Positions 1 through 64,000 of a stretch of 64,000 nt of DNA are shown here, one piece after another; position 1 is the first letter of the stretch, and each line of letters begins with the position of its first letter. The position numbers and the translations under genes are program-made. The notes under the pieces were generated by a model. That model searched no databases. It was given only the letters and a program-made list of their open reading frames with translations, and was not told the origin of the DNA. The DNA is from an uncultured PS1 clade bacterium (lineage in GTDB: Bacteria > Pseudomonadota > Alphaproteobacteria > MED-G09). Where the stretch lies: assembly GCA_902626605.1 (NCBI GenBank), contig CACOFZ010000002.1:89586-153585 (forward strand). The letters are read 5' to 3'.

Positions 1-595
1 TTAGATCTCTTCCTGAATACCCTATTATATGAGATGCCAATTGTTTATTAATATAAATTCTTCTCCAAACAGAATGGAACTCTACCTCAGCCACACCAGA
101 ATTTAAAATATCATAATATTGAATATCATTTATATTATCCGCAATCTCAACATAACTTTTATTCTCAAGTTTATTCAGAAGTGCATCCTTATCAAGATCG
201 GGAATTACGGCTTTTATCATTCGAGCAGTTTCTTCTGGATTAACTGGATTTCTTATAGAAGCTCTTTTTGTCTCTATTGTAGTAGCCAATAATTTATCAT
301 TTCTATCATAAATTTCTGGTAAAGGATTTTTGATTGAATTTGATATAATTTTATTTGGTTTGCTTAAAATATCGCCTGGAAAGATTGCTAGTGATGTTCC
401 CCTAACTACAAAAATTGCAAAAATAAAAATAAATAAAAACTTGGCTAAATGAACTCTTTCTCTGCTTAAGGATATTTTATCAAGATCATTTTGATTATTA
501 CTATTCTTTTTATGACTATCTTCAAATAAAAAGCTAAGATCATTGCCTGCAGAAACCTTAACATTTATAAATTTATTTTTTTTTAAATTAACCAT
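1..595 (-). CDS. ftsI: Peptidoglycan D,D-transpeptidase FtsI (PBP3), N-terminal fragment; gene continues past the left edge of the window
   Basis: ATG at 595-593 directly after the ftsL stop. Translation MVNLKKNKFINVKVSAGND...LAKFLFIFIFAIFVV has one N-terminal TM helix followed by a periplasmic region. Position matches the mraZ-rsmH-ftsL-ftsI dcw order. The frame stays open to coordinate 1; the tta at 1-3 is out of frame. Confidence 0.5.
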   Translation of the reverse strand, partial: MVNLKKNKFINVKVSAGNDLSFLFEDSHKKNSNNQNDLDKISLSRERVHLAKFLFIFIFAIFVVRGTSLAIFPGDILSKPNKIISNSIKNPLPEIYDRNDKLLATTIETKRASIRNPVNPEETARMIKAVIPDLDKDALLNKLENKSYVEIADNINDIQYYDILNSGVAEVEFHSVWRRIYINKQLASHIIGYSGRDL

Positions 596-883
596 TTAAT
601 TTTTTTCTATTTCTTGATTAATGAATTCAATGTTTTCACCTTTTGATGGTGATAGCCTAAGCTGTGGATAATATTTCTCTGATAATTTCTGTAGTCTTTC
701 AGGGCTTGTCCTAACAACCCAATCTGTTTTAAGGAGTATCTCTTTATTCTTTTCTTTTTTAAGAGAGTAATTGATATTGTTTAGCTCTCTAACTTTATCT
801 TTAATTTCATGACTAATTATTTGATTAAAAACTATTAACGAAATGAAGGTAAAAAAGAGACTATAAACAAATAATTTAAACAC
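596..883 (-). CDS. ftsL: Cell division protein FtsL-like (small bitopic membrane protein of the dcw cluster)
   Basis: 95 aa with N-terminal TM helix (LFVYSLFFTFISLIVF) followed by a coiled-coil-like region. Sits between rsmH and ftsI with an 8-nt overlap on rsmH. Confidence 0.55.
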   Translation of the reverse strand: MFKLFVYSLFFTFISLIVFNQIISHEIKDKVRELNNINYSLKKEKNKEILLKTDWVVRTSPERLQKLSEKYYPQLRLSPSKGENIEFINQEIEKN

Positions 884-1856
884 TTACACCTCCATATTTT
901 ATAAAATTATGAGAATTATCTCTTAAAATTTCTTGTGCAGATGTTCTGTACGCATATCGTAAATGAGCTGATCGAGATCTTGGATTTTCTTTTATTTCAC
1001 TTTTGGTAGGTTTTGTAACTCTCTTTGATTTATAATAAAAAGGTAATTCTGTATTACCTGAGATATATTTTTTTTCTGAAATCGAATTATATTTTATAAA
1101 ATTTTTGACAATTCTATCCTCAAGAGAATGAAATGAAATAACTACTAATCTTCCGCCTTCATTTAAAATACTTTCAGAGGCAATTAAGGCTTTATATAAT
1201 TCTTTTAATTCGTCATTTAAATAAATTCTTAATCCTTGAAAGGTCTTTGTTGAAGGGTGAATTTTTTGATATTTTCCACCTATTGAGTTTTTAATAATAT
1301 TGGATAATTCGTAAGTAGTTTGAATTTTTTTTCTTTTTCTTTGTTCAATTATATTCTTTGCAATCTTTCTTGATTTTCTCTCTTCTCCAAATAAATAAAT
1401 AATGTTTGCTAAATCTTCTTCTTTATATTTGTTTACTACATCAAATACAGTTTTTTTGTTATCGTCCATTCTCATATCTAATGGAGCATCATAACGAAAT
1501 GAAAAACCTCTTTCAGGAGTGTCAAGCTGCATTGATGAAACCCCTAAATCAATGAAAATAGCATCAACTTTTTTAATACCAAGCTTTGAAATATGATTTG
1601 TTAATTCCCCAAATCTTCCCTTTATAAGAGTTAATCTATCACCGTACAATTTATATTGATCTTCATTTAAGGAAAATACTATTGGATCTCTATCTATACC
1701 AATTACGTGACAGTCAGCACTCTCAAGAATTGCTTTAGTATGCCCTCCCGCACCTAGAGTACAATCAATATAAGTTTCATTTGATTTTGGATTTAATATT
1801 TCTAAAACCTCATTCATCATTACCGATTTATGAGTTGGAATATTATTATCCATCAA
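876..1856 (-). CDS. rsmH: 16S rRNA (cytosine1402-N4)-methyltransferase RsmH (MraW)
   Basis: 326 aa with SAM-binding motif DCTLGAGGH and the conserved RsmH core. Overlaps mraZ by 4 nt (ATGA), the typical dcw arrangement. Confidence 0.9.
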   Translation of the reverse strand: MMDNNIPTHKSVMMNEVLEILNPKSNETYIDCTLGAGGHTKAILESADCHVIGIDRDPIVFSLNEDQYKLYGDRLTLIKGRFGELTNHISKLGIKKVDAIFIDLGVSSMQLDTPERGFSFRYDAPLDMRMDDNKKTVFDVVNKYKEEDLANIIYLFGEERKSRKIAKNIIEQRKRKKIQTTYELSNIIKNSIGGKYQKIHPSTKTFQGLRIYLNDELKELYKALIASESILNEGGRLVVISFHSLEDRIVKNFIKYNSISEKKYISGNTELPFYYKSKRVTKPTKSEIKENPRSRSAHLRYAYRTSAQEILRDNSHNFIKYGGVSV

Positions 1857-2332
1857 TCTATTTCCTCAATTTTCATTTTATTTAACCCAACAGGGCCTAT
1901 AAGATTTCTATGCTCAAGGGCCTTAACCTTTGCTTTTTCTTTAAATTCATCAAAATCATTAGGGTTCCAAACTTGAAACTTTCTACCTTGACCAACGAAA
2001 ATGGCTTTATTTTTCAAGTTTGCGTGTTCTATCAAGCTTTCTGGTAAAGATATCCTTCCATCTTGATCATACGAGAGATTGTATGTATCAGCAAAGAGTG
2101 ATGTAGATAAGGCATCTGTCTCCTCTGCAAATAACTGCATTCTCTCAACACTTTCTGAAATTTGGTTTATCAACTCTAAACCTCCTCCATCAATTGATTT
2201 TGAAGTAAAGGAAGGAAATAAATAAACGCCTGGGTATCCTTGAAACTCAAGAACAGTTCGGAAAGAGGCAGGAATTGAAATTCTACCTTTAGCATCAATT
2301 TTATTGACTGCGCTTGATAAAAAAATTTTCAA
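1853..2332 (-). CDS. mraZ: Transcriptional regulator MraZ
   Basis: 159 aa with the duplicated MraZ/SpoVT-AbrB-type fold (two DxxGRxxxP-like repeats: IDAKGRISIP and YDQDGRISLP). First gene of the dcw cluster. Confidence 0.9.
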   Translation of the reverse strand: MKIFLSSAVNKIDAKGRISIPASFRTVLEFQGYPGVYLFPSFTSKSIDGGGLELINQISESVERMQLFAEETDALSTSLFADTYNLSYDQDGRISLPESLIEHANLKNKAIFVGQGRKFQVWNPNDFDEFKEKAKVKALEHRNLIGPVGLNKMKIEEID

Positions 2333-2393
2333 AAAACCCTCCAGTTTTTTTAAACAAAAGAATAACCTGATCTTATAAATGTAAGACCTAAAT

Positions 2394-2429
2394 ATGGATT
2401 ATCATGGGATATTATGGGAGTCAATGGGA
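2394..2429. promoter_or_regulatory. MraZ-operator-like array: ATGGAT / ATGGGA / ATGGGA / ATGGGA direct repeats at exact 10-bp phase (starts 2394, 2404, 2414, 2424), 62-97 bp upstream of the mraZ start
   Basis: Read directly from the sequence. Matches the TGGGN-N5 direct-repeat architecture reported for the E. coli mraZ operator. Confidence 0.5.
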
Positions 2430-2483
2430 TTTAATTAAAAAAATATGGTCTAAGTTAATTTTTAAAATTTTTTTAATTCGTTG

Positions 2484-2841
2484 GAAATGTCAGATGATTT
2501 GTAAGCCGGGTTCTGTACTTTAAAAAAAGCGATGATCATTCATCTTGAATATGCGTTACCACATACTTCTAGCAACCTACCCGAATAACTAGAATGAGAA
2601 ATCCTTTGGCTATGCCAACGTTATTCCTATTTGGTCTTGCTCCCAGTGGGGTTTACCCTGCCAAATATGTTACCATATAAGCGGTGCGCTCTTACCACAC
2701 CTTTTCACCCTTACCCTAAGGCGGTATATTTTCTGTGGCACTTTCCCTAAGGTCACCCTCGCCGGGGATTACCCGGCACTGTCTCTCATGGAGCCCGGAC
2801 TTTCCTCTTTAAAAAAAGCGATCATCCAATCATCTGACACT
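2484..2841 (-). ncRNA. rnpB: RNase P RNA, bacterial type A (rnpB)
   Basis: Minus-strand sequence contains the universal P4 strands GGAAAGUCCGGGCUCC and ACAGAACCCGGCUUA. It also contains GGUAAGGGUGAAAAGGUGUGGUAAGAGCGCACC and AGCAAGACCAAAUAGG, matching the E. coli M1 RNA core. A 13-bp P1 helix (5' GUGUCAGAUGAUU, 3' AAUCAUCUGACAU) defines the ends. Region is a GC-rich island in AT-rich DNA. Confidence 0.93.
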
Positions 2842-2845
2842 TTTT

Positions 2846-2872
2846 TTTATAAAAAAAATGAGTTTTGGTCAA
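2846..2872 (-). promoter_or_regulatory. Sigma70-type promoter for rnpB (-35 TTGACC, about 16-nt spacer, -10 TATAAA, TSS about 7 nt downstream at the predicted RNA 5' G)
   Basis: Minus-strand TTGACCaaaactcattttttTTATAAAaaaaaGUGUC read directly. Spacing is consistent with the predicted mature 5' end. Confidence 0.5.
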
Positions 2873-2884
2873 TATTTTATGAAT

Positions 2885-3493
2885 TTAAGCCCTTGCGCTT
2901 GGCCTTTCAGATAATCTCTTTTGATAGTCTTTTAAATTTTGAAACTCATCAGGAATTATAATTTTTGGCCACTTGGCAAATTCAAAACATGTAAAAGCAG
3001 TTGTGTCAGCAACAGTATATCTATCTAAACAAATAAAATTTTTACCTTCAAGTTGCTCGTTTAACCATTTAAAAAATTTAAAGACTCTTGGTTTATTTGC
3101 TTCTGACCATTCCGGTACTTGTTCTTCTAAATGTGCCATAGCTGGATGTCCATGCCTAAAAACTGATGCAATTGGTATCATCAATAAAAGCTCTAAACGT
3201 CTTTGCCACATTTCAATTTGAGCTATTTCTTTAGGATTTTCTCCAAATAAGTTTGGTTCAGGATTTAATGCCTCTATGTATCTGCATATTGCTATGGACT
3301 CTGTTATGAAAGTTCCATCATCAAGTTCAAGAGCAGGTACTTGTGATAAAGGGCTTATTTTCTTGTAATCATCTTTTTTATGGTCACCTTTCATAATATC
3401 AATAGACTTAAACGGAATATCTATATTCTTTTCAGAAAGAAATACTCTAACCCTTCTAGCATTTGGTGCTGCACCACCATCATAAAAAATCAT
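2885..3493 (-). CDS. Glutathione S-transferase
   Basis: N-terminal thioredoxin-like GST domain (LSQVPALELDDGTFITESIAICRYI) plus C-terminal helical domain. Start moved from the track's 3562 to ATG 3493, which follows the RBS GGGAGG; track ORF begins with an extension lacking RBS. Confidence 0.8.
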   Translation of the reverse strand: MIFYDGGAAPNARRVRVFLSEKNIDIPFKSIDIMKGDHKKDDYKKISPLSQVPALELDDGTFITESIAICRYIEALNPEPNLFGENPKEIAQIEMWQRRLELLLMIPIASVFRHGHPAMAHLEEQVPEWSEANKPRVFKFFKWLNEQLEGKNFICLDRYTVADTTAFTCFEFAKWPKIIIPDEFQNLKDYQKRLSERPSARA

Positions 3494-3592
3494 TTCTAAC
3501 CTCCCTTCTAAAACAATTAAAAAATTTGATGACATTCTATTTGTATTAGTTAATTTAATCATTAATTTATAATAATGCTAGGGAGAACAAAA

Positions 3593-4501
3593 ATGACAAT
3601 TGATTTTAAAGATAAAGTTGCAATCGTTACGGGAGCAGGTGGTGGATTGGGTAGGTCTCATGCTTTAGAATTGTCAAAAAGAGGTGCTAAGGTCGTTGTG
3701 AATGATCTTGGAGGATCTGTTGATGGTTCTGGAGGATCATCTGATGCAGCCGAAAAAGTTGTAAAAGAAATTATTAGTTCCGGTGGTCAAGCTATATCTA
3801 ATGGTTCATCGGTTACAGACGACAACGGTGTAAAACTAATGATTGATCAAACAATCGATGAGTATGGAAGAATTGATATACTGTTAAATAATGCTGGAAT
3901 ATTAATTGATAAGTCATTTTCTAAAATGGAAATTAATGATTTTGAAAAAGTTTTAAATGTTCACCTTATGGGAACTGTTAAACCAACAAAAGCTGTTTGG
4001 GAAATAATGAAAGAACAAAACTATGGAAGAATATTAGTTACTTCCTCATCATCTGGTTTATATGGAAACTTCGGACAAACTAATTATGGGGCAGCGAAAT
4101 TAGGTCTGGTAGGTTTTATGAATACCCTTAAGCTCGAAGGTCAAAAATATAACGTCCATGTTAATGCCCTAACTCCAGTGGCTTATACAAGGATGACTGC
4201 AAATTTAATGCCGCCTGAAGCTGAAAATTTATTAACACCTGAAAGCGTTACTCCTGCAGCAATTTATTTAGTTTCGGATGATGCTCCCAATGGAACTATT
4301 TTATGTGCTGGTGCCGGAGTCTATTCTGTTTCAAAAATTATGGAATCTGACGGATTAAGTCTTGGGCTTAATGCCACCGCTGAAGATATTGTTAATAACT
4401 GGGAAAAAATATCTAATTTTAATGAAGCAAAGTCATATAATATGGGCGGAGAGCAGACAGGTAAGGTTTTTGAAAAAGCCATGGAGACAATTGAAAAATA
4501 A
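3593..4501 (+). CDS. Short-chain dehydrogenase/reductase resembling the (3R)-hydroxyacyl-CoA dehydrogenase domain of multifunctional enzyme type 2
   Basis: VAIVTGAGGGLGRSHALELSKRGAKVVVNDLGG matches the MFE-2 N-terminal pattern. Catalytic YGAAK present. Start placed at ATG 3593 after AGGGAGA. Confidence 0.75.
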   Translation: MTIDFKDKVAIVTGAGGGLGRSHALELSKRGAKVVVNDLGGSVDGSGGSSDAAEKVVKEIISSGGQAISNGSSVTDDNGVKLMIDQTIDEYGRIDILLNNAGILIDKSFSKMEINDFEKVLNVHLMGTVKPTKAVWEIMKEQNYGRILVTSSSSGLYGNFGQTNYGAAKLGLVGFMNTLKLEGQKYNVHVNALTPVAYTRMTANLMPPEAENLLTPESVTPAAIYLVSDDAPNGTILCAGAGVYSVSKIMESDGLSLGLNATAEDIVNNWEKISNFNEAKSYNMGGEQTGKVFEKAMETIEK

Positions 4502-4517
4502 TTGATGAAATTTTTTA

Positions 4518-6002
4518 ATGAGTGACATTTCTTTTAATATAAAAAACTATATTGAAGAACCAATTATTAACGAATTTGGTTTTAGAGAATATGATGCCCG
4601 ATGGATTTATCCAAAACAAATTAATTTGAGCGGTATAAAAAAACTTGGTTATGGTCTTGGACAATTAATGATAGAAAAAAATGTCAAAAAAGAGATTGTT
4701 ATAGGCCATGATTATAGATCCTATTCTGAGGAAGTTAAAAACGCTCTTGTATCTGGTTTATTATCATACGGTATAAATGTTTTTGATATTGGATTAACTA
4801 TATCACCTGGCGCTTATTTTGCTCAATACGATTTAGATTGTAAATCTGTTGCAATGGTTACAGCTAGTCATAATGAAAATGGATGGACCGGCTTTAAAAT
4901 GGGAGTCAATAGACCTTTAACATTTGGGCCAGACTTAATGAAAAGACTTAAAGAAATATGTCTTAATGACTTAAGTCCAAAAAAAATTAATGGTAAATAT
5001 ACTTATATTGAAGGAATGAATACCAAATATATTGAGGACCTAACTAAAAGAAATAATATTAAACGTAAACTTAAAGCTGTTGTGGCTTGTGGAAACGGAA
5101 CCTCAGGTATTTTTTCTCCAGAAATATTAGAAAAAATTGGTATTGAAGTTATTAGGGTTCATTGTGACCTTGATCATACTTTTCCTAATTACAATCCTAA
5201 TCCAGAAGATCTAAAAATGCTTAAACATGTAAGCGAAGAAGTTATAGCAAATAATGCAGATATTGGTTTTGCCTTTGATGGGGATGGAGATAGGTGTGGT
5301 TATGTTGATAATAATGGTAAAGAAATTTTTTCTGATATTATGGGCTTACTTTTAGCTAGAAACTTTTCTAATAAATATAAATTTTCAAAATTTGTTGTTG
5401 ATGTTAAATCAACAGGATTATTTAATTCAGATAAAATTTTAAAAACTAATAACGCAATTGTCCAATATTGGAAAACTGGTCATAGCTATATTAAACAAAA
5501 AACCTCAGAAATATCAGCTTTAGCTGGTTTTGAAAGATCAGGTCATTATTTTTTTAATCAGCCTATTGGAAGGGGTTATGACGATGCATGTTTATCGGCA
5601 ATTGAAGTATGTAAACTTTTGGATGAAAATAAAGAAAGTAATATTGCAGATATGATTAATGACCTGCCTCATACATTCAATTCTCCAACAATGTCTTTAG
5701 AATGTGCAGATAATGTAAAATATCAAACTATCGACAAAATTTCAGATATTATTAAAAATAAATTCAAGAATAAAAGTAAAATTGCAGATCAAGAAATTCT
5801 GTCTATCTTAACAATAAATGGAATAAGATTCACTCTTGAGGATGGAAGCTGGGGTTTAATTAGAGCTTCATCAAATAAACCAAATCTTGTTGTGGTTTGT
5901 GAGAGCACCTCTTCTGAATATGTTATGAAAGAAATCTTTAAGTTTATTGATAGTTTATTAAAAAAATTTAAAGAAATTGGCTCTTATGATCAATCTATCT
6001 AA
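4518..6002 (+). CDS. Phosphomannomutase/phosphoglucomutase (alpha-D-phosphohexomutase family)
   Basis: Active-site phosphoserine loop TASHNENGW and metal-binding loop FAFDGDGDRCG. 494 aa. Confidence 0.85.
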   Translation: MSDISFNIKNYIEEPIINEFGFREYDARWIYPKQINLSGIKKLGYGLGQLMIEKNVKKEIVIGHDYRSYSEEVKNALVSGLLSYGINVFDIGLTISPGAYFAQYDLDCKSVAMVTASHNENGWTGFKMGVNRPLTFGPDLMKRLKEICLNDLSPKKINGKYTYIEGMNTKYIEDLTKRNNIKRKLKAVVACGNGTSGIFSPEILEKIGIEVIRVHCDLDHTFPNYNPNPEDLKMLKHVSEEVIANNADIGFAFDGDGDRCGYVDNNGKEIFSDIMGLLLARNFSNKYKFSKFVVDVKSTGLFNSDKILKTNNAIVQYWKTGHSYIKQKTSEISALAGFERSGHYFFNQPIGRGYDDACLSAIEVCKLLDENKESNIADMINDLPHTFNSPTMSLECADNVKYQTIDKISDIIKNKFKNKSKIADQEILSILTINGIRFTLEDGSWGLIRASSNKPNLVVVCESTSSEYVMKEIFKFIDSLLKKFKEIGSYDQSI

Positions 6003-6820
6003 AAAATTTCTAAAAACATTCTTGCCGATGTAATTAATAAAAAAATAGCAAAAATATTTGTTAAAATTTTGTTATCTAATTTATCAGCTGACTTTGCGCC
6101 AATTGGTGCTGCATAAGAAGAAATTGGTGCAATTAAAAGTAATCCAATGATGTTTACATATCCCAAGGAGCCAAGTGGTAAGTTTTCATTATTCCAACCT
6201 GTTATAATAAAAAAAATAGTTCCTGGAATTGCCAAATAAAAACCAAGACCAGAGGCGGTTCCAACTGCTCTGTGAATAGTTTTACCATACAATTTCATCA
6301 AACTAACATTAAATGTACCACCACCAATTCCTAACATTGAGGACAAGGAGCCAACTGAAAAAGGTATTAAACTTCCAAAAAAACCTTCTGGAATATCATT
6401 ACCAAGTTTAAATTCCTGTTTATTAAAAAATAGATTTACCGAAACAAAAAAAGCTATAAAGGCAAAAATAAAAGTCAGCCAAAAACCTGAAATTAGTCCA
6501 GCTATTATTGCCCCAATAATTGAGCCTAATATTGTTGGTAAAAGCCATGACTTTAAAACACTATAATCAATATTATCATTTTCTTGGTGAGATTTATATG
6601 AGCGCCAACCTGTCGGGATTATAACAGCAAGTGATGTAGCCACGGAAATATGCATAACGACCTCTTGAGGAACACCAATTAGAGACAAAAAATGATACAA
6701 CACTGGTACTACTATTATACCTCCGCCAACACCTAATAAACCAGCTATAAAACCAGAAATAAAACCAGATAATGATATTACTAACGCAAAAGGGATTAAT
6801 GAAAAAAGATCATTACTCAT
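5999..6820 (-). CDS. TauE/SafE family sulfite/anion exporter (DUF81 membrane protein)
   Basis: 273 aa, polytopic. Duplicated GxGGG-containing helices (LLGVGGGIIVVPVL and MLGIGGGTFNVSLM) are typical of TauE/SafE. Confidence 0.7.
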   Translation of the reverse strand: MSNDLFSLIPFALVISLSGFISGFIAGLLGVGGGIIVVPVLYHFLSLIGVPQEVVMHISVATSLAVIIPTGWRSYKSHQENDNIDYSVLKSWLLPTILGSIIGAIIAGLISGFWLTFIFAFIAFFVSVNLFFNKQEFKLGNDIPEGFFGSLIPFSVGSLSSMLGIGGGTFNVSLMKLYGKTIHRAVGTASGLGFYLAIPGTIFFIITGWNNENLPLGSLGYVNIIGLLLIAPISSYAAPIGAKSADKLDNKILTNIFAIFLLITSARMFLEIF

Positions 6821-7815
6821 TAAGCAGCCTGATTTTGAATTGAAATAATCTGATCTAATGCTTCCTTCAAAACTTTTGGGTCGTCTCTTCTTCTTGGCGC
6901 TTCATGACTCAAATAACTTCTCCATAGTTTTGCTCCTCTACAACCATGAAATAAACCAAACATATTTTGTGTTACTATATTAATCGGAACGTTATTTTTT
7001 ACACAAATTTCTAGATAAGAAATCATTTCCTCAACAATCTCAATTCTTGATGGTAGCTTTTTATCATCGTTGAAGAAAATTTTATCAACATCTATAATAG
7101 AATATGGGTTTTCTTGAACAGCTCTTCCCAACATAACACCATCAAGTTCAATTCCCTTTGACTTAGAAATCTCTTTTTTACCCTCATAAGGACTTAAAAT
7201 GCCCCCATTTAAAACTATATTTAATTCAGGCCATTTTCTTTTTATCATTCTAACTATATCATAATCTAAGGGAGGAATTTCTCTGTTTTGCTTAGGATCT
7301 AAACCATCCAACATAGCTTTTCTAGCATGTATAATATAGGTTGAAACTCCAGTATTTTTGGTAGTTTCAACAAACTCCGTTAACATTTCATCAGGATTGT
7401 GATCATCAATACCTATTCTACACTTAATAGTTACTGGTATTTTTACTTTTTCTTTAATTCTCTCAACACATTCTGCAACTAATTTAGGATGAGCCATTAA
7501 GCAAACCCCAAAATTTCCAGCCTGAACTCTCTTAGATGGACAACCAATATTTAAATTAATTTCATCATAACCATATTGCTCTCCAATTAGAGCTGCCTTG
7601 GACAAAGTCAAGGGATCTGATCCAGCTAACTGGAGCGCTACAGGATGTTCAACTTCATCAAATCCTAACAAAAAATCTTTGTCACCATAGATTATTGAAT
7701 CGGCAACAACCATTTCAGTGTAAAGCCTCGCATATTTACTAAACTTTCTAAAAAAGAAACGACAATGTCGATTTGTGACATCAATCATAGGTGCGATACA
7801 AAACTTATGAGACAT
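6820..7815 (-). CDS. dusA: tRNA-dihydrouridine(20/20a) synthase DusA
   Basis: FCIAPMIDVTNRHCRFFFR matches the DusA N-terminal signature (APMLDWTDRHCRYFHR); TIM-barrel Dus core. Start set at ATG 7815 (preceded by AGGGAA). The track start at 7839 is a TTG. Confidence 0.85.
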   Translation of the reverse strand: MSHKFCIAPMIDVTNRHCRFFFRKFSKYARLYTEMVVADSIIYGDKDFLLGFDEVEHPVALQLAGSDPLTLSKAALIGEQYGYDEINLNIGCPSKRVQAGNFGVCLMAHPKLVAECVERIKEKVKIPVTIKCRIGIDDHNPDEMLTEFVETTKNTGVSTYIIHARKAMLDGLDPKQNREIPPLDYDIVRMIKRKWPELNIVLNGGILSPYEGKKEISKSKGIELDGVMLGRAVQENPYSIIDVDKIFFNDDKKLPSRIEIVEEMISYLEICVKNNVPINIVTQNMFGLFHGCRGAKLWRSYLSHEAPRRRDDPKVLKEALDQIISIQNQAA

Positions 7816-8024
7816 TTTTAAAAATTCCCTAATCCCCAATTAATAATATATTAATCATAATTCAAAAAAAATTGAAAAATTATAATCTCTATACTGTATT
7901 TCTTTAGTTAATAACAATAATTTATAGTATTAATTCAGTATAATAATTTAATTATTATATAAATTTTATATTAAGTTAATATATTTCAAATATTAAATAA
8001 TAAGCTTTTAAGAACAAATAATCC

Positions 8025-11000
8025 ATGAGGATCTATATGATTTACACAAAAAAACTAATGAAAATTTTAGCTTTTGCTTTTTTTACAATTTTTATAACGT
8101 CTATTTCTACTTCTGATATATCAGCTGAACAAACTACTGGGGTTATCAGAGGATCAGTGGTCGATGAGGCAGGTAATCCTATAACTGGAGCTTCTGTACA
8201 AATTCTTCATTCCCCATCTGGAAGTAAATCATCTACATCAACAGGTAATTCAGGGGCTTTCTACTCAAGAGGTTTAAGATTGGGAGGTCCATTCAAAATA
8301 ACTGTTACAAAGTCAGGGCAAATGTCTACAAAAAGTAATATTTATACAAGACTAGGAAGTGAAGCAAACCTATCATTTACTCTTGGGTCAGCTGGGGTCG
8401 AAGAAATTGTTGTCACAGCACAAGCTGTTGATTTTAAAGGTCTAGGAGTTGGTCCTGGTTCAACTTTTGATGCAGAAGATATTTCAACATTACCTTCAAT
8501 TGATCGTGATATCAAAGATATTGCTAAACTTGACCCCTTTGTGACCGTTAACAACAATGATCAACTCTCTTTTGCAGGAGGAATGCCAAGACTAATTGGT
8601 TTTATAATTGATGGTGTAAGCGCAAATGACTCTTATGGACTAAGTTCAAATGCCTATCCAACAAATAGAATGCCTCTGTCAATGGATGTCATAGATCAAG
8701 TTTCAGTTAAAATAGCAAATTTTGACGCTGAACTTGGTGAAGCATCAAGTGGTAATATCGTTCTTACAACAAAAGCAGGTACTAATGAGTTTCATGGATC
8801 ATTTACAATTGAGTCCTCTCAAACTAGCGGAAATGAGCCTTTTGGTAAAAAAGCAGATAACGCTGATCCTGATACAGAATTATTCTCAGTTGCTCTTCAA
8901 GGTCCAATTATAAAAGATAAACTTTTCTTCTCTTTTGGTTATGAAAAATATGAAGCTTCTGACCCAATTCAAATGCAGGCTTTTCAATCGGGATCAGTGA
9001 GTAAAGAGGAAGCTGACGCCGTTATTATGGCTGCTAAAGATATTATTGGCTATGATGCAGGATCGTATAATAAAGGTTTAGAAGAAGAAGATGAAAAAAC
9101 TTTTTTAAGATTTGATGCAAATATTACAGATAATCAGGCGTTAACATTAGAATATATTCATGTAGATGGATTTACAGAAAGTGCTTATTGGAATAGATCT
9201 TTTGGTCTTCCACTTTCAAGTAGTTGGTACAGAATTAATAAAGAGTACGAAACAATTAAATTTGAATTAAACTCAGATTGGTCGGATAACTTTTCAACCA
9301 AAATTATGTATTCTGACACAGATGTCATGAATCCGAATACCCCTGTTGGATCAACTTCAATTGGAGAAGTTGGTGTTGGTGTTACCTCAGGGGGAACTGT
9401 ATTTTTTGGACCTGATCAATATAGACATGCTAATGAAATTCAAACCAGTAGAAAACAATTTGAATTATCTGGATATTACGATGTAGGCAATCATGCGATT
9501 ACATTGGGTTATAAATCTATTGAAAATGACATGTTTAACATGTTTTCAAGGAATAGCTTAGGGGAATATGATTATAATTCTCTGGAAGATTTTATTTCTG
9601 GTAATTTAAGAGAACTTGATTATAGAAATGCTGATACAAATAATCCTAGAGATGCTGCCGGTCGTTTTAATATGGATTATACAATTATTTACTTACAAGA
9701 CACCTGGAGCATTAACTCTGATTTAACAGCAAGGATTGGTTTCCGTTATGAAGAAATAAGTCAAGATACAACACCTGAATATAATTCATTCTGGTTTAAC
9801 TGGACTGGAGATGAGTTTAGACCAGCACCTAGAAATGACGTAAACCTTGATGGTGAAGATATATTGATGCCTCGTTTTTCTTTAGATTGGCAAGCTAAAG
9901 ATAATATTCTTGTTACCTTTGGATATGGTGAATTCAGTGGAAATCTACCTCCTGTATGGTTTGGTGGGCCATATATTGATACAGGTTTAGGTCTTCCAGG
10001 TAATAAACTTAGAGCAAGGAGTAATAACTTACCTACCCCAGGAACTCCTGCAAGTTATCCTGGTGAAGCTGCCTTAGCTCTTGTTCAAAATCAAATTGGT
10101 GATACTGGTGGGTATACAGCTATGATGGATAAAGATTTTGGTATTCCCTCAATAACAAAAATGAGCCTGGGAATTGTTGCAGATTTAGATTCAGGTATCA
10201 CAATCAGAGCTAACTATATTTATATGGAAGAAGAAGATCCTGTTGGAGCATATATAGGTGGTTGTGATCCAAAAGGAAATGCAATAGCCGATAGCAGACC
10301 ATTATATGGTGGATGTAGCTATGTTGGATATTTAACAACCTTTAAAAATATCCAACCTGAAACAAATATATTTGGTATCTCTATGGAAAAATCTTTTGAT
10401 AATGGGTTAAACTTATATCTTGGCTATGCTCATACTGACAGAGAAATGGCTCACATGATGACAAGCTCTATTATTTTTTCAAGTGCTGTAAGAATGCCAA
10501 TTTTTGATCACCTAACGCCTGTAAATAGCCCTTCTCATTACGAGATTGAACACTCTTTTGATTATGCGCTTACATGGAAGGGAAATATTTTTGGGAACCT
10601 TGAAACTAGCATAGGCTTAAATGGATTTAGACAGTCTGGCAACCCCTTTAGTTATACATTCAGAGGGGATTTAAGTGGATATAGGACAGATGGAGAAAAT
10701 ATTGAATTACTCTATGTTCCATCTATTGATGACCCAAATGTACTTTACGCCGATGGATTTGATTTAGCTGCTTTTGAACAATTCCTTCAGGACTCTGGTT
10801 TATCAGCATATCGAGGTTCTGCAGTTCCTAGAAATAGCTTTAATAGCCCTTGGGCAGGAACTTTTGATTTAAGAATTGCACAGGAAATTCCTTCTGGTGG
10901 AGTTCCTGGAAAAGCGATTTTCTTTATCGATATAGAAAATGTTCTTAATCTTTTAAATTCTGATTGGGGAGGATTTGAAAATTATAGTGGCTCTACAACC

Positions 11001-11141
11001 AATTCTAGAGGAATTGTTGAGGCAGATGTGGATGAACAAGGTAGATATATATACAAAACATTTAAAGTTGATGGCCAACCTACTCAGAACATAGGTAAAT
11101 CAGTTTATCAAATTAAAGTTGGTCTCAAATATCAATTCTAA
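8025..11141 (+). CDS. TonB-dependent outer-membrane receptor with N-terminal carboxypeptidase-regulatory-like domain
   Basis: 1038 aa. Signal peptide (MKILAFAFFTIFITSISTSDISA). CarbopepD_reg-like segment (GVIRGSVVDEAGNPITGASVQIL). TonB box EEIVVTA. Long beta-barrel ending in the aromatic terminal residue (...KYQF). Alternative starts at 8037 or 8058. Confidence 0.85.
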   Translation: MRIYMIYTKKLMKILAFAFFTIFITSISTSDISAEQTTGVIRGSVVDEAGNPITGASVQILHSPSGSKSSTSTGNSGAFYSRGLRLGGPFKITVTKSGQMSTKSNIYTRLGSEANLSFTLGSAGVEEIVVTAQAVDFKGLGVGPGSTFDAEDISTLPSIDRDIKDIAKLDPFVTVNNNDQLSFAGGMPRLIGFIIDGVSANDSYGLSSNAYPTNRMPLSMDVIDQVSVKIANFDAELGEASSGNIVLTTKAGTNEFHGSFTIESSQTSGNEPFGKKADNADPDTELFSVALQGPIIKDKLFFSFGYEKYEASDPIQMQAFQSGSVSKEEADAVIMAAKDIIGYDAGSYNKGLEEEDEKTFLRFDANITDNQALTLEYIHVDGFTESAYWNRSFGLPLSSSWYRINKEYETIKFELNSDWSDNFSTKIMYSDTDVMNPNTPVGSTSIGEVGVGVTSGGTVFFGPDQYRHANEIQTSRKQFELSGYYDVGNHAITLGYKSIENDMFNMFSRNSLGEYDYNSLEDFISGNLRELDYRNADTNNPRDAAGRFNMDYTIIYLQDTWSINSDLTARIGFRYEEISQDTTPEYNSFWFNWTGDEFRPAPRNDVNLDGEDILMPRFSLDWQAKDNILVTFGYGEFSGNLPPVWFGGPYIDTGLGLPGNKLRARSNNLPTPGTPASYPGEAALALVQNQIGDTGGYTAMMDKDFGIPSITKMSLGIVADLDSGITIRANYIYMEEEDPVGAYIGGCDPKGNAIADSRPLYGGCSYVGYLTTFKNIQPETNIFGISMEKSFDNGLNLYLGYAHTDREMAHMMTSSIIFSSAVRMPIFDHLTPVNSPSHYEIEHSFDYALTWKGNIFGNLETSIGLNGFRQSGNPFSYTFRGDLSGYRTDGENIELLYVPSIDDPNVLYADGFDLAAFEQFLQDSGLSAYRGSAVPRNSFNSPWAGTFDLRIAQEIPSGGVPGKAIFFIDIENVLNLLNSDWGGFENYSGSTTNSRGIVEADVDEQGRYIYKTFKVDGQPTQNIGKSVYQIKVGLKYQF

Positions 11142-11157
11142 AATGATAAATAATCAG

Positions 11158-11188
11158 AAAAGGGCGCTATCTACTAGCGCCCTTTTTT
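11158..11188 (+). terminator. Rho-independent terminator (GC-rich 9-10 bp stem AAAGGGCGC...GCGCCCTTT followed by a T-tract)
   Basis: Read directly: gaaaagggcgctatctactagcgcccttttttca, 17 nt after the TBDR stop. The only strong GC hairpin plus U-tract in the window. Confidence 0.8.
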
Positions 11189-11201
11189 CATATAATAAAT
11201 T

Positions 11202-12275
11202 ATGGCTCAAATTAACTTAAAAAAAATAAATCGTAGAAAGTTTCTTTACGGTGGGGGTGTAATTCTTCTTTCATTTTTTCCCCTATTTAAAAGATTAAAA
11301 GCATCATCAAAAAATATTTTTAAAATTTCATGTGGATCATGTCTTTCACAAGAGAAGGATCAGCCAATCTGGAAGAGTATTCTAAGAGAAAAATCGGATG
11401 TGTTTATTTTTATGGGAGATAATGTTTATGGCGATAATAAAAATAATAGTGATTTAAATCTTTTAAAAAAGGCTTATAAAAAACAAAAAATAAAAATTCC
11501 TTTTAAAAGATTAAAAGAAACTAATGAAATTTTCTCGATTTGGGATGATCATGACTATGGAAAAAATGACGGTGGCAAAGAGTTTGAAAATAAAAAAGAA
11601 GCAAAAAAGCTTTTTTTAAAATTTTGGGAAATACCACCTGATGATAAAAGAAGAAATAGAGAAGGTTTATATTTTAGCAAAAAAAGAAATACTGAAATTG
11701 GGATAATTCAATTTATTTTCCTTGATACAAGATATTTTAGATCCGCTCTTAAGCTAACTGATAAAAAATGGGCACCAAAAAAAGAAAAGTACATAGCTGA
11801 TTATGATTCAAAAAAAACATATCTTGGATATAAACAGTGGAATTGGCTTAAAAAAGCTTTTAAAGAAAAATCAGATATCAAAATTCTAATATCAAGTATT
11901 CAGGTATTAGCTGAAGGACATGGTTTTGAAAAATGGGGAAATTTTCCATTAGAAAAAAGACGTCTTTATAATTTAATAGATGAAAATGATATTAATAAAC
12001 TTATTATTCTATCAGGAGACAGGCATAGAGCAGGTATATATAAGGATAGGACTAAAAATGGTAATGAATTATATGAACTTACATCTAGCTCTCTTAATCT
12101 AGCGGCTGGAAAATTATTTAAAGCAGTTGAAGAAGCTGGTCCAAATAGAATTGGACCAACTTATTTAATGGAAAATTATGGAACTCTTGAAATTAATAAT
12201 GATAAAAATATTAAATTATCCATAAAAGATTTAAATCAACAAACCCAGAATGAAATTAAAATAGACTTATCTTGA
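11202..12275 (+). CDS. PhoD-family (alkaline phosphatase D-like) metallophosphatase, Tat-secreted, catalytic domain only
   Basis: Twin-arginine signal NRRKFLYGGGV. Metallophosphatase motifs GDNVYGD, WDDHDYG and GDRHRAG match the PhoD pattern GDxIYxD / WDDHE / GDxH. 357 aa, shorter than canonical PhoD. Confidence 0.7.
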   Translation: MAQINLKKINRRKFLYGGGVILLSFFPLFKRLKASSKNIFKISCGSCLSQEKDQPIWKSILREKSDVFIFMGDNVYGDNKNNSDLNLLKKAYKKQKIKIPFKRLKETNEIFSIWDDHDYGKNDGGKEFENKKEAKKLFLKFWEIPPDDKRRNREGLYFSKKRNTEIGIIQFIFLDTRYFRSALKLTDKKWAPKKEKYIADYDSKKTYLGYKQWNWLKKAFKEKSDIKILISSIQVLAEGHGFEKWGNFPLEKRRLYNLIDENDINKLIILSGDRHRAGIYKDRTKNGNELYELTSSSLNLAAGKLFKAVEEAGPNRIGPTYLMENYGTLEINNDKNIKLSIKDLNQQTQNEIKIDLS

Positions 12276-13493
12276 GTCAGCTAATTCATTAAAAGGAACA
12301 TTTTTATCTACTCTAATATCTTGTGGTAGACCTAATACTCTTTCAGCAACAATGTTTCTTAAAATCTCATCCGTTCCACCAGCAATTCTATAACCAGCAG
12401 CACTCATCCATTGATTTTGAAATATAGAATGCATTAAAGACATATCTGGATCATTTAAAATTCCAGCAGCGCCTTGCAAATCCATAGCAAAGCTTGCTAA
12501 ATCTTGCATTTTAGGAGCTGATACAACTTTCCCAATAGAGCTTTCAGGACCAGGAGTTTCACCCTTAGATAATGATGTTAATGATCTCATTTTAGTATAT
12601 TTTAAACCCTCAGATTGAACATACCAGTCTGCAATTTTAGCTCTAACGTGGTCATTTTTAATAGCTGGTTTATTATTCAAAATTACATCTTTTGCTAACT
12701 GAGTTAAAGATGAATAATCAGCTGATTTTGGAACACCAATGGCTAATCTTTCATTCATTAAAGTAGTAAGTGCAACTTTCCAACCTTCACCAACTTCACC
12801 AAGTCGTTGTGTATCCGGCACTCTTACATCAGTAAAGAATACTTCATTAAAGTTAGAACCACCTGAAATTTGTCTGATTGGTTTTATTTCTATTCCAGGA
12901 GATTTCATATCTAAGAAGAAAAATGACAAACCTTTGTGTTTAGGAACTGTTGGATCTGTTCTAACAACAATAATACCAAAATCACAAAAATGCGCACCTG
13001 AGGTCCATACCTTTTGACCATTAATTATCCAGTCATCTCCATCTTTTTCAGCTTTTGTTCTAACTCCTGCAACATCTGAACCTGCAGAAGGTTCAGAAAA
13101 TAACTGACACCATATTTCTTTTCCATAAAGAGCAGGTTCTACATATCTCTCATTCTGCTCTTTAGTTGCCCAAGCCATCATTGTAGGTATGCACATGCCT
13201 AAGCCAATATCAAAAAATCCTGTAGGTACATTATATTTTGACTCTTCTTGAGAATAAATAACTGATTGAATGGAGGAACCTCCAAGACCACCATATTCTT
13301 TTGGCCAAGTAATGGCTGCATAACCTGCTTCAGCTTTTTTTGCTTGCCAATCCCTAGCTCTTGACAAGGCACTCTCTTGAACATCAATTGAATCATAACC
13401 ACCTGCTTTTTTCTCTTTTGGTGCGTTATTTTTAAGCCAATCTCTTACCTCTGAACGAAAATTATTCTCTTCCGGTGTATCATTAAAATCCAA
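12267..13493 (-). CDS. Acyl-CoA dehydrogenase family protein
   Basis: 408 aa ACAD fold with N-terminal helical, middle beta and C-terminal helical domains. Has NERLAIG in helix G. C-terminal IAGGTDEIL replaces the canonical IYEGT. Confidence 0.85.
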   Translation of the reverse strand: MDFNDTPEENNFRSEVRDWLKNNAPKEKKAGGYDSIDVQESALSRARDWQAKKAEAGYAAITWPKEYGGLGGSSIQSVIYSQEESKYNVPTGFFDIGLGMCIPTMMAWATKEQNERYVEPALYGKEIWCQLFSEPSAGSDVAGVRTKAEKDGDDWIINGQKVWTSGAHFCDFGIIVVRTDPTVPKHKGLSFFFLDMKSPGIEIKPIRQISGGSNFNEVFFTDVRVPDTQRLGEVGEGWKVALTTLMNERLAIGVPKSADYSSLTQLAKDVILNNKPAIKNDHVRAKIADWYVQSEGLKYTKMRSLTSLSKGETPGPESSIGKVVSAPKMQDLASFAMDLQGAAGILNDPDMSLMHSIFQNQWMSAAGYRIAGGTDEILRNIVAERVLGLPQDIRVDKNVPFNELADSR

Positions 13494-13508
13494 TGTTTAT
13501 CTCCTTAA

Positions 13509-14624
13509 TTAATTATTTTTTTCTTCTAGTTGTGTTACCAATTTATTTTTCCAAGAGGCTATACTGCCAAGAGAAAGACCAAGAACCTGACTTCTTCTGT
13601 AATAAAATTGAGTATCAGCCTCCCAAGTAAATCCAATACCTCCATGAGTTTGAATATTTTCCTGAGCAGCAAAATTAAATGCGTCAGTTGCAGCAACTCT
13701 TGAAGCTGCAGCTGCAATCTTTAAATCTGAACCATTATCATTCAACATCATTGCTCCATAATAACTATTTGACTTAGCTAGCTCAATTTTTATGTACATA
13801 TCAGCAAGCTTATGTTTTATAGCCTGATATGATCCGATTTGTCTTCCAAAAGCAAATCTATCTAGAGCATATTCTTTTGCCATGTTCAGGGATGCCTCAG
13901 CTCCACCAATTTGCTCAAAAGATATTAATACTGCAGCAATATCAAGTATCTGCTGAACATCACCCCACCCATCACCTGATGAATTCATGATTTCACTTAA
14001 TGCATTATTAAAAATGATTTCTGCATGATCTCTTGTTTGATCAAGAGTGGTAAGTGTCTTTTTCTCAATCCCTTCTGTTGATAAATCAACTATTGACATT
14101 CCTATTGAGTCTGAGGTTTTGTCTTTTACAACTGCAACACAAATATCTGCATAACTACCGTCAGGAACAGGCATTTTTGTTCCTGTTAATTTTCCTGAAG
14201 AAAAAGTACATTGTATATTGTCAGGATTAGGTTCCATAGCGCTCTCAGGTAATGCAAAAGTTGCAATTATTTCGCCTGAAGCTAGTTTAGGAAGATAATT
14301 TTCTTTTTGTTTATCAGTACCAAATAATTTAATTGCCTCAGTAGCAAGATAAACAGATGAAGAAAATGGCACCGGAGCAGATGCTCTTCCAAGCTCTTCT
14401 GCAATCACGCATAATTCTAATGGACTTAACCCAAGGCCTCCATATTCCTCTGGAATTGTTGTACCAGTTAAACCTAAGTCAACTAGCCCTCTCCAAACTT
14501 TATCAGAATAATTTTTATCACTCTCCAAAATTTCTCTTACCACATCAATTGAACAATTGTCAGAAAGAAATTTTGCAACTTGTTCTTTTAATAGTTTTTG
14601 GTCCTCAGAAAAATCAAAATTCAT
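13509..14624 (-). CDS. Acyl-CoA dehydrogenase family protein (paralog of the neighbour)
   Basis: 371 aa ACAD fold. C-terminal ...YYRRSQVLGLSLGS lacks the YEGT Glu. Confidence 0.8.
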   Translation of the reverse strand: MNFDFSEDQKLLKEQVAKFLSDNCSIDVVREILESDKNYSDKVWRGLVDLGLTGTTIPEEYGGLGLSPLELCVIAEELGRASAPVPFSSSVYLATEAIKLFGTDKQKENYLPKLASGEIIATFALPESAMEPNPDNIQCTFSSGKLTGTKMPVPDGSYADICVAVVKDKTSDSIGMSIVDLSTEGIEKKTLTTLDQTRDHAEIIFNNALSEIMNSSGDGWGDVQQILDIAAVLISFEQIGGAEASLNMAKEYALDRFAFGRQIGSYQAIKHKLADMYIKIELAKSNSYYGAMMLNDNGSDLKIAAAASRVAATDAFNFAAQENIQTHGGIGFTWEADTQFYYRRSQVLGLSLGSIASWKNKLVTQLEEKNN

Positions 14625-14681
14625 AATTATTAACCCTTAAAAAAATATTAACTTAAACAAAAAAGAATAAAATAGCAAAAC

Positions 14682-16034
14682 CTAGAAAAGACAATTTTCA
14701 AAAACTTTCATTACATTTTCATCCCAATCATTATTAAACTCTCTAATTAGTTTATCAGCAGGGCTTTCATTATTAATAACAATATCTTCCAAGTACTGAA
14801 GATAGATACTTTCATCACATTCTTTTTTATTTAACTTATTTCTTCTTTTAAGACCTTCTTTTGATAACTTTATAGAATCTAAAGCTAATTTATATATATT
14901 ATTTTTCCCGACTGAACAATTTAAACCCTCTTTAGGTACTTTATTTCTAAACTCAATAAGTTCCTCAACTGAAATATTTTTTGTTAATTCCAAAGCATCA
15001 CTTAAAGCCTGATTATCATAAATTAAACCAACCCAATAAGCTGATATAGCGCAAATATGATCAATATTTCCTGCATCTGCTCCACGCATCTCAATATAAT
15101 TTTTAAGTCTTGCTTCTGGAAAAATAGTTGTTAAATGAAGTTCCCAATCATCAATTGTAGCATCGTAATTTTTTACGCTATCAATTTTTTTATCCATAAA
15201 ATCTCTGAAAGATTTTCCAGCTAGATCAATATATTTTCCATTTCTATTAATAAAATACATTGGAACATCAAGGGCATAATCAACATATTTTTCATAACTC
15301 ATATTATCATCAAAAACAAATGGAAGGATACCAGTTCTATCTTGATCAGTATTCTTCCAGTATTCACTTCTAATTGACTTATAACCATTTAGTGATCCAT
15401 CATTAAATGGTGAATTTGCAAATAAAGCAGTAGCAATTGGTTGTAATAAAAAAGATAATCTGAATTTTTTTATCATATCTTTTTCGTCTGAATAATCTAA
15501 ATTAACTTGTGCGGTACTTGAACGAAGCATCATATCCAGGCCGTGGTTACCAACTTTTGGCATATAATTTTTCATTACTTTATATCTGCTTTTTGGCATA
15601 ATAGGCATATCCTCTCTTGACCAATTTGCTGCAAATCCAAGTGCTAAAAAATCAATACCTATATTTTTTGTAATTTTTGATATTTGATTCTTATGATTTA
15701 ATAATTCATCGTGTGTTTCGTGAATTGTATTTAGCATTGCACCTGAAAGCTCGAATTGTCCTGCAGGTTCTAACGTGATTGAACCACCGCCTATTTCATT
15801 AGCCCTAGATAATGCGATAATATTATTGTTCTCGTAAATAGGATCCCAACCAAAGTCAACCAACTTCAAAAGAAGATCGGAAATACCACCTTCTTCTTCA
15901 TAGAAAACTGGTTTCTTATCTTTTAATTTAAATGCAAATTTCTCGTGTTCGGTTCCTATTTTAAAATCTTTAATTATTTTTTCACCAGAACTAATGAAAT
16001 CTATAAGTTGATTTTTTGACTCAATTTTTTCCAT
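14682..16034 (-). CDS. gshA: Glutamate--cysteine ligase, plant/alphaproteobacterial type (GCS2 family)
   Basis: 450 aa. Strong similarity pattern to plant-type gamma-glutamylcysteine synthetase (GTEHEKFAF..., RSEYW, EMRGADAG). Confidence 0.85.
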   Translation of the reverse strand: MEKIESKNQLIDFISSGEKIIKDFKIGTEHEKFAFKLKDKKPVFYEEEGGISDLLLKLVDFGWDPIYENNNIIALSRANEIGGGSITLEPAGQFELSGAMLNTIHETHDELLNHKNQISKITKNIGIDFLALGFAANWSREDMPIMPKSRYKVMKNYMPKVGNHGLDMMLRSSTAQVNLDYSDEKDMIKKFRLSFLLQPIATALFANSPFNDGSLNGYKSIRSEYWKNTDQDRTGILPFVFDDNMSYEKYVDYALDVPMYFINRNGKYIDLAGKSFRDFMDKKIDSVKNYDATIDDWELHLTTIFPEARLKNYIEMRGADAGNIDHICAISAYWVGLIYDNQALSDALELTKNISVEELIEFRNKVPKEGLNCSVGKNNIYKLALDSIKLSKEGLKRRNKLNKKECDESIYLQYLEDIVINNESPADKLIREFNNDWDENVMKVFENCLF

Positions 16035-16065
16035 TATGTTTTTTAATTAATTTTAATTGATAAAT

Positions 16066-16809
16066 CTATACCCAATCTCCCAAAATTGAATGGAATATTG
16101 ATAATGCGCTAACAATAGCAGTATCAGATCTTAAAACTCTCTGACCCAGAGAAATTACACAAAGATCAGAAATTTTATTAATTTTTTTTCTTTCTTCATC
16201 ACTAAAACCACCCTCAGGGCCAATAAGCAGTGCCCATTTTTCGTTTTTATTTATTTTTTTTATTTCATTTAATTTCTTAAGAGGTTTGACCTTAGATAAT
16301 TCATCACAGAAAATTAATGTCCTGTTTGGAGCAATTTCATTCCATTTCTCAATAATATTATCAAGTTTTTCAATTTTATTTACTTTTGGAACAAATGTTG
16401 AACCACATTGTTCAGCTGCTTCTATAGCATTTGATAATATTCTAGACTCTTTAATTGACTTATTTTGAGTTCTTTCTGTTATTACAGGCCAAATCAATTG
16501 AGATCCAAGTTCAGTAATTTTTTGTGAAATAAAATCTATTCTTGCATTTTTTACAGGTGCAAAAAAAATCCATATATCACATGGTTCTTTTTTAAAGCCT
16601 ATTTTTTTTTCTATTTTTACTTTTGATTTTTTCTTATTTAAATCCTCAATTAATACCGTCCACTCGCCATCAGTTTCATTAAAAATATTCAGTTTATCTC
16701 CTGTTTTTAGTCGCATTACATTTTTCAAATAATGAGATATCTTGTTATCCAAATAAATAAAATCTGTGGATAGTTTTTCTTTAACATAAACTCTAATATT
16801 ATTTTTCAT
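16066..16809 (-). CDS. rsmE: 16S rRNA (uracil1498-N3)-methyltransferase RsmE
   Basis: 247 aa. N-terminal PUA-like segment (HYLKNVMRLKTGDKLNIF) and C-terminal SPOUT motif LLIGPEGGFSDEE. Confidence 0.75.
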   Translation of the reverse strand: MKNNIRVYVKEKLSTDFIYLDNKISHYLKNVMRLKTGDKLNIFNETDGEWTVLIEDLNKKKSKVKIEKKIGFKKEPCDIWIFFAPVKNARIDFISQKITELGSQLIWPVITERTQNKSIKESRILSNAIEAAEQCGSTFVPKVNKIEKLDNIIEKWNEIAPNRTLIFCDELSKVKPLKKLNEIKKINKNEKWALLIGPEGGFSDEERKKINKISDLCVISLGQRVLRSDTAIVSALSIFHSILGDWV

Positions 16810-16880
16810 TTAACTTTAATAATACAATAAAATATTCCTCTTAAGTTTTTATATATTAACAGATATAATTTAGAAAAAAA

Positions 16881-17777
16881 ATGTTGGATCTTATTAAGAA
16901 TTATAACTATTTGGCCAAAGCCATAAAAGCTATGTATCAATTAGCAAGATTGGATAAGCCTATAGGATTTTTATTACTTATGTGGCCATGTTTATGGTCT
17001 TATGTTTATGGATCAATAATATTTTCTTACAATATAGAAATTAAATATATTATTTATTTTATTTTAGGATCAGTATTGATGAGAGGTGCAGGATGCACAT
17101 GGAATGACCTACTAGATAGAAAATACGACTCTAAAGTAAAAAGAACTAAAGATAGACCGCTTGCATCAAATAAAATAAGTCCAGCAAATGCAGCTATTTT
17201 TTTAGTTTTTCAACTTCTTCTGAGCTTATTAATTTTAATACAGTTTAATAAACTAACAATAATTGTAGGACTTTTATCAATCATACCAATCATTATATAT
17301 CCATTGATGAAAAGAATTACTTGGTGGCCTCAGCTTTTTTTAGGAATAACATTTAATTGGGGGGCTATAATGGGTTGGACTGCCATCACAGGAGAGTTAT
17401 CATATCATTGTATAATATTGTATTTTGGATGTATTTTCTGGACTATCGGATATGACACAATTTATGCACATCAAGATAAAATTGACGATAACTTTTTAGG
17501 GCTAAAGTCTACTGCTATTTTATTTGGTTCTAAAACAAAGTTTGCGCTTTATTTTTTTTACTTAATTTTTATTACAACTTTAATTATAACAATAAATATT
17601 ATTGAAATTAAAAATTTATATATAAACTCACTATTTCTATTTTTTATTTTTATACATCTTTTTTCTCAAATATTTTTTCTAAATATTGACAGTCCTGATA
17701 ACTGTTTAAAAATATTCAAATCTAATAATTCACTTGGAATAATTATATTTATGCTTTTGTTGTCTAATTATTATTAG
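16881..17777 (+). CDS. ubiA: 4-hydroxybenzoate polyprenyltransferase UbiA
   Basis: 298 aa polytopic protein with the UbiA prenyltransferase motif NDLLDRKYDSKVKRTKDRPLAS and a second D-rich motif (YDTIYAHQDKIDD). Confidence 0.85.
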   Translation: MLDLIKNYNYLAKAIKAMYQLARLDKPIGFLLLMWPCLWSYVYGSIIFSYNIEIKYIIYFILGSVLMRGAGCTWNDLLDRKYDSKVKRTKDRPLASNKISPANAAIFLVFQLLLSLLILIQFNKLTIIVGLLSIIPIIIYPLMKRITWWPQLFLGITFNWGAIMGWTAITGELSYHCIILYFGCIFWTIGYDTIYAHQDKIDDNFLGLKSTAILFGSKTKFALYFFYLIFITTLIITINIIEIKNLYINSLFLFFIFIHLFSQIFFLNIDSPDNCLKIFKSNNSLGIIIFMLLLSNYY

Positions 17778-18888
17778 CTTTATCTACATCCAAAAACTCA
17801 GAACGTAAGTTATCTATTAGCTCATACTTACCTTTTCTCTCAACATGCCAAAAGGTCCAACCATTAGAAGATTCCTTGCCTTGTATTTTTGCACTCATTT
17901 GATGAATAGAGCCACTATCACCATTCATTAAAAGACTGCCATCAGCCCTAACAGTCGCCATAAATTTTTTTGATTTAAGATTTTTTGGTCCTCTTAAAAC
18001 TGATCCTGGTTTAATAAAACCGTTTTCAACCAAACTTCCAAAAGGTACTCTCTTTTGAGCTTTCTTTGAAACTGTTGTTAATAAAAATTCATCTTCAGTA
18101 GAAGTTATTTCTCTAATTCTTTTTTTTGCAGCATTTATATAAGAGACTTCTCTCTCAATACCGATAAAGTTTCTTCCTAATTTTTTAGCTACTGCACCAG
18201 TTGTTCCTGTACCAAAAAAAGGGTCGAGAACAATATCATTTTTTTTAGATGAGGAGAGTAAAACTCTATACAAAAGAGCTTCGGGCTTTTGAGTTGAATG
18301 AATTTTATTTCCATGTATATCTTTTAATCTTTCATTGCCTGAACAAATTGGAATATGCCAATCTGAGCGCATTTGAATTCCTTCATTCAATGATTTCATA
18401 GCATGATAATTAAAATTATATTTACTATCATGATTTTTTGATGCCCATATTATTGTTTCGTGGGCATTGGTAAATCGTGTTCCTTTAAAATTAGGCATAG
18501 GGTTAGATTTGTGCCAAATAATATCATTAAGTATCCAATAGCCAAGATTTTGCATAACATTACCAACTCGAAAAATATTATGGTATGAGCCAATGACCCA
18601 TATTGTTCCCTCTGGTTTAAGTATCCTCTGAGCTTCAGCCATCCACTCTTTTGTAAATTGATCGTATTCTTTAAAACTTTCAAACATATCCCAGTCTTCA
18701 GTTACACCATTAACTTTTGATGAGTCTGGTCTAGATAATTCATTCTTCAACTGAAGATTGTATGGAGGATCAGCAAATATGATATCTATTGAATTATTGG
18801 GTAAAGACATCATAATATCTATACAATTTCCATTGATAATCTTATTCAGAGGTAGTTTAATTTTTTTATCCATAAATTTTTTTGACAT
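17764..18888 (-). CDS. ccrM: Site-specific DNA adenine-N6 methyltransferase, CcrM-like (beta-class, DPPY), with C-terminal DNA-binding extension
   Basis: NGNCIDIMMSLPNNSIDIIFADPPYNL matches the CcrM N-terminus (IIHGDCIEQM...DLIFADPPYNL). SAM motif DPFFGTGTTGAVA. About 80-aa C-terminal extension as in CcrM. Track ORF starts at GTG 18918; ATG 18888 preferred. No adjacent restriction endonuclease, so an orphan methyltransferase. Confidence 0.8.
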   Translation of the reverse strand: MSKKFMDKKIKLPLNKIINGNCIDIMMSLPNNSIDIIFADPPYNLQLKNELSRPDSSKVNGVTEDWDMFESFKEYDQFTKEWMAEAQRILKPEGTIWVIGSYHNIFRVGNVMQNLGYWILNDIIWHKSNPMPNFKGTRFTNAHETIIWASKNHDSKYNFNYHAMKSLNEGIQMRSDWHIPICSGNERLKDIHGNKIHSTQKPEALLYRVLLSSSKKNDIVLDPFFGTGTTGAVAKKLGRNFIGIEREVSYINAAKKRIREITSTEDEFLLTTVSKKAQKRVPFGSLVENGFIKPGSVLRGPKNLKSKKFMATVRADGSLLMNGDSGSIHQMSAKIQGKESSNGWTFWHVERKGKYELIDNLRSEFLDVDKANNN

Positions 18889-18974
18889 TATAAAAGTATC
18901 CTCATCTTGAGGAGTCACAACGTCAATAAGTTTTTAAAGATTTATTTTTTATACAAAATATAGAGTCTCGCAGA

Positions 18975-19580
18975 CTAATCTAACCCCAACATCTTGTTAA
19001 TGGGTGAAAATGACTTTCTGTGATATTTACATGGTCCATAAATTTGAAGAGCATTACGATGCTCTTTAGTTCCATAACCTTTATTCTTCTTCCAATTATA
19101 ATTTGGAAATTCCTTATCAATTTTTGACATCAAATTATCTCTAGTAACTTTTGCAATAATTGATGCTGCCGCTATGGAAAGAGAAATACTATCACCCTTA
19201 ACTATACATTCTGTATGATGATCAAAGCCTGGATTTGAATTGCCATCAACTAAAACAATATCTACCGAACAATCTAAATTATTTAATGCCCTTTTCATAG
19301 AAAGGAATGTCGCTTGTAAAATATTCAAACTATCAATTTCCTCAATGCTTGAAATACCCACCCCTACAAAATGAGAATCATAAATTGACGAATAAAGTGA
19401 TTTTTTTCTTTTCTCAGAAACTTTTTTTGAATCATCTAGATCACTTGGAATATTCTTTTTATCTAAAACTACAGCTGCTGAAACAACTGGACCAGCCCAA
19501 GGACCTCTCCCAGCCTCATCTACTCCTACAATAGATTTGTATGGCCAACCAAAATCTTTCTCAATTGAGAGATTTGGCAC
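18975..19580 (-). CDS. rnhB: Ribonuclease HII
   Basis: GVDEAGRGPWAGPVVSAAVVL catalytic motif; 200-211 aa. Track ORF begins at GTG 19610 inside gcvPB. An in-frame GTG at 19580-19578 overlaps the gcvPB TAG stop by 1 nt (TAGTG) and leaves a typical 19 residues before GVDEAGRG. Confidence 0.85.
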   Translation of the reverse strand: MPNLSIEKDFGWPYKSIVGVDEAGRGPWAGPVVSAAVVLDKKNIPSDLDDSKKVSEKRKKSLYSSIYDSHFVGVGISSIEEIDSLNILQATFLSMKRALNNLDCSVDIVLVDGNSNPGFDHHTECIVKGDSISLSIAAASIIAKVTRDNLMSKIDKEFPNYNWKKNKGYGTKEHRNALQIYGPCKYHRKSFSPINKMLGLD

Positions 19581-21070
19581 TAAATTGCTATAAGCGGCTC
19601 TTCTTTCCACCTTAAAACCGGCTTTCTTGCAGCCTGTGTCTCGTCTAATCTTCTTATTGGAGTAAATACAGGCGCCGCTTTAAATGAGTCAGAGTCTTTT
19701 TTTAATCTCTCAACCAAATCACACAATGTTTTAATAAAATGATCTAATGATTGTTTGGATTCAGTTTCTGTTGGTTCAACCAATAGGGCTCCATGAATAA
19801 CCAAAGGAAAATATATTGTCATAGGATGATAACCTTCATCAATCATAGCTTTTGCAAAGTCTAGCGTTTCTACCCCTGTATCTTTGAGAAAATCGTCACT
19901 GAACAATATTTCATGCATACAAAATCCATCAAATGCGGGTGTTAAATGTGAGCTAAGAGAAGCTCTTAAATAATTCGCGTTTAAAACAGCATCCTCAGAA
20001 ACTTGTCTTAATCCATCAGCGCCATGACTTAGCATATAAGACATTGCTCTTACAAACATACCCATTTGGCCATGAAATACATTTAATCTTCCAAAAGACT
20101 TTTTAAGATCTTTTTCGTTTGAGTCTTCTACTAAAATAAAATCACCTTTTATATTTTTAACTAATGGGGTTGGACAAAATTTTTCTAACCTATTAGAAAA
20201 AACTACAGGACCAGAGCCTGGTCCTCCACCCCCATGAGGTGTTGAAAAAGTTTTATGCAGATTGATATGCATTGCATCAATTCCAAGGTCACCTGGTTTT
20301 AATTTGCCAACAACAGCATTAAAATTTGCTCCATCACAGTATAAATAACCACCTGATTTATGTGTTAATTCTGAAATTTTAACAATGTCAGTTTCGAATA
20401 ATCCACAGGTATTTGGATTGGTAATCATTACGCCAGCAAAATTTTCATCAATATTATTCTTAAAATCACTAAAATCTATAAGGCCCTTTTCATTTGATTT
20501 TATTGTCTTAACTTCAAATCCTAAAAAGGCAGCGGTAGCAGGATTAGTTCCATGCGCCGAGTCAGGAACCAAAACAACTTTTCTATTTAGCTCATTTCTA
20601 TCTAATAAAGCTTGCTTGATAGCCATCATCCCACATAATTCTCCTTGAGCGCCAGCTTTAGGTGTCATCGTTACAGCAGTCATTCCTGTTAGCTCCTTCA
20701 ACCATGATGAAATTAAATTAATTAATTCTAAAGCGCCTTGGCATGTAGATATTGGTTGCAATGGATGAATTTCAGAAAAACCTTCAAGTCTAGCCATCTT
20801 TTCATTAAGCCTAGGGTTATGCTTCATTGTACATGAGCCTAAAGGATACAAGCCTGCATCAATCGAATAGTTTTTTCTTGAAAGCCTAACATAATGCCTA
20901 ATAGTTTCTGGCTCACTTAAACCTACCAAACCTATCTCATTATCAGAAAAACTATCACCAATCATATGACTTAAATTATCTAGTTCAGCTAAATCAACAC
21001 CTGTTTTATCTATGTTTCCAACCTCAAAAAGAAGTTGCTCATCATGATCAAGACCTTTATTTTTATTCAT
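19580..21070 (-). CDS. gcvPB: Glycine dehydrogenase (decarboxylating) subunit 2 (P-protein C-terminal half)
   Basis: 496 aa with the PLP-lysine region (NLHKTFSTPHGGGGPG). Follows gcvPA with an ATGAATAA overlap. Confidence 0.92.
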   Translation of the reverse strand: MNKNKGLDHDEQLLFEVGNIDKTGVDLAELDNLSHMIGDSFSDNEIGLVGLSEPETIRHYVRLSRKNYSIDAGLYPLGSCTMKHNPRLNEKMARLEGFSEIHPLQPISTCQGALELINLISSWLKELTGMTAVTMTPKAGAQGELCGMMAIKQALLDRNELNRKVVLVPDSAHGTNPATAAFLGFEVKTIKSNEKGLIDFSDFKNNIDENFAGVMITNPNTCGLFETDIVKISELTHKSGGYLYCDGANFNAVVGKLKPGDLGIDAMHINLHKTFSTPHGGGGPGSGPVVFSNRLEKFCPTPLVKNIKGDFILVEDSNEKDLKKSFGRLNVFHGQMGMFVRAMSYMLSHGADGLRQVSEDAVLNANYLRASLSSHLTPAFDGFCMHEILFSDDFLKDTGVETLDFAKAMIDEGYHPMTIYFPLVIHGALLVEPTETESKQSLDHFIKTLCDLVERLKKDSDSFKAAPVFTPIRRLDETQAARKPVLRWKEEPLIAI

Positions 21071-22427
21071 AACAAACCTCCTTAGCTAATTTAATAAAAT
21101 CATCTCTATCAAAATCTGAGTTAATTTCTGAAGAAGCAACAAGTAATAGATTTGAAAAATCGCCCTCTTGGTTTGATAGCCTAGATACAGGAACTCCCGC
21201 TAAAATTCCTTTTTCAGCCATTTTTTCAACAAAGACTGATGCATCAATAGGAAGCTTAACGGTAAACTCATTAAAGAAAGAATTATTTTTGACTTCAAAA
21301 CCATCTAAAGTTTTTAATTTATTGTAGAGTTTAATAGCTGCTTCGTGGTTTAATTTAGATAACTTCTTAAAGCCCATTTCTCCTAACAAACTTAAATGGA
21401 TTGTAAAAGCTAAGCTACATAAACCAGAATTAGTACAAATGTTTGATGTAGCTTTTTCTCTTCGAATATGTTGTTCCCTTGTAGCTAGAGTTAAAACAAA
21501 ACCTTTTTCTCCATTCATATCTTTTGTTTCGCCAACTATTCTTCCTGGAAGCTGTCTAACATATTTGTCTTTGGTCGACATTAAGCCAATATATGGACCA
21601 CCAAAATTGAGTGGATTTCCTAGAGATTGACCCTCGCATGCAACAATATCAGCACCCATCTCTCCAGGGCTTTTCATCATTCCAAGCGATATAATTTCAT
21701 TAACAACCACAATTAAAAGAGCTCCCTTAGAGTGAGTATACTCTGCTAATTGCTCTAGAGAATGACAAGAACCAAAGAAATCAGGATTTTGAACAACTAC
21801 ACAGGAAACACTATCGTCAATTTTAGAAATTAATTTTTCAACTTCAAAATTTTCTGAAAACTCATAATCAATCTCATCTTCATTAGAGCTAATTAATGTA
21901 TTAATTACTTCTGCATATTGAGGATGTAGTGTTGGAGATATAACTACCTTATTTCTTTTAGTAATTCTTTTTGCCATTGATACTGCTTCTGCTGTTGAAG
22001 TAGATCCGTCATACATAGATGCATTAGAAACATCCATTCCTGTAATAAGAGAGACCTGGGTTTGAAATTCAAAGAGATATTGAAGAGTGCCTTGAGAGAT
22101 CTCAGGTTGATAAGGGGTATAAGATGTCAGGAATTCAGAACGCTGAATTATATGATCAACAGTAGCGGGAATATGATGCTTATAAGCTCCTGCTCCTAAA
22201 AAAAATGGTACTTCATTGGAGTTAATATTTTTATTGGCAATCTCAGATAAAATTTTTCCTACTTCCATTTCAGTTTTATGGCTTGGTAAATTAAATTTTG
22301 GATCCAATGAAACTTCTTTTGGAACATTGGTAAACATTTCATTAATGTCACTTATACCAATGACCTTTTTCATATTCTCTCTGTCATTATTTGTTAAGGG
22401 TAAATATCTCATTTCTTTATACTCCAA
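21063..22427 (-). CDS. gcvPA: Glycine dehydrogenase (decarboxylating) subunit 1 (P-protein N-terminal half)
   Basis: 454 aa with typical GcvPA start MRYLPLT(N)NDRENM and conserved core. Overlaps gcvH by 11 nt. Confidence 0.92.
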   Translation of the reverse strand: MEYKEMRYLPLTNNDRENMKKVIGISDINEMFTNVPKEVSLDPKFNLPSHKTEMEVGKILSEIANKNINSNEVPFFLGAGAYKHHIPATVDHIIQRSEFLTSYTPYQPEISQGTLQYLFEFQTQVSLITGMDVSNASMYDGSTSTAEAVSMAKRITKRNKVVISPTLHPQYAEVINTLISSNEDEIDYEFSENFEVEKLISKIDDSVSCVVVQNPDFFGSCHSLEQLAEYTHSKGALLIVVVNEIISLGMMKSPGEMGADIVACEGQSLGNPLNFGGPYIGLMSTKDKYVRQLPGRIVGETKDMNGEKGFVLTLATREQHIRREKATSNICTNSGLCSLAFTIHLSLLGEMGFKKLSKLNHEAAIKLYNKLKTLDGFEVKNNSFFNEFTVKLPIDASVFVEKMAEKGILAGVPVSRLSNQEGDFSNLLLVASSEINSDFDRDDFIKLAKEVCYE

Positions 22428-22788
22428 TTAATTTCTTGTATTCTTCTTCACTCATTAAATTTTTAAGCTCATCTTTGTTCTTTATAGTTATTTTATATAA
22501 CCACCCTCTTTCTTGAGGATCTTCATTAATAATTTCAGGTTTTTCTTCCAATGATGAATTAGTTTCAAAAATTTCTCCAGAAGCAGGAGAATAGATTTCA
22601 CTTGCCGCTTTGACGGACTCAATTACCGCAACATCTTTTCCTTGATCAAAAGAATTACCTTTTTCTGGTAATTCAACGAAAACAATATCTCCTAATTGTT
22701 CGCTTGCATAAGATGTAATTCCAACAACACCCTCATCGCCATTAACTTTTATCCATTCATGATCTTTTGTATAAAAAATATCTGTCAT
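22417..22788 (-). CDS. gcvH: Glycine cleavage system H protein
   Basis: 123 aa. Lipoyl-lysine motif ESVKAAS (K in VKAASE) and the GcvH fold. Confidence 0.92.
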   Translation of the reverse strand: MTDIFYTKDHEWIKVNGDEGVVGITSYASEQLGDIVFVELPEKGNSFDQGKDVAVIESVKAASEIYSPASGEIFETNSSLEEKPEIINEDPQERGWLYKITIKNKDELKNLMSEEEYKKLIGV

Positions 22789-23919
22789 TCACTTTTTCCT
22801 TTTAAAATAATTATGAGGAACAAAAGGCAGCTTTATAATATCTGCTGGTATTTTTTTTCCACGAATATTTAAAAAAACTTCTTTTTCATTTCTAAAAGAA
22901 GAAGTTATATAACCCATAGATATTGGTACTCCTAAAGAAGGAGAAAAACCTCCACTTGTTACCTCACCAATTAACTTATTACTAGCATCGTATATTAGAG
23001 TACCCTCTCTAGCAGGAGCCCTTCCTTTAGGAAGAAAACCTAATAAATTTTTTTTAGGTCCTTCTATATATTCATTTGCAATAGCTTCGCCGCCAATAAA
23101 ATCTTGCTTATCAACTCTATCCTTACATATCGACCATTTTAGGCCAGCCTCGATAGGATTTTTTTCTATATTTATATCGTGTCCATATAAACAAAGACCC
23201 GCTTCCAATCTGAGCGAATCTCTTGCTCCAAGCCCTGCTAATTTAACATCGTTATTTTTTAAAAGCTCTTCAGTAAATGTAACAACGTGCTTATTAGGTA
23301 TAGAGATTTCAAAACCATCCTCTCCAGTATAACCGCATCTTGATATTAAGATTTCATAATTTTTATACCTAAACCAAATACTAGACATAAATTCCATCCC
23401 TTTAATTTTAGGAATTAAATCTACTAATATTTTTTCTGATTTTGGACCTTGTAAAGCTATTAATGAAAGATCATTTCTAACGTTAATATTAAATTTTTTG
23501 TTTAAATTATCTCTTAGATGATTAATATCTTTTTGTTTACAAGCAGCATTCACAACAAGCCAAACGCTATTTTCATCTCTAGTTTTATGAACCATTAAAT
23601 CATCTATTATTTTTCCTTCATGGTTTAAAAATTGAGTATATTTTATTTTTCCTGGAGCTAGCTTAGAAAAAGATATCGGAAGAATTTTTTCAAGCGCTTC
23701 CATAACAAAAGGACCATTTATTTCAATTTGCCCCATATGAGAAACATCAAATATGCTTGCTTTTGATCTAGTATGATTATGCTCAGCAATAATTCCTGAA
23801 GAATAATTTATAGGAAGATAGTAACCTCCGAATGGAACTATTTTAGCATTATTTTTGTTATGAAAATCAAAAAGAGAGGTTTTCTCAATAGAAATATTTT
23901 CATTTATTAATTCAGACAT
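22789..23919 (-). CDS. gcvT: Aminomethyltransferase (glycine cleavage system T protein)
   Basis: 376 aa GcvT fold (SLFDVSHMGQIEI, ISRCGYTGEDGFEISI). Immediately downstream of the glycine riboswitch. Confidence 0.92.
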   Translation of the reverse strand: MSELINENISIEKTSLFDFHNKNNAKIVPFGGYYLPINYSSGIIAEHNHTRSKASIFDVSHMGQIEINGPFVMEALEKILPISFSKLAPGKIKYTQFLNHEGKIIDDLMVHKTRDENSVWLVVNAACKQKDINHLRDNLNKKFNINVRNDLSLIALQGPKSEKILVDLIPKIKGMEFMSSIWFRYKNYEILISRCGYTGEDGFEISIPNKHVVTFTEELLKNNDVKLAGLGARDSLRLEAGLCLYGHDINIEKNPIEAGLKWSICKDRVDKQDFIGGEAIANEYIEGPKKNLLGFLPKGRAPAREGTLIYDASNKLIGEVTSGGFSPSLGVPISMGYITSSFRNEKEVFLNIRGKKIPADIIKLPFVPHNYFKRKK

Positions 23920-23939
23920 GTAGACTCCTTGACAGAAAT

Positions 23940-24126
23940 AAGGCTTTTAAGCCTGCCCTCCTCTGTCGTTGGAACCTGAGAGATTTCGTATAATTAAATA
24001 CTTACCCCGTGGGTGAAATCAGATGATTTTCTTTCCAGAGTTAAATATTTCTGCGGTCCTTTTGCCTGAGAGTTTCCGAGGGCGGTTGCTCCTTCGGCGC
24101 TAAACTAAGTCTCTCCCGCAGAGACA
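23940..24126 (-). promoter_or_regulatory. Tandem glycine riboswitch (two aptamers plus expression-platform hairpin) in the gcvT leader
   Basis: Minus strand read directly. Aptamer 1: CUCUGCGGGAGAGAC...GCGCCGAAGGAGCAACCGCCC...ACUCUCAGGCAAAAGGACCGCAGA. Aptamer 2: CUCUGGAAAG...CACCCACGGGGUAAG...UCUCUCAGGUUCCAACGACAGAGGAGGG. Both fit the glycine aptamer consensus (CUCUGGAGAG / ACCGAAGGGGCAA / CUCUCAGGCAAAAGGACAG). The hairpin AGGCUUAAAAGCCU plus U-rich tail precedes the SD AAGGAG and the ATG at 23919. Confidence 0.9.
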
Positions 24127-24167
24127 TTTTTATATTATATTGATTCTTTACAATGTCATTTTTTATA

Positions 24168-24620
24168 TTATTTTTGGATACCAATCAATACTTTGTATGA
24201 AGATCCTGTTCTTCCTTCCAAAATATCTGACCTTAGATTTTCTATCGCGATGCTGAAAGAGGTTATTTTTCTATTTTTAACTTTTACAATATTATTTTTT
24301 GACCACTTATCAATCACAACATCGTTAGGTCCAATAAAAGCAATAAATAAAGGAATTTGTATTGTATCAACTGATAATTGATCTTGATTAATAATATCGC
24401 CAATAACCCCCACATTAAAATCTATTTTTTTTCTTTTAACATTATAGTCGCAAATCATTACAGTTCTATTCAACTCTATATTTAAACCATTAAACATGCT
24501 TGTTTCTGACCCAGACATTATAGCTGCTCTCGGACATGCCCCCGGATCAAACTCAAAATCTGAAGAGCTACACGATGAAATTAAAGCAACAACAAATATT
24601 GTATAGATAAATTTTATCAT
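24168..24620 (-). CDS. Hypothetical lipoprotein (lipobox LISSC, signal peptide)
   Basis: 150 aa, MIKFIYTIFVVALISSC|SSS. No recognisable enzymatic motif. Co-oriented with and immediately upstream of the glycine riboswitch. Confidence 0.55.
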   Translation of the reverse strand: MIKFIYTIFVVALISSCSSSDFEFDPGACPRAAIMSGSETSMFNGLNIELNRTVMICDYNVKRKKIDFNVGVIGDIINQDQLSVDTIQIPLFIAFIGPNDVVIDKWSKNNIVKVKNRKITSFSIAIENLRSDILEGRTGSSYKVLIGIQK

Positions 24621-24707
24621 AATTAACTTTTCCCAAACCTATTAACAAACTATAAAGAAAACGTTTATATTTAATTAATATGTACCGTAGTTGATCATAG
24701 CTATAAA

Positions 24708-25655
24708 ATGAATAAAAAAATTGAAAAAATATTATATTTACCTAACCCAAGAGGCTTTTGCGCGGGAGTAGAGAGAGCTATAAATATTGTTGAACTAAGC
24801 TTAGAAAAATATGGGCCACCAATTTATGTAAGACATGAAATTGTTCATAATCCCTGGGTAGTAAAAGATCTTGAAAAAAAAGGAGTGATTTTTGTTAATG
24901 AATTAAGTGATATCCCAGATGGAGAAAGAGTAATTTTTTCTGCTCATGGTGTTTCATCAGAGGTAAAAAGCGAAGCAAACAGTAAAAAAATGGATTTTAC
25001 TGATGCAACATGCCCTTTGGTATTAAAAGTTCATTTTGAAGCTAAAAGACATTTTGATAATGGTCTACATATCTTTTTAATTGGTCATAAAGGTCATCCA
25101 GAGGTTGATGGAACAATGGGCCAAATACCGAAAAACTCGATTACTCTTTTAGAAAACGAAGACGACATTAACAAAATTAACGAGCGTAAATATGATAAAG
25201 TTGCCCTAATTACGCAAACAACACTATCTGTTGACGATACTGCAAGATTAATAAATTTATTAAAAAAGAAATTTCCAAACATTACTGAACCTCCTCGTGA
25301 AGATATTTGTTATGCAACAACAAATAGACAAATGGCTGTAAAAAGTATTGCAAAAAAATGTGATGCTATTTATGTGATGGGTGGAGAAAATTCTTCAAAT
25401 TCTCTTAGACTTGTTGAGGTTGCAAAAAAATCTGGGTGTAAAAATAATTTTCTGATTTCAGACATCAAATCTATTAATTGGGAAGAAATGGAAGAATTCA
25501 GTTCAATTGGTTTGACCGCAAGTGCGAGTGCACCAGAAATTTTAATTAATGAATTTTTAAAAATTATTAACGAAAAATTTAAAGTTAAAATAAAAACAAA
25601 TTCTATAGCTGATGAAAATATTACTTTTAAATTACCAAAAGAACTTAGGAAATAG
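24708..25655 (+). CDS. ispH: 4-hydroxy-3-methylbut-2-enyl diphosphate reductase IspH (LytB)
   Basis: 315 aa with conserved LytB motifs (GFCAGVERAI, HEIVHN, SAHGVS, TCPLV). Three Cys for the 4Fe-4S cluster. Confidence 0.9.
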   Translation: MNKKIEKILYLPNPRGFCAGVERAINIVELSLEKYGPPIYVRHEIVHNPWVVKDLEKKGVIFVNELSDIPDGERVIFSAHGVSSEVKSEANSKKMDFTDATCPLVLKVHFEAKRHFDNGLHIFLIGHKGHPEVDGTMGQIPKNSITLLENEDDINKINERKYDKVALITQTTLSVDDTARLINLLKKKFPNITEPPREDICYATTNRQMAVKSIAKKCDAIYVMGGENSSNSLRLVEVAKKSGCKNNFLISDIKSINWEEMEEFSSIGLTASASAPEILINEFLKIINEKFKVKIKTNSIADENITFKLPKELRK

Positions 25656-25658
25656 GCA

Positions 25659-26624
25659 ATGGGAGTATTTACACATATTTCCAAAGACAATTTAAACACA
25701 TTTCTAGAAGATTACAGCTTAAAAGAAATTCAATCATTTGAAGGTATTAATGAGGGTATACAAAATACTAATTATAAAATTAAAATTGACGCTAAAGATT
25801 TTATTTTAACAATTTATGAGAATATTAATAGCATTGATGATTTAGATTTTTTTTTAAGTTTAATGAATTATTTATCTTCAAAGGGCATTAAGTGTCCAAT
25901 ACCAATTAAAAATTTAAAGTCAAATTATGTAGGCGAGATTAAGTCTAAGCCCGCTTCTCTTTTAACTTTTTTAGATGGAAAATCCACCTTAAATATAAAA
26001 AAAAATCATACATTTGAAATTGGAAAAGTTCTTGCTGAAATGCATTTAAATACAAAAGATTTTCCTCTAAAAAAAACAAATGATTTATCAGTTGATGGTT
26101 GGGAAAAACTTCTAATTAAAAATAAAAATAAAATAGATAAATTTGAAAAGAATTTATACAAAAAAATTGAAGATAAAATAATTATTATAAGAAAAAAATG
26201 GCCCAAAAATCTTCCATCTGGAGTAATTCATGCAGATTTGTTTCCTGATAATGTTCTTTTTAAGGATGATAAAGTCTCAGGATTAATAGATTTTTATTTT
26301 TCTTGTACTGACTATTTTATATATGATCTTTGTATTTGCATAAATGCTTGGTGTTTTAATTATAGAAATGAGTTTCAAATAGATCTTTTTCAATATTTGC
26401 TCAAAGGCTACCAATCAATTAGAAAATTAGAAGAAGAAGAAATTAATGCAATTCCTCTTCTTTGCCATGCATCCTCATTACGTTTCTTACTGACTAGAAT
26501 TGATAATTGGAAAAACAAAAATGATCTTGATATTGTTAATTATCAAGACCCTATGGAATTTCTAAAAAGATTAGAGTTTCATGAATTAAATGAAAATTTA
26601 GGAATTTATAATTTAAATGAATAA
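25659..26624 (+). CDS. thrB: Homoserine kinase, APH-fold (Pseudomonas-type ThrB)
   Basis: 321 aa. Aminoglycoside-phosphotransferase-like fold with [11 protein letters not shown] catalytic loop and DF motif. Conserved ispH-thrB-rnhA neighbourhood as in other alphaproteobacteria. Confidence 0.7.
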
Positions 26625-27051
26625 GGAAGTTATAGTCTATACTGATGGTGCATGCTCTGGTAACCCAGGGCCTGGTGGATGGGGTGCAACTATAAAAATA
26701 GGAGATGAAACTTTTGAAATTTTTGGGGGAGAAGATAATACTACTAACAACAGAATGGAATTAATTGCTGCTATAAAAGCACTAGAATACTTAAATGAAA
26801 ATCATAAAATAACTCTATATACGGACTCAAGTTATGTAAAAGATGGTATTACAAAGTGGATTTTTAATTGGAAGAAAAATAACTGGAAAACATCAGCTAA
26901 AAAGCCCGTGAAAAATAGTGATTTATGGATACAGCTTGATGAAATTCAGAATAAAAGAGAAGTTAAATGGAATTGGGTAAAGGGACACGCAGGAAATTTA
27001 GGAAACGAGCGAGCTGATGAGCTCGCTCGAATGGGTATAAAAGAAATATAA
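26617..27051 (+). CDS. rnhA: Ribonuclease HI
   Basis: 144 aa with [46 protein letters not shown] (DEDD catalytic residues). 8-nt overlap with thrB. Confidence 0.9.
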
Positions 27052-27056
27052 AATTC

Positions 27057-27539
27057 CTAAAGTTGGTTTAAAATAGTTTCAGCACTTGACTCTGATATTT
27101 CACCAGGATTAGACTCTAAGTTTAATTTTGAAATAATATTATTATCAATTATCATTGAATATCTCAAAGATCTTGAGCCTAAGCCAAAACCTGATCCATC
27201 CATAGTTAATCCAGTTGCTTCAGTAAAATCACCATTACCATCACCAAGCATTAGTATCTTCTCAGCGCCCCTATCTTTTCCCCAAGCATCCATTACAAAA
27301 GCATCATTAACCGATAAACAGACTATTTGATCAGCACCTTTATCTAGAATTTCTTGTGAATTAGTTACAAAACCAGGTAAATGTTGCATTGAACAACCTG
27401 GGGTAAATGCTCCAGGAACAGCAAATAGAACTGTTTTTTTTCCTCCAAACAACTCACTTGAAGTAATTGGTGTTGGTCCCTTTTCAGTCATATGGTGTAA
27501 GGTAACCTCTGGTAATGTATCGCCTTCTTTAATAGTCAT
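27057..27539 (-). CDS. Peroxiredoxin, Prx5-like (AhpC/TSA family)
   Basis: 160 aa with peroxidatic Cys motif PGAFTPGCS. Confidence 0.8.
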   Translation of the reverse strand: MTIKEGDTLPEVTLHHMTEKGPTPITSSELFGGKKTVLFAVPGAFTPGCSMQHLPGFVTNSQEILDKGADQIVCLSVNDAFVMDAWGKDRGAEKILMLGDGNGDFTEATGLTMDGSGFGLGSRSLRYSMIIDNNIISKLNLESNPGEISESSAETILNQL

Positions 27540-27620
27540 GTTAGTCTCCCAATATAAATTTTAATAGAGAGTAATTATAATAATTTATTTGAAAAAGAGA
27601 AATTATTTAATTTTAAAAAA

Positions 27621-28814
27621 TTAGTTGATCACATTATTTGAAACATTTTTCCAAACTCTTAAAAAGTTTTCAGACCAAATTTTTTTAACTTCATCTTTAG
27701 AATAACCTCTTAATAATAATGAATTTGTTATATTAAAAGTTTGAGATGCATTAGACCACCCCTCTATACCTCCTCCTCCACCAAAATCTGAAGAAATTCC
27801 AACATAATCAATACCTACTAAATCAACTATATGATCTATGTGATCAATAAAACTATCAATACCAGGTAATGGAAATTCTATATCAATTTTATCCATACCA
27901 TTTTTATACTCAATTAATTTCATATGCTTTTCTGGAATAAAATTATTATCGCCGGTCATGGTTAAGATTGAATCTCTTAAATTAATAATAGACTCTGTTC
28001 TTTTTTTATTAACTTTTACATAAGATGAAAAAGCTACAACCTGAACAACACCTCCTTTTTTTGCAATTTCTCTAATAATATTATCAGGAATATTCCTTGG
28101 GTGATTAGCTACTGATCTTGCCCCTGAATGAGAAGCGATTACAGGGTGATGTGATAATTTAATAACCTGCAAAGCCGATTTATCTGAAACATGACTGATA
28201 TCTATCATCATGCCTAATTCATTCATTTTCTTAACAGTAATTTTTCCAAAACTAGATAACCCCCCGTGCATTTCAATATCATTATTGAGAGATTTTTTTG
28301 GTATTGAGCTATCAGATATTTGATTATGTCCAATATGCGAGAGCGTCATATATCTAGCACCTAGATCATAATAATATTTTAATAATTCAATATCCTCACC
28401 TATTACATAGCCATTTTCAATACCTATTGCAGCAAATAATTTTTTATCTCTTTTTGCTTTATAAACTTCTTCAGGACTCTTCACTAGGACAATCTTTTTG
28501 GGATATTTTTCAACCATTTTATTTATGGCATTGAATTTTATAATGGCTTTTTCTTTTGCCTCCTGATAACCATTTTTATTTAATTCAGACTGGCCGACAT
28601 AAACAATAAAGAAACCTCCATCAAGATTACCTTCCAGCATTTTTTGAAAATCAACTTGCATTTCAGTATCATTTCCAGGGTCATGCTCTGGATTAATCAT
28701 AAAATCAAATGGAATATCAATATGTGAGTCTAAAGTTAAATATTCAGCACGTAATTGTAGTGAGCAAGAAATCAAAAAAATAATTACTAAATATCTAATA
28801 AAAAGAAACCCCAA
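27621..28814 (-). CDS. Membrane dipeptidase (peptidase family M19, renal-dipeptidase-like), secreted/lipoprotein
   Basis: 397 aa with signal peptide (lipobox-like LISCS). M19 motifs LDSHIDIPF, HVSDKS and VIASHSGARSV. Confidence 0.8.
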   Translation of the reverse strand: MGFLFIRYLVIIFLISCSLQLRAEYLTLDSHIDIPFDFMINPEHDPGNDTEMQVDFQKMLEGNLDGGFFIVYVGQSELNKNGYQEAKEKAIIKFNAINKMVEKYPKKIVLVKSPEEVYKAKRDKKLFAAIGIENGYVIGEDIELLKYYYDLGARYMTLSHIGHNQISDSSIPKKSLNNDIEMHGGLSSFGKITVKKMNELGMMIDISHVSDKSALQVIKLSHHPVIASHSGARSVANHPRNIPDNIIREIAKKGGVVQVVAFSSYVKVNKKRTESIINLRDSILTMTGDNNFIPEKHMKLIEYKNGMDKIDIEFPLPGIDSFIDHIDHIVDLVGIDYVGISSDFGGGGGIEGWSNASQTFNITNSLLLRGYSKDEVKKIWSENFLRVWKNVSNNVIN

Positions 28815-28825
28815 ATTTACTACTC

Positions 28826-30223
28826 CTATTTAATATTTTTACTAATAAAGTTTTTTATTTTCTTCAAATCAATTTCCATTTTTGAAAAATTTTCTGATTT
28901 ATTCATAATTTTTTTTAGCCTTTCTGGAATGTCAGGCCTGATATTAATACTATCCTCAACAGCAATAGGGAATTTTGAAGGATGTGCAGTACCAAGAGTA
29001 ACGATTGAGCCGCTGATATCATCCATCAACTTTGAAGCAGCGTAACCAACAGCACTGTGTGGATCAAGAATATAACCAGTTTTTTTATAAACATCTGCAA
29101 TGCATTCCTTTGTTTCTTTTTCAGAGATGCTTGTAGCTAAAAAGTCATTTTTAATGAAATTTAATGCATTTTTTTCTATTTTAAACTCTTTAGTTTCTTT
29201 GAGAGTATTCATTAGTTCTTCAATATTGGATGCATTCCTTTTGTAAGCCTCAAAAAGTAATCTTTCAAAATTACTTGAAATTTGAATATCCATACTGGGT
29301 GAAATTGTAGCCTTAGTTTTATCAATTGAATAAATACCAGTTTTTAATGCCCTAGAAAGAATATCATTTTCATTTGTTGCAATCATAAGACTCTTAATTG
29401 GGAGACCCATTTTTTTCGCAACCCATCCAGCTAAAATATCACCAAAATTTCCTGTTGGTACAGAATAAGAAACCGGTCCATTATTTAATAATTTAAAAGA
29501 TGTAAAATAGTAAACAATTTGTGCAGCTATTCTTCCCCAGTTGATTGAATTTATAGCCCCTAATTTTACCTCATTATTAAAGTTTTTATCTTTAAAGAGA
29601 TCTTTTACAATATTTTGACAGTCGTCAAAAGTACCATCAATTTCTATCGGAAATACACCTTGTCCATCAGTAGTAGTCATTTGTTTTCTTTGAACCTCAG
29701 ATACCCTTCCTTTTGGAAAGAAAATGAAAACATTTACATTTTGACTATTCTTGAATGCTTCAATAGCTGCACTTCCTGTATCACCAGAAGTTGCCCCAAT
29801 AATAGTTATTTTTTCATTTCTTTTTTTTAAAGAAAGATCAAATAATTCTGACAGCAAAAGCATTGCAAAATCTTTAAAAGCTAATGTTGGACCATGAAAT
29901 AATTCTAATATATATCTATTTTCTTCAAGCTTCACCAATGGTGCCATTTCTTCGACATCAAATGACCTATATGCATTTTCGGTTAATTTGATAAGGTCAT
30001 CATAACTAACAAAACTATCTAAAAAAGGATATAAAATTTCTGCTGCAATTTTATGATATTTGTCATTTTTAAGTTTGCTGTGATTTAAAATAGGCCACTC
30101 TTTAGGAACATAAAGACCACCATCAGGTGCTAAACCTGTTAGTAAAACATCTTCAAATTGAAGATTTTGAGATTTTCCTCTTGTAGAAATATATTTCATA
30201 GTTAGTAAATATATCGTATTCAT
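28826..30223 (-). CDS. thrC: Threonine synthase (long, eukaryote/alphaproteobacterial type)
   Basis: 465 aa with (M)KYISTRG N-terminus and the PLP-lysine region (FHGPTLAFKDFAM). True start possibly the ATG at 30199 (MKYISTRG). Confidence 0.85.
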   Translation of the reverse strand: MNTIYLLTMKYISTRGKSQNLQFEDVLLTGLAPDGGLYVPKEWPILNHSKLKNDKYHKIAAEILYPFLDSFVSYDDLIKLTENAYRSFDVEEMAPLVKLEENRYILELFHGPTLAFKDFAMLLLSELFDLSLKKRNEKITIIGATSGDTGSAAIEAFKNSQNVNVFIFFPKGRVSEVQRKQMTTTDGQGVFPIEIDGTFDDCQNIVKDLFKDKNFNNEVKLGAINSINWGRIAAQIVYYFTSFKLLNNGPVSYSVPTGNFGDILAGWVAKKMGLPIKSLMIATNENDILSRALKTGIYSIDKTKATISPSMDIQISSNFERLLFEAYKRNASNIEELMNTLKETKEFKIEKNALNFIKNDFLATSISEKETKECIADVYKKTGYILDPHSAVGYAASKLMDDISGSIVTLGTAHPSKFPIAVEDSINIRPDIPERLKKIMNKSENFSKMEIDLKKIKNFISKNIK

Positions 30224-30280
30224 ACCAAATGGAATATTTTATTATTAAAATCTTTAAACATTTTTTTAGGAATATTACTT

Positions 30281-31693
30281 ATGCAAAATATTTTTGAAGA
30301 TATCGATAAGAGTGATGTAGCATTATTAATTGAAAAAGGATTACGTGACTCAGATGAAGGTGAACTTTTTTTTGAGTCAACACCAAGTGAGTCATTTATT
30401 TTTGATGATGGTAGACTTAAAAATTCAAGTTTTGATATTAACGGTGGGTTTGGTATTAGAATGGTCTCAGGTGAAACCACCGGTTATGCAAATTCAACTA
30501 TTTTAAATAAAAAGTCTATTGAAAAAGCTCTTGAAACAGTCCAGGCAGCAAGAATAGGAAATAGTGTTATTGTTTCTGATAAAACAAAAAAAATAAAGAA
30601 TTTAAACAATCAATTATATTCAAATGAAAATCCATTAAATAGCATTTCTTTTAACGAAAAAGTAAAATTAGTTAAAAACATAGATTCTTTTCTAAGGTCT
30701 TATGACAATAGAGTTCAACAGGTTAGTGTCAGCTTATCAGGAAATTTTCAATCAATAACAATTTTTAAAAAGAACGGTGAAATCAATACTGACGAGAGAC
30801 CTTTAGTGAGATTAAATATATCTGTAATTGTTAACAATGGAAAACGGCAAGAGTCTGGATCTTATGGAACAGGTGGTAGATGGGATTACAAAAAATTAAT
30901 TTCGAAAGAATTTTATGAAAATGCATCAAAAAAGGCGCTTAAGCAGGCAATAACTAATCTAGACTCTATAGATACTCCCGCTGGAGAAATGACTGTGGTT
31001 TTGGGCTCAGGATGGCCTGGAGTTCTTCTACATGAAGCTATTGGACATGGTTTAGAAGGTGATTTTAATAGAAAAAAAACCTCAGCTTTTACGAATATGG
31101 TTGGTCAAAAGATTGCAGACGAACAAGTGACTGTTATTGATGATGGCAGTTTACCTGATAGGAGGGGATCATTAAATATAGATGATGAAGGAACCCCTAC
31201 CAGAGAAACTATACTAATTGAAGATGGTATTTTAAAAGGTTACTTACAGGATAAAATGAATGCTAGATTAATGAAACAGAATCCCACAGGAAATGGAAGA
31301 AGAGAGAGTTTCATGCATTTACCAATGCCGAGAATGACTAATACCTTCATGACAAATGGAGAATATGATCCTAACGAAATTATACAATCTGTAAAAAAAG
31401 GCTTATATATGGTCAACTTTGGTGGTGGGCAAGTTGATATAACATCAGGGAAATTTGTTTTCTCTTGTACTGAAGGTTATCAAATTAAGGACGGTAAAAT
31501 TGGCGCACCCATTAAAGGTGCAACCTTAATTGGAGATGGGCCTCAGGCGTTGAAGAAAATTAAAATGGTTGGGAATGATACGTGTCTTGATGATGGCATT
31601 GGAACCTGTGGAAAAGCTGGTCAAAGTGTACCTGTTGGAGTTGGTCAGCCAACACTTAGGCTTGATGAGATAACAGTAGGTGGAACTTCATAA
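30281..31693 (+). CDS. tldD: Metalloprotease TldD
   Basis: 470 aa with HEAIGHGLEGDF zinc motif and conserved TldD/PmbA C-terminal region. Confidence 0.85.
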   Translation: MQNIFEDIDKSDVALLIEKGLRDSDEGELFFESTPSESFIFDDGRLKNSSFDINGGFGIRMVSGETTGYANSTILNKKSIEKALETVQAARIGNSVIVSDKTKKIKNLNNQLYSNENPLNSISFNEKVKLVKNIDSFLRSYDNRVQQVSVSLSGNFQSITIFKKNGEINTDERPLVRLNISVIVNNGKRQESGSYGTGGRWDYKKLISKEFYENASKKALKQAITNLDSIDTPAGEMTVVLGSGWPGVLLHEAIGHGLEGDFNRKKTSAFTNMVGQKIADEQVTVIDDGSLPDRRGSLNIDDEGTPTRETILIEDGILKGYLQDKMNARLMKQNPTGNGRRESFMHLPMPRMTNTFMTNGEYDPNEIIQSVKKGLYMVNFGGGQVDITSGKFVFSCTEGYQIKDGKIGAPIKGATLIGDGPQALKKIKMVGNDTCLDDGIGTCGKAGQSVPVGVGQPTLRLDEITVGGTS

Positions 31694-32578
31694 ATGAGCT
31701 CTTTTGCAAATTTTTCTTTTGAATACGGTACTAGTGACCAAATAACTCCTCTAGTAAAAAGATTAATAGCAAAAAATCCTGGACCTTTTACTTATACGGG
31801 AACTGGAACATTTATTGTTGGAACAAAAGAATTAGCTGTAATAGATCCTGGACCAATTGATGATGATCATCTTAAAGCAATAATAGAAACATCAGGAAAG
31901 AATAAAATTTCACATATAATTGTTACACACACTCATAATGATCACTCCCCTTTGTCAAAACCTCTTCAAGAAATTACAGGTGCACCTATATATTCTTATT
32001 TTAATGAAGCAATGGATACCAAGACAAATAATCAATTTGAAGAGGGTTATGATAATTCTTTTAAACCTGATGTAATAGTAAAAGATGGAGATCTAATTAA
32101 AGGTTTTGATTGGACTTTAGAAGCAATTCATACACCAGGACATACCTCCAACCATATGTGTTATTCCTTACTGGAGGAAAAAATTCTTTTCTCTGGAGAT
32201 CATGTAATGGGTTGGTCAACAACGGTAATTGTTCCTCCTGATGGCGATATGGATGAATACTTAAAATCTCTTAAAAAACTATTAGATAGAAATGATAATA
32301 TCTATTTACCTACTCACGGTACTCAAATTGATAATCCTCATGACCTAGTAAATAGATATATTGAACATAGAATAAATAGAGAAGAACAAATAATTCAGGC
32401 GATTAAGTCAGGTAATTTAAAAATAAACGAAATGGTTAAAATTATTTATTCTGATGTCGACCCTGGACTTCACCCTGCTGCATCAATGTCAACATTAGCT
32501 CATTTAAATAGGATGGTAAAAAATAATATTATTAAGGTCGATGGTAAAGGTTTAAAGGCAGATTACAATATAATTTAG
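31694..32578 (+). CDS. MBL-fold metallo-hydrolase
   Basis: 294 aa with THTHNDHSP (HxHxDH) and downstream His/Asp ligands. Abuts the tldD stop by 1 nt. Confidence 0.7.
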   Translation: MSSFANFSFEYGTSDQITPLVKRLIAKNPGPFTYTGTGTFIVGTKELAVIDPGPIDDDHLKAIIETSGKNKISHIIVTHTHNDHSPLSKPLQEITGAPIYSYFNEAMDTKTNNQFEEGYDNSFKPDVIVKDGDLIKGFDWTLEAIHTPGHTSNHMCYSLLEEKILFSGDHVMGWSTTVIVPPDGDMDEYLKSLKKLLDRNDNIYLPTHGTQIDNPHDLVNRYIEHRINREEQIIQAIKSGNLKINEMVKIIYSDVDPGLHPAASMSTLAHLNRMVKNNIIKVDGKGLKADYNII

Positions 32579-33177
32579 GGGTATAAAAAAGACTTAACCC
32601 ATTTTCTCTTTTTTATTTTAAACAATACTCTTTCGTGCAACCTATATGGTTTATTGTGCCAAAACTCAATCTCAACAGGTTTGATTATAAAGCCGCCCCA
32701 ATGAGGAGGCCGAGGAATATCAATATTTTTATATTTTTTAGAAATTAAATTAAATCTTTTTTCAAGTTCTTTTCTATTCTTTAACGGCTTAGATTGAAGA
32801 GATGCCCAAGCTCCAATTTTTGATTTTCTATCTCTTGAAGAAAAATAAGTATCAGAATCTTTTCCAGAAATTTTTCTAACTTTACCACGAATTCTTACTT
32901 GCCTCTCAATAGATTTCCAATAAAAGCAGGCTGCAATATTTACGTTTGATTCGATTTCCATTCCCTTTGAACTGTTTGAATTTGTATAAAAAGTAAGACC
33001 ATCTTCATTAAAACTTTTCATCAATACAATTCTTACATTAGGTTGTCCTTTAGAATTAACAGTTGATAGAGAGATTGCATTAGGATCAGAAATCTCCTTT
33101 TTTGAAGCTAAGTCAAACCATTTATTAAATAAAATATAAGGATTCCTCTCTTTAATTTTTGATAATCCAATTTTCAT
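32575..33177 (-). CDS. pdxH: Pyridoxamine 5'-phosphate oxidase
   Basis: 200 aa with FMN-binding split barrel and C-terminal PPHWGGFIIKPVEIEFW...R(L)HER signature. Confidence 0.85.
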   Translation of the reverse strand: MKIGLSKIKERNPYILFNKWFDLASKKEISDPNAISLSTVNSKGQPNVRIVLMKSFNEDGLTFYTNSNSSKGMEIESNVNIAACFYWKSIERQVRIRGKVRKISGKDSDTYFSSRDRKSKIGAWASLQSKPLKNRKELEKRFNLISKKYKNIDIPRPPHWGGFIIKPVEIEFWHNKPYRLHERVLFKIKKRKWVKSFLYP

Positions 33178-33302
33178 AGTTTTAACCTTTTATTAATTAT
33201 ATTTTTAATTATACAATTCTGAATTAAGACTGTATTCCTTAAATTTGATTTTTTTATAAAAAATTACTAACAATATTAATATATATTTATTCAAAAGAAA
33301 AA

Positions 33303-34115
33303 ATGGAAATTAAAACAAATATCTTATCAGGAAAAAAAGGTCTTATTATGGGCGTTGCCAATAACAGATCAATCGCGTGGGGAATAGCAAAGGCGTGCGC
33401 AAATAGTGGAGCAGAGTTAGCTTTTACTTATCAAGGAGATGCTATAAAAAAAAGAGTTACTCCTCTTGCAGAAGAATTAAATTCTTCAAATGTTTTTGAG
33501 TGCGATGTCTCAAATAAAGATAGTATCGATAGAACATTTGAGTCTCTTGGTTCGCTTTGGGGAGATCTAGATTTTGTTGTACATGCAATAGGTTTTTCTG
33601 ATAAAAATGAATTAGACGGTAGATATTTAGATACATCTGAAGAAAACTTTTTACAAACATTAAATATTTCTTGTTTTTCTTTTACTGCTATTGCTCAGAG
33701 AGCAGAAAAACTTATGAAAAACGGTGGTTCGCTTCTTACCTTAACTTATTATGGAGCTGAAAAGGTTATGCCACATTATAATGTTATGGGAATTGCTAAA
33801 GCTGGCTTAGAAACAAGTGTAAAATATCTCGCAAAAGATCTAGGTTCTCAAAATATAAGAGTTAATGCAATTTCAGCAGGGCCTATAAAAACATTAGCAG
33901 CATCAGGAATTGGTGATTTTAGATATATTTTAAAATGGAATGAGTATAATTCCCCATTAAAAAGAACTGTATCAATTGATGAAGTTGGAAATTCTGCATT
34001 ATATCTCTTATCTGATTTATCATCTGGGGTGACTGGTGAAATACATCACGTTGACTCTGGTTATAACGTTATTGGAATGAAGTCTGAGGATGCTCCAGAC
34101 ATATCAACTGTTTAG
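33303..34115 (+). CDS. fabI: Enoyl-[acyl-carrier-protein] reductase (NADH) FabI
   Basis: 270 aa with GKKGLIMGVANNRSIAWGIA N-terminus and YxxxxxxK catalytic pair (YNVMGIAKA). Confidence 0.9.
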   Translation: MEIKTNILSGKKGLIMGVANNRSIAWGIAKACANSGAELAFTYQGDAIKKRVTPLAEELNSSNVFECDVSNKDSIDRTFESLGSLWGDLDFVVHAIGFSDKNELDGRYLDTSEENFLQTLNISCFSFTAIAQRAEKLMKNGGSLLTLTYYGAEKVMPHYNVMGIAKAGLETSVKYLAKDLGSQNIRVNAISAGPIKTLAASGIGDFRYILKWNEYNSPLKRTVSIDEVGNSALYLLSDLSSGVTGEIHHVDSGYNVIGMKSEDAPDISTV

Positions 34116-34126
34116 GATAAAAAAAT

Positions 34127-35206
34127 ATGTCACATAATATATTTGGTCACCTTTTTAGATTTACGACATGGGGTGAGTCTCATGGACCTTCAATTGGCTG
34201 TGTTATAGATGGGACTCCACCTAGAATTGAACTTAGTGAAAATGATATTCAAAAGTTTTTAGACAGAAGAAAACCAGGCCAAAGTAAATTTACAAGTCCA
34301 AGAAAAGAAACCGATGAAGTTAAAATACTATCAGGAGTAATTGAAGAGGATGGAAAAAAATTAACTACTGGAACACCAATTTCTCTAATAATTGAAAATA
34401 TTGACCAAAGATCAAAAGATTACTCAGAAATTGAAGAAAAGTTTAGACCTGGCCATGCGGATTATACATATTTTTCAAAATACGGAATAAGAGATGTTAG
34501 GGGTGGTGGAAGACAATCGGCAAGAGAGACTGCTATGCGAGTTGCAGCTGGAGCAATAGCTAGAAAAATACTTCCAGAAGTTGAAATTAAAGGTGCTCTT
34601 GTTCAACTAGGTGAACATAAAATTAATAGAGAAAACTGGGATGATAGTTTTATTGAGAAAAATGCATTCTGGTCTCCCGATCCAAGCTCAATTGATCTAT
34701 GGGAAAAATATATTGAAGACCTTATAAAAGATGGAGACAGTTGCGGAGCTATAATTGAAATTACAGCAAGAAATGTTCCTATTGGATTAGGTGCTCCAAT
34801 ATACGGAAAACTCGATGCTGAAATAGCAAATGGTATAATGAGTATAAATGCTGTTAAAGGTGTAGAAATTGGAAATGGCTTTGAAGCAGCTACGATCAAA
34901 GGAAGTGAAAACTCTGATCAAATGTTTATGAAGGATGATAAGCCTTCATTTGAAACAAATAATTCCGGAGGTATACTCGGTGGAATTTCATCTGGTCAAG
35001 ATATAGTTATACGATTTGCAATTAAGCCTACTTCATCAATAAGAAGTAATCAAAAAACAGTTAATAAATCTGGAAAGAATACTGAAATTTCTACTAAAGG
35101 AAGACATGATCCATGTGTAGGTATTAGAGCTGTTCCAGTTGGTGAAGCAATGATTGCATGTGTTTTAGCTGATCATTTTTTAAGGGACAAGGCACAAAAT
35201 AGATAA
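34127..35206 (+). CDS. aroC: Chorismate synthase
   Basis: 359 aa with G(E)SHG, GRHDPC and [15 protein letters not shown] signatures. Confidence 0.92.
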
Positions 35207-35208
35207 AA

Positions 35209-37134
35209 TTATTTTTGTGGATCTACAATCTTCAGATCTGGAGACTTAATATTCATAGTATCCAAAACTTTTTCTACTATTTTATCTCTAACTAATTCAG
35301 TTTCATTATACATTTCTTCAGGCGTAGCATGAGAAATAAATCTATCTGGAAAAGTCAATGTTCTTACCTTAATGCCATCATCTAATTTTGAACTATTTGC
35401 TAATAAATTTAATACAGATGAACCAAAACCACCTGATGAACCTTCCTCAATAGTCAAAATTACTTCATGATTTTCAGACAACTTGATAATCATACTCTTA
35501 TCAAGTGGTTTAGCAAAACGAGCATCAACTACAGTAGTGGATAAACCATATGTTTCTAAGATTTCAGAAGCTTTTTTAACTTCCGAAAGTCTGGTTCCTA
35601 AATTTAAAACAGCTATCTTACTTCCCTCTGAAATTATTCTTGCTTTACCAATTTCTAAAGGATCATAATTTTCTGGTACAATTAAACCTTCTCCTGCGCC
35701 TCTAGGGTATCTAAAAGAAATAGGACCCTCATTATATATTGATGCTGTCTTAACCATCCTTGCTAGCTCTATTTCATCTGAAGCGGCCATTATAGTAAAA
35801 TTTGGTAATGTTGAGAGAAATGTAATATCGAAACTACCGGCATGAGTAGGACCATCTGCTCCAACAAGACCAGCTCTATCAATCGCGAATTTCACTGGTA
35901 AATTTTGAATTGCTACGTCATGTACTATTTGATCGTATGATCTTTGTAAAAATGTCGAATATATTGCTACAAATGGATTCATACCTTCAATAGCAAGACC
36001 TGCGGCGAAAGTAACTGCATGTTGCTCAGCAATGCCTACATCAAAAAATCTTTCAGGGAATTTTTCTTGGAAGAAATTTAATCCTGTTCCTGAGGGCATT
36101 GCAGCAGTAATTGCGACAATATTTTTGTCTTTTTTTGCTTCTTTAATTAGAGCATTAGAAAAAATATTTGTGAAAGAAATATTATTACTTTTTGATTTTT
36201 GTTGCTCGCCTGTTGTTATATTAAATTTTGAAACACCATGAAATTTTTCGTTTGAGTTTTCAGCGGGTAAATATCCCTTACCCTTTTTTGTAACTACATG
36301 AATCAAAATTGGACCTTGATCCGTATCTTTTATGTTCCTTAAAATAGGTAATAAATGGTCTAAGTTATGACCATCTATGGGGCCTACATAATAAAAACCT
36401 AAAGCTTCAAATAATGTGCCTTCACCAGAAATAGTTCTTGATACTTCATCAGCTTTTTTTGCACTTTTCTCAATAGATTTTGGAAGTTTTTCAACAATTT
36501 GCTTTGCAAAATTCCTAAAGCCTAAATATTTTTCTCCTGAAATTAGTTTAGCTAAATACGCTCTCATTGCTCCGGTGGGTGGTGCTATAGACATATCATT
36601 ATCATTAAGAATTACTATTAAACGAGATTTTAATGCTCCTGCATTATTCATTGCCTCATAAGCTTGACCAGCACTTATCGCTCCATCTCCAACAACACAT
36701 ATGATGTTATTGTTATCATTTTTTAGATCCCGAGCTATAGACATTCCTAAGCCTGATGATATTGAGGTTGAGCTGTGGCCTGCGCCAAAAGCATCAAATT
36801 TACTTTCATCTATTTTTGCAAAGCCAGATAGACCATCCTTTTGCCTTAAAGTACTCATTTTATGTCGTCTGCCAGTCAATATTTTGTGAGGATAACTTTG
36901 ATGACCAACATCCCAAATAATTTTATCTTTTGGAGCTTCGAAAATACTATGAAGAGCAACAGTTAATTCTACTACACCAAGACCTGCGCCTAAATGTCCG
37001 CCTGTTTTTGAAACAGAGTGAATTGTTTCCTGCCTCAATTCATTAGCAAGGTCTTTTAATTCAATATCTGATAAGTTTTTTAAATCATCAGGAGAATTAA
37101 TATTATCTAACAAAGGTGTTTTTTTTATATTCAT
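35209..37134 (-). CDS. dxs: 1-deoxy-D-xylulose-5-phosphate synthase
   Basis: 641 aa with TPP-binding [18 protein letters not shown] and transketolase-like domains. Conserved xseB-ispA-dxs order. Confidence 0.95.
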
Positions 37135-37144
37135 AAAATTTTTA

Positions 37145-38035
37145 TTAAAATTCTCTTTCTCTTACAAAGTTTACAAGTCCTAATAAAGTATCAGGTATTG
37201 GGCCAAATATCTTTAGAGAAGAAATAGATAAATCGCAATATTTTTTAATTTCTCCTTTTGAATTATCAATATCAAAAAAATTTAAAAAAGTTTTTTTATT
37301 ATTTTTTAAATCACTTCCAACTCTTTTTCCAGTAACTTTCTCATCGCCAATAACATCTAAAATATCATCAGAAATCTGGAAAGCTATACCTAAGTTATTG
37401 CCAAAGTTTTTTAATGCATTAATTTTTTTTTGTTCAGCACCACTAACAATACCGCCTACTTGGCAAGAAAAACTGATTAAATTTGCGGTTTTTAATTTAT
37501 ACATCTCTAAAAGCTTATCTAAACTTAAATCCTTTTGATTAACGTCAATATCTATTGCTTGACCGCCAACCATTCCATATTGACCAACATATTGTGCAAA
37601 AGAGTTAATTAAATTGATTTGATCTATTTTTTTTATTTTCTTATAGCTTTCAGATAAAATCTCAAATGATAAAGTTTGAAGTGCGTCACCGACTAGGATA
37701 GCTATTGCTTCATCAAAATATTTATGTGTTGATGGTTTACCTCTTCTTAAATCATCATTATCCATAGATGGTAAGTCATCATGAACAAGAGAATAAACAT
37801 GAAGTAATTCAATTGCTGCTGCTATTTGCAAAATTTCATCTTCATCTGTATCAAAAAACTTTGAACATTCAGCTACTAAAAAAGGTCTTATTCTTTTGCC
37901 GCCACCTAAAACAGAGTAACGCATAGCATCATTCAAATTTTTATTATTACTTATTTTTTTTTCTAAAATTTTTGATAATACGTCTTCTATTTTTAACGAA
38001 GAATCTCTTAGAGATTTCTGAAAAATTTCACTCAT
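37145..38035 (-). CDS. ispA: (2E,6E)-farnesyl diphosphate synthase
   Basis: 296 aa with first and second Asp-rich motifs ([17 protein letters not shown] and FQISDDILD). Confidence 0.9.
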
Positions 38036-38039
38036 TAAA

Positions 38040-38294
38040 CTATATTTCGTCTAATGGTTCAGAGCTAAAATCACCATCAGGGTGAGAAATGATTTTGTCG
38101 ATCTTCATCTGTGCAGTTTTAAGTTTATCTTCACAATGTGCTTTTAAAATTACTCCTTTTTCGTAAATAGATATTGAATCCTCCAATTCTATATCACCTC
38201 TTTCTAAATTTTCTACGATTTGTTCAAGCTCGGATAAAGCTTCTTCAAAGGACAATTTTTTAATTTCATCAGTTATTTTTAATTTTTTATTCAT
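38040..38294 (-). CDS. xseB: Exodeoxyribonuclease VII small subunit
   Basis: 84 aa with LSFEEALSELEQIVENLERGDIELEDSISIYEKG matching the XseB helical hairpin. Confidence 0.85.
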   Translation of the reverse strand: MNKKLKITDEIKKLSFEEALSELEQIVENLERGDIELEDSISIYEKGVILKAHCEDKLKTAQMKIDKIISHPDGDFSSEPLDEI

Positions 38295-38316
38295 GATTAA
38301 TTTCTCTTATAAGACT

Positions 38317-39381
38317 TTATAAGACTTTTTTATAATATATAACACCATTTTTATCTTTGTCTGCACTTATTAAATTCCTCAATAATAAACAATTTAAATG
38401 TGCAATACTCTCTCCTGTAGCCATAAGCAATACATCATCAGATATAGTTCTTTTAAATAAAACAGAAAAAACATCTATTGCTCTTTTTGGTTCCTTACAT
38501 AAATCTAATAGCCTTTCTAAATTTCTTTCATGTCCACTTATAAGATTATCTAATCTCTCATGAAGACCTCTAAAAGGCTCATTGTGAGATGGCAAAATTA
38601 AAACATCATTAGGAACTCGTTCTTTAATGTAATGGCAACTATCTAGCCAATCCTCTAAAGGATTTGACAATGGTTCAGTTGGGAAAACACTTACATTTGA
38701 TGAGATTTTAGGTAATACTTGATCACCTGAAATTAAGAGCTTTAAATCTTTACTATATAAACAAACATGTTCTGGGCAATGACCGCTCCCGACAACTACT
38801 TCCCAAGAATATTTTCCTATTTTAATAACTTCTTTATCTCTTAATCTTCTGTAATTATCTGGTAATTTGGAAACAGCTCTTCCAAAACCTCCAAATCTTT
38901 CAGCATAAGAGTCAAGTTGAACTTTAGTAAATCCAGCACCTCTATATAAATCCATACCTTCCTCCGGAGCTTCTCTACCTGTATCACTAACTAGCACCCT
39001 ACACATAAGGTACTCTGATCTGGACATATAAAGTGGAGCAGAAAATTTTCTTGAAATCCATCCTGCCAAACCAACATGGTCAGGGTGAAGATGCGTGACA
39101 ATAACTCTATTAACTCTTTTAGATTTCATATCTTCATTAAAACATTTTCTCCAATTTGATTTTATTTCAGCAGAAGCAACACCAGTATCAACAATAACCC
39201 ATTCATCACCATCCTCGAGAACCCAAAGATTAATATGGTTGAGAGCAAAAGGTAGGCTCATTCTTACCCAAAAAATACCATCAGCTATTTTTAGCATTTT
39301 TCCTGGCTCTGGTATTTGATTAAAAGGGTAAATTAAATTATGAGCCCCCTTATTGTTAATTCTTTCTTTTAATTTTTCCAT
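38317..39381 (-). CDS. MBL-fold metallo-hydrolase
   Basis: 354 aa with VTHLHPDHVG (HxHxDH), downstream His ligands and a C-terminal helical extension. Confidence 0.7.
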   Translation of the reverse strand: MEKLKERINNKGAHNLIYPFNQIPEPGKMLKIADGIFWVRMSLPFALNHINLWVLEDGDEWVIVDTGVASAEIKSNWRKCFNEDMKSKRVNRVIVTHLHPDHVGLAGWISRKFSAPLYMSRSEYLMCRVLVSDTGREAPEEGMDLYRGAGFTKVQLDSYAERFGGFGRAVSKLPDNYRRLRDKEVIKIGKYSWEVVVGSGHCPEHVCLYSKDLKLLISGDQVLPKISSNVSVFPTEPLSNPLEDWLDSCHYIKERVPNDVLILPSHNEPFRGLHERLDNLISGHERNLERLLDLCKEPKRAIDVFSVLFKRTISDDVLLMATGESIAHLNCLLLRNLISADKDKNGVIYYKKVL

Positions 39382-41156
39382 TAGAAATCCTCTAAAAAAT
39401 TCCCCAGATTTTCACTAGTAGAACAAATAGAGCTTGATAAAGCCTTTGAATTAACAAGTATTTGAGTTGAAAAAAATAAGGCTAACTCTTTTCTCGCTAA
39501 CAAAGATTCATTTTCAGTATTCTTTTCCGATAAAGCACCTCTTGAGAGATAATGAGATCCAGCAGTAATTCCAAATAATTCAAGATAATCTGAAGCAGAA
39601 AATAAAACTGAACGTAATTTATTTTCTTTAGTCCATTCTAATAATTTTTTAGTACAAATTTCAACTTCTACAATCGCAGCATTTAGATTGTTAGCAATTT
39701 TTATAAAACCATTATCATTTTTTTCAGAACATTTTTTTGATGTTTCCTTTATCTCATCGAGAAAATTTTTAATAGCCAATCCATCGGATATTTTTAATTT
39801 TCTAGTAACAAGATCAATTGCTTGAATTCCATTAGTTCCTTCATAAATTGGAGCAATTCTTGAATCCCTGTAATGTTGAGCAACACCAGTATCTTCAATA
39901 AAACCCATACCTCCATGAATTTGGATACCGAGTGAGGCAACCTTAACTCCAATATCTGTAGCCCAGGATTTTGAAATAGGAGTTAAAAGATCGGCTTTTA
40001 GCTGGTATTTTTCTCTAATTTTATCATCTTTATGATTTTGAGCTAGATCAATAGCTATAGCATTATCATAACAAATCGCTCTGGATGCTTGTGTGAGACT
40101 CTCCATTTTAATCAGTGTCTTTAAAACATCTGGGTGTTCTATTATATTTACACTATTTTTCGATTTTCCACTGTAATGACGTCCTTGTTTTCTCTCTTTA
40201 GAGTATTCAAAAGATTGTTGTAATGATCTCTCAGCGATACCAACACCCTGCATTCCAACATTTAATCGGGCATTATTCATCATTGTAAACATGCAGGCTA
40301 ATCCTCTATTTTCTTCACCAAGAAGAAATCCTTTTGCTCCAATTTTTTCTCCAAACGACATAACACAAGTTGGTGAAGCATGAATTCCTAGTTTATTCTC
40401 CAAACCAATACATTGAAGATCATTCTTTTCTAATTCATTTGATTTTTGATTTTTAATGAATTTAGGAACTATAAAAAGTGAAATACCATTATTTCCCTCT
40501 GGTGCACCGTCAATTCTTGCTAGAACCAAATGAATAATATTTTCAGCCATATCGTGATCACCATAAGTAATATATATTTTTGTTCCTTTAATACTATAAG
40601 AACCATCGCTATTTTTTTTTGCGCTTGTCTTTAAAGCCCCCACATCAGAGCCAGCCTGAGGTTCTGTAAGATTCATTGTTCCAGACCACTCCCCTGTGAG
40701 TAATTTAGGAAGATATTCTTTTTTTTGATTCTCTGTACCGTGATGACTAATAGCCTCAATAGCCCCTTGAGTTAACATGGGGCATAAAGAAAAGCTCATA
40801 CAAGATGTATTCCATAATTCTTGTATCATTACAGATATTGTTTTAGGAAAACCTTGGCCGCCGTATTCTTTCATGCCTGAAACAGTTCCCCATGAAGAAT
40901 TGACCAACTCTTTATAAGCTTCTTTAAAACCAGGAGCAGTGGATACATTTCCATTATTTAAAATTGAACCAGCTTTATCAGCAGATTGATTTAATGGAGC
41001 AATCGAATTATCAGCTAGTTTAGCAGCTTCATATAGCAATGTTTCGACAAAGTTGTCATCCAGATCAGGCCATAATTCTGACTCAACAATATCAGAATAA
41101 TTTGCCATTTCTTTCAAAGCAAAAATCATTTGTTTAACTGGTGATGCAAATGTCAT
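39381..41156 (-). CDS. Acyl-CoA dehydrogenase, long form with C-terminal extension
   Basis: 591 aa ACAD fold with canonical catalytic region IYEGTNGIQ followed by about 130 extra C-terminal residues. 1-nt ATG/TAA overlap with the upstream MBL gene. Confidence 0.85.
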   Translation of the reverse strand: MTFASPVKQMIFALKEMANYSDIVESELWPDLDDNFVETLLYEAAKLADNSIAPLNQSADKAGSILNNGNVSTAPGFKEAYKELVNSSWGTVSGMKEYGGQGFPKTISVMIQELWNTSCMSFSLCPMLTQGAIEAISHHGTENQKKEYLPKLLTGEWSGTMNLTEPQAGSDVGALKTSAKKNSDGSYSIKGTKIYITYGDHDMAENIIHLVLARIDGAPEGNNGISLFIVPKFIKNQKSNELEKNDLQCIGLENKLGIHASPTCVMSFGEKIGAKGFLLGEENRGLACMFTMMNNARLNVGMQGVGIAERSLQQSFEYSKERKQGRHYSGKSKNSVNIIEHPDVLKTLIKMESLTQASRAICYDNAIAIDLAQNHKDDKIREKYQLKADLLTPISKSWATDIGVKVASLGIQIHGGMGFIEDTGVAQHYRDSRIAPIYEGTNGIQAIDLVTRKLKISDGLAIKNFLDEIKETSKKCSEKNDNGFIKIANNLNAAIVEVEICTKKLLEWTKENKLRSVLFSASDYLELFGITAGSHYLSRGALSEKNTENESLLARKELALFFSTQILVNSKALSSSICSTSENLGNFLEDF

Positions 41157-41238
41157 ATATAGCCTCTATATCCTTAATAAAAAATAATAGTTATTATACA
41201 AAAAAGACTTTTATAACTATAAGATTATTAAAATTAAA

Positions 41239-42186
41239 ATGAAAAAAATTAAAAAAATTAACAACAAGACTATAAATGAAGCTGTAGAATTACTTCAAAA
41301 AGGTAAACTAATTGGATTTCCAACGGAAACTGTTTATGGTTTGGGTGCTGATGCCACAAATAAAGAAGCGGTTCTAAAAATTTATAAAAATAAAAATAGG
41401 CCTAAATCAAATCCTTTGATTGTACATGTCGCAACCTTAGATCAAGCAAGGTCAATTGGTATATTTGATGAAAAAATTTTAAAAATTGTAAAGGATTTTT
41501 GGCCCGGCCCACTTACTGTTGTTTTAAAAAGAAAAGATAATTCAAAAATTTGTAAAGAACTTTGCGCAGGTAAAGAAAATATTGCAATAAGAATATCCAA
41601 TAACAAAACAATTTTATCGCTTATAAAAAAATTAGGTAAACCAGTAGCAGCACCAAGCGCAAATAAATTTGGTATGCTTAGTCCTACCTCTGCTGCACAT
41701 GTAGAGAAACAATTTTTATATAATGACGATATACCTCTAATTTTAGATGGAGGAAAAACTAGTATAGGAGTTGAAAGCACTGTAATTGGATTAGTAAATA
41801 ATAATATTATAATTTATAGGCATGGTGGAATAACAAAAGAAATTCTTGAAAAGAAAATTAATGAAAAAATTTATGAGAAATTAAATGCAAAGGCTTCAGA
41901 AAAATCAAATTTATCTCCTGGGATGTTAAAAAAGCATTACTCACCAACAGTACCTTTAAGAATTAATATTACAAACCCAAAGAAAGATGAAGTTCTTATT
42001 GGGTTTGGTGAAAATTTTAAAGAACCAAACTTAAGTAAATCTGGTAATCTAGAGGAGGCAGCTTCTAACCTTTTTTATCTTTTAGAAAAATATGAAGCAA
42101 AAGGTAGCAAAATAGCAATTGCTCCAATACCAAATATAGGTATTGGCGTAGCAATAAATGATAGACTAAACAGAGCTATCAAATAA
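41239..42186 (+). CDS. tsaC: L-threonylcarbamoyladenylate synthase, Sua5/YwlC long form (YrdC domain plus Sua5 C-terminal domain)
   Basis: 315 aa with YrdC-fold motifs (GFPTETVYGLGADA, KNRPKSNPLIVHV, ENIAIRISN) and a C-terminal Sua5 domain. Confidence 0.85.
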   Translation: MKKIKKINNKTINEAVELLQKGKLIGFPTETVYGLGADATNKEAVLKIYKNKNRPKSNPLIVHVATLDQARSIGIFDEKILKIVKDFWPGPLTVVLKRKDNSKICKELCAGKENIAIRISNNKTILSLIKKLGKPVAAPSANKFGMLSPTSAAHVEKQFLYNDDIPLILDGGKTSIGVESTVIGLVNNNIIIYRHGGITKEILEKKINEKIYEKLNAKASEKSNLSPGMLKKHYSPTVPLRINITNPKKDEVLIGFGENFKEPNLSKSGNLEEAASNLFYLLEKYEAKGSKIAIAPIPNIGIGVAINDRLNRAIK

Positions 42187-43818
42187 TTACTTCAAAGATG
42201 GAAGAACGTAATCCTTAAACTGATCTCTTAGAGTTAATTTTTGAATTTTACCTGTTGCTGTATGTGGAATTTCGTTTACAAAAACAACATCATCAGGCAT
42301 CCACCATTTTGCAAGCTTTCCATCTAAAAAATCCAGTACATCTTGAGTTGAAGGACTTTTCCCTTCGTTTGCCACACATATCAGTAAGGGTCTTTCATCC
42401 CACTTTGGGTGAAGGACACCAATTACGGCTGCTTCTGCAATATCAGGGTGACCAACTGCAATATTTTCAAGTTCAATTGATGAAATCCACTCACCACCTG
42501 ACTTTATTACATCTTTAGATCTATCGGTTATTTGCATGAAACCCATTTCATCAATTGTTGCTACATCACCTGTATCAAAAAAACCGTCTTCATCAAGAAT
42601 TTCTCCACCATCACCTTTCATATATTGACTGGAGATAAATGGGCCCCTTACTTTTAAATTTCCAAAATCTTTTCCATTCCATGGAATTTCATTATTTTCA
42701 TCATCAGTAATCTTCATTTCTACCATGTATGATGCTCTACCTTGTTTTAGCTTAATATTTACTTTGTCTTCAAAGGTAAGGTCCTCCATACCATGTTTAA
42801 ATGCTCCAATTGTTCCCAAAGGTGACATTTCTGTCATACCCCAAGCATGCATAACTGAAACTTCATAATCTCTTTCAAATTTTTCAAGCATTACTCTTGG
42901 AACTGCTGAACCTCCTATAGCAACTCGCTCTAGGTAAGGTAATTGTAAATTATTAGCTTCTAAATATTGTAATAGCATAAGCCAAACTGTTGGAACAGCA
43001 GCTGTAAAAGTAACTTTCTCCTCTGTTAATAGTTGATAAATACTCTCTCCATCCATGTTCATTCCAGGCATAACAATCTTACAACCGGACATTGGGGCAG
43101 TAAAAGATAGACCCCAAGCATTTGCATGAAACATAGGTACTACAGGCATTACGGAGTCTGTTGACTTTATACCCATTGCATCAGCATTATTTGCTACTAA
43201 TGTATGCAATACATTTGATTTATGAGAATATAGCACGCCTTTTGGATTACCTGTAGTTCCAGAGGTATAGCAAAGACCACAAGCATCTCCTTCATCGACT
43301 TTTATCCAACTAAAGTTATCATCTTCAACATCGATCATTTCTTCAAAACAAAATACGTTCTTCAATGAAGTTTCTGGCATATTTTCTTTATCAGTTAAAA
43401 AAATTATACCTTTTACATTTGGTATTTTCTCTTCGAGACCCTCCAAAATTTTAACAAAACTAATATCTGAAACAATAAATTTATTTTCAGCATGATTAAT
43501 TATGTATTCTAGTTGCTCCATAAAAAGCCTAGGATTAAGAGTATGATAAATAGCTCCTACACCAGTAATACCATACCATGACTCAAGATGACGGTGAGTA
43601 TTCCAAGCTAAAGTGCCTATTACATCAGATTTTTTAACACCAATTTTTATCAGTGCTTTTGAAAATTTTCTCGATCTTGAATGGATTTCACTATAATTAG
43701 TTCTATGAATGTCACCCTCAACTTTTCTGGTAATAATTTCTCTATCACCATGGTGAATGCTTGCATGGTCGATAAATGTATGGACCAATAACGGCCAATC
43801 TTGCATTAAACCTTTCAT
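42187..43818 (-). CDS. Fatty-acid--CoA ligase (AMP-dependent synthetase family)
   Basis: 543 aa with AMP-binding motif [12 protein letters not shown] and the ANL superfamily core. Confidence 0.85.
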
Positions 43819-43873
43819 AAAATTCCCCTTATATAATGTGTGAATATAATATTCAGAATTTTTATGTTTTCAA

Positions 43874-44428
43874 TTAATTTAAACTATAAATACAAAACTG
43901 AGTATTACCAATAGTCTTTTTTTTATTAACTACAAACCCTTCAATCATTTCAATATTATCATTTGATGACAACTCGGTTATGACAATTCCTTTTTTATTG
44001 ATTAATTTTTTTTTATTAATTTTTTCTAAAGCAATTTTTGTTTTGGAAAAATTTTTATAAGGCGGATCTGAAAAAATTAAATCTAATGGCTTACTAAATT
44101 TGAAATTAATATTAGTTGCATCGCATTTTTTAACAAAAGATTGTTTTTCAAGATTTAAGTTTTTCAAGTTATCCTTAATTGTTATGATTGAATTAATATC
44201 ATTATCAATGAATGAACAAAACTTTGCACCTCTAGACAGGGACTCTATTCCTAAAGAACCAGATCCAGCAAAAAGATCTAAAACTTGAGTCTGATCAAAG
44301 TTAAATTTTAATCCATGTGCTAAAAAATTAAATAAAGACTCTTTTGCCCTTGCACTTGTGGGTCTTGTTTTACTTCCTTTTGGTGATTTAATTAATCTAC
44401 CAGATAAGCATCCTGAAATGATTTTCAT
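43874..44428 (-). CDS. rsmD: 16S rRNA (guanine966-N2)-methyltransferase RsmD
   Basis: 184 aa with LDLFAGSGSLGIESLSRGA (SAM site) and DPPY (FSDPPY). Confidence 0.8.
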   Translation of the reverse strand: MKIISGCLSGRLIKSPKGSKTRPTSARAKESLFNFLAHGLKFNFDQTQVLDLFAGSGSLGIESLSRGAKFCSFIDNDINSIITIKDNLKNLNLEKQSFVKKCDATNINFKFSKPLDLIFSDPPYKNFSKTKIALEKINKKKLINKKGIVITELSSNDNIEMIEGFVVNKKKTIGNTQFCIYSLN

Positions 44429-44442
44429 AAAAATTCCATTAA

Positions 44443-45186
44443 TTATAAATAAAAATAAGCTTCATATTTCTTTTTCAAAAAATTACTTGAAATTTCTCTT
44501 AATTCACCTTTTTTCATATCGTCTAGTTTAAAAGGACCATATGAAACTCTTAATAATCTGTTTACGCTTAAATCAATATGTTTAAATAGCTTCCTAATTT
44601 CTCTATTTTTTCCTTCCTTTAAAGTTATTGAAAGCCATGAATTTACTCCAGTTTTTTTTCCAATAGTTATCTTATTCCTAGAATAATTTACTCCATCAAT
44701 CGTAATCCCTTTTTCAATTAAATTTATTTTATTAAGATCGATATCTCCACGAACACGAACTTTATACTGTCTTTCAAAATTATTAATGGGTAATTCTAAA
44801 TATCTTGAGAATTCTCCACTATTAGTTAAAAGAATTAAACCCTCACTATTTATATCCAATCGACCAATGGAAATAATATTTTCTAAATTTTTCGGTAAAA
44901 TATCATATATTGTTTTTCTATTCTCTTTATCTTTTTTGGTTACAATTATCCCATTAGGCTTAAAAAAAGACCATACACGTAGTTTCTTTTGCTTGTAAAT
45001 TTCTTTGCCATCAACTCTTACTTTTGACTCTTGATTAATATTAATAGCTGCAGACTCAATGATTTTTCCATCAACCGCAACTCTTTTTTCTAAAATCATT
45101 TTTTCTGCTTTACGCCTAGAAGCTATACCGCTCTGAGCAATAAATTTTGCAATTCTTAACGGGTATTTTTTAGACTTATTTTTCAT
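44443..45186 (-). CDS. rRNA pseudouridine synthase, RsuA/RluB family (S4 domain plus catalytic domain)
   Basis: 247 aa with N-terminal S4 RNA-binding segment (LRIAKFIAQSGIASRRKAE) and catalytic GRLD motif (GRLDINSEGLILLTN). Confidence 0.8.
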   Translation of the reverse strand: MKNKSKKYPLRIAKFIAQSGIASRRKAEKMILEKRVAVDGKIIESAAININQESKVRVDGKEIYKQKKLRVWSFFKPNGIIVTKKDKENRKTIYDILPKNLENIISIGRLDINSEGLILLTNSGEFSRYLELPINNFERQYKVRVRGDIDLNKINLIEKGITIDGVNYSRNKITIGKKTGVNSWLSITLKEGKNREIRKLFKHIDLSVNRLLRVSYGPFKLDDMKKGELREISSNFLKKKYEAYFYL

Positions 45187-45243
45187 AACTTATTTTATAT
45201 TATCTTATTATTTGATTATAAAATAGTTAATGGAGAAAAGTAA

Positions 45244-45711
45244 TTGAATGATGCATTAAAAATTACAAATCAATTTATGGAAATTGCGCTTAAGGAAGCG
45301 AGGTTTGCTAGAGATCGAGATGAAGTTCCAGTTGGAGCTGTAATAGTTGATAAAAATAATAATATTTTAGCATCAAATGGTAACAGAATAATTGAATTAT
45401 CTGACCCTACTGCGCATGCAGAAATTTTATGTATTAGGGAAGCTTCTAAAAAGATAAAAAATGAAAGACTAACTGATTGTACTATCTTTTCTTCTCTAGA
45501 ACCTTGTATTATGTGTGCAACTGCAATTTCTTACTCTAGAATAAAAAAACTTTTCTTTGGTGCATACGATTATAAAACTGGAGCAGTTGAAAGTGGTATC
45601 AAATATTTTGAAACTTCATCTTGTAACCATAAGCCTGAATTCTATGGTGGTTTTAAAGAAAAAGAGTCCGAATTAATACTTAAGTCATATTTTAAAATGA
45701 AAAGAGTATAA
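45244..45711 (+). CDS. tadA: tRNA adenosine(34) deaminase TadA
   Basis: 155 aa with HAEILCIREA and PCIMCATAI zinc motifs. Apparent TTG start at 45244 preceded by GGAGA; the first in-frame ATG is at 45277. Confidence 0.85.
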   Translation: MNDALKITNQFMEIALKEARFARDRDEVPVGAVIVDKNNNILASNGNRIIELSDPTAHAEILCIREASKKIKNERLTDCTIFSSLEPCIMCATAISYSRIKKLFFGAYDYKTGAVESGIKYFETSSCNHKPEFYGGFKEKESELILKSYFKMKRV

Positions 45712-45793
45712 TATTAAGATTGCTTTTTTGTAATCTGAAGGATTATAATTTAAAGCATAAGATTTATTTAACTATAAAATTAAAGAGGAAGAA

Positions 45794-47032
45794 ATGAATT
45801 TTGATCATAGTGATAAAACAAAAGAATTAATAGCTCGAGTAGAAAAATTTATGGATGAAAATGTTTATCCAAATGAAAGTGTATACGAAGAGCAAATGGA
45901 AGCTTTCGGTGAAAATAGATGGCAAATACCTCAAATACTTGAAGATCTTAAAGAAAAAGCAAAAGCCGAAGGGCTTTGGAATTTATTCCTTCCAGAATCT
46001 GATAAAGGTGCAGGACTAACAAATGTAGAATATGCTCCTCTTTGCGAAATTTTTGGAAGAGTTGGTTTTGCTGGTGAAGTTTTTAATTGTTCAGCCCCTG
46101 ATACCGGCAATATGGAAGTTATAGATAAGTATGGCAATGAAGAACAGAAAGAAAAATGGTTAAAGCCTCTTCTAGCAGGTGAAATAAGATCAGCATATCT
46201 TATGACAGAACCTGATGTAGCATCTTCAGATGCTACTAATATCTCAACAACAATAAAAAGAGATGGCGATGAATATGTAATTAATGGAAGAAAGTGGTGG
46301 TCATCTGGTGTTATGGATCCAAGATGTAAAATCGCCATACTAATGGGTAAAACGAACCCCGAAGCACCTAGGCATCAACAACAAAGTCAAATTTTAGTTC
46401 CATTAGAAACACCAGGAGTAACAATTAAAAGACATTTGCCTGTTTTTGGTTTTGATGATGCTCCTCATGGTCACTCCGAAGTTCTTTTGGAAAATGTAAG
46501 AGTGCCTGCTGAAAATCTCTTTCTAGGAGAAGGCCGTGGATTTGAAATTAGTCAAGGTCGATTGGGCCCTGGAAGAATTCATCATTGTATGAGAGCAATA
46601 GGAGTTGCTGAAAGAACTCTCGAAAAAATGGCTAAAAGACTTCTTAGCAGGGAAACTTTTGGTAAGAAAATTGCAGATCATTCGGTTTGGGAAGAGAGAA
46701 TTGCTAGAGCTAGAATTGAAATAGAGAGCTCAAGATTATTGACAATGAAAGCTGCTTACATGATGGATACTGTAGGAAATAAAGTTGCTAGGGCAGAAAT
46801 TGCTATGATTAAAGTTTTAGCTCCTAAAATGCTTTGCAGTATTGTTGATGATGCAATCCAAGCTCATGGTGGTGGAGGTGTAACTACAGATTTTGGTCTT
46901 GGTAGAACATATGCCTCAGCAAGAGTTTTAAGATTAGTTGATGGTCCAGATGAAGTTCATAATAGAACAATTGCTAGATTAGAGTTCAAAAAATATAAAG
47001 AAGAATTAGAAGCTGCTCTAAAAATAGCTTAA
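45794..47032 (+). CDS. Acyl-CoA dehydrogenase (ACAD10/11-like, Asp at catalytic base position)
   Basis: 412 aa ACAD fold with C-terminal [10 protein letters not shown] in place of IYEGT. RBS AAAGAGGAAG before the ATG. Confidence 0.8.
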
Positions 47033-47165
47033 GAGATAATTATAAAAATAAAGGTCTTAACTTTAGAGGTCTTTTTATCAACTATTTCTATAGTCCTATT
47101 TATTTTTAATTTAATCATTTTGTCTATTTATAATTATAACAAATAATTCATAAAAAACTATTAAT

Positions 47166-48566
47166 GTGAAGATTTATGATTTATATAGATTTTCCTATGT
47201 TATGGAGTTTGAATTGAGTGATAACTGGACAAAAGATAGTTGGAGAAAAAAACCTATTGTGCAGGTTCCTGACTACGACGATAAAAAACATTTAAAGGAT
47301 GTTGAGTCGCGTTTGGCATCATACCCACCTCTAGTTTTTGCAGGTGAAGCAAGAAGGTTAAAAGAAAATCTTGCTAAAGTATCTAAAGGAGAAGCTTTTT
47401 TGCTCCAAGGTGGAGATTGCGCTGAAAGTTTTGCTGAGCATCATCCAGATAATATTCGTGATACTTTTAGAGTTATGCTTCAAATGTCTATTGTACTGAC
47501 TTTTGCAGCTGGTTGTCCTATTGTTAAGGTTGGAAGAATTGCGGGCCAATTTGCTAAGCCTCGTTCAGCACCTATTGAAAAACAAGGAGATACAGAATTA
47601 CCTAGTTATAGAGGTGATATCATAAATGATATTTCTTTTGATAAAGAGTTAAGAAAGCCTGATCCAGAGAGACAGATAATGGCTTATAGACAATCAGCAT
47701 CAACATTAAATCTATTAAGAGCATTTGCTCAAGGAGGCTATGCTAATCTTGATCATGTCCATAAATGGAATATGGGTTTTGTTCGAGAGAGTAAACAAGG
47801 TGAGCAATATGATGCTCTTGCAAGCAGAATATCTGAAAGTTTAAATTTTATGGATGCAATGGGTATTAATTCTGACTCATCTCAAAAACTTAGATCAGTT
47901 GAATTTTTTACTAGTCATGAGTCTCTTTTATTAGGATATGAGGAAGCTCTTACAAGAATAGACTCAACCAGTGGTGATTGGTATGACACTTCAGCACATA
48001 TGCTCTGGATTGGTGATAGAACACGTCAACCTGATGGGGCTCATATTGAATTTGTTAGAGGTGTTAAAAATCCTATTGGAATTAAGTGCGGTCCATCACT
48101 TGAGGCTGACGAACTTATAAAACTAATTGATATTATAAATCCTGAAAATGAGGCAGGTAGGATTACTCTGATATCTAGATTTGGTGTTGATAAAGTATCT
48201 GAACATCTGCCAAAATTAATTAAGAAGGTCGAAAAAGAAGGTAAAAAAGTTGTTTGGTGTTGTGATCCTGTTCATGGCAATACAATAAAGGCTTCAAATG
48301 GATATAAAACAAGATATTTAGATACGCTTTTAAGTGAAGTAAAACAATTTATTGACATTCATCAATCAGAGGGAACTTATGCTGGCGGAGTCCATATTGA
48401 AAATACTGGTCAAAATGTTACTGAATGTTGTGGTGGTTCATTTGAAATATTAGAAGAAGACCTATCGAGCAGATATCATACTCACTGTGACCCAAGGCTG
48501 AATGCTAATCAATCACTTGATATGGCATTTTTAATTGCTGAAAGATTGAAGGAAATAAGGTCTTAG
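47166..48566 (+). CDS. 3-deoxy-7-phosphoheptulonate (DAHP) synthase, class II
   Basis: 466 aa with [11 protein letters not shown] and class II core motifs. Track start is GTG 47166; an in-frame ATG at 47205 (MEFELSDNW) is an alternative. Confidence 0.85.
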
Positions 48567-48570
48567 TAAT

Positions 48571-49560
48571 TTAAGAAATATTTACTACCACCCTTCCTCT
48601 CACTTGTCCGTCCAAAATTAATTGAGCAAATTCCTGAATATTATCAAGGTTTGTTTCAACAACCATTTGAGCTAATTTATTCATATCAAGATCTTTGCTT
48701 AGTCGATCCCAAGCTTTTTCTCTTTTAGACATTGGTGCCATTACAGAGTCTATTCCAATTAATGAAACACCTCTCAAGATAAAGGGTAAAACTGTTGAAG
48801 GTAAGTCCATACCCTGAGCAAGACCACATGCTGAGACTGCTCCACCATATTTAGTTTGAGCTAAAACATTTGAGAGTGTTTGACTACCAACAGAGTCAAC
48901 AGCACCTATCCATCTTTCTTTTCCAAGTGGTTTTGATGGTTCAGATAATTCATTTCTATCAATTACTGAACTAGCACCTAAACTTTTTAAATAATCCGTC
49001 TCAGATAATCTACCAGTTGAAGCGATTACAGAAAAACCTAGACTTGAAAGAAGAGATATAGCCACTGATCCGACACCTCCTGAGGCTCCTGTAACAAGAA
49101 TTTCTCCTCTATCAGGTTTAATATCAAAATCCTCAAGACCAAGAACACATAACATAGCTGTATAACCTGCTGTACCAATTTGCATTGCTTGATGATTAGA
49201 TATATTTTCAGGTAATTTTAATAAGTGCTCCGAATTCACTCTAGCTCTCTCAGAATAACCTCCATAATGACTTTCAGATAATCCATAACCATTCATTACA
49301 ACTCTATCACCTGGTGAAAACTTTGAATCCTCAGATGATTTAACGACTCCGCTAAAATCAATTCCAGGAATCATCGGAAAACTTCTCACTATTGGAGAGG
49401 CGCCTGTCATTGCAAGACCATCCTTGTAATTTAAAGTTGAATGCGTAACGTCAACAACAACATTTCCCTCCATAAGATCATTCTCAGAAATCTCTACAAG
49501 ATTAATAGTTTGTTGGTCATCGTTTTTTTCAATTTTTAATGCTTTGAATAATTCTGTCAT
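48571..49560 (-). CDS. YhdH/AcuI-family NADPH-dependent oxidoreductase (acrylyl-CoA reductase-like, MDR superfamily)
   Basis: 329 aa. The N-terminus MTELFKALKIEKNDDQQTINLVEI..LMEGNVVVDVTHSTLNYKDGLAMTG matches the YhdH/AcuI pattern. Nucleotide site GASGGVG. Confidence 0.75.
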   Translation of the reverse strand: MTELFKALKIEKNDDQQTINLVEISENDLMEGNVVVDVTHSTLNYKDGLAMTGASPIVRSFPMIPGIDFSGVVKSSEDSKFSPGDRVVMNGYGLSESHYGGYSERARVNSEHLLKLPENISNHQAMQIGTAGYTAMLCVLGLEDFDIKPDRGEILVTGASGGVGSVAISLLSSLGFSVIASTGRLSETDYLKSLGASSVIDRNELSEPSKPLGKERWIGAVDSVGSQTLSNVLAQTKYGGAVSACGLAQGMDLPSTVLPFILRGVSLIGIDSVMAPMSKREKAWDRLSKDLDMNKLAQMVVETNLDNIQEFAQLILDGQVRGRVVVNIS

Positions 49561-49570
49561 AATATTTTCC

Positions 49571-50884
49571 TCATCTTACAAAACTCATTGGCTCTCCTAA
49601 TGGATCAAAAACAATATCATCCTTCATAACAATATTATCTCTAATAATAGTCATTACTGGCCAACCTTTTACTTTCATATTATTATATGGTGTCCAACCA
49701 CATTTACTAGCTATCCAATCATTAGTTATAACTCTTTCTCTATTCATATCGATAACAGTAAAATCAGCATCATATCCAATTTCTATTTGACCTTTTCCTT
49801 TTATTTTAAATAACTTAGAGGGATTATAACTAGTAAGTTCCACAAATCTTTGTAAAGTTAATTTTTCGTTATTTACATGATTTAACATTATGGGAACTAA
49901 GGTTTGAACACCAGGCATTCCTGATGGAGAGTCAGGATATTCAACCTCCTTTTCATCTCGAGAATGGGGTGCATGATCTGACCCTATAATATCTGCTGTC
50001 CCATTTCTAATACCTTCCCATAGTTTTTCTTGATGCTCCAAACTTCTTATTGGAGGATTCATTTGGGCATAATTACCTAAATTATTATAACAATCAGGCG
50101 CATTAAAGGTTAGATGTTGAGGAGTAATTTCAACAGAGGCTATATCTTTATTTTTCGCTAAAAATTCTATTTCCTGCCCTGTTGAAACATGGAGAATATG
50201 AATATTTTTTTTATTCTTTCTTGCAATTTTTACAATTCGTTTAGTTGCTTTAAAGCATTGTTCATCATTCCTCCATATTTCATGAGAATTTGTATCACCT
50301 TTTATTCGGTATTTTTTTCTTTCTTCTAATAAATCTTGATCTTCACTATGAAAGGATGCCCTATTATTTATATTTGACAATATTCTATCTAATTCTTTAT
50401 CACCAGAAACCAATAACGTTCCTGTGCTTAAACCCATAAAAACTTTAACTCCGCAACAACCAGGGATATTTTCTAGGTTGGGTAATTCTAAATAATTATC
50501 CTCAGTTCCACCAACATAAAAAGCATAATCACAATGAAGTCTTCCTCGTGCTCTAGCAAATTTGTCTAATAAAGCAGCCTCATTTGTAGTTGAGGGATCA
50601 GTATTTGGCATCTCAAATATTCCAGTTACACCCCCCAAAACAGCTGCTTTAGTCCCTGAACTTAAATCTTCTTTATATTCTCCTCCTGGTTCACGAAAAT
50701 GTACTTGAGTATCTATTACTCCTGGTAATATATGAAGATCAGTAATGTCAATAATTTGACTTGCTTCTTCCTCAGAAAGATTACCTATTTTCATAATCTT
50801 TCCTTCCTTAACAGCGATGTCAGATATATATGTTTTGTTGTGGGTCACTATAGTTGACCCTTTATAGATTGTATCAAACGACAT
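49571..50884 (-). CDS. pyrC: Dihydroorotase (cyclic amidohydrolase, class I-like)
   Basis: 437 aa with metal-ligand motifs DTQVHFREPG, carboxylated-Lys region and DHAPH. Allantoinase or hydantoinase not excluded. Confidence 0.7.
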   Translation of the reverse strand: MSFDTIYKGSTIVTHNKTYISDIAVKEGKIMKIGNLSEEEASQIIDITDLHILPGVIDTQVHFREPGGEYKEDLSSGTKAAVLGGVTGIFEMPNTDPSTTNEAALLDKFARARGRLHCDYAFYVGGTEDNYLELPNLENIPGCCGVKVFMGLSTGTLLVSGDKELDRILSNINNRASFHSEDQDLLEERKKYRIKGDTNSHEIWRNDEQCFKATKRIVKIARKNKKNIHILHVSTGQEIEFLAKNKDIASVEITPQHLTFNAPDCYNNLGNYAQMNPPIRSLEHQEKLWEGIRNGTADIIGSDHAPHSRDEKEVEYPDSPSGMPGVQTLVPIMLNHVNNEKLTLQRFVELTSYNPSKLFKIKGKGQIEIGYDADFTVIDMNRERVITNDWIASKCGWTPYNNMKVKGWPVMTIIRDNIVMKDDIVFDPLGEPMSFVR

Positions 50885-50940
50885 TGTTTCTTTTACCCTA
50901 ATTCATTATAGTTAATAATTATCATTATAAAAATATTAAT

Positions 50941-51759
50941 ATGAAAAAAAAATTAATAAAATTATCAGATCGTTCGATACTCCAAGTTGAGGGTATAGAT
51001 GGTGAAAAATTTCTTCAAGGTATAGTTACTTGTAATGTTGAAAAAATAGCAAATAAATTATCTTATGGATCAATTTTAACCCCTCAAGGTAAACTTTTAT
51101 ATGATTTTATTATTTCAAGACAAAATAATAATTTTTTAATTGATATCTATAAATCAAATATTGATGATTTTATTAAATTGTTAAATATGTATAAATTAAA
51201 ATCAGATATTAAATTAATCAAAAGAGAGGACTTATCTGTTTTTGTAGATATAAATGATGGACATAGTGATAATGAGAATATTGATCCTAGACTTGCATCA
51301 ATTGGGCTAAGAAAAATTTTAAAATCTGATTATGAATATTCCTCTCATGAAAAAATTTTATACGAAAAAAAACTAATTAAGTTAGGAATTGCTGAAACTG
51401 GAGATGGGATAAAACCTGGTGATATATTTCCAATTGAGGCAAATTTAGATTATTTAAATGGGATTGATTTTCAAAAAGGTTGCTTTATAGGTCAGGAAGT
51501 TAGCTCTCGGATGTACAGAAGAGGAAAAGCAAAAAAAAGAATTGTGTGCTTTAAAAGTAACGATAACTTTACTAATAATGATGAATTAGTTTATAATAAT
51601 AAAACAATTGGAACGGTGATAAAGAAAATAGAAGATTATGGTATAGCTTTAATCAAAATAGATAAAATTATTAATCCCGAAAGAGAGACAATCACAATCA
51701 CAAGTAAAGATGGAATTAAGAGTATTGATATTAATTTGCCAACGTTCTTCCCAATTTAG
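50941..51759 (+). CDS. ygfZ: YgfZ/GcvT-like folate-binding Fe-S cluster repair protein
   Basis: 272 aa with YgfZ signature KGCFIGQE and a GcvT-like N-terminal fold. Confidence 0.75.
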
Positions 51760-51770
51760 ATTTTAAAAAT

Positions 51771-52820
51771 ATGAAAAAACAAAAGACAAAAAATAAAGAT
51801 TTTTTATCAGGACCAGAAATACTTAAAGAAATGAATATTTCATGGACAGAGAAAATGTTTAAAGAGACCGAGCATCAATATAATAAAGTTGCAGGTATTA
51901 TTCCTGAAATTGAATGGCCTTTTTTTGCTCCTTATATAAAAGCAATTAATATTCTTAAAAAAGATATGAATGCAGTTATTTTAGCTCATAATTATCAAAC
52001 TCCTGAAATTTTTCATTGTATAAGTGATATTAGAGGTGACTCTCTTCAATTGGCCAAAGAAGCAGGGAGTGTTGATGCTGACATAATTCTTCAATGCGGT
52101 GTTCACTTCATGGCTGAAACTTCTAAACTTTTAAATATGGATAAAACAGTTCTTATTCCAAGTATGGATGCAGGATGTTCATTGGCAGAGTCTATAACTG
52201 GTGAAGATGTTAGAAAAATAAAAGAAGAGAATCCTAATATTCCTGTTGTTACTTATGTCAATACTTCAGCTGAAGTAAAGGCTGAGTCGGATGTTTGTTG
52301 TACATCGTCAAATGCACTAGATATAGTTAACTCACTAGATTCCGATGAAATAATATTTTTACCTGATGAGTATCTTGCAATGAATGTTGCTAAAGAAACA
52401 AAAAAGAAAATTATTATGTGGAAAGGAAGGTGTGAAGTACATGAAGAATTTACACCGGAGGAAATTAGAGAGTTTAGAGAAAATGAGCCTGGAGTAAGAG
52501 TTATTGCTCATCCTGAATGTTCACCAGAAGTTGTAGCAGAGTCTGATTTTTCTGGATCAACAGCTGCAATGATTAATTGGGTAAAAGATAATCAACCGGA
52601 AAAGGTCTTAATGGTAACTGAATGCTCTATGAGTGATAATATCTCTGTTGAAAATCCAAATGTAAATTTTGTAAGGCCTTGTAATTTATGTCCCCATATG
52701 AAAACAATTAACCTTGAGAATATCTTAGAATCATTGTGGAATAAAAAAGTAGAAGTTTTAGTTAATCCCGAAGTTGCAATCAAAGCAAAACAAGCAATTG
52801 TTAAAATGATTGAATTATGA
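51771..52820 (+). CDS. nadA: Quinolinate synthase
   Basis: 349 aa with the three NadA Cys ligands (C in [23 protein letters not shown]) and conserved core. Confidence 0.85.
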
Positions 52821-53665
52821 TTGAAGTAAATCCTCTAGAATTTTCATTTGAAAAAATTGTAAAAGATGCGCTTTATGAAGATTTAGGTCACCAAGGTGAT
52901 ATAACTAGTAATTCAGTAATAGATAAAAATTTACAAAATAGCTTTGTTTTAAAATCTAGATCGGATGGAGTAATTTCTGGGATACAAGTTGCCGAGTTAT
53001 CATTTAAAATATTAGATAGTAGTTTAAATTTTAAGAAAAAATTAAATGATGGCTCAATTGTAAAAAAAGAAGATATTATTGCCACAATAGATGGTTATGC
53101 ATCTTCAATACTCAGCGCCGAAAGAACGGCCTTAAATTTTTTAAGTCATTTATCAGGAATAGCATCAGCAACCAACGAAATGGTAAATTTAATATCTGAA
53201 ACAAATACAAAAATTGTTTCAACCCGAAAAACTACACCTAATCTTAGAATATTAGAAAAATATGCTGTTAAAGACGGAGGCGGTATGAACCATCGCTTTG
53301 GTTTATATGACGGTATATTAATAAAAGATAATCATCTTGCACTTTCAGGATCTATAACCAATTCTGTTTCTTTAGCGAGGGAAAAATGTGGCCATATGGT
53401 TAATATAGAAGTTGAAGTTGATAATTTGGATCAATATAGAGAGGCATTAGAAACACAAACAAACGCAATTCTTCTTGATAATTTTAAAATAGACGATTTA
53501 GTAAAAGCAGTTAATCTAAATAAAAAAAATATAATATTGGAAGCGTCAGGAAAAATTACAAAAGATAATATTCTCGAAATAGCAAAAACAGGTGTAAATT
53601 TAATTTCTTCTGGTTGGCTTACTCATTCATCGCCATCACTTGATATAGGCTTAGATTTCTCTTGA
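52817..53665 (+). CDS. nadC: Nicotinate-nucleotide pyrophosphorylase (carboxylating)
   Basis: 282 aa QPRTase fold ([13 protein letters not shown]). 4-nt overlap with nadA. Confidence 0.88.
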
Positions 53666-53675
53666 GGTATTTATT

Positions 53676-54458
53676 ATGAAAAATTTAAAATCTATTTTTA
53701 TTACCGGTGCCGCTGGAGGGATGGGACGTTCAACAGCGAAACTTTTTCTGGAAAAAAATTGGTTTGTCGGCTGTTATGATAATAACAAAGAAAATCTTTT
53801 AGAACTAGAAAGTCAACTTGGAAACGAAAATATAATATACGATGTATTAGACGTTACAAATAAAGAGAATTTTCAGGACTGCGTTAATAATTTTTCCTTA
53901 AGATCTGAAGAAAAACTAGACATACTTTTTAATAATGCAGGAATTACTGAGGGAGGTTTTTTTGATGAAATACCTTATCAGAGGCATATGGATATTATTA
54001 ATATAAATATTGTCGGGGTAATAAATGGAATATATTCTGCAGTAAATTTATTAAAAAATACAGCCAATTCTATAAGTATAACAACATCTTCTAGTTCAGG
54101 AATAATGGGAATGGAGATGATAGCCTCATATTCTGCTTCAAAGCATGCTGTAAAAGGCTTAACTGAGTCACTTTCATCGGAGTTTAAAAGATTCAACTCA
54201 AGAGCTGCTGATATACTTCCTGGTGTTATTGATACACCAATGATTAGAGACGAAATAAGAAAAAATTTGCCAAAAGATGGTATTTGGAGATTGATTTCAT
54301 CAGAAGAAATAGCAAAAACTGTTTGGAATGCTTATCAATCAGATAAGATTCATTGGTACGTTCCTGAAGAATTGGAGGAGCTTGAAAAAGAGGTAGCTGC
54401 AAATCCTCAAAAAGCAAGAGAGCTTTTAAAAACATCAGGCCCTTTAAGTAATGATTAA
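53676..54458 (+). CDS. Short-chain dehydrogenase/reductase
   Basis: 260 aa with TGAAGGMG Rossmann motif and YSASK catalytic pair. Confidence 0.75.
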   Translation: MKNLKSIFITGAAGGMGRSTAKLFLEKNWFVGCYDNNKENLLELESQLGNENIIYDVLDVTNKENFQDCVNNFSLRSEEKLDILFNNAGITEGGFFDEIPYQRHMDIININIVGVINGIYSAVNLLKNTANSISITTSSSSGIMGMEMIASYSASKHAVKGLTESLSSEFKRFNSRAADILPGVIDTPMIRDEIRKNLPKDGIWRLISSEEIAKTVWNAYQSDKIHWYVPEELEELEKEVAANPQKARELLKTSGPLSND

Positions 54459-54463
54459 TTATT

Positions 54464-56152
54464 TTATTGATTTATAATTTTCTTTGTTTCTTTTAGAAAA
54501 CTCAAAACATTATTGATTTCGTTTTTATTAATTTCTTTGCACCAATTTATAATTTCACTCAATGATACAGGTAAATTAGGAATAATTGTTGGAGTTTCAC
54601 CAATATATACTTCGCCATTTTCACCATTAATAGTAATTATCTCTTCCTCAGTAATAAACTTACCCCCGCAGTGAAATCTTTTATTATCTATATCAATTTT
54701 TATATCTCTTGCTCCTGTAACGCATGTTTTACCTAAACCTCTTGAAACAACTGCTGCGTGACTTGTCATACCGCCTTGGGTAGTTAAAATTCCTGATGAT
54801 GCATGCATCGCTTTTATATCATTTGCATTTGTTTCTTTTAAAACTAAAATTGTTTTTTGTTTTTTATTTTTAAATTTAGTTAAACTTTCAAAATCAAATA
54901 CAACGACTCCTGAAACTACCCCTAAAGAAGCTGGAAGCCCCTTAGTTAATATTTCATTTTTATTTTTTGGATCAATTATGGGTGATAATAACTTTTCAAT
55001 TTTTTCAATATCTAGAGATAAAATAGCCTCTTTTTTTGTAATTAATTTCTCTTTAACCATGTCGCAATAGATTACTAATGAAGCTTCAATATTTGACTCT
55101 GCTTTTCTTGATTGCAAAATCCATAATTTTTTAGACTCTATTGTGAATTCAATATCTTGGATACATGAAAAATAATTTTCTAATTTTTTAGAAAATTTTT
55201 CTAACGCCTTATAACAATCAGGAAATTTTTCTTCTAAAGATAATATTGTTGATGGTGATTCGCTTTTATCGACATTACTAATAGCCCAAGGGGTTTTAAA
55301 ACCAGAAACTATATCCTCACCTTGAGATCTAATAATATACTCGCCTTTTAATCTTTTTTTTCCATCTTGGGGGTTTCTAGAAAAAACTACTCCGGTTGCG
55401 CTCTCATCATCTAAATTTCCAAAGACCATTCTTTGAATATTTACTGCCGTACCAAAATCATCAGGAATTTCATTAATTCTTCTATAGTCAATTGCTCTCT
55501 CATTAAACCAAGACTCCATTACCGCATTGATGCTTAAGACAAGCTGTTCATTCACATCCTCTGGAAAGGGTCTTCCAATTCTTTCTTCAATTAAAATTAA
55601 ATATTGATTACATATTTCTTCAATATCATTGACTTCTAAATCTTTTTCAAACTGAAGACCAGCTCCTAAAAGATAGCTATCTAAAATTTCATCAAAATAA
55701 AAGTGTTCAATTTTATATACTACGTGAGAAAACATATGCAAAAAACGCCGCCATGTATCCCAAGCAAATAATCCTTTGTTTTGTTTTTCATAAAATTTAA
55801 GAACTTTCTTATTAAATCCAATATTTAGGATGGTATCAAGCATACCTGGCATTGATTTTTGCGATCCAGATCTCACTGAAACTAGCAAAGGGTTTATAGA
55901 AGAACCAAACTTGCAATTTGACATTTTTTCTAATTTTGAAATATTTTCTGCTAACTCATTTTTAAATTCAATTGGAAAGGATTTATTTTTCTGAAAATAA
56001 TGGTTGAGTGTTGTTAAAATTGTAAAACCTTGGGGTACAGGTAATCCTAGATCTGTCATCAAATTCAAACCAACACCTTTATTGCCTAATAATTCAGCTG
56101 GGTTTTTTAATTCATTAATATTTTTGTTAAAACTGTAAATCCATTTTTCCAT
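54464..56152 (-). CDS. Pyruvate,phosphate dikinase-like protein containing only the ATP-grasp (PPDK_N) and phosphohistidine swivel domains
   Basis: 562 aa. N-terminus MEKWIYSF...LLGNKGVGLNLMTDLGLPVPQGFTILT is collinear with the PPDK N-terminus. Central GGMTSHAAVVSRGLGKTCVTG contains the phospho-His. The protein ends about 90 aa later; the PEP/pyruvate TIM-barrel domain is absent, and the convergent neighbour begins 5 bp away. Confidence 0.7.
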   Translation of the reverse strand: MEKWIYSFNKNINELKNPAELLGNKGVGLNLMTDLGLPVPQGFTILTTLNHYFQKNKSFPIEFKNELAENISKLEKMSNCKFGSSINPLLVSVRSGSQKSMPGMLDTILNIGFNKKVLKFYEKQNKGLFAWDTWRRFLHMFSHVVYKIEHFYFDEILDSYLLGAGLQFEKDLEVNDIEEICNQYLILIEERIGRPFPEDVNEQLVLSINAVMESWFNERAIDYRRINEIPDDFGTAVNIQRMVFGNLDDESATGVVFSRNPQDGKKRLKGEYIIRSQGEDIVSGFKTPWAISNVDKSESPSTILSLEEKFPDCYKALEKFSKKLENYFSCIQDIEFTIESKKLWILQSRKAESNIEASLVIYCDMVKEKLITKKEAILSLDIEKIEKLLSPIIDPKNKNEILTKGLPASLGVVSGVVVFDFESLTKFKNKKQKTILVLKETNANDIKAMHASSGILTTQGGMTSHAAVVSRGLGKTCVTGARDIKIDIDNKRFHCGGKFITEEEIITINGENGEVYIGETPTIIPNLPVSLSEIINWCKEINKNEINNVLSFLKETKKIINQ

Positions 56153-56165
56153 TTATGTGGTATAC

Positions 56166-57524
56166 CTATAAAAGATTTTTTTGAAAATAATTAGGGGCTT
56201 CATCACAACTTATTCTTACTTGTTCCATTGTATCCCTATCTCTTACAGTAATTGTATCGTCGTCTAAACTTTGAAAATCAACTGTAATGCACATTGGAGT
56301 ACCTACCTCATCGTGTCTTCTATAACTTTTACCAATATTACCAGAGTTATCTAATAACACTCGTCCTAGTTTCAAGCTTTGAAGCATTCTTTTGATATCT
56401 AAAGCTTTTTCTACAATTTCATCATTATTTCTTTTTAGAGGTATTACTGCTGCCTTAATCGGAGAAAGATGAGGTTTAAGTGCAAGAACTGTTCTTTCCC
56501 TTCCATCATCAAATTTTTCAATTCTATAAGACTCGTTCAAAATTGCCAAAACACCTCTATCCACTCCTGCTGAAGGCTCAATAACAAAAGGAATAACCCA
56601 ATCATTAGTTTTTTTATTTTGAATTGCTAATTTAGTAACTGAATCTTCATTTTTAATTACCTTTGAATCAATTTGAAAATCTTTTTGATGTCTAGTATGT
56701 GAACCAATATCAAAATCAGTTCTATTGGCAATACCCTCAAGCTCTTCAACACCGTGAGGAAATTTATACATAATATCTATAGTTTTCTTTGAGTAATGTG
56801 AAAGATCTTTTTTAGGAACATCAATTATCTGAATATTTTCCTTACTTATTCCTTGATTTTCCCACCACTCAATTCTTTTTTCTACCCATTTTTCATGCCA
56901 ATCCTCGTCTGTACCTGGTTCGACAAAAAATTCTAATTCCATTTGCTCGAACTCTCTAACTCTAAAAATAAAATTTCTAGGGGTAATTTCATTACGAAAT
57001 GCTTTACCAATTTGAGCTATCCCGAAAGGTAAAACCCTTGAGGTTGAGTCAATAACATTCTTAAAATTAGTAAAAATTTGTTGAGCAGTTTCGGGCCTTA
57101 AATAAGCAAAATTTGATCCATCATCAACAGGGCCCACATTAGTTTTAAACATAAGATTAAATGGTCTTGGCTCAGTAAGATTTTCTGAACCACATGATGG
57201 ACAAAGATTATCCTTAATATGATCAGCTCTCCATCTTGATTTGCAATCTTTACAATCTACAAGAGGATCAGTAAATGTTTCTTCGTGACCGGAATATTTA
57301 AGAACATGTGGATGAGTTAAAATAGAAGAATCTAGACCCTCAACGTCATCTCTCTCATACACCATAGAACTCCACCAAGAACTCTTTAGGTTATTCTTAA
57401 GCTCTACACCAAGCGGTCCATAATCATATAAACCTTGAAGACCACCATAGATTTCATTTGTCTGATATATGAAGCCTCTTCTTTTACATAAAGAGACCAA
57501 CTCATCCATATTTTCAGCAACCAT
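56166..57524 (-). CDS. glyQS: Glycine--tRNA ligase, dimeric (alpha2) type
   Basis: 452 aa class II aaRS with the typical GlyRS2 N-terminus ([14 protein letters not shown]) and anticodon-binding C-terminus. Confidence 0.88.
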
Positions 57525-57596
57525 GGCTAACCTCCATAAAAAGAACTTAACGTATTGTTTTATACTAATCTAATTTTAATAAATAGCACTAAAGAC

Positions 57597-58346
57597 CTAA
57601 TGATTGAAGCCAATTCCATTTCTTAGTAAGTTGTCTATATTTTTTGGAATTTTACCATCCTTATTTGTTAGGATTAAACCTTGATTGTATGATAGAGGTT
57701 TTTTTGAATCTCTAACCCCACTTATAATGAATCTAGATGCTTTTTCATCTTTTTTTGGAAAAATTGGAGTTACTTTTATATCTCCTAGTTTTTTCGAAAA
57801 CAGAAATATCATTTCTGGAAGATTTTGAATATGATTTATAAAGGTTATTGTTCCTCCTGATTTAGAAAAAGTAAGAGCTTTTTTTAACCATAAATCAAAA
57901 GTTCTTTTATTACCTATATTTGCAATTTTTTTATTTTTATTAGATGGTTCAGAGAGATTTTCTTTAATAAAATATGGAGGATTTGCATAAATTTGATCAA
58001 ATGATTGGCGTTTTATAAATTGGTAATTCTCAATTTTTCCTTCAATGTCACCAGCAAAAACTTTAATATTTTTTTTAAAATTATTTAATTCAATATTTTT
58101 TTTTGAAATTTTTAGCATTTCGATGTCATTTTCTATTCCAACAATATCTAAGTTAGGAATTCTTTTTGCTAAGCAAAGAGAGACTACACCTGTACCAAAA
58201 CCTAGTTCCAGGCATGAGTCCCCCTCAAATGCCTTAATTGCAGAAGCCAATAATACAGAGTCATGTCCTGCTCTAAAGCCTTCCTTCAACTGGTATATTT
58301 TTAATTTACCCCCTAAAAAATTATCTAATGTTTCAATTTTACTCAT
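57597..58346 (-). CDS. Class I SAM-dependent methyltransferase, TrmN6/YfiC-like (tRNA1Val adenine37-N6 methyltransferase family)
   Basis: 249 aa with LELGFGTGVVSL (SAM motif I) and NPPY (IYANPPYF). Confidence 0.65.
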   Translation of the reverse strand: MSKIETLDNFLGGKLKIYQLKEGFRAGHDSVLLASAIKAFEGDSCLELGFGTGVVSLCLAKRIPNLDIVGIENDIEMLKISKKNIELNNFKKNIKVFAGDIEGKIENYQFIKRQSFDQIYANPPYFIKENLSEPSNKNKKIANIGNKRTFDLWLKKALTFSKSGGTITFINHIQNLPEMIFLFSKKLGDIKVTPIFPKKDEKASRFIISGVRDSKKPLSYNQGLILTNKDGKIPKNIDNLLRNGIGFNH

Positions 58347-58410
58347 AAATATTAATAATAAATTATCTTAATTTTCATTTTTATTTGTTTAAAGACTACC
58401 CATATAATCT

Positions 58411-59448
58411 ATGCTACATAAATATCAAAATATGTTTAAGGTAAGCATTATGGTAAAAATAAGTAAAGAAGATCTATCACTTCATAATCTCAAAAAATTA
58501 ATTAAAAAAGAATTTAATGAGACAGATAAGTTAATAAAAAATCAAATTAATAGTGATGTTAATAGAATACCAAAATTATCAAAACATATAATTGACCTTG
58601 GGGGTAAAAGACTAAGACCCATGTTAACAATCTCATGTGCAAAAATGCTTAAAATTAGAAATAAAAACCATATAAAGCTAGCTGCTGCAGTTGAATTATT
58701 ACATACCGCAACCCTTCTACATGATGATGTTGTAGATGAAAGTATTTACAGAAGAGGAGAAAAAACATCGCATACATTATGGGATAACAAATCAAGTATT
58801 TTGGTTGGTGATTTTTTGCTAGGTAAGGCCTTCCAACTTATGGTTAAAACTAATTCTATTGAATGTTTAAATATACTATCAAAAGCTGCAGCAATAATTG
58901 CTGAAGGCGAAGTTTTGCAATTAGTTGAAACTAATAATGTAAGTATTAAGGAGATTAATTATATAAAAATAATAGAGTCTAAAACCGCAGCTCTTTTCTC
59001 AAGTGCTTGTGAAGTTGGAGGCATTGTATCAGGAGCAAATAAATCTCAAAGAAAGAATCTTTTTAATTTTGGTAAAAATCTTGGTACAGCGTTTCAGTTA
59101 AAAGATGATGCCCTCGACTATGATGGCTCTTCAAATAAAATGGGTAAAAATAATGGTGATGATTTTTATGATGGAAAAGTAACTCTTCCAATTATTTTGG
59201 CCATGAAAAATGCTAGTAAAAAAGAAAAGGATTTTTTGAAAAAAACATTCAATAAAAAAGTAAGAAATAAAACTGATCTTGAAATTGCAAAAAAAATAAT
59301 AAGAGATAAGGATACAATAAATCAAACGTTAAAATTAGCAAATAGATATGGTGAGAAGGCTAAGTACATTATGAGAGATTTTGAGAATAACCCTATAAGA
59401 AATGCTTTAATAGATTTGGTAGATTTTTCTCTAATTAGAAATCATTAA
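58411..59448 (+). CDS. ispB: Octaprenyl/all-trans-polyprenyl diphosphate synthase
   Basis: 345 aa with DDVVDES and LKDDALD Asp-rich motifs and a long-chain-type chain-length region. Start uncertain (ATG 58411, 58432 or 58450). Confidence 0.85.
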   Translation: MLHKYQNMFKVSIMVKISKEDLSLHNLKKLIKKEFNETDKLIKNQINSDVNRIPKLSKHIIDLGGKRLRPMLTISCAKMLKIRNKNHIKLAAAVELLHTATLLHDDVVDESIYRRGEKTSHTLWDNKSSILVGDFLLGKAFQLMVKTNSIECLNILSKAAAIIAEGEVLQLVETNNVSIKEINYIKIIESKTAALFSSACEVGGIVSGANKSQRKNLFNFGKNLGTAFQLKDDALDYDGSSNKMGKNNGDDFYDGKVTLPIILAMKNASKKEKDFLKKTFNKKVRNKTDLEIAKKIIRDKDTINQTLKLANRYGEKAKYIMRDFENNPIRNALIDLVDFSLIRNH

Positions 59449-60304
59449 GTTTTGTTTTTTTTACAAAACAACTTGGAAAATTCTTTTCAAAGTAATTTGA
59501 TGCAAAATCAATATCTTTTTCGTGAAAAATTCCAAAGCAAGCTGAACCTGAACCAGTCATGGACGAAAAGATAGCATTTTTTTTATTTAAAGATAATAAA
59601 ATATCAGAGATAATTGGATACTTATTTATTGCAATATTTTGCAAATCATTACTGAATTTTTTAAAAAAATCATTACTATTAATATCTGATTTCTTTTCAA
59701 TCCAATCTCTAGTTTCTAACAAATTTTTATCTGTATAATCTTTAATATTTATTAAATTAAAAATTTCTTTGGTAGAGATATTTATAGATGGGTAAATAAT
59801 TAATAAATCATAAATATCGTTGTAATCTAATTCTAGTATTTTTTCTCCTCTACCATGGGCAATTAGAGGTTTTGAAATTATGCATGCTGGAATATCAGAT
59901 CCAATTTCAGCTCCTATATTTATCATATCAATCTTTGATAGTTTTAAATCTAAAAAATTATTTAACATGCGTATTAAGGCAGCAGAATCAGCTGAACCAC
60001 CACCTAGACCAGATCCTAAGGGTATATTTTTTCTAAGTATTAACTTAAAAGGCGGTAGATCATTTAATTTTAAATATTTTTTTAAAATTTCAAGAGTTTT
60101 AAATATTAAATCATTTTTATACGGAATTTTTTCAAATGAAGATTGAATTTCATAATCAAAAATATCTGATTTTGTTAATATTAGTTGATCTGAAAGATTG
60201 CTAAAACAAATAAAACTAAGAAGTTGATGGAAATTATTTTCCTTTTTACCGGTAAGGTTTAAAGAAATATTTATTTTTGATTTTGCTTCCTCAATGATTT
60301 CCAT
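59435..60304 (-). CDS. ispE: 4-(cytidine 5'-diphospho)-2-C-methyl-D-erythritol kinase
   Basis: 289 aa GHMP kinase with PLGSGLGGGSADSAA. 14-nt convergent overlap with ispB. Confidence 0.85.
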   Translation of the reverse strand: MEIIEEAKSKINISLNLTGKKENNFHQLLSFICFSNLSDQLILTKSDIFDYEIQSSFEKIPYKNDLIFKTLEILKKYLKLNDLPPFKLILRKNIPLGSGLGGGSADSAALIRMLNNFLDLKLSKIDMINIGAEIGSDIPACIISKPLIAHGRGEKILELDYNDIYDLLIIYPSINISTKEIFNLINIKDYTDKNLLETRDWIEKKSDINSNDFFKKFSNDLQNIAINKYPIISDILLSLNKKNAIFSSMTGSGSACFGIFHEKDIDFASNYFEKNFPSCFVKKTKLNDF

Positions 60305-60318
60305 AAATATTTAAATAC

Positions 60319-62031
60319 CTACATACCTCCATATAAAGGGCCCTCTCCACCTTGAGGTGCAACCCAATTTATATTTTGAGAAGGATCTTTGATGTCACAT
60401 GTTTTACAATGGACACAGTTTTGAGCATTAATTTGTAAACAGTTTTCGTTATTTTCCCCCGATTTTATAATTTCATAAACTCCTGCAGGACAATATCGTT
60501 GGGCAGGCTCAGCATATTCCGGCAAATTAAAGCTTATTGGAATTGAAGTATCTTTTAAAGTTAAGTGACAAGGCTGATCTTCTTCATGGTTTGTATTTGA
60601 CAGAAAAACCGAGGATAATTTATCAAAAGAAAATTCTCCATCTGGTTTTGGATATTCTATTTCTTCACAATCAGAAGCTTTTCTTAATGTTTTATAGTCT
60701 GGTTTATTATGGCCAAGTGTGAATGGCATTGTAATACCAAAAGTACTAAGCCACATATCGAAACCACTCAAAAGTGTACCAAGCAAGGGACCGTATCTTG
60801 ATTGATAAGGCTTAACATTTCTTACTTTTTTAAGTTCTTTAAAAATTCTACTTTTTTCATATCTTTGCTGGTAATTATCAAGATCATTGCTTTCGTCTTG
60901 GTTTATTTTTTTTTCAATTATAGCTTCTGCTGCTAACATCCCAGATTCCATAGCATTGTGTGTGCCTTTAATTTTTGGATAATTTAAGAAACCAGCTGAA
61001 CATCCAATTAAAGCACCTCCAGGAAAATTTAGCTTAGGAACTGACTGATATCCTCCAGTTGTAATTGCCCTAGCACCATAAGATAGTCTTTTTCCTCCTT
61101 TAAGAATTTTTTTAACTGAAGGATGTGTCTTAAATTGTTGGAATTCGTCAAAAGGTGATGCATAGGGATTCGTATAATTTAAATGAATTACATAACCAAT
61201 TGAAACTAGATTATGATCAAAGTGATATAAGAAAGAACCACCATTTGTACCATCGCTTAAAGGCCACCCCATAGAATGTTCAACGAGACCCTCAGAAAAA
61301 TTTTCCTCCTGAATTTCCCAAACCTCTTTAAGACCAATTGCATATTTCTGAAAATCTTTTCCATCTGAGAGATTAAAATTATCAATCAAAAATTTAGACA
61401 GCGATCCTCTTGTTCCTTCGGAAAATAAAGTAAATTTGGCATGTAACTCCATTCCTGCTTCCCAGGAGTCTTTTGCTCCTCCCTCTCTAGAAACACCCAT
61501 ATCTCCTGTGGCGACACCTTTAACACTATTATCATTATTAAATAATACCTCAGCAGCACTAAACCCTGGATAAATTTCTACGCCTAAACCTTCTGCAACC
61601 TCACCTAACCACTTACAAACACTTCCAAGACTTACAATATAATTGCCATGATTTTTCATCAGAGGAGGCAGCATTATCTGAGGTATGGAAAAAGACCAAT
61701 CTTTACCAAAATACGAAAGTTTATCTTTTTTAACTTTTGTTTTTATGGGACTATCCATTGCTTGCCAATCAGGAAGTAATCTATCAAGAGCAACGGTCTC
61801 TATAACTGCTCCTGATAAAATATGAGCACCTACTTCGCTAGATTTTTCTAATACACAAACAGATAGGTCCAAATCATTTTTTTGTGCTAGTTGTTTTAAT
61901 TGTATTGCCGCTGATAAACCTGCTGGACCAGCACCAACAATTAAAACATCGTACTCCATAGACTCACGAGACGAAGAATCTAAAACCTGGCCTTGTCTTG
62001 CGTTTACTTCGTTTAAAGGTAAATCACTCAT
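60319..62031 (-). CDS. Electron-transfer flavoprotein:ubiquinone oxidoreductase (ETF-QO)
   Basis: 570 aa with FAD motif VLIVGAGPAG and C-terminal 4Fe-4S ferredoxin cluster CVHCKTCDIKDP. Confidence 0.9.
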   Translation of the reverse strand: MSDLPLNEVNARQGQVLDSSSRESMEYDVLIVGAGPAGLSAAIQLKQLAQKNDLDLSVCVLEKSSEVGAHILSGAVIETVALDRLLPDWQAMDSPIKTKVKKDKLSYFGKDWSFSIPQIMLPPLMKNHGNYIVSLGSVCKWLGEVAEGLGVEIYPGFSAAEVLFNNDNSVKGVATGDMGVSREGGAKDSWEAGMELHAKFTLFSEGTRGSLSKFLIDNFNLSDGKDFQKYAIGLKEVWEIQEENFSEGLVEHSMGWPLSDGTNGGSFLYHFDHNLVSIGYVIHLNYTNPYASPFDEFQQFKTHPSVKKILKGGKRLSYGARAITTGGYQSVPKLNFPGGALIGCSAGFLNYPKIKGTHNAMESGMLAAEAIIEKKINQDESNDLDNYQQRYEKSRIFKELKKVRNVKPYQSRYGPLLGTLLSGFDMWLSTFGITMPFTLGHNKPDYKTLRKASDCEEIEYPKPDGEFSFDKLSSVFLSNTNHEEDQPCHLTLKDTSIPISFNLPEYAEPAQRYCPAGVYEIIKSGENNENCLQINAQNCVHCKTCDIKDPSQNINWVAPQGGEGPLYGGM

Positions 62032-62262
62032 GTCTTATCCTGTAACATAATTCGGCGCTCAAATAAAAGTTAAATAACACCATATTCAATAGTTTTTATT
62101 GTATTTATCAAATTAATTATATAAATTAGTATTATTTATAAAATAAATTATATAGAATTTACTATATCAATATCATAAAAATCTTAAAGTATAAAATAAT
62201 GTTATTTTTTCTTTTATAGTAAATATTTTAAATGATTTTTTAAAATAGTGATATCATCAAAT

Positions 62263-62982
62263 ATGCATAAATTTTTAGACGATCTTAAATGGCAAGTTGA
62301 AGCAGGTATCAATGAAGTTTTATCAGATTCACCAATAACATCCTACGAAGATAATAAAATAAAAGTAGATAAAAAAACTGAAAATACATTCTCTAATAAT
62401 CTTAATAATTTTGATAATTACAACGATTTATATAAATACCTTTCGAATTCAATAGAGTGTGAACTTAAAAATATTTCTAAAAATTCAATTAAAACCCAAG
62501 GTAATTTAAATTCAAAAATAATGATGATTACTAATATACCCTCACCTTTAGAGGACAAGGAGGGAAAGGTCTTAGTTGGTAAAAATTATAATTTATTTAT
62601 TAATATTCTATCATCAATAAATTTATCAATAGATAATCTATGTTTTACTCCAATTATTCCATGGAAAACTCCTGGTGAAAGAGAGTTAAATAAGAGTGAA
62701 ATTGAGTTATTGGTTCCATTTATAAAAAAACAAATTGAAATAATTAAACCAAAAATTCTTATTTTTTTAGGAGCTGACCCAATAAAATATATTCTTCAAA
62801 AGGACATTGGTATTTTAAACTCAAGAGGAAGTTTTTTAAATTATCGATATGGTGATAAAACTATTCCATGCTTGCCTATCCTTACGCCAGAATTTCTCAT
62901 TAGAAGACCTGAATACAAAAGAGAAACATGGAATGATTTAATAATGTTATCAAAAAAGATTAAGGAGTTAAATTTACAATGA
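62263..62982 (+). CDS. Uracil-DNA glycosylase superfamily protein, family-4-like with degenerate active-site motifs
   Basis: N-terminal LKWQVEAGINEVL resembles the alphaproteobacterial UDG4 N-terminal extension. Core is collinear with UDG4, but TNIPS sits in place of GE(A/G)PG, LTPEF in place of HPS, and there is no CxxC Fe-S cysteine set. Track start GTG 62248; first ATG 62263. Confidence 0.6.
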   Translation: MHKFLDDLKWQVEAGINEVLSDSPITSYEDNKIKVDKKTENTFSNNLNNFDNYNDLYKYLSNSIECELKNISKNSIKTQGNLNSKIMMITNIPSPLEDKEGKVLVGKNYNLFINILSSINLSIDNLCFTPIIPWKTPGERELNKSEIELLVPFIKKQIEIIKPKILIFLGADPIKYILQKDIGILNSRGSFLNYRYGDKTIPCLPILTPEFLIRRPEYKRETWNDLIMLSKKIKELNLQ

Positions 62983-63503
62983 CTGATGCTATCTCAGAAT
63001 TCATAAAACTTAATATCTGTATTTTAACTATTTCAAGCTCTAGGACTTTACAGAATGATAAATCAGGTGATGTTTTAGAGAAAAAAATTTCTGAATTTGG
63101 TCACTCAGTTTATGATAGAAAAATTATAAAAGATAACAAGGATGAAATACAAGAAAATATCATAAACTGGGGTAATGATAAAAATATTGATATAATAATA
63201 ACAACAGGTGGAACAGGATTAACTGGTAGCGATGTAACACCAGAGTCATTAGAGGAAATTTTTGAAAAAAATATTGATGGCTTTTCTGCTATTTTTCATA
63301 AAATTTCTTATGAAAAAATAAAAACGTCTACTATTCAATCTAGAGCAACTGCGGGTATATATAATAATAAGTTTATTTTTGCCTTACCCGGCTCACCTAA
63401 CGCGGTTGCAGATGGATGGGATGAAATTTTAAAATTCCAGTTAGATAGTAGGCATGAACCATGTAATTTTGTAGATATTATGCCAAGATTAAAAGAGGAT
63501 TAA
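62979..63503 (+). CDS. moaB: Molybdenum cofactor biosynthesis protein B (MoaB/MogA family)
   Basis: 174 aa with GGTGLTGSDVTPE and MogA/MoaB fold. RBS TAAGGAG. ATGA overlap with the upstream gene. Confidence 0.8.
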   Translation: MTDAISEFIKLNICILTISSSRTLQNDKSGDVLEKKISEFGHSVYDRKIIKDNKDEIQENIINWGNDKNIDIIITTGGTGLTGSDVTPESLEEIFEKNIDGFSAIFHKISYEKIKTSTIQSRATAGIYNNKFIFALPGSPNAVADGWDEILKFQLDSRHEPCNFVDIMPRLKED

Positions 63504-63506
63504 TAG

Positions 63507-63986
63507 CTATAGGTTATCCTTTAGATCGGAAATGCTTTTATCTATCAGTTCTGAAGCTATTTTATCATCAATATTTTCCTTCAAATACCCTTTTGCAATA
63601 ATCAATGATAATTCTGATGCTTTAGCCTTTACCTCTTTAATTGCTTCATCCCTAGCTTGAGCAATTTTAAGATCAGCCTGCTTTTGTTTTCTTTGAATTT
63701 CTTCTTTAAGTAAATTATTTGATTTTTCAGTTATTAAAGCAGCTTGTTCGGAGGCCTGTTTTAAAATCTCCTCAACCTCTGCATCACATTGTTCTAGTTT
63801 TCTTTTTTCTGTAGCAAGAAGCTTTTGTGCTTCTTCATGAAGGATTCTTGCCTCATCAAGTTCTTTTTTGATCTGCTCAGATCTATCGTCCAAAGACTTA
63901 ATAATTGTAGATGGAAGTCCTGCCCAAATAACAAAAACAACAAACAATATAAAAGATAAAGCTACAAAAAAAGTTGCATCAAACAT
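63507..63986 (-). CDS. atpF: F0F1 ATP synthase subunit b
   Basis: 159 aa with single N-terminal TM helix then a long charged coiled coil (ELDEARILHEEAQKLL...). Confidence 0.8.
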   Translation of the reverse strand: MFDATFFVALSFILFVVFVIWAGLPSTIIKSLDDRSEQIKKELDEARILHEEAQKLLATEKRKLEQCDAEVEEILKQASEQAALITEKSNNLLKEEIQRKQKQADLKIAQARDEAIKEVKAKASELSLIIAKGYLKENIDDKIASELIDKSISDLKDNL

Positions 63987-64000
63987 AAAAATCTACCTAC

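Follow-up and report, generated by a model that had tools for sequence, protein, structure and literature searches.

A conserved Oar-type TonB-dependent transporter gene bounded by a long spacer and an intrinsic terminator in the OCS116/PS1 clade

Iron uptake is the classic role of TonB-dependent transporters (TBDTs). The Oar subclass of these proteins is defined by a CarboxypepD_reg (PF13620) N-terminal extension ahead of the plug, and Oar of Myxococcus is required for the secretion of the protease PopC (PMC6434023). In Caulobacter, TonB-dependent receptors (TBDRs) are under PhoB control (PMC11208175), and Flavobacterium possesses Pi-induced TBDTs with periplasmic phosphatases, one of these transporters carrying only the pf13620 domain (PMC8115612). 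For the OCS116 genus AG-430-B22, to which L008, one of the relatives compared here, belongs, TBDRs were also reported as one of the abundantly transcribed functions; the report does not specify which TBDR is meant (PMC13096325).

This analysis concerns a receptor gene located in a 64-kb stretch of DNA, hereafter the window. The host, at about 31% GC, is a marine alphaproteobacterium of the OCS116/PS1 clade: the DNA is 92% identical to L001 (a Rhodobiaceae MAG) and 87–88% identical to OCS116 single-cell genomes, and receptor orthologs at 76–97% amino-acid identity are found solely in OCS116, PS1 or “Rhodobiaceae” genomes. The Pelagibacterales (SAR11) host supposed in the initial annotation is thus not borne out and, since the window lies outside this order, the rarity of TBDRs in SAR11, though true for Ca. 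P. ubique with its 0 TBDTs (PMC3400609), is no argument here. The receptor is most probably a vertically inherited Oar-subclass TBDT, conserved clade-wide and forming a transcription unit of its own in this OCS116/PS1 host. The features of the locus are the following:

6820..7815, minus strand: dusA (tRNA dihydrouridine synthase), divergent neighbour (Pfam Dus, 243 bits)
7816..8036, unstranded: noncoding spacer between the dusA and receptor starts, 221 bp, about 13% GC (sequence)
7887..7938, unstranded: conserved block CTCTATACTGTATTTCTTTAGTTAATAACAATAATTTATAGTATTAATTCAG (alignment A1, columns 99–150)
8037..11141, plus strand: TonB-dependent outer-membrane transporter assigned to the Oar subclass, 1034 aa (Pfam, alignment A2, AF2, Foldseek)
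11158..11188, plus strand: hairpin assigned as an intrinsic terminator (-20.8 kcal/mol, z = -5.9 against shuffles)
11191..11196, plus strand: TATAAT hexamer, 5 nt before the ATG of the PhoD-like gene, without a Shine-Dalgarno sequence (sequence)
11202..12275, plus strand: short PhoD-like metallophosphoesterase, 357 aa (Pfam PhoD, PF09423, 64 bits against a cut-off of 27)

The receptor gene and its product

The open reading frame of the receptor covers 8025..11141 (+), and its start was revised to the ATG at 8037, which follows a GAGG by 5–6 nt, because the ATG upstream of it runs into an in-frame stop in L001, L002, and L018. The product, first described as a TBDR of 1038 aa, is indeed a TonB-dependent outer-membrane receptor but is 1034 aa long from this start. 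A signal peptide, delimited by eye, occupies residues 1–30 (N-terminus MIYTKKLMKILAFAFFTIFITSISTSDISA, then EQTTG), with cleavage between ISA and EQTTG, and the junction of A with EQTTG is kept in all orthologs. As had been read from the translation, the mature protein combines a CarboxypepD_reg domain, a TonB box and a barrel. The N-terminal extension matches PF13620 at residues 37–116 (Pfam, 54.9 bits against a cut-off of 32.3), and the TonB box EEIVVTA, at residues 122–128 (nt 8400–8420), is also present in the consensus of alignment A2 and sits, as expected, in a low-pLDDT linker of the AF2 model. At the putative plug (about residues 142–239) the match to Pfam Plug (PF07715) is weak (E = 0.09, 13.7 bits against a cut-off of 23.9) and nevertheless covers profile positions 10–105 of 107; the distant homologs P0117 and P0119 have recorded Plug matches. 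OMP_b-brl_4 (Pfam) matches the barrel with 100 bits, and DSSP assigns 22 strands of at least 9 residues to residues 253–1033 of the AF2 model, whose pLDDT is only 63. The C-terminus reads ...VGLKYQF, with F1034 invariant in alignment A2. No STN signalling domain was found in the receptor by Pfam, and neither tonB nor exbBD is present within the 64-kb window.

When compared with the PDB using Foldseek, the receptor model returned 318 matches at E <= 1e-3; the 50 that were listed are without exception TBDTs, among them YddB, FusA, PirA, and FepA, with E as low as 1.7e-27; the match to the whole TBDT fold extends over about 950–1000 columns. The protein is a TBDT of the Oar subclass, and it represents a clade-restricted ortholog inside a huge, already known family. 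Judging from family membership, the receptor would be Sec-exported and inserted into the outer membrane, TonB-ExbBD would pull its TonB box, and a scarce or bulky substrate would enter via the plugged 22-strand barrel.

The flanking spacer, terminator and downstream gene

On the upstream side, the start of dusA was placed at ATG 7815 rather than TTG 7839, its N-terminus MSHKFCIAPM agreeing with those of homologs. With the two starts revised to 7815 and 8037, the spacer therefore spans 221 bp; the description of an AT-rich, long region shared with divergent dusA stands, its previous length of 185 bp does not. It is the second-longest noncoding spacer of the window after a 248-bp riboswitch leader, a 281-bp “gap” elsewhere in the window containing an 84-aa ORF. 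The spacer presumably houses the promoters of both dusA and the receptor gene, and receptor transcription would start within it. A search of the spacer against Rfam yielded nothing above chance, its folding is unremarkable (z = 0.09), promoter-like matches reach shuffle level only, and matches to the Fur, PhoB, Irr, RirA, Zur, LexA, CRP, and Fnr consensus sequences in the leader do not rise above shuffles, in line with the initial annotation, which could recognise no Fur, Pho or riboswitch element there. The PhoB consensus, which is of the E. coli type, was at shuffle level in 9 of 10 leaders, L003 being an isolated exception. No motif common to both subclades exceeded the null in the leader. 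The block CTCTATACTGTATTTCTTTAGTTAATAACAATAATTTATAGTATTAATTCAG is conserved solely in the subclade of the window (the window, L001, L002, L018, L003, and L015) and may be a promoter or operator for dusA and/or the receptor gene.

Downstream, a hairpin that begins 17 nt past the receptor stop codon (TAA) reads AAAAGGGCGCTA-TCTAC-TAGCGCCCTTTT plus TT and has a T6–7 tract; its 12-bp stem (6 G-C pairs) consists of an 8-bp G/C-rich core and 4 A-U pairs and closes on a 5-nt loop. Of the hairpins at the 58 gene junctions this one is the most stable (-15.9, in a glycine-riboswitch leader, and -11.2 come next), and other terminator-like matches in the window are no more frequent than in shuffles. A stable hairpin occupies the equivalent position in 20 of 20 loci. 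In an alignment of 18 sequences, the paired share of cells is 94.4%, where slid controls give 36–72%, and two pairs show compensatory changes, from G-C to A-U in 5 sequences and from C-G to U-A in 2. Its sequence and covariation mark the hairpin as a genuine intrinsic terminator, at which receptor transcription would stop in a Rho-independent manner. It stands out because hairpin terminators are otherwise nearly absent from the junctions of this compact genome: the median gene junction in the window is 11.5 bp, and the 11 convergent ones all measure <=5 bp or overlap. The initial annotation thus rightly described convergent genes that abut without terminators, an exceptional hairpin and T-tract after the receptor, and a gene set apart as its own unit between a long AT-rich spacer and an intrinsic terminator. 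The terminator would shield the PhoD-like gene, 60 bp downstream, from the probably heavily transcribed receptor gene. With an A4 tract upstream of it, the hairpin could act in both directions: the acyl-CoA dehydrogenase operon converges on it from the other side, and antisense read-through out of that operon may be stopped as well. A second TBDR gene in relatives likewise bears a strong hairpin terminator.

The PhoD-like gene lies on the same strand as the receptor gene, 3′ of it, and is present in all 29 receptor-bearing OCS116/PS1-type loci (20 genome and 9 metagenome). Its product bears a twin-arginine (Tat) signal, NRRKFL, and the invariant motifs GDNVYGD, WDDHDYG.NDGG, GHG, and SGDRH, so that the active site is intact; the AF2 model (pLDDT 78) has PhoD 2yeq_A as its best PDB match (Foldseek, E = 4e-13). 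About 14 of 18 relatives carry a -10-like hexamer 5–6 nt before the ATG of this gene, against a background of 7 of the 58 window genes at that distance, and TATAAT may serve this gene as a promoter of its own, from which the mRNA would start with little or no leader. The enzyme may act as the receptor's partner in the periplasm.

Base composition and ancestry

The receptor gene had been described as clearly GC-richer than its neighbours, at about 40% against 15–30%, and as possibly acquired by lateral transfer in a streamlined Pelagibacterales genome. Windows of 1 kb over the receptor do contain 34–36.5% GC, with 29.2% on the upstream and 27.2% on the downstream side, and this local contrast, like the unusually long spacer and the gene's own terminator, would fit such an origin. 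However, the gene as a whole has 35.3% GC where the genes of the window average 31.1% (sd 3.4), which places it only at rank 8 of 58 (z = 1.25), and 1-kb windows elsewhere reach 36.6–37.4%. At third codon positions it is unexceptional (GC3 19.1%, mean 18.3%, z = 0.3); the surplus lies in GC2, for which it ranks third among the genes. Its amino acids combined with window-average codon choice lead to an expected 34.6% GC, and its synonymous-codon deviation (chi-square per codon) is the lowest among the 58 genes. The slight excess results from a beta-barrel composition rich in Gly/Thr/Ser/Tyr and poor in Lys/Leu/Ile; the raised GC is a by-product of amino-acid composition and no sign of foreign origin.

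Comparison with relatives leads to the same conclusion. Gene order around the receptor is kept in 20 of 20 related OCS116/PS1 loci, as far as the contigs extend, and along the receptor gene the nucleotide identity with the closest relative stays level at 91–95%, unlike in a segment at ~14.5–16.85 kb, which was genuinely replaced and is prominent in the same identity profile. Scans of the window found no tRNA genes, and none of the 56 Pfam-scanned ORFs matched an integrase or transposase. Clustering at 50% identity places every receptor ortholog in a single group, whose members all come from the OCS116/PS1 clade; the nearest relatives outside it are only 35–37% identical, and in this one sense the term “lineage-specific” used at first is apt. 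Both the neighbour-like GC3 and codon usage of the receptor and its syntenic orthologs had been named beforehand as speaking against acquisition from elsewhere, and lateral transfer is therefore rejected; with a host belonging to OCS116/PS1 and not to SAR11, a receptor acquired laterally in a streamlined Pelagibacterales genome is exceedingly improbable. The receptor is an ordinary, vertically inherited gene, and nothing suggests acquisition from another organism.

Substrate and direction of transport

The substrate is the weakest step of the proposed explanation: the single likeliest guess, a tentative one, is an organophosphate too big for porins, and it would otherwise be another compound of dissolved organic matter. 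Should the neighbouring genes form a phosphorus-acquiring pair, which is possible though doubtful, the receptor would import organophosphates (nucleic-acid- or phospholipid-derived diesters, or other P-polymers) and the Tat-exported PhoD-like esterase would free phosphate in the periplasm. The same-strand adjacency at 60 bp in every receptor-bearing locus, the Tat motif, invariant catalytic motifs and PhoD-matching fold of the enzyme, and the precedents in Caulobacter (PMC11208175) and Flavobacterium (PMC8115612) all point in this direction, as do the phosphorus contexts of 2 of 6 distant Oar-type homologs: P0118 adjoins a phosphonate ABC transporter, Porin_O_P, and a PstS-like gene, and P0119 adjoins a metallophosphoesterase and a His_Phos_1 gene. 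Other distant homologs, however, adjoin polyamine or sulfotransferase genes, and since the entire 20-kb region is syntenic in the clade, the adjacency of the two genes is hardly informative. Elsewhere, short PhoD-like genes almost never adjoin TBDRs; among non-clade short-PhoD loci with large testable neighbour ORFs, a TBDR lies nearby in one lineage only and is of an unrelated type. Moreover, a strong conserved terminator separates the two genes, the downstream one may own its -10 element, no Pho box above shuffles was found in the receptor leader, and the receptor is far better conserved than its neighbour (about 77% vs. 56% identity to the distant subclade). No SusD/PusD-like surface lipoprotein gene occurs within the locus, where the receptor gene is flanked directly by dusA and the PhoD-like gene.

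A role in iron or metal uptake, as a siderophore, haem or small iron-protein receptor like FusA and YddB, is unlikely. Although YddB, FusA, and catecholate siderophore receptors are the best Foldseek matches and such uptake is what TBDTs are classically known for, a ranking of TBDTs obtained from a pLDDT-63 model at 11–12% identity is uninformative on substrate. Fur, Irr, and RirA boxes above shuffles were not found, nor were an STN domain or siderophore ABC and FecIR-type neighbours, the genes nearby being housekeeping genes, and the Oar subclass is without siderophore association (PMC6434023). Transport might also run outward, the receptor releasing a periplasmic protein over the outer membrane by analogy with Oar and PopC. 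The candidate cargo would be the Tat-exported PhoD-like enzyme, and the two proteins would form a clade-specific pair that delivers a phosphatase to the cell surface or medium. The Oar-like architecture (CarboxypepD_reg extension, TonB box, putative plug, large barrel) and the exported enzyme encoded next door are compatible with this proposal, which is very improbable nonetheless: export is known for just one Oar-type TBDT, the receptor is distant from the wider Oar class (~35% at best), and the arguments against linkage raised for the phosphorus pair count here too. If export were true, an abundant oligotrophic marine alphaproteobacterium would release a periplasmic phosphatase outward; organophosphate import is much more likely, yet less novel.

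Comparison with known systems

As a vertically inherited Oar-subclass TBDT with a probable transcription unit of its own, the receptor can be set beside several described systems. Its terminator shares the G/C-rich core, A-U extension, 5-nt loop, and T-tract of canonical Rho-independent terminators, including bidirectional A-tract/U-tract types, and has no unusual feature. The neighbouring enzyme resembles Bacillus subtilis PhoD (2yeq), its best structural match, in its PhoD domain, Tat signal, and metallophosphatase motifs; it differs in being 357 aa long and comprising the catalytic domain alone, without the N-terminal PhoD_N, and it scores 31 bits with the NCBIfam equivalog AlkPhosPhoDBac, for which the cut-off is 1000. 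Like Oar of Myxococcus xanthus (MXAN_1450; PF13620 + PF25183), the receptor carries a signal peptide and has a CarboxypepD_reg domain before the TonB box; a putative plug comes next, and the barrel is likewise oversized (~1000 or more aa). However, its nearest non-clade relatives are only ~35% identical, and neither a ton gene cluster nor a PopC-like protease is near it. From the Pho-regulated TBDRs and Pus loci (the Caulobacter PhoB regulon and Flavobacterium PusCD) the locus differs by lacking a SusD/PusD partner and a detectable Pho box, and by the terminator between the genes; it resembles them in that a TBDT adjoins an exported phosphoesterase in an organism of P-poor water, and the Flavobacterium orphan TBDT Fjoh_3841 is likewise annotated with pf13620 alone (PMC8115612). 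If the receptor and the PhoD-like enzyme did act together on organophosphates, they would be an alphaproteobacterial analogue of these systems.

The receptor and its composition

The feature is an ordinary gene for a TonB-dependent transporter (TBDT, here called the receptor) of the Oar subclass in an OCS116/PS1 alphaproteobacterium, and its product is an uncharacterised, newly described member of a known transporter class. The open reading frame is real (8025..11141, +). In the closest relatives (loci L001, L002 and L018), an in-frame stop comes after the upstream ATG, and the proteins start with MIYT, which sets the true start at the ATG at 8037. This codon is preceded by GAGG and yields a protein of 1034 aa, the same length as nearly all of its orthologs. 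The following features were found by Pfam or read from the sequence:

N-terminus: signal peptide ending ISA/EQTTG (read from sequence)
aa 37-116: CarboxypepD_reg domain (Pfam)
aa 122-128: TonB box EEIVVTA (read from sequence)
aa 142-239: Plug match, nearly full-length but sub-threshold (Pfam)
Barrel: OMP_b-brl_4 (Pfam)
C-terminus: ...KYQF (read from sequence)

An AlphaFold2 model built from 17 homologs, of moderate confidence (pLDDT 63, pTM 0.65), contains 22 long strands beyond the plug. Since searching the PDB by sequence returned no match for the receptor, a fold search was used instead, in which the PDB neighbours of the model were all TonB-dependent transporters (YddB, FusA, PirA, FepA and others, down to E = 1.7e-27). 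The succession of CarboxypepD_reg domain, TonB box, plug and 22-strand barrel is the same architecture as that described for the Oar subclass (PMC6434023). The initial annotation had thus rightly recognised a TonB-dependent receptor gene, but its impression of a clearly GC-richer gene was overstated. At 35.3% GC the receptor gene ranks 8th of 58, the mean over genes being 31.1% (sd 3.4); its GC3 is average (19.1% vs 18.3%) and the excess lies in GC2. Per codon, its codon usage deviates less than that of any other of the 58 genes, so that neither GC3 nor codon usage sets it apart. Combining its amino acids with window-average synonymous codons predicts 34.6% GC. Gly, Thr, Ser, Tyr and Phe are over-represented in the protein and Lys, Leu, Ile and Glu under-represented, a bias to be expected of a beta-barrel, and this composition accounts for the GC excess. 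The contrast seen by eye stems mostly from the very AT-rich flanks, namely the upstream spacer and the downstream PhoD-like gene (26.7% GC).

Descent within the OCS116/PS1 clade

All genomes with an ortholog in the 76-97% identity range bear one of the labels OCS116 cluster, PS1 clade, Rhodobiaceae or Hyphomicrobiales. The window DNA is ~92% identical to the metagenome-assembled genome CPC93 (L001) and 87-88% identical to the OCS116 single-cell genomes AG-390-A19 and AG-390-I16, and the GC content of these genomes is 32-35%. These labels and identities place the window outside the Pelagibacterales, the group that the initial annotation had mistakenly taken as its reference; the statement that SAR11 bacteria lack TonB-dependent receptors (TBDRs) holds for Ca. 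P. ubique (PMC3400609) but is irrelevant to an OCS116/PS1 genome.

Lateral acquisition of the receptor, also proposed at that stage, is rejected. The gene order around the receptor is kept in all 20 related loci as far as each contig reaches, the longer ones showing the full run PGM, TauE, dusA / TBDR, PhoD-like / ACAD, ACAD and onward. Along the receptor, the nucleotide identity to the nearest relative in sliding windows stays level (91-95%), and the same profile falls to ~60% at ~14.5-16.85 kb, an apparently replaced 2.3-kb segment, so the method would have revealed a foreign segment at the receptor. No tRNA was found, nor any mobility gene among the scanned window ORFs. The receptor is among the better-conserved genes of its neighbourhood, with ~77% identity to the distant subclade against 57-62% for dusA and TauE and 55-57% for the PhoD-like protein. 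An exhaustive HMMER search grouped all orthologs in a single 50%-identity cluster; the representatives that came next were 35-37% identical, and 646 clusters matched at E <= 1e-30. This makes the receptor a clade-restricted ortholog within a very large family. It is therefore lineage-specific, the alternative that the initial annotation had also offered, yet ancestral to the clade and vertically inherited. The interest of the gene is modest: it encodes a well-conserved receptor in an abundant, poorly studied ocean clade in which TBDR transcripts are prominent in situ, as in the OCS116 genus AG-430-B22, where they are reported to be among the abundant functions (PMC13096325).

The divergent segment itself (14,500-16,850) carries genes for a GCS2-type glutamate-cysteine ligase and an RsmE-like methyltransferase (14682..16034 and 16066..16809, both on the minus strand). 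Nucleotide identity drops there from ~92% (L001) or 88% (L018) to ~60% and then recovers, and the two proteins are 44-55% identical to those of the window's own subclade and 60-68% identical to those of most distant-subclade loci. On sequence comparison, this looks as if recombination with a divergent lineage had replaced the alleles, the type of event once suspected for the receptor.

The divergent spacer and the terminator

On the opposite strand, dusA truly starts at the ATG at 7815 (MSHKFCIAPM), which together with the receptor start at 8037 delimits a noncoding spacer of 221 bp (7816-8036, ~13% GC). It is the second-longest noncoding spacer of the window after a 248-bp riboswitch leader; it ranks second and not third because a 281-bp gap contains an 84-aa ORF. 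These and other features seen in the window are:

2486-2837 (-): bacterial RNase P RNA class A (319 bits), with mraZ on one side and a GST gene on the other
24044-24128 (-): glycine riboswitch aptamer (Rfam RF00504, 63 bits; a single aptamer reported), in the 248-bp leader of the gcvT-gcvH-gcvP1-gcvP2 operon (19580-23919)
24168-24620 (-): 150-aa ORF, flanked by the riboswitch leader and ispH (LytB); Pfam gives nothing at E <= 1e-5
38040-38294 (-): 84-aa ORF upstream of polyprenyl synthetase and dxs, filling the seemingly longest intergenic gap; putatively xseB-like (exonuclease VII small subunit)

The long AT-rich leader is thus real but not unique, and its ordinary explanation is that of a divergent promoter spacer. 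It is conserved in blocks within subclades (e.g., 7887-7938). Rfam searches for a riboswitch or sRNA gave only chance-level matches, both at gathering thresholds and at E <= 10 on 7700-8150, and folding of the leader was not significant (z = 0.09). Consensus scans of 10 orthologous leaders against shuffles gave no consistent match for Fur, PhoB (E. coli-type), Irr, RirA, Zur, LexA, CRP or Fnr, in line with the initial reading, in which no Fur, Pho or riboswitch element had been recognised. A de novo search for a 12- or 16-mer common to the leaders of both subclades scored within the null, and a sigma-70 promoter scan of the spacer remained at chance level (2 matches vs 3.4 expected). Two candidates picked by eye, the direct repeats TTnACAA-N4-TTCATAA and TATGATA...TAGTTTAAT, were dropped, as AT-rich sequence gives such patterns by chance.

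Among relatives, the spacer between dusA and the receptor is a variable slot. One subclade carries there an extra 763-aa classical TBDR (Plug + TonB_dep_Rec; L005 7444-9735, also L007, L008, L010, L012, L013, L036 and L037), and another a 144-aa cupin gene on the opposite strand (L017 8282-8716, also L011 and L014). Remnants of either were sought in the window and none was found.

The terminator is the best-supported part of the initial annotation, which had also correctly described the compact junctions (median length 11.5 bp; all 11 convergent pairs abut or overlap). The hairpin AAAAGGGCGCTA-TCTAC-TAGCGCCCTTTT plus TT (11158-11188; -20.8 kcal/mol, z = -5.9 vs shuffles) is the most stable over all 58 gene junctions scanned, the runners-up reaching -15.9 (within the glycine-riboswitch leader) and -11.2, and terminator-like matches elsewhere in the window are as frequent as in shuffles and mostly intragenic. 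A stable hairpin (-16.6 to -23.8 kcal/mol) lies 3' of the receptor in all 20 related loci. In an 18-sequence alignment, 94% of terminator cells are paired vs 36-72% with the 3' arm slid, and two stem pairs are compensated (five sequences have A-U for G-C, and two have U-A for C-G). In most loci an A-tract precedes the stem, so that the terminator could also halt antisense transcription from the convergent acyl-CoA dehydrogenase operon, which lacks a terminator of its own and overlaps the PhoD-like gene at its end. In the relatives with the extra 763-aa TBDR, a strong hairpin with a T8 tract lies downstream of that gene too, which suggests that receptor genes are the ones equipped with terminators in these genomes. 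The receptor gene would form its own terminator-bounded transcription unit, and a lone terminator fits a gene that is probably highly expressed within a compact genome. As an anomaly, the feature carries little weight, since its GC excess, long leader and lone terminator all have ordinary explanations and the taxonomic premise was mistaken.

The PhoD-like neighbour and the substrate

The gene located 60 bp downstream of the receptor (11202-12275) encodes a 357-aa PhoD-like metallophosphoesterase with a twin-arginine signal (NRRKFL) and invariant GDNVYGD, WDDHDYG.NDGG, GHG and SGDRH motifs. The best PDB match of its AlphaFold2 model (pLDDT 78) is B. subtilis PhoD, from which it differs as a short form without the PhoD_N domain. 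In the alignment around its start (11189-11204), there is no Shine-Dalgarno sequence and a TATAAT lies just 3' of the terminator T-tract. TATAAT (or TATAGT/TATAAA) stands 5-6 nt before the ATG in ~14 of 18 relatives, while a -10-like hexamer occupies that position in 7 of the 58 window genes. From these motifs, the PhoD-like gene is suggested to have its own, possibly leaderless, transcript.

The likeliest specific hypothesis for the substrate, tentative and not established, is that the receptor and the exported phosphoesterase act as a pair in organophosphate scavenging; if true, this link would reveal one way in which oligotrophic alphaproteobacteria use organophosphates. Such scavenging is suggested by the pairing of an outer-membrane importer with an exported enzyme. 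The adjacency recurs in every clade locus carrying the receptor, but this recurrence is weak evidence because the whole region is syntenic. The two genes are moreover separated by the terminator, and the conserved TATAAT points to separate transcripts. Two of six distant Oar-type homologs examined lie in phosphorus contexts; of the other four, two are adjacent to agmatine deiminase and N-carbamoylputrescine amidase-type genes, one is adjacent to a sulfotransferase gene and one is uninformative. Beyond the clade, database look-ups and 80 metagenome loci indicate that short PhoD-like genes essentially never adjoin a TBDR, the sole exception being the L027/L059 lineage, in which the TBDR near a short PhoD-like gene is of an unrelated type without sequence similarity to the receptor.

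The metallophosphoesterase beside the distant homolog P0119 was considered as a PhoD-like relative and discarded, being unrelated at the sequence level. In two Hyphomonas-like genomes, Oar-type TBDRs ~33% identical to the receptor (L021 9259-11101 and L110 8344-10264) each have PAD_porph (agmatine deiminase-type) and CN_hydrolase genes behind them, a recurrent pairing that might point to a substrate related to nitrogen or polyamines in that branch.

For the phosphorus reading of the receptor and its PhoD-like neighbour, precedents exist in the PhoB-regulated TBDRs of Caulobacter (PMC11208175) and in the Pi-induced TBDTs and Pus loci of Flavobacterium (PMC8115612), with which the window shares the arrangement of a phosphoesterase beside an importer.

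Follow-up and report, generated by a model that had tools for sequence, protein, structure and literature searches.

The gene examined here encodes a protein that carries the ATP-grasp and phosphohistidine domains of pyruvate,phosphate dikinase (PPDK) and stops where the PEP/pyruvate-binding TIM barrel should begin, which raises the question of whether it is a decayed gene, one part of a split enzyme or a functional protein in its own right. It lies among tightly packed genes in DNA of about 30% G+C, within the 64-kb window (the whole stretch of DNA that was analysed, 64,000 nucleotides). The gene, the parts of its product and its two immediate neighbours are the following.

54464..56152, minus strand: truncated PPDK gene, complete, 562 aa (open reading frame, Pfam, PDB alignment, AlphaFold2 model)
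55103..56152, minus strand: ATP-grasp nucleotide-binding domain, residues 1-350 (invariant columns, PPDK alignment, dN/dS 0.047)
54953..55102, minus strand: first inter-domain linker, residues 351-400 (PPDK alignment, model helices 355-388, dN/dS 0.026)
54608..54952, minus strand: swivelling phosphohistidine (PEP-utilizers mobile) domain, residues 401-515 (PF00391, match to the His domain of 2fm4, dN/dS 0.030)
54467..54607, minus strand: second linker helix, residues 529-541, and C-terminal tail (alignment, tail table, model, dN/dS 0.36)
56166..57524, minus strand: glycine--tRNA ligase of the dimeric type (GlyRS), 452 aa (NF003211, 591 bits against a cutoff of 312; TIGR00389 glyS_dimeric)
53676..54458, plus strand: SDR-family oxidoreductase, 260 aa, convergent with the truncated PPDK gene (NF006123, 277.8 bits)

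The open reading frame runs from an ATG start to a single stop over 562 codons. Pfam recognized two domains in its product, PPDK_N (PF01326, 2e-45) and PEP-utilizers (PF00391, 9.5e-20, residues 432-513), and did not detect PEP-utilizers_C (PF02896) even at E≤1, in line with the original prediction, which had described a PPDK without its PEP/pyruvate TIM barrel; the HMM search of the 562 residues disclosed no hidden PEP-binding domain either. The NCBIfam PPDK equivalog model TIGR01828 covered the protein over profile positions 2-532 of 865 only, with a score (603.1 bits) under the cutoff of 843.45. Alignment against solved structures paired residues 1-542 with residues 1-532 of the 874-residue PPDK of C. 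symbiosum (E ~1e-133), so that the resemblance does extend, as had been proposed, from residue 1 through the His loop. The segment 292-303 (12 residues) was considered as a clade-specific insertion relative to the C. symbiosum enzyme and dropped, being present in full-length alphaproteobacterial PPDKs.

The His loop, QGGMTSHAAVVSR, is encoded at 54740-54778, with the codon of the catalytic His465 at 54758-54760, and the phosphohistidine domain contains the GGMTSH motif, including the regulatory-type Thr463. The truncation is exact in position, both linkers being kept up to the conserved (invariant) Trp537. The protein ends 97 residues past His465 and 25 residues past Trp537; the early termination noticed at the outset therefore stands, with the figure given then, about 90 residues past the His loop, being imprecise. 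The 25-residue tail is specific to the clade and forms a helix (residues 549-561) with conserved F552, T556 and I560, which, according to the alignment, the tail table and the model, stands where β-strand 1 of the TIM barrel would start. The AlphaFold2 model built from a 100-sequence alignment (pLDDT 91.7, pTM 0.84) was used instead of that from a shallow 19-sequence alignment (pLDDT 54.6). Its best match in the PDB was 1kbl (TMq 0.86, rmsd 2.8 Å, 547 columns), and, as in 1kbl, the His domain of the predicted conformer is in its docked position on the ATP-grasp domain.

We then looked for the missing domain around the gene. The stop codon lies 5 bp from that of the convergent SDR gene, a distance given in the original prediction and recovered here from the open reading frame positions, and nothing but the SDR gene, read as its reverse complement, occupies the three frames downstream of the truncated gene. 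The SDR gene thus fills the space where the C-terminal domain would be, an arrangement repeated in related loci (L001-L004 and L008-L010). The C-terminal domains of E. coli PpsA and of five PPDKs, used as tblastn queries, did not find a counterpart in the 64-kb window (of a genome of ~1.4 Mb; best E 0.47), while the same queries matched the full-length loci L011 and L012 with E-values down to 0. Neither the translated frames nor tblastn over the window revealed the domain in another reading frame, as a frameshifted assembly would have left it, and the earlier statement that it is not encoded downstream was borne out. Because the TIM barrel and the third active site with it are absent, the truncated PPDK on its own cannot make PEP from pyruvate.

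The short protein is by no means confined to this contig. The best 120 homolog clusters all contain proteins of 562-565 aa (one a fragment), 69-94% identical and with the same two Pfam domains only, and come from single-cell genomes, metagenome-assembled genomes (MAGs) and hundreds of ocean metagenome contigs, some of 1.44 Mb. A scan of genome contigs returned three loci and assigned the window to the OCS116 cluster of marine Alphaproteobacteria, the best match being in the single-cell genome AG-390-A19, with 87% identity. An exhaustive search of representatives also uncovered a sister short cluster, P0121 (555 aa, 50% identity, 323 members), which occurs on a 1.47-Mb contig and ranks ahead of the nearest full-length PPDK.

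The truncated gene is under strong purifying selection. Against the 87%-identical ortholog, dN/dS was about 0.05 for the whole gene, 0.047 for the ATP-grasp region, 0.026 for the first linker and 0.030 for the His domain, with constraint relaxed in the last 47 residues (0.36). In a 19-member alignment, residues K25, R94, G103, R135/R136, T253, E279/D280, D333, E335, Q347, R349, T463 and H465 were invariant. Their equivalents in the C. symbiosum enzyme by alignment are K22, R92, G101, R135, E279/D280, D321, E323, Q335, R337 and T453/H455, among which we take K22, R92, G101, R135, D321, E323, Q335 and R337, from the established PPDK literature, to be the ATP/Pi site. Conversely, the short clade departs from a set of 74 full-length PPDKs at only 12 of the sites where these are at least 80% conserved, none of them known to be catalytic; the 12 sites include D330, the Lys-Arg pair of the 'GKRT' motif of full-length PPDKs (K352/R353) and R438, the latter pair and arginine being lost in the short clade. 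Selection maintains intact the ATP-grasp and His domains, which carry the active sites of partial reactions 1 and 2, in a protein that lacks the third active site.

These results refute a decayed gene, an option that the original prediction had listed, as well as a recent nonsense or frameshift mutation or an assembly artefact. The absence of the domain that defines the enzyme is what such an explanation would predict, but sources as different as a single-cell genome, several MAGs and metagenome contigs in their hundreds agree on the length and end point, the length is kept in more than 100 clusters, truncation and synteny are common to clades only 50% identical, the catalytic residues are invariant at a dN/dS of about 0.05, and the downstream frames are free of any C-domain remnant.

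The gene neighbourhood was informative about the origin of the short form. The GlyRS gene lies upstream, 13 bp from the ppdK start, and the two genes are probably co-transcribed. A scan for promoters and terminators around the gene was uninformative, with counts not above those of shuffled sequence and zero terminators. The order of genes in short-form loci (ETF-QO, IspE, polyprenyl synthase on the opposite strand, methyltransferase, GlyRS, short PPDK, convergent SDR, NadC and NadA) is identical across the clade and the 555-aa sister clade. The two full-length relatives examined, a Ca. Fonsibacter-type (SAR11) PPDK of 888 aa with 47% identity and an alphaproteobacterial PPDK of 891 aa, both have a polyprenyl synthase on the opposite strand, a methyltransferase, a peptidase S49, glyQ, glyS and ppdK, and the order in the window (polyprenyl synthase on the opposite strand, methyltransferase, GlyRS, short ppdK) corresponds to that locus. 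The GlyRS gene is thus a marker of an ancestral GlyRS-ppdK locus. Since the truncated gene sits at the orthologous ppdK locus, where relatives carry a full-length gene, the TIM barrel was lost in situ, and the word 'paralog' used in the original prediction is unsupported. The streamlined marine alphaproteobacteria of the OCS116 type would have inherited the deletion from an ancestor in which it took place at the GlyRS-ppdK locus.

A two-domain PPDK has a characterized precedent. Rv1127c of M. tuberculosis, long annotated as PPDK, was characterized in 2025-26 as a truncated-PPDK 'virulence-associated dikinase' (VadK; EMBO Rep 2026, PMC13400623). VadK autophosphorylates at His422 with ATP/Mg2+, the H422A mutant being inactive, binds methylcitrate synthase (PrpC) and dehydratase (PrpD), restrains flux through the methylcitrate cycle, and is required for virulence and essential in vivo (PMC13400623). 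It was reported from actinobacteria and one Burkholderia, for which its authors suggest multiple origins or horizontal transfer (PMC13400623). VadK and the truncated PPDK described here both consist of an ATP-grasp and a central phosphohistidine domain without the PEP/pyruvate domain, both retain the catalytic His (His422 in VadK, His465 here) and an ATP-binding Arg (Arg106 and Arg94, respectively), and both are kept as functional genes. Unlike VadK, the gene in the window is an alphaproteobacterial ppdK truncated in situ at the GlyRS locus, has no adjacent methylcitrate-cycle genes, encodes an extra 25-residue C-terminal helix, and belongs to a free-living marine oligotroph rather than to an actinobacterial pathogen.

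The short-PPDK model of NCBIfam, NF004531 (PRK05878; 534 positions), scored the window protein at 407.7 and the sister P0121 at 419.6, both under its cutoff of 456, and the transfer of function from VadK is consequently one of analogy and not of orthology. If its own clade is set aside, the window protein has full-length PPDKs, and not other short forms, as its closest neighbours. Together with the synteny, this indicates that the truncated PPDK arose independently of VadK, as judged from sequence comparison in which Rv1127c was represented by NF004531 and by its published description (PMC13400623). A neighbour-joining tree of 137 representatives was star-like and carried no bootstrap values, for which reason it served for clade membership only, synteny being the ground on which an independent origin is argued. 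The literature search returned no published report of a marine, SAR11 or OCS116 truncated PPDK. The two-domain architecture was already known from VadK, and what appears to be new is its independent origin in an abundant, free-living marine alphaproteobacterial lineage.

Similar truncations occur in other lineages. About a dozen further complete short forms of 523-566 aa were present among the best 150 representatives; they end 3-30 residues past the same linker Trp, retain the His, have mostly full-length PPDKs as nearest neighbours and occupy mid-contig positions in unrelated gene contexts, with no PEP-utilizers_C gene beside them at the loci inspected. That short forms in other lineages end at the same linker boundary implies that the domain loss there was recurrent.

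With decay set aside, the data probably describe a functional two-domain remnant of PPDK that would undergo ATP-dependent autophosphorylation at His465 and act on or through a separate partner, a reading guided by analogy with VadK. In the proposed sequence, ATP would react with the enzyme histidine to give AMP and a pyrophosphorylated His465 (E-His~PP), and Pi would then take up the γ-phosphate to yield PPi and the phosphorylated enzyme (E-His~P). The phospho-His domain, held by two flexible linkers, would next act on or through the partner, with no PEP being made. Since ATP, AMP, Pi and PPi are what the protein would consume and release, its state of phosphorylation could mirror the energy status of the cell. 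Two of the possibilities offered originally, a two-domain phosphotransfer module and a regulatory protein, are both compatible with these observations and gain support from the VadK precedent, and the data do not separate them.

The search for a partner covered gene content and protein fusions. A Pfam/NCBIfam survey of the 64-kb window found no prpC/prpD, PEP-metabolising or PTS genes, nor any gene of the citrate-synthase or PrpD families; no homolog of the PPDK regulatory protein (PpsR/PDRP) was found in the window or in related loci. No neighbour recurred across the independent short forms at the loci compared. A 'Rosetta-stone' search did identify proteins in which PPDK_N and the His domain are followed by C-terminal tails that are not those of PPDK, but neither the window nor the related loci encode a homolog of these tails and, as a result, no partner was inferred from them. 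Gene context likewise yields no candidate, since the neighbourhood is inherited housekeeping synteny and the window has no prpC/prpD. As a separate observation, the 70%-identity relative represented by L001 was alone in having a citrate-synthase-like gene, 8 kb from its short ppdK.

Two other functional explanations were weighed against autophosphorylation with a separate partner. In one, the TIM barrel would be encoded by a separate gene elsewhere and the two polypeptides would together provide ordinary PPDK activity, that is, gluconeogenic PEP synthesis. Multi-subunit dikinases such as phenylphosphate synthase do exist, the protein keeps both linkers, with the Trp537 that precedes the barrel, as well as all residues serving partial reactions 1 and 2, and our C-domain search covered 64 kb of a genome of about 1.4 Mb. 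Nonetheless, we consider a split enzyme unlikely, given that the domain is missing from the frames of the window and, by tblastn, from the 5-10 kb around the gene in 14 short-form loci of at least six lineages, with positive controls, and that the first barrel strand has been replaced by a new conserved helix. M. tuberculosis, the one characterized case, has no PEP/pyruvate domain in its genome that would complement VadK (PMC13400623).

In the other explanation the protein would have no partner, E-His~P being simply hydrolysed, and would work as a pyrophosphohydrolase or PPi generator converting ATP to AMP and PPi, or in a reverse activity linked to AMP and PPi. The intact ATP and Pi/PPi sites, and a gene context from which no partner emerged, would suit such a role. 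Nevertheless, the His domain and linkers are under strong purifying selection (dN/dS 0.03) in a streamlined genome of 1.4 Mb, which a futile ATP cycle would hardly explain, and VadK works through protein partners (PMC13400623), making this explanation very improbable.

The action of His465 through a separate partner, which remains the reading we prefer, was also compared with better characterized enzymes. Canonical PPDKs (EC 2.7.9.1; 1kbl/1dik and the 888-aa enzyme of Ca. Fonsibacter) are 41-47% identical to the truncated protein over residues 1-542 and share with it the fold (TMq 0.86), the catalytic residues of partial reactions 1 and 2 and the SAR11-type ppdK locus, but they have the PEP/pyruvate TIM barrel (~340 aa, with the third active site), which is missing here as a whole. 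Rifampin phosphotransferase (5hv1), PEP synthase, phenylphosphate synthase and PigC/RedH also combine an ATP-grasp with a swivelling phospho-His domain and deliver the β-phosphate of ATP to an acceptor bound elsewhere; these enzymes (12-15% identity) have an acceptor-binding domain of their own, whereas the truncated PPDK has none.

The short genes carry the annotation 'pyruvate, phosphate dikinase', yet interconversion of pyruvate and PEP is beyond what they can do alone. Metabolic reconstructions that follow this annotation may thus assign gluconeogenesis wrongly to OCS116-type genomes. The present case extends truncated PPDKs beyond pathogens and, taken together, the independent domain loss, the purifying selection and the truncations in other lineages argue that the two-domain module serves a general role in physiology that has nothing to do with virulence. 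The phospho-acceptor could also be sought here, in a second system of separate phylogenetic origin. More tentatively, and with the balance of our judgement somewhat against it, truncated PPDKs might constitute recurrent and widespread phosphohistidine signalling modules driven by ATP, AMP, Pi and PPi, with the ancestral gluconeogenic ppdK of the OCS116 type having been turned in situ into an energy-state sensor that phosphorylates or binds a metabolic partner; these free-living ocean oligotrophs, with genomes of ~1.4 Mb, would then have a different route to PEP.

A parallel case of phosphate transfer from a phospho-His domain to a separate protein is provided by the N-terminal domain of PTS Enzyme I and EI-Ntr, which is homologous to that of the truncated PPDK and passes its phosphate to HPr or NPr. 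Enzyme I differs in that its phosphate comes from PEP, by way of a TIM barrel of its own, and not from ATP, and in having an HPr-binding helical subdomain that is absent here. The AlphaFold2 model gave weak structural matches to 5t1o and 1zym, both from this group (PTS Enzyme I/EI-Ntr).

At the ppdK locus of the window, glycyl-tRNA synthetase (GlyRS) is a single protein of the dimeric type, where the SAR11-type and other alphaproteobacterial relatives carry glyQ and glyS, the genes of the two-subunit enzyme, at the same locus:

Window 56166-57524 (-), dimeric-type GlyRS, single 452-aa protein (NF003211 at 591 bits, TIGR00389)
L011, comparison locus, 3003-5998, glyQ and glyS
L012, comparison locus, 2974-5995, glyQ and glyS

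The comparison points to an apparent in-situ exchange of one GlyRS type for the other in the lineage of the window, the same lineage that truncated ppdK.

The short ppdK and the SDR gene are convergent, with 5 bp between their stops, and 13 bp lie between co-directional genes in window 53600-58500. Across these 4.9 kb we detected no intrinsic-terminator-like sites (shuffled sequences average 2.1). Given this lack of sites and the tight spacings, transcription of the short ppdK and of the SDR gene must end within each other's coding region.

A second short-PPDK lineage, comprising P0150 (549 aa) and P0177 (523 aa) with a mutual identity of 48%, was found at two loci (L013 and L017) sharing the gene order mutY, dciA, dsbA-like, smc and short PPDK, a conserved context which suggests another in-situ truncation. 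At L017 a convergent gene of the metallo-beta-lactamase fold comes right after the short PPDK; at L013 that gene lies about 4 kb farther along, beyond an aminotransferase. On a small metagenome contig (L018), short PPDK-like genes of 532 aa occur as a tandem pair adjoining an ECF sigma factor:

L018 1754-3352, short PPDK-like gene
L018 3472-5070, short PPDK-like gene

About 15 of the search representatives (700-1126 aa) consist of PPDK_N, the His domain and then a C-terminal stretch of 200-590 residues, for which no Pfam match was obtained:

P0131, P0213, P0257, P0160; P0159, P0199, P0255; P0212, P0218; P0263, P0268

These tails fall into at least four mutually unrelated families, one of which resembles a degenerate TIM barrel at its end. 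The tailed proteins may be PPDK-derived dikinases bearing new acceptor domains.

In the 70%-identity relative (L001/L002, 19062-21016), a CoA-transferase family III gene and a short (254 aa) citrate-synthase-like gene sit between DAHP synthase and acyl-CoA dehydrogenase; both are absent from the window and from the L008 lineage, which has the same truncated-ppdK/SDR arrangement. This difference is of note only by analogy with VadK, the two-domain truncated PPDK of Mycobacterium tuberculosis, which acts on methylcitrate synthase (PMC13400623).

Elsewhere in the window, gcvT and a gcvP split into two genes lie downstream of a glycine riboswitch, in what is an ordinary glycine-cleavage operon, and the bacterial RNase P RNA is of full length:

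24044-24128 (-), glycine riboswitch (63 bits)
22789-23919 (-), gcvT
21063-22427 and 19580-21070 (-), split gcvP, two subunits
2486-2837 (-), RNase P RNA, class A (318.6 bits)

The stretch 8025-12275 (+) encodes an outer-membrane beta-barrel protein of 1038 aa, which contains a CarboxypepD_reg domain, and after it a PhoD-like phosphatase; the two are possibly a phosphorus-scavenging pair.
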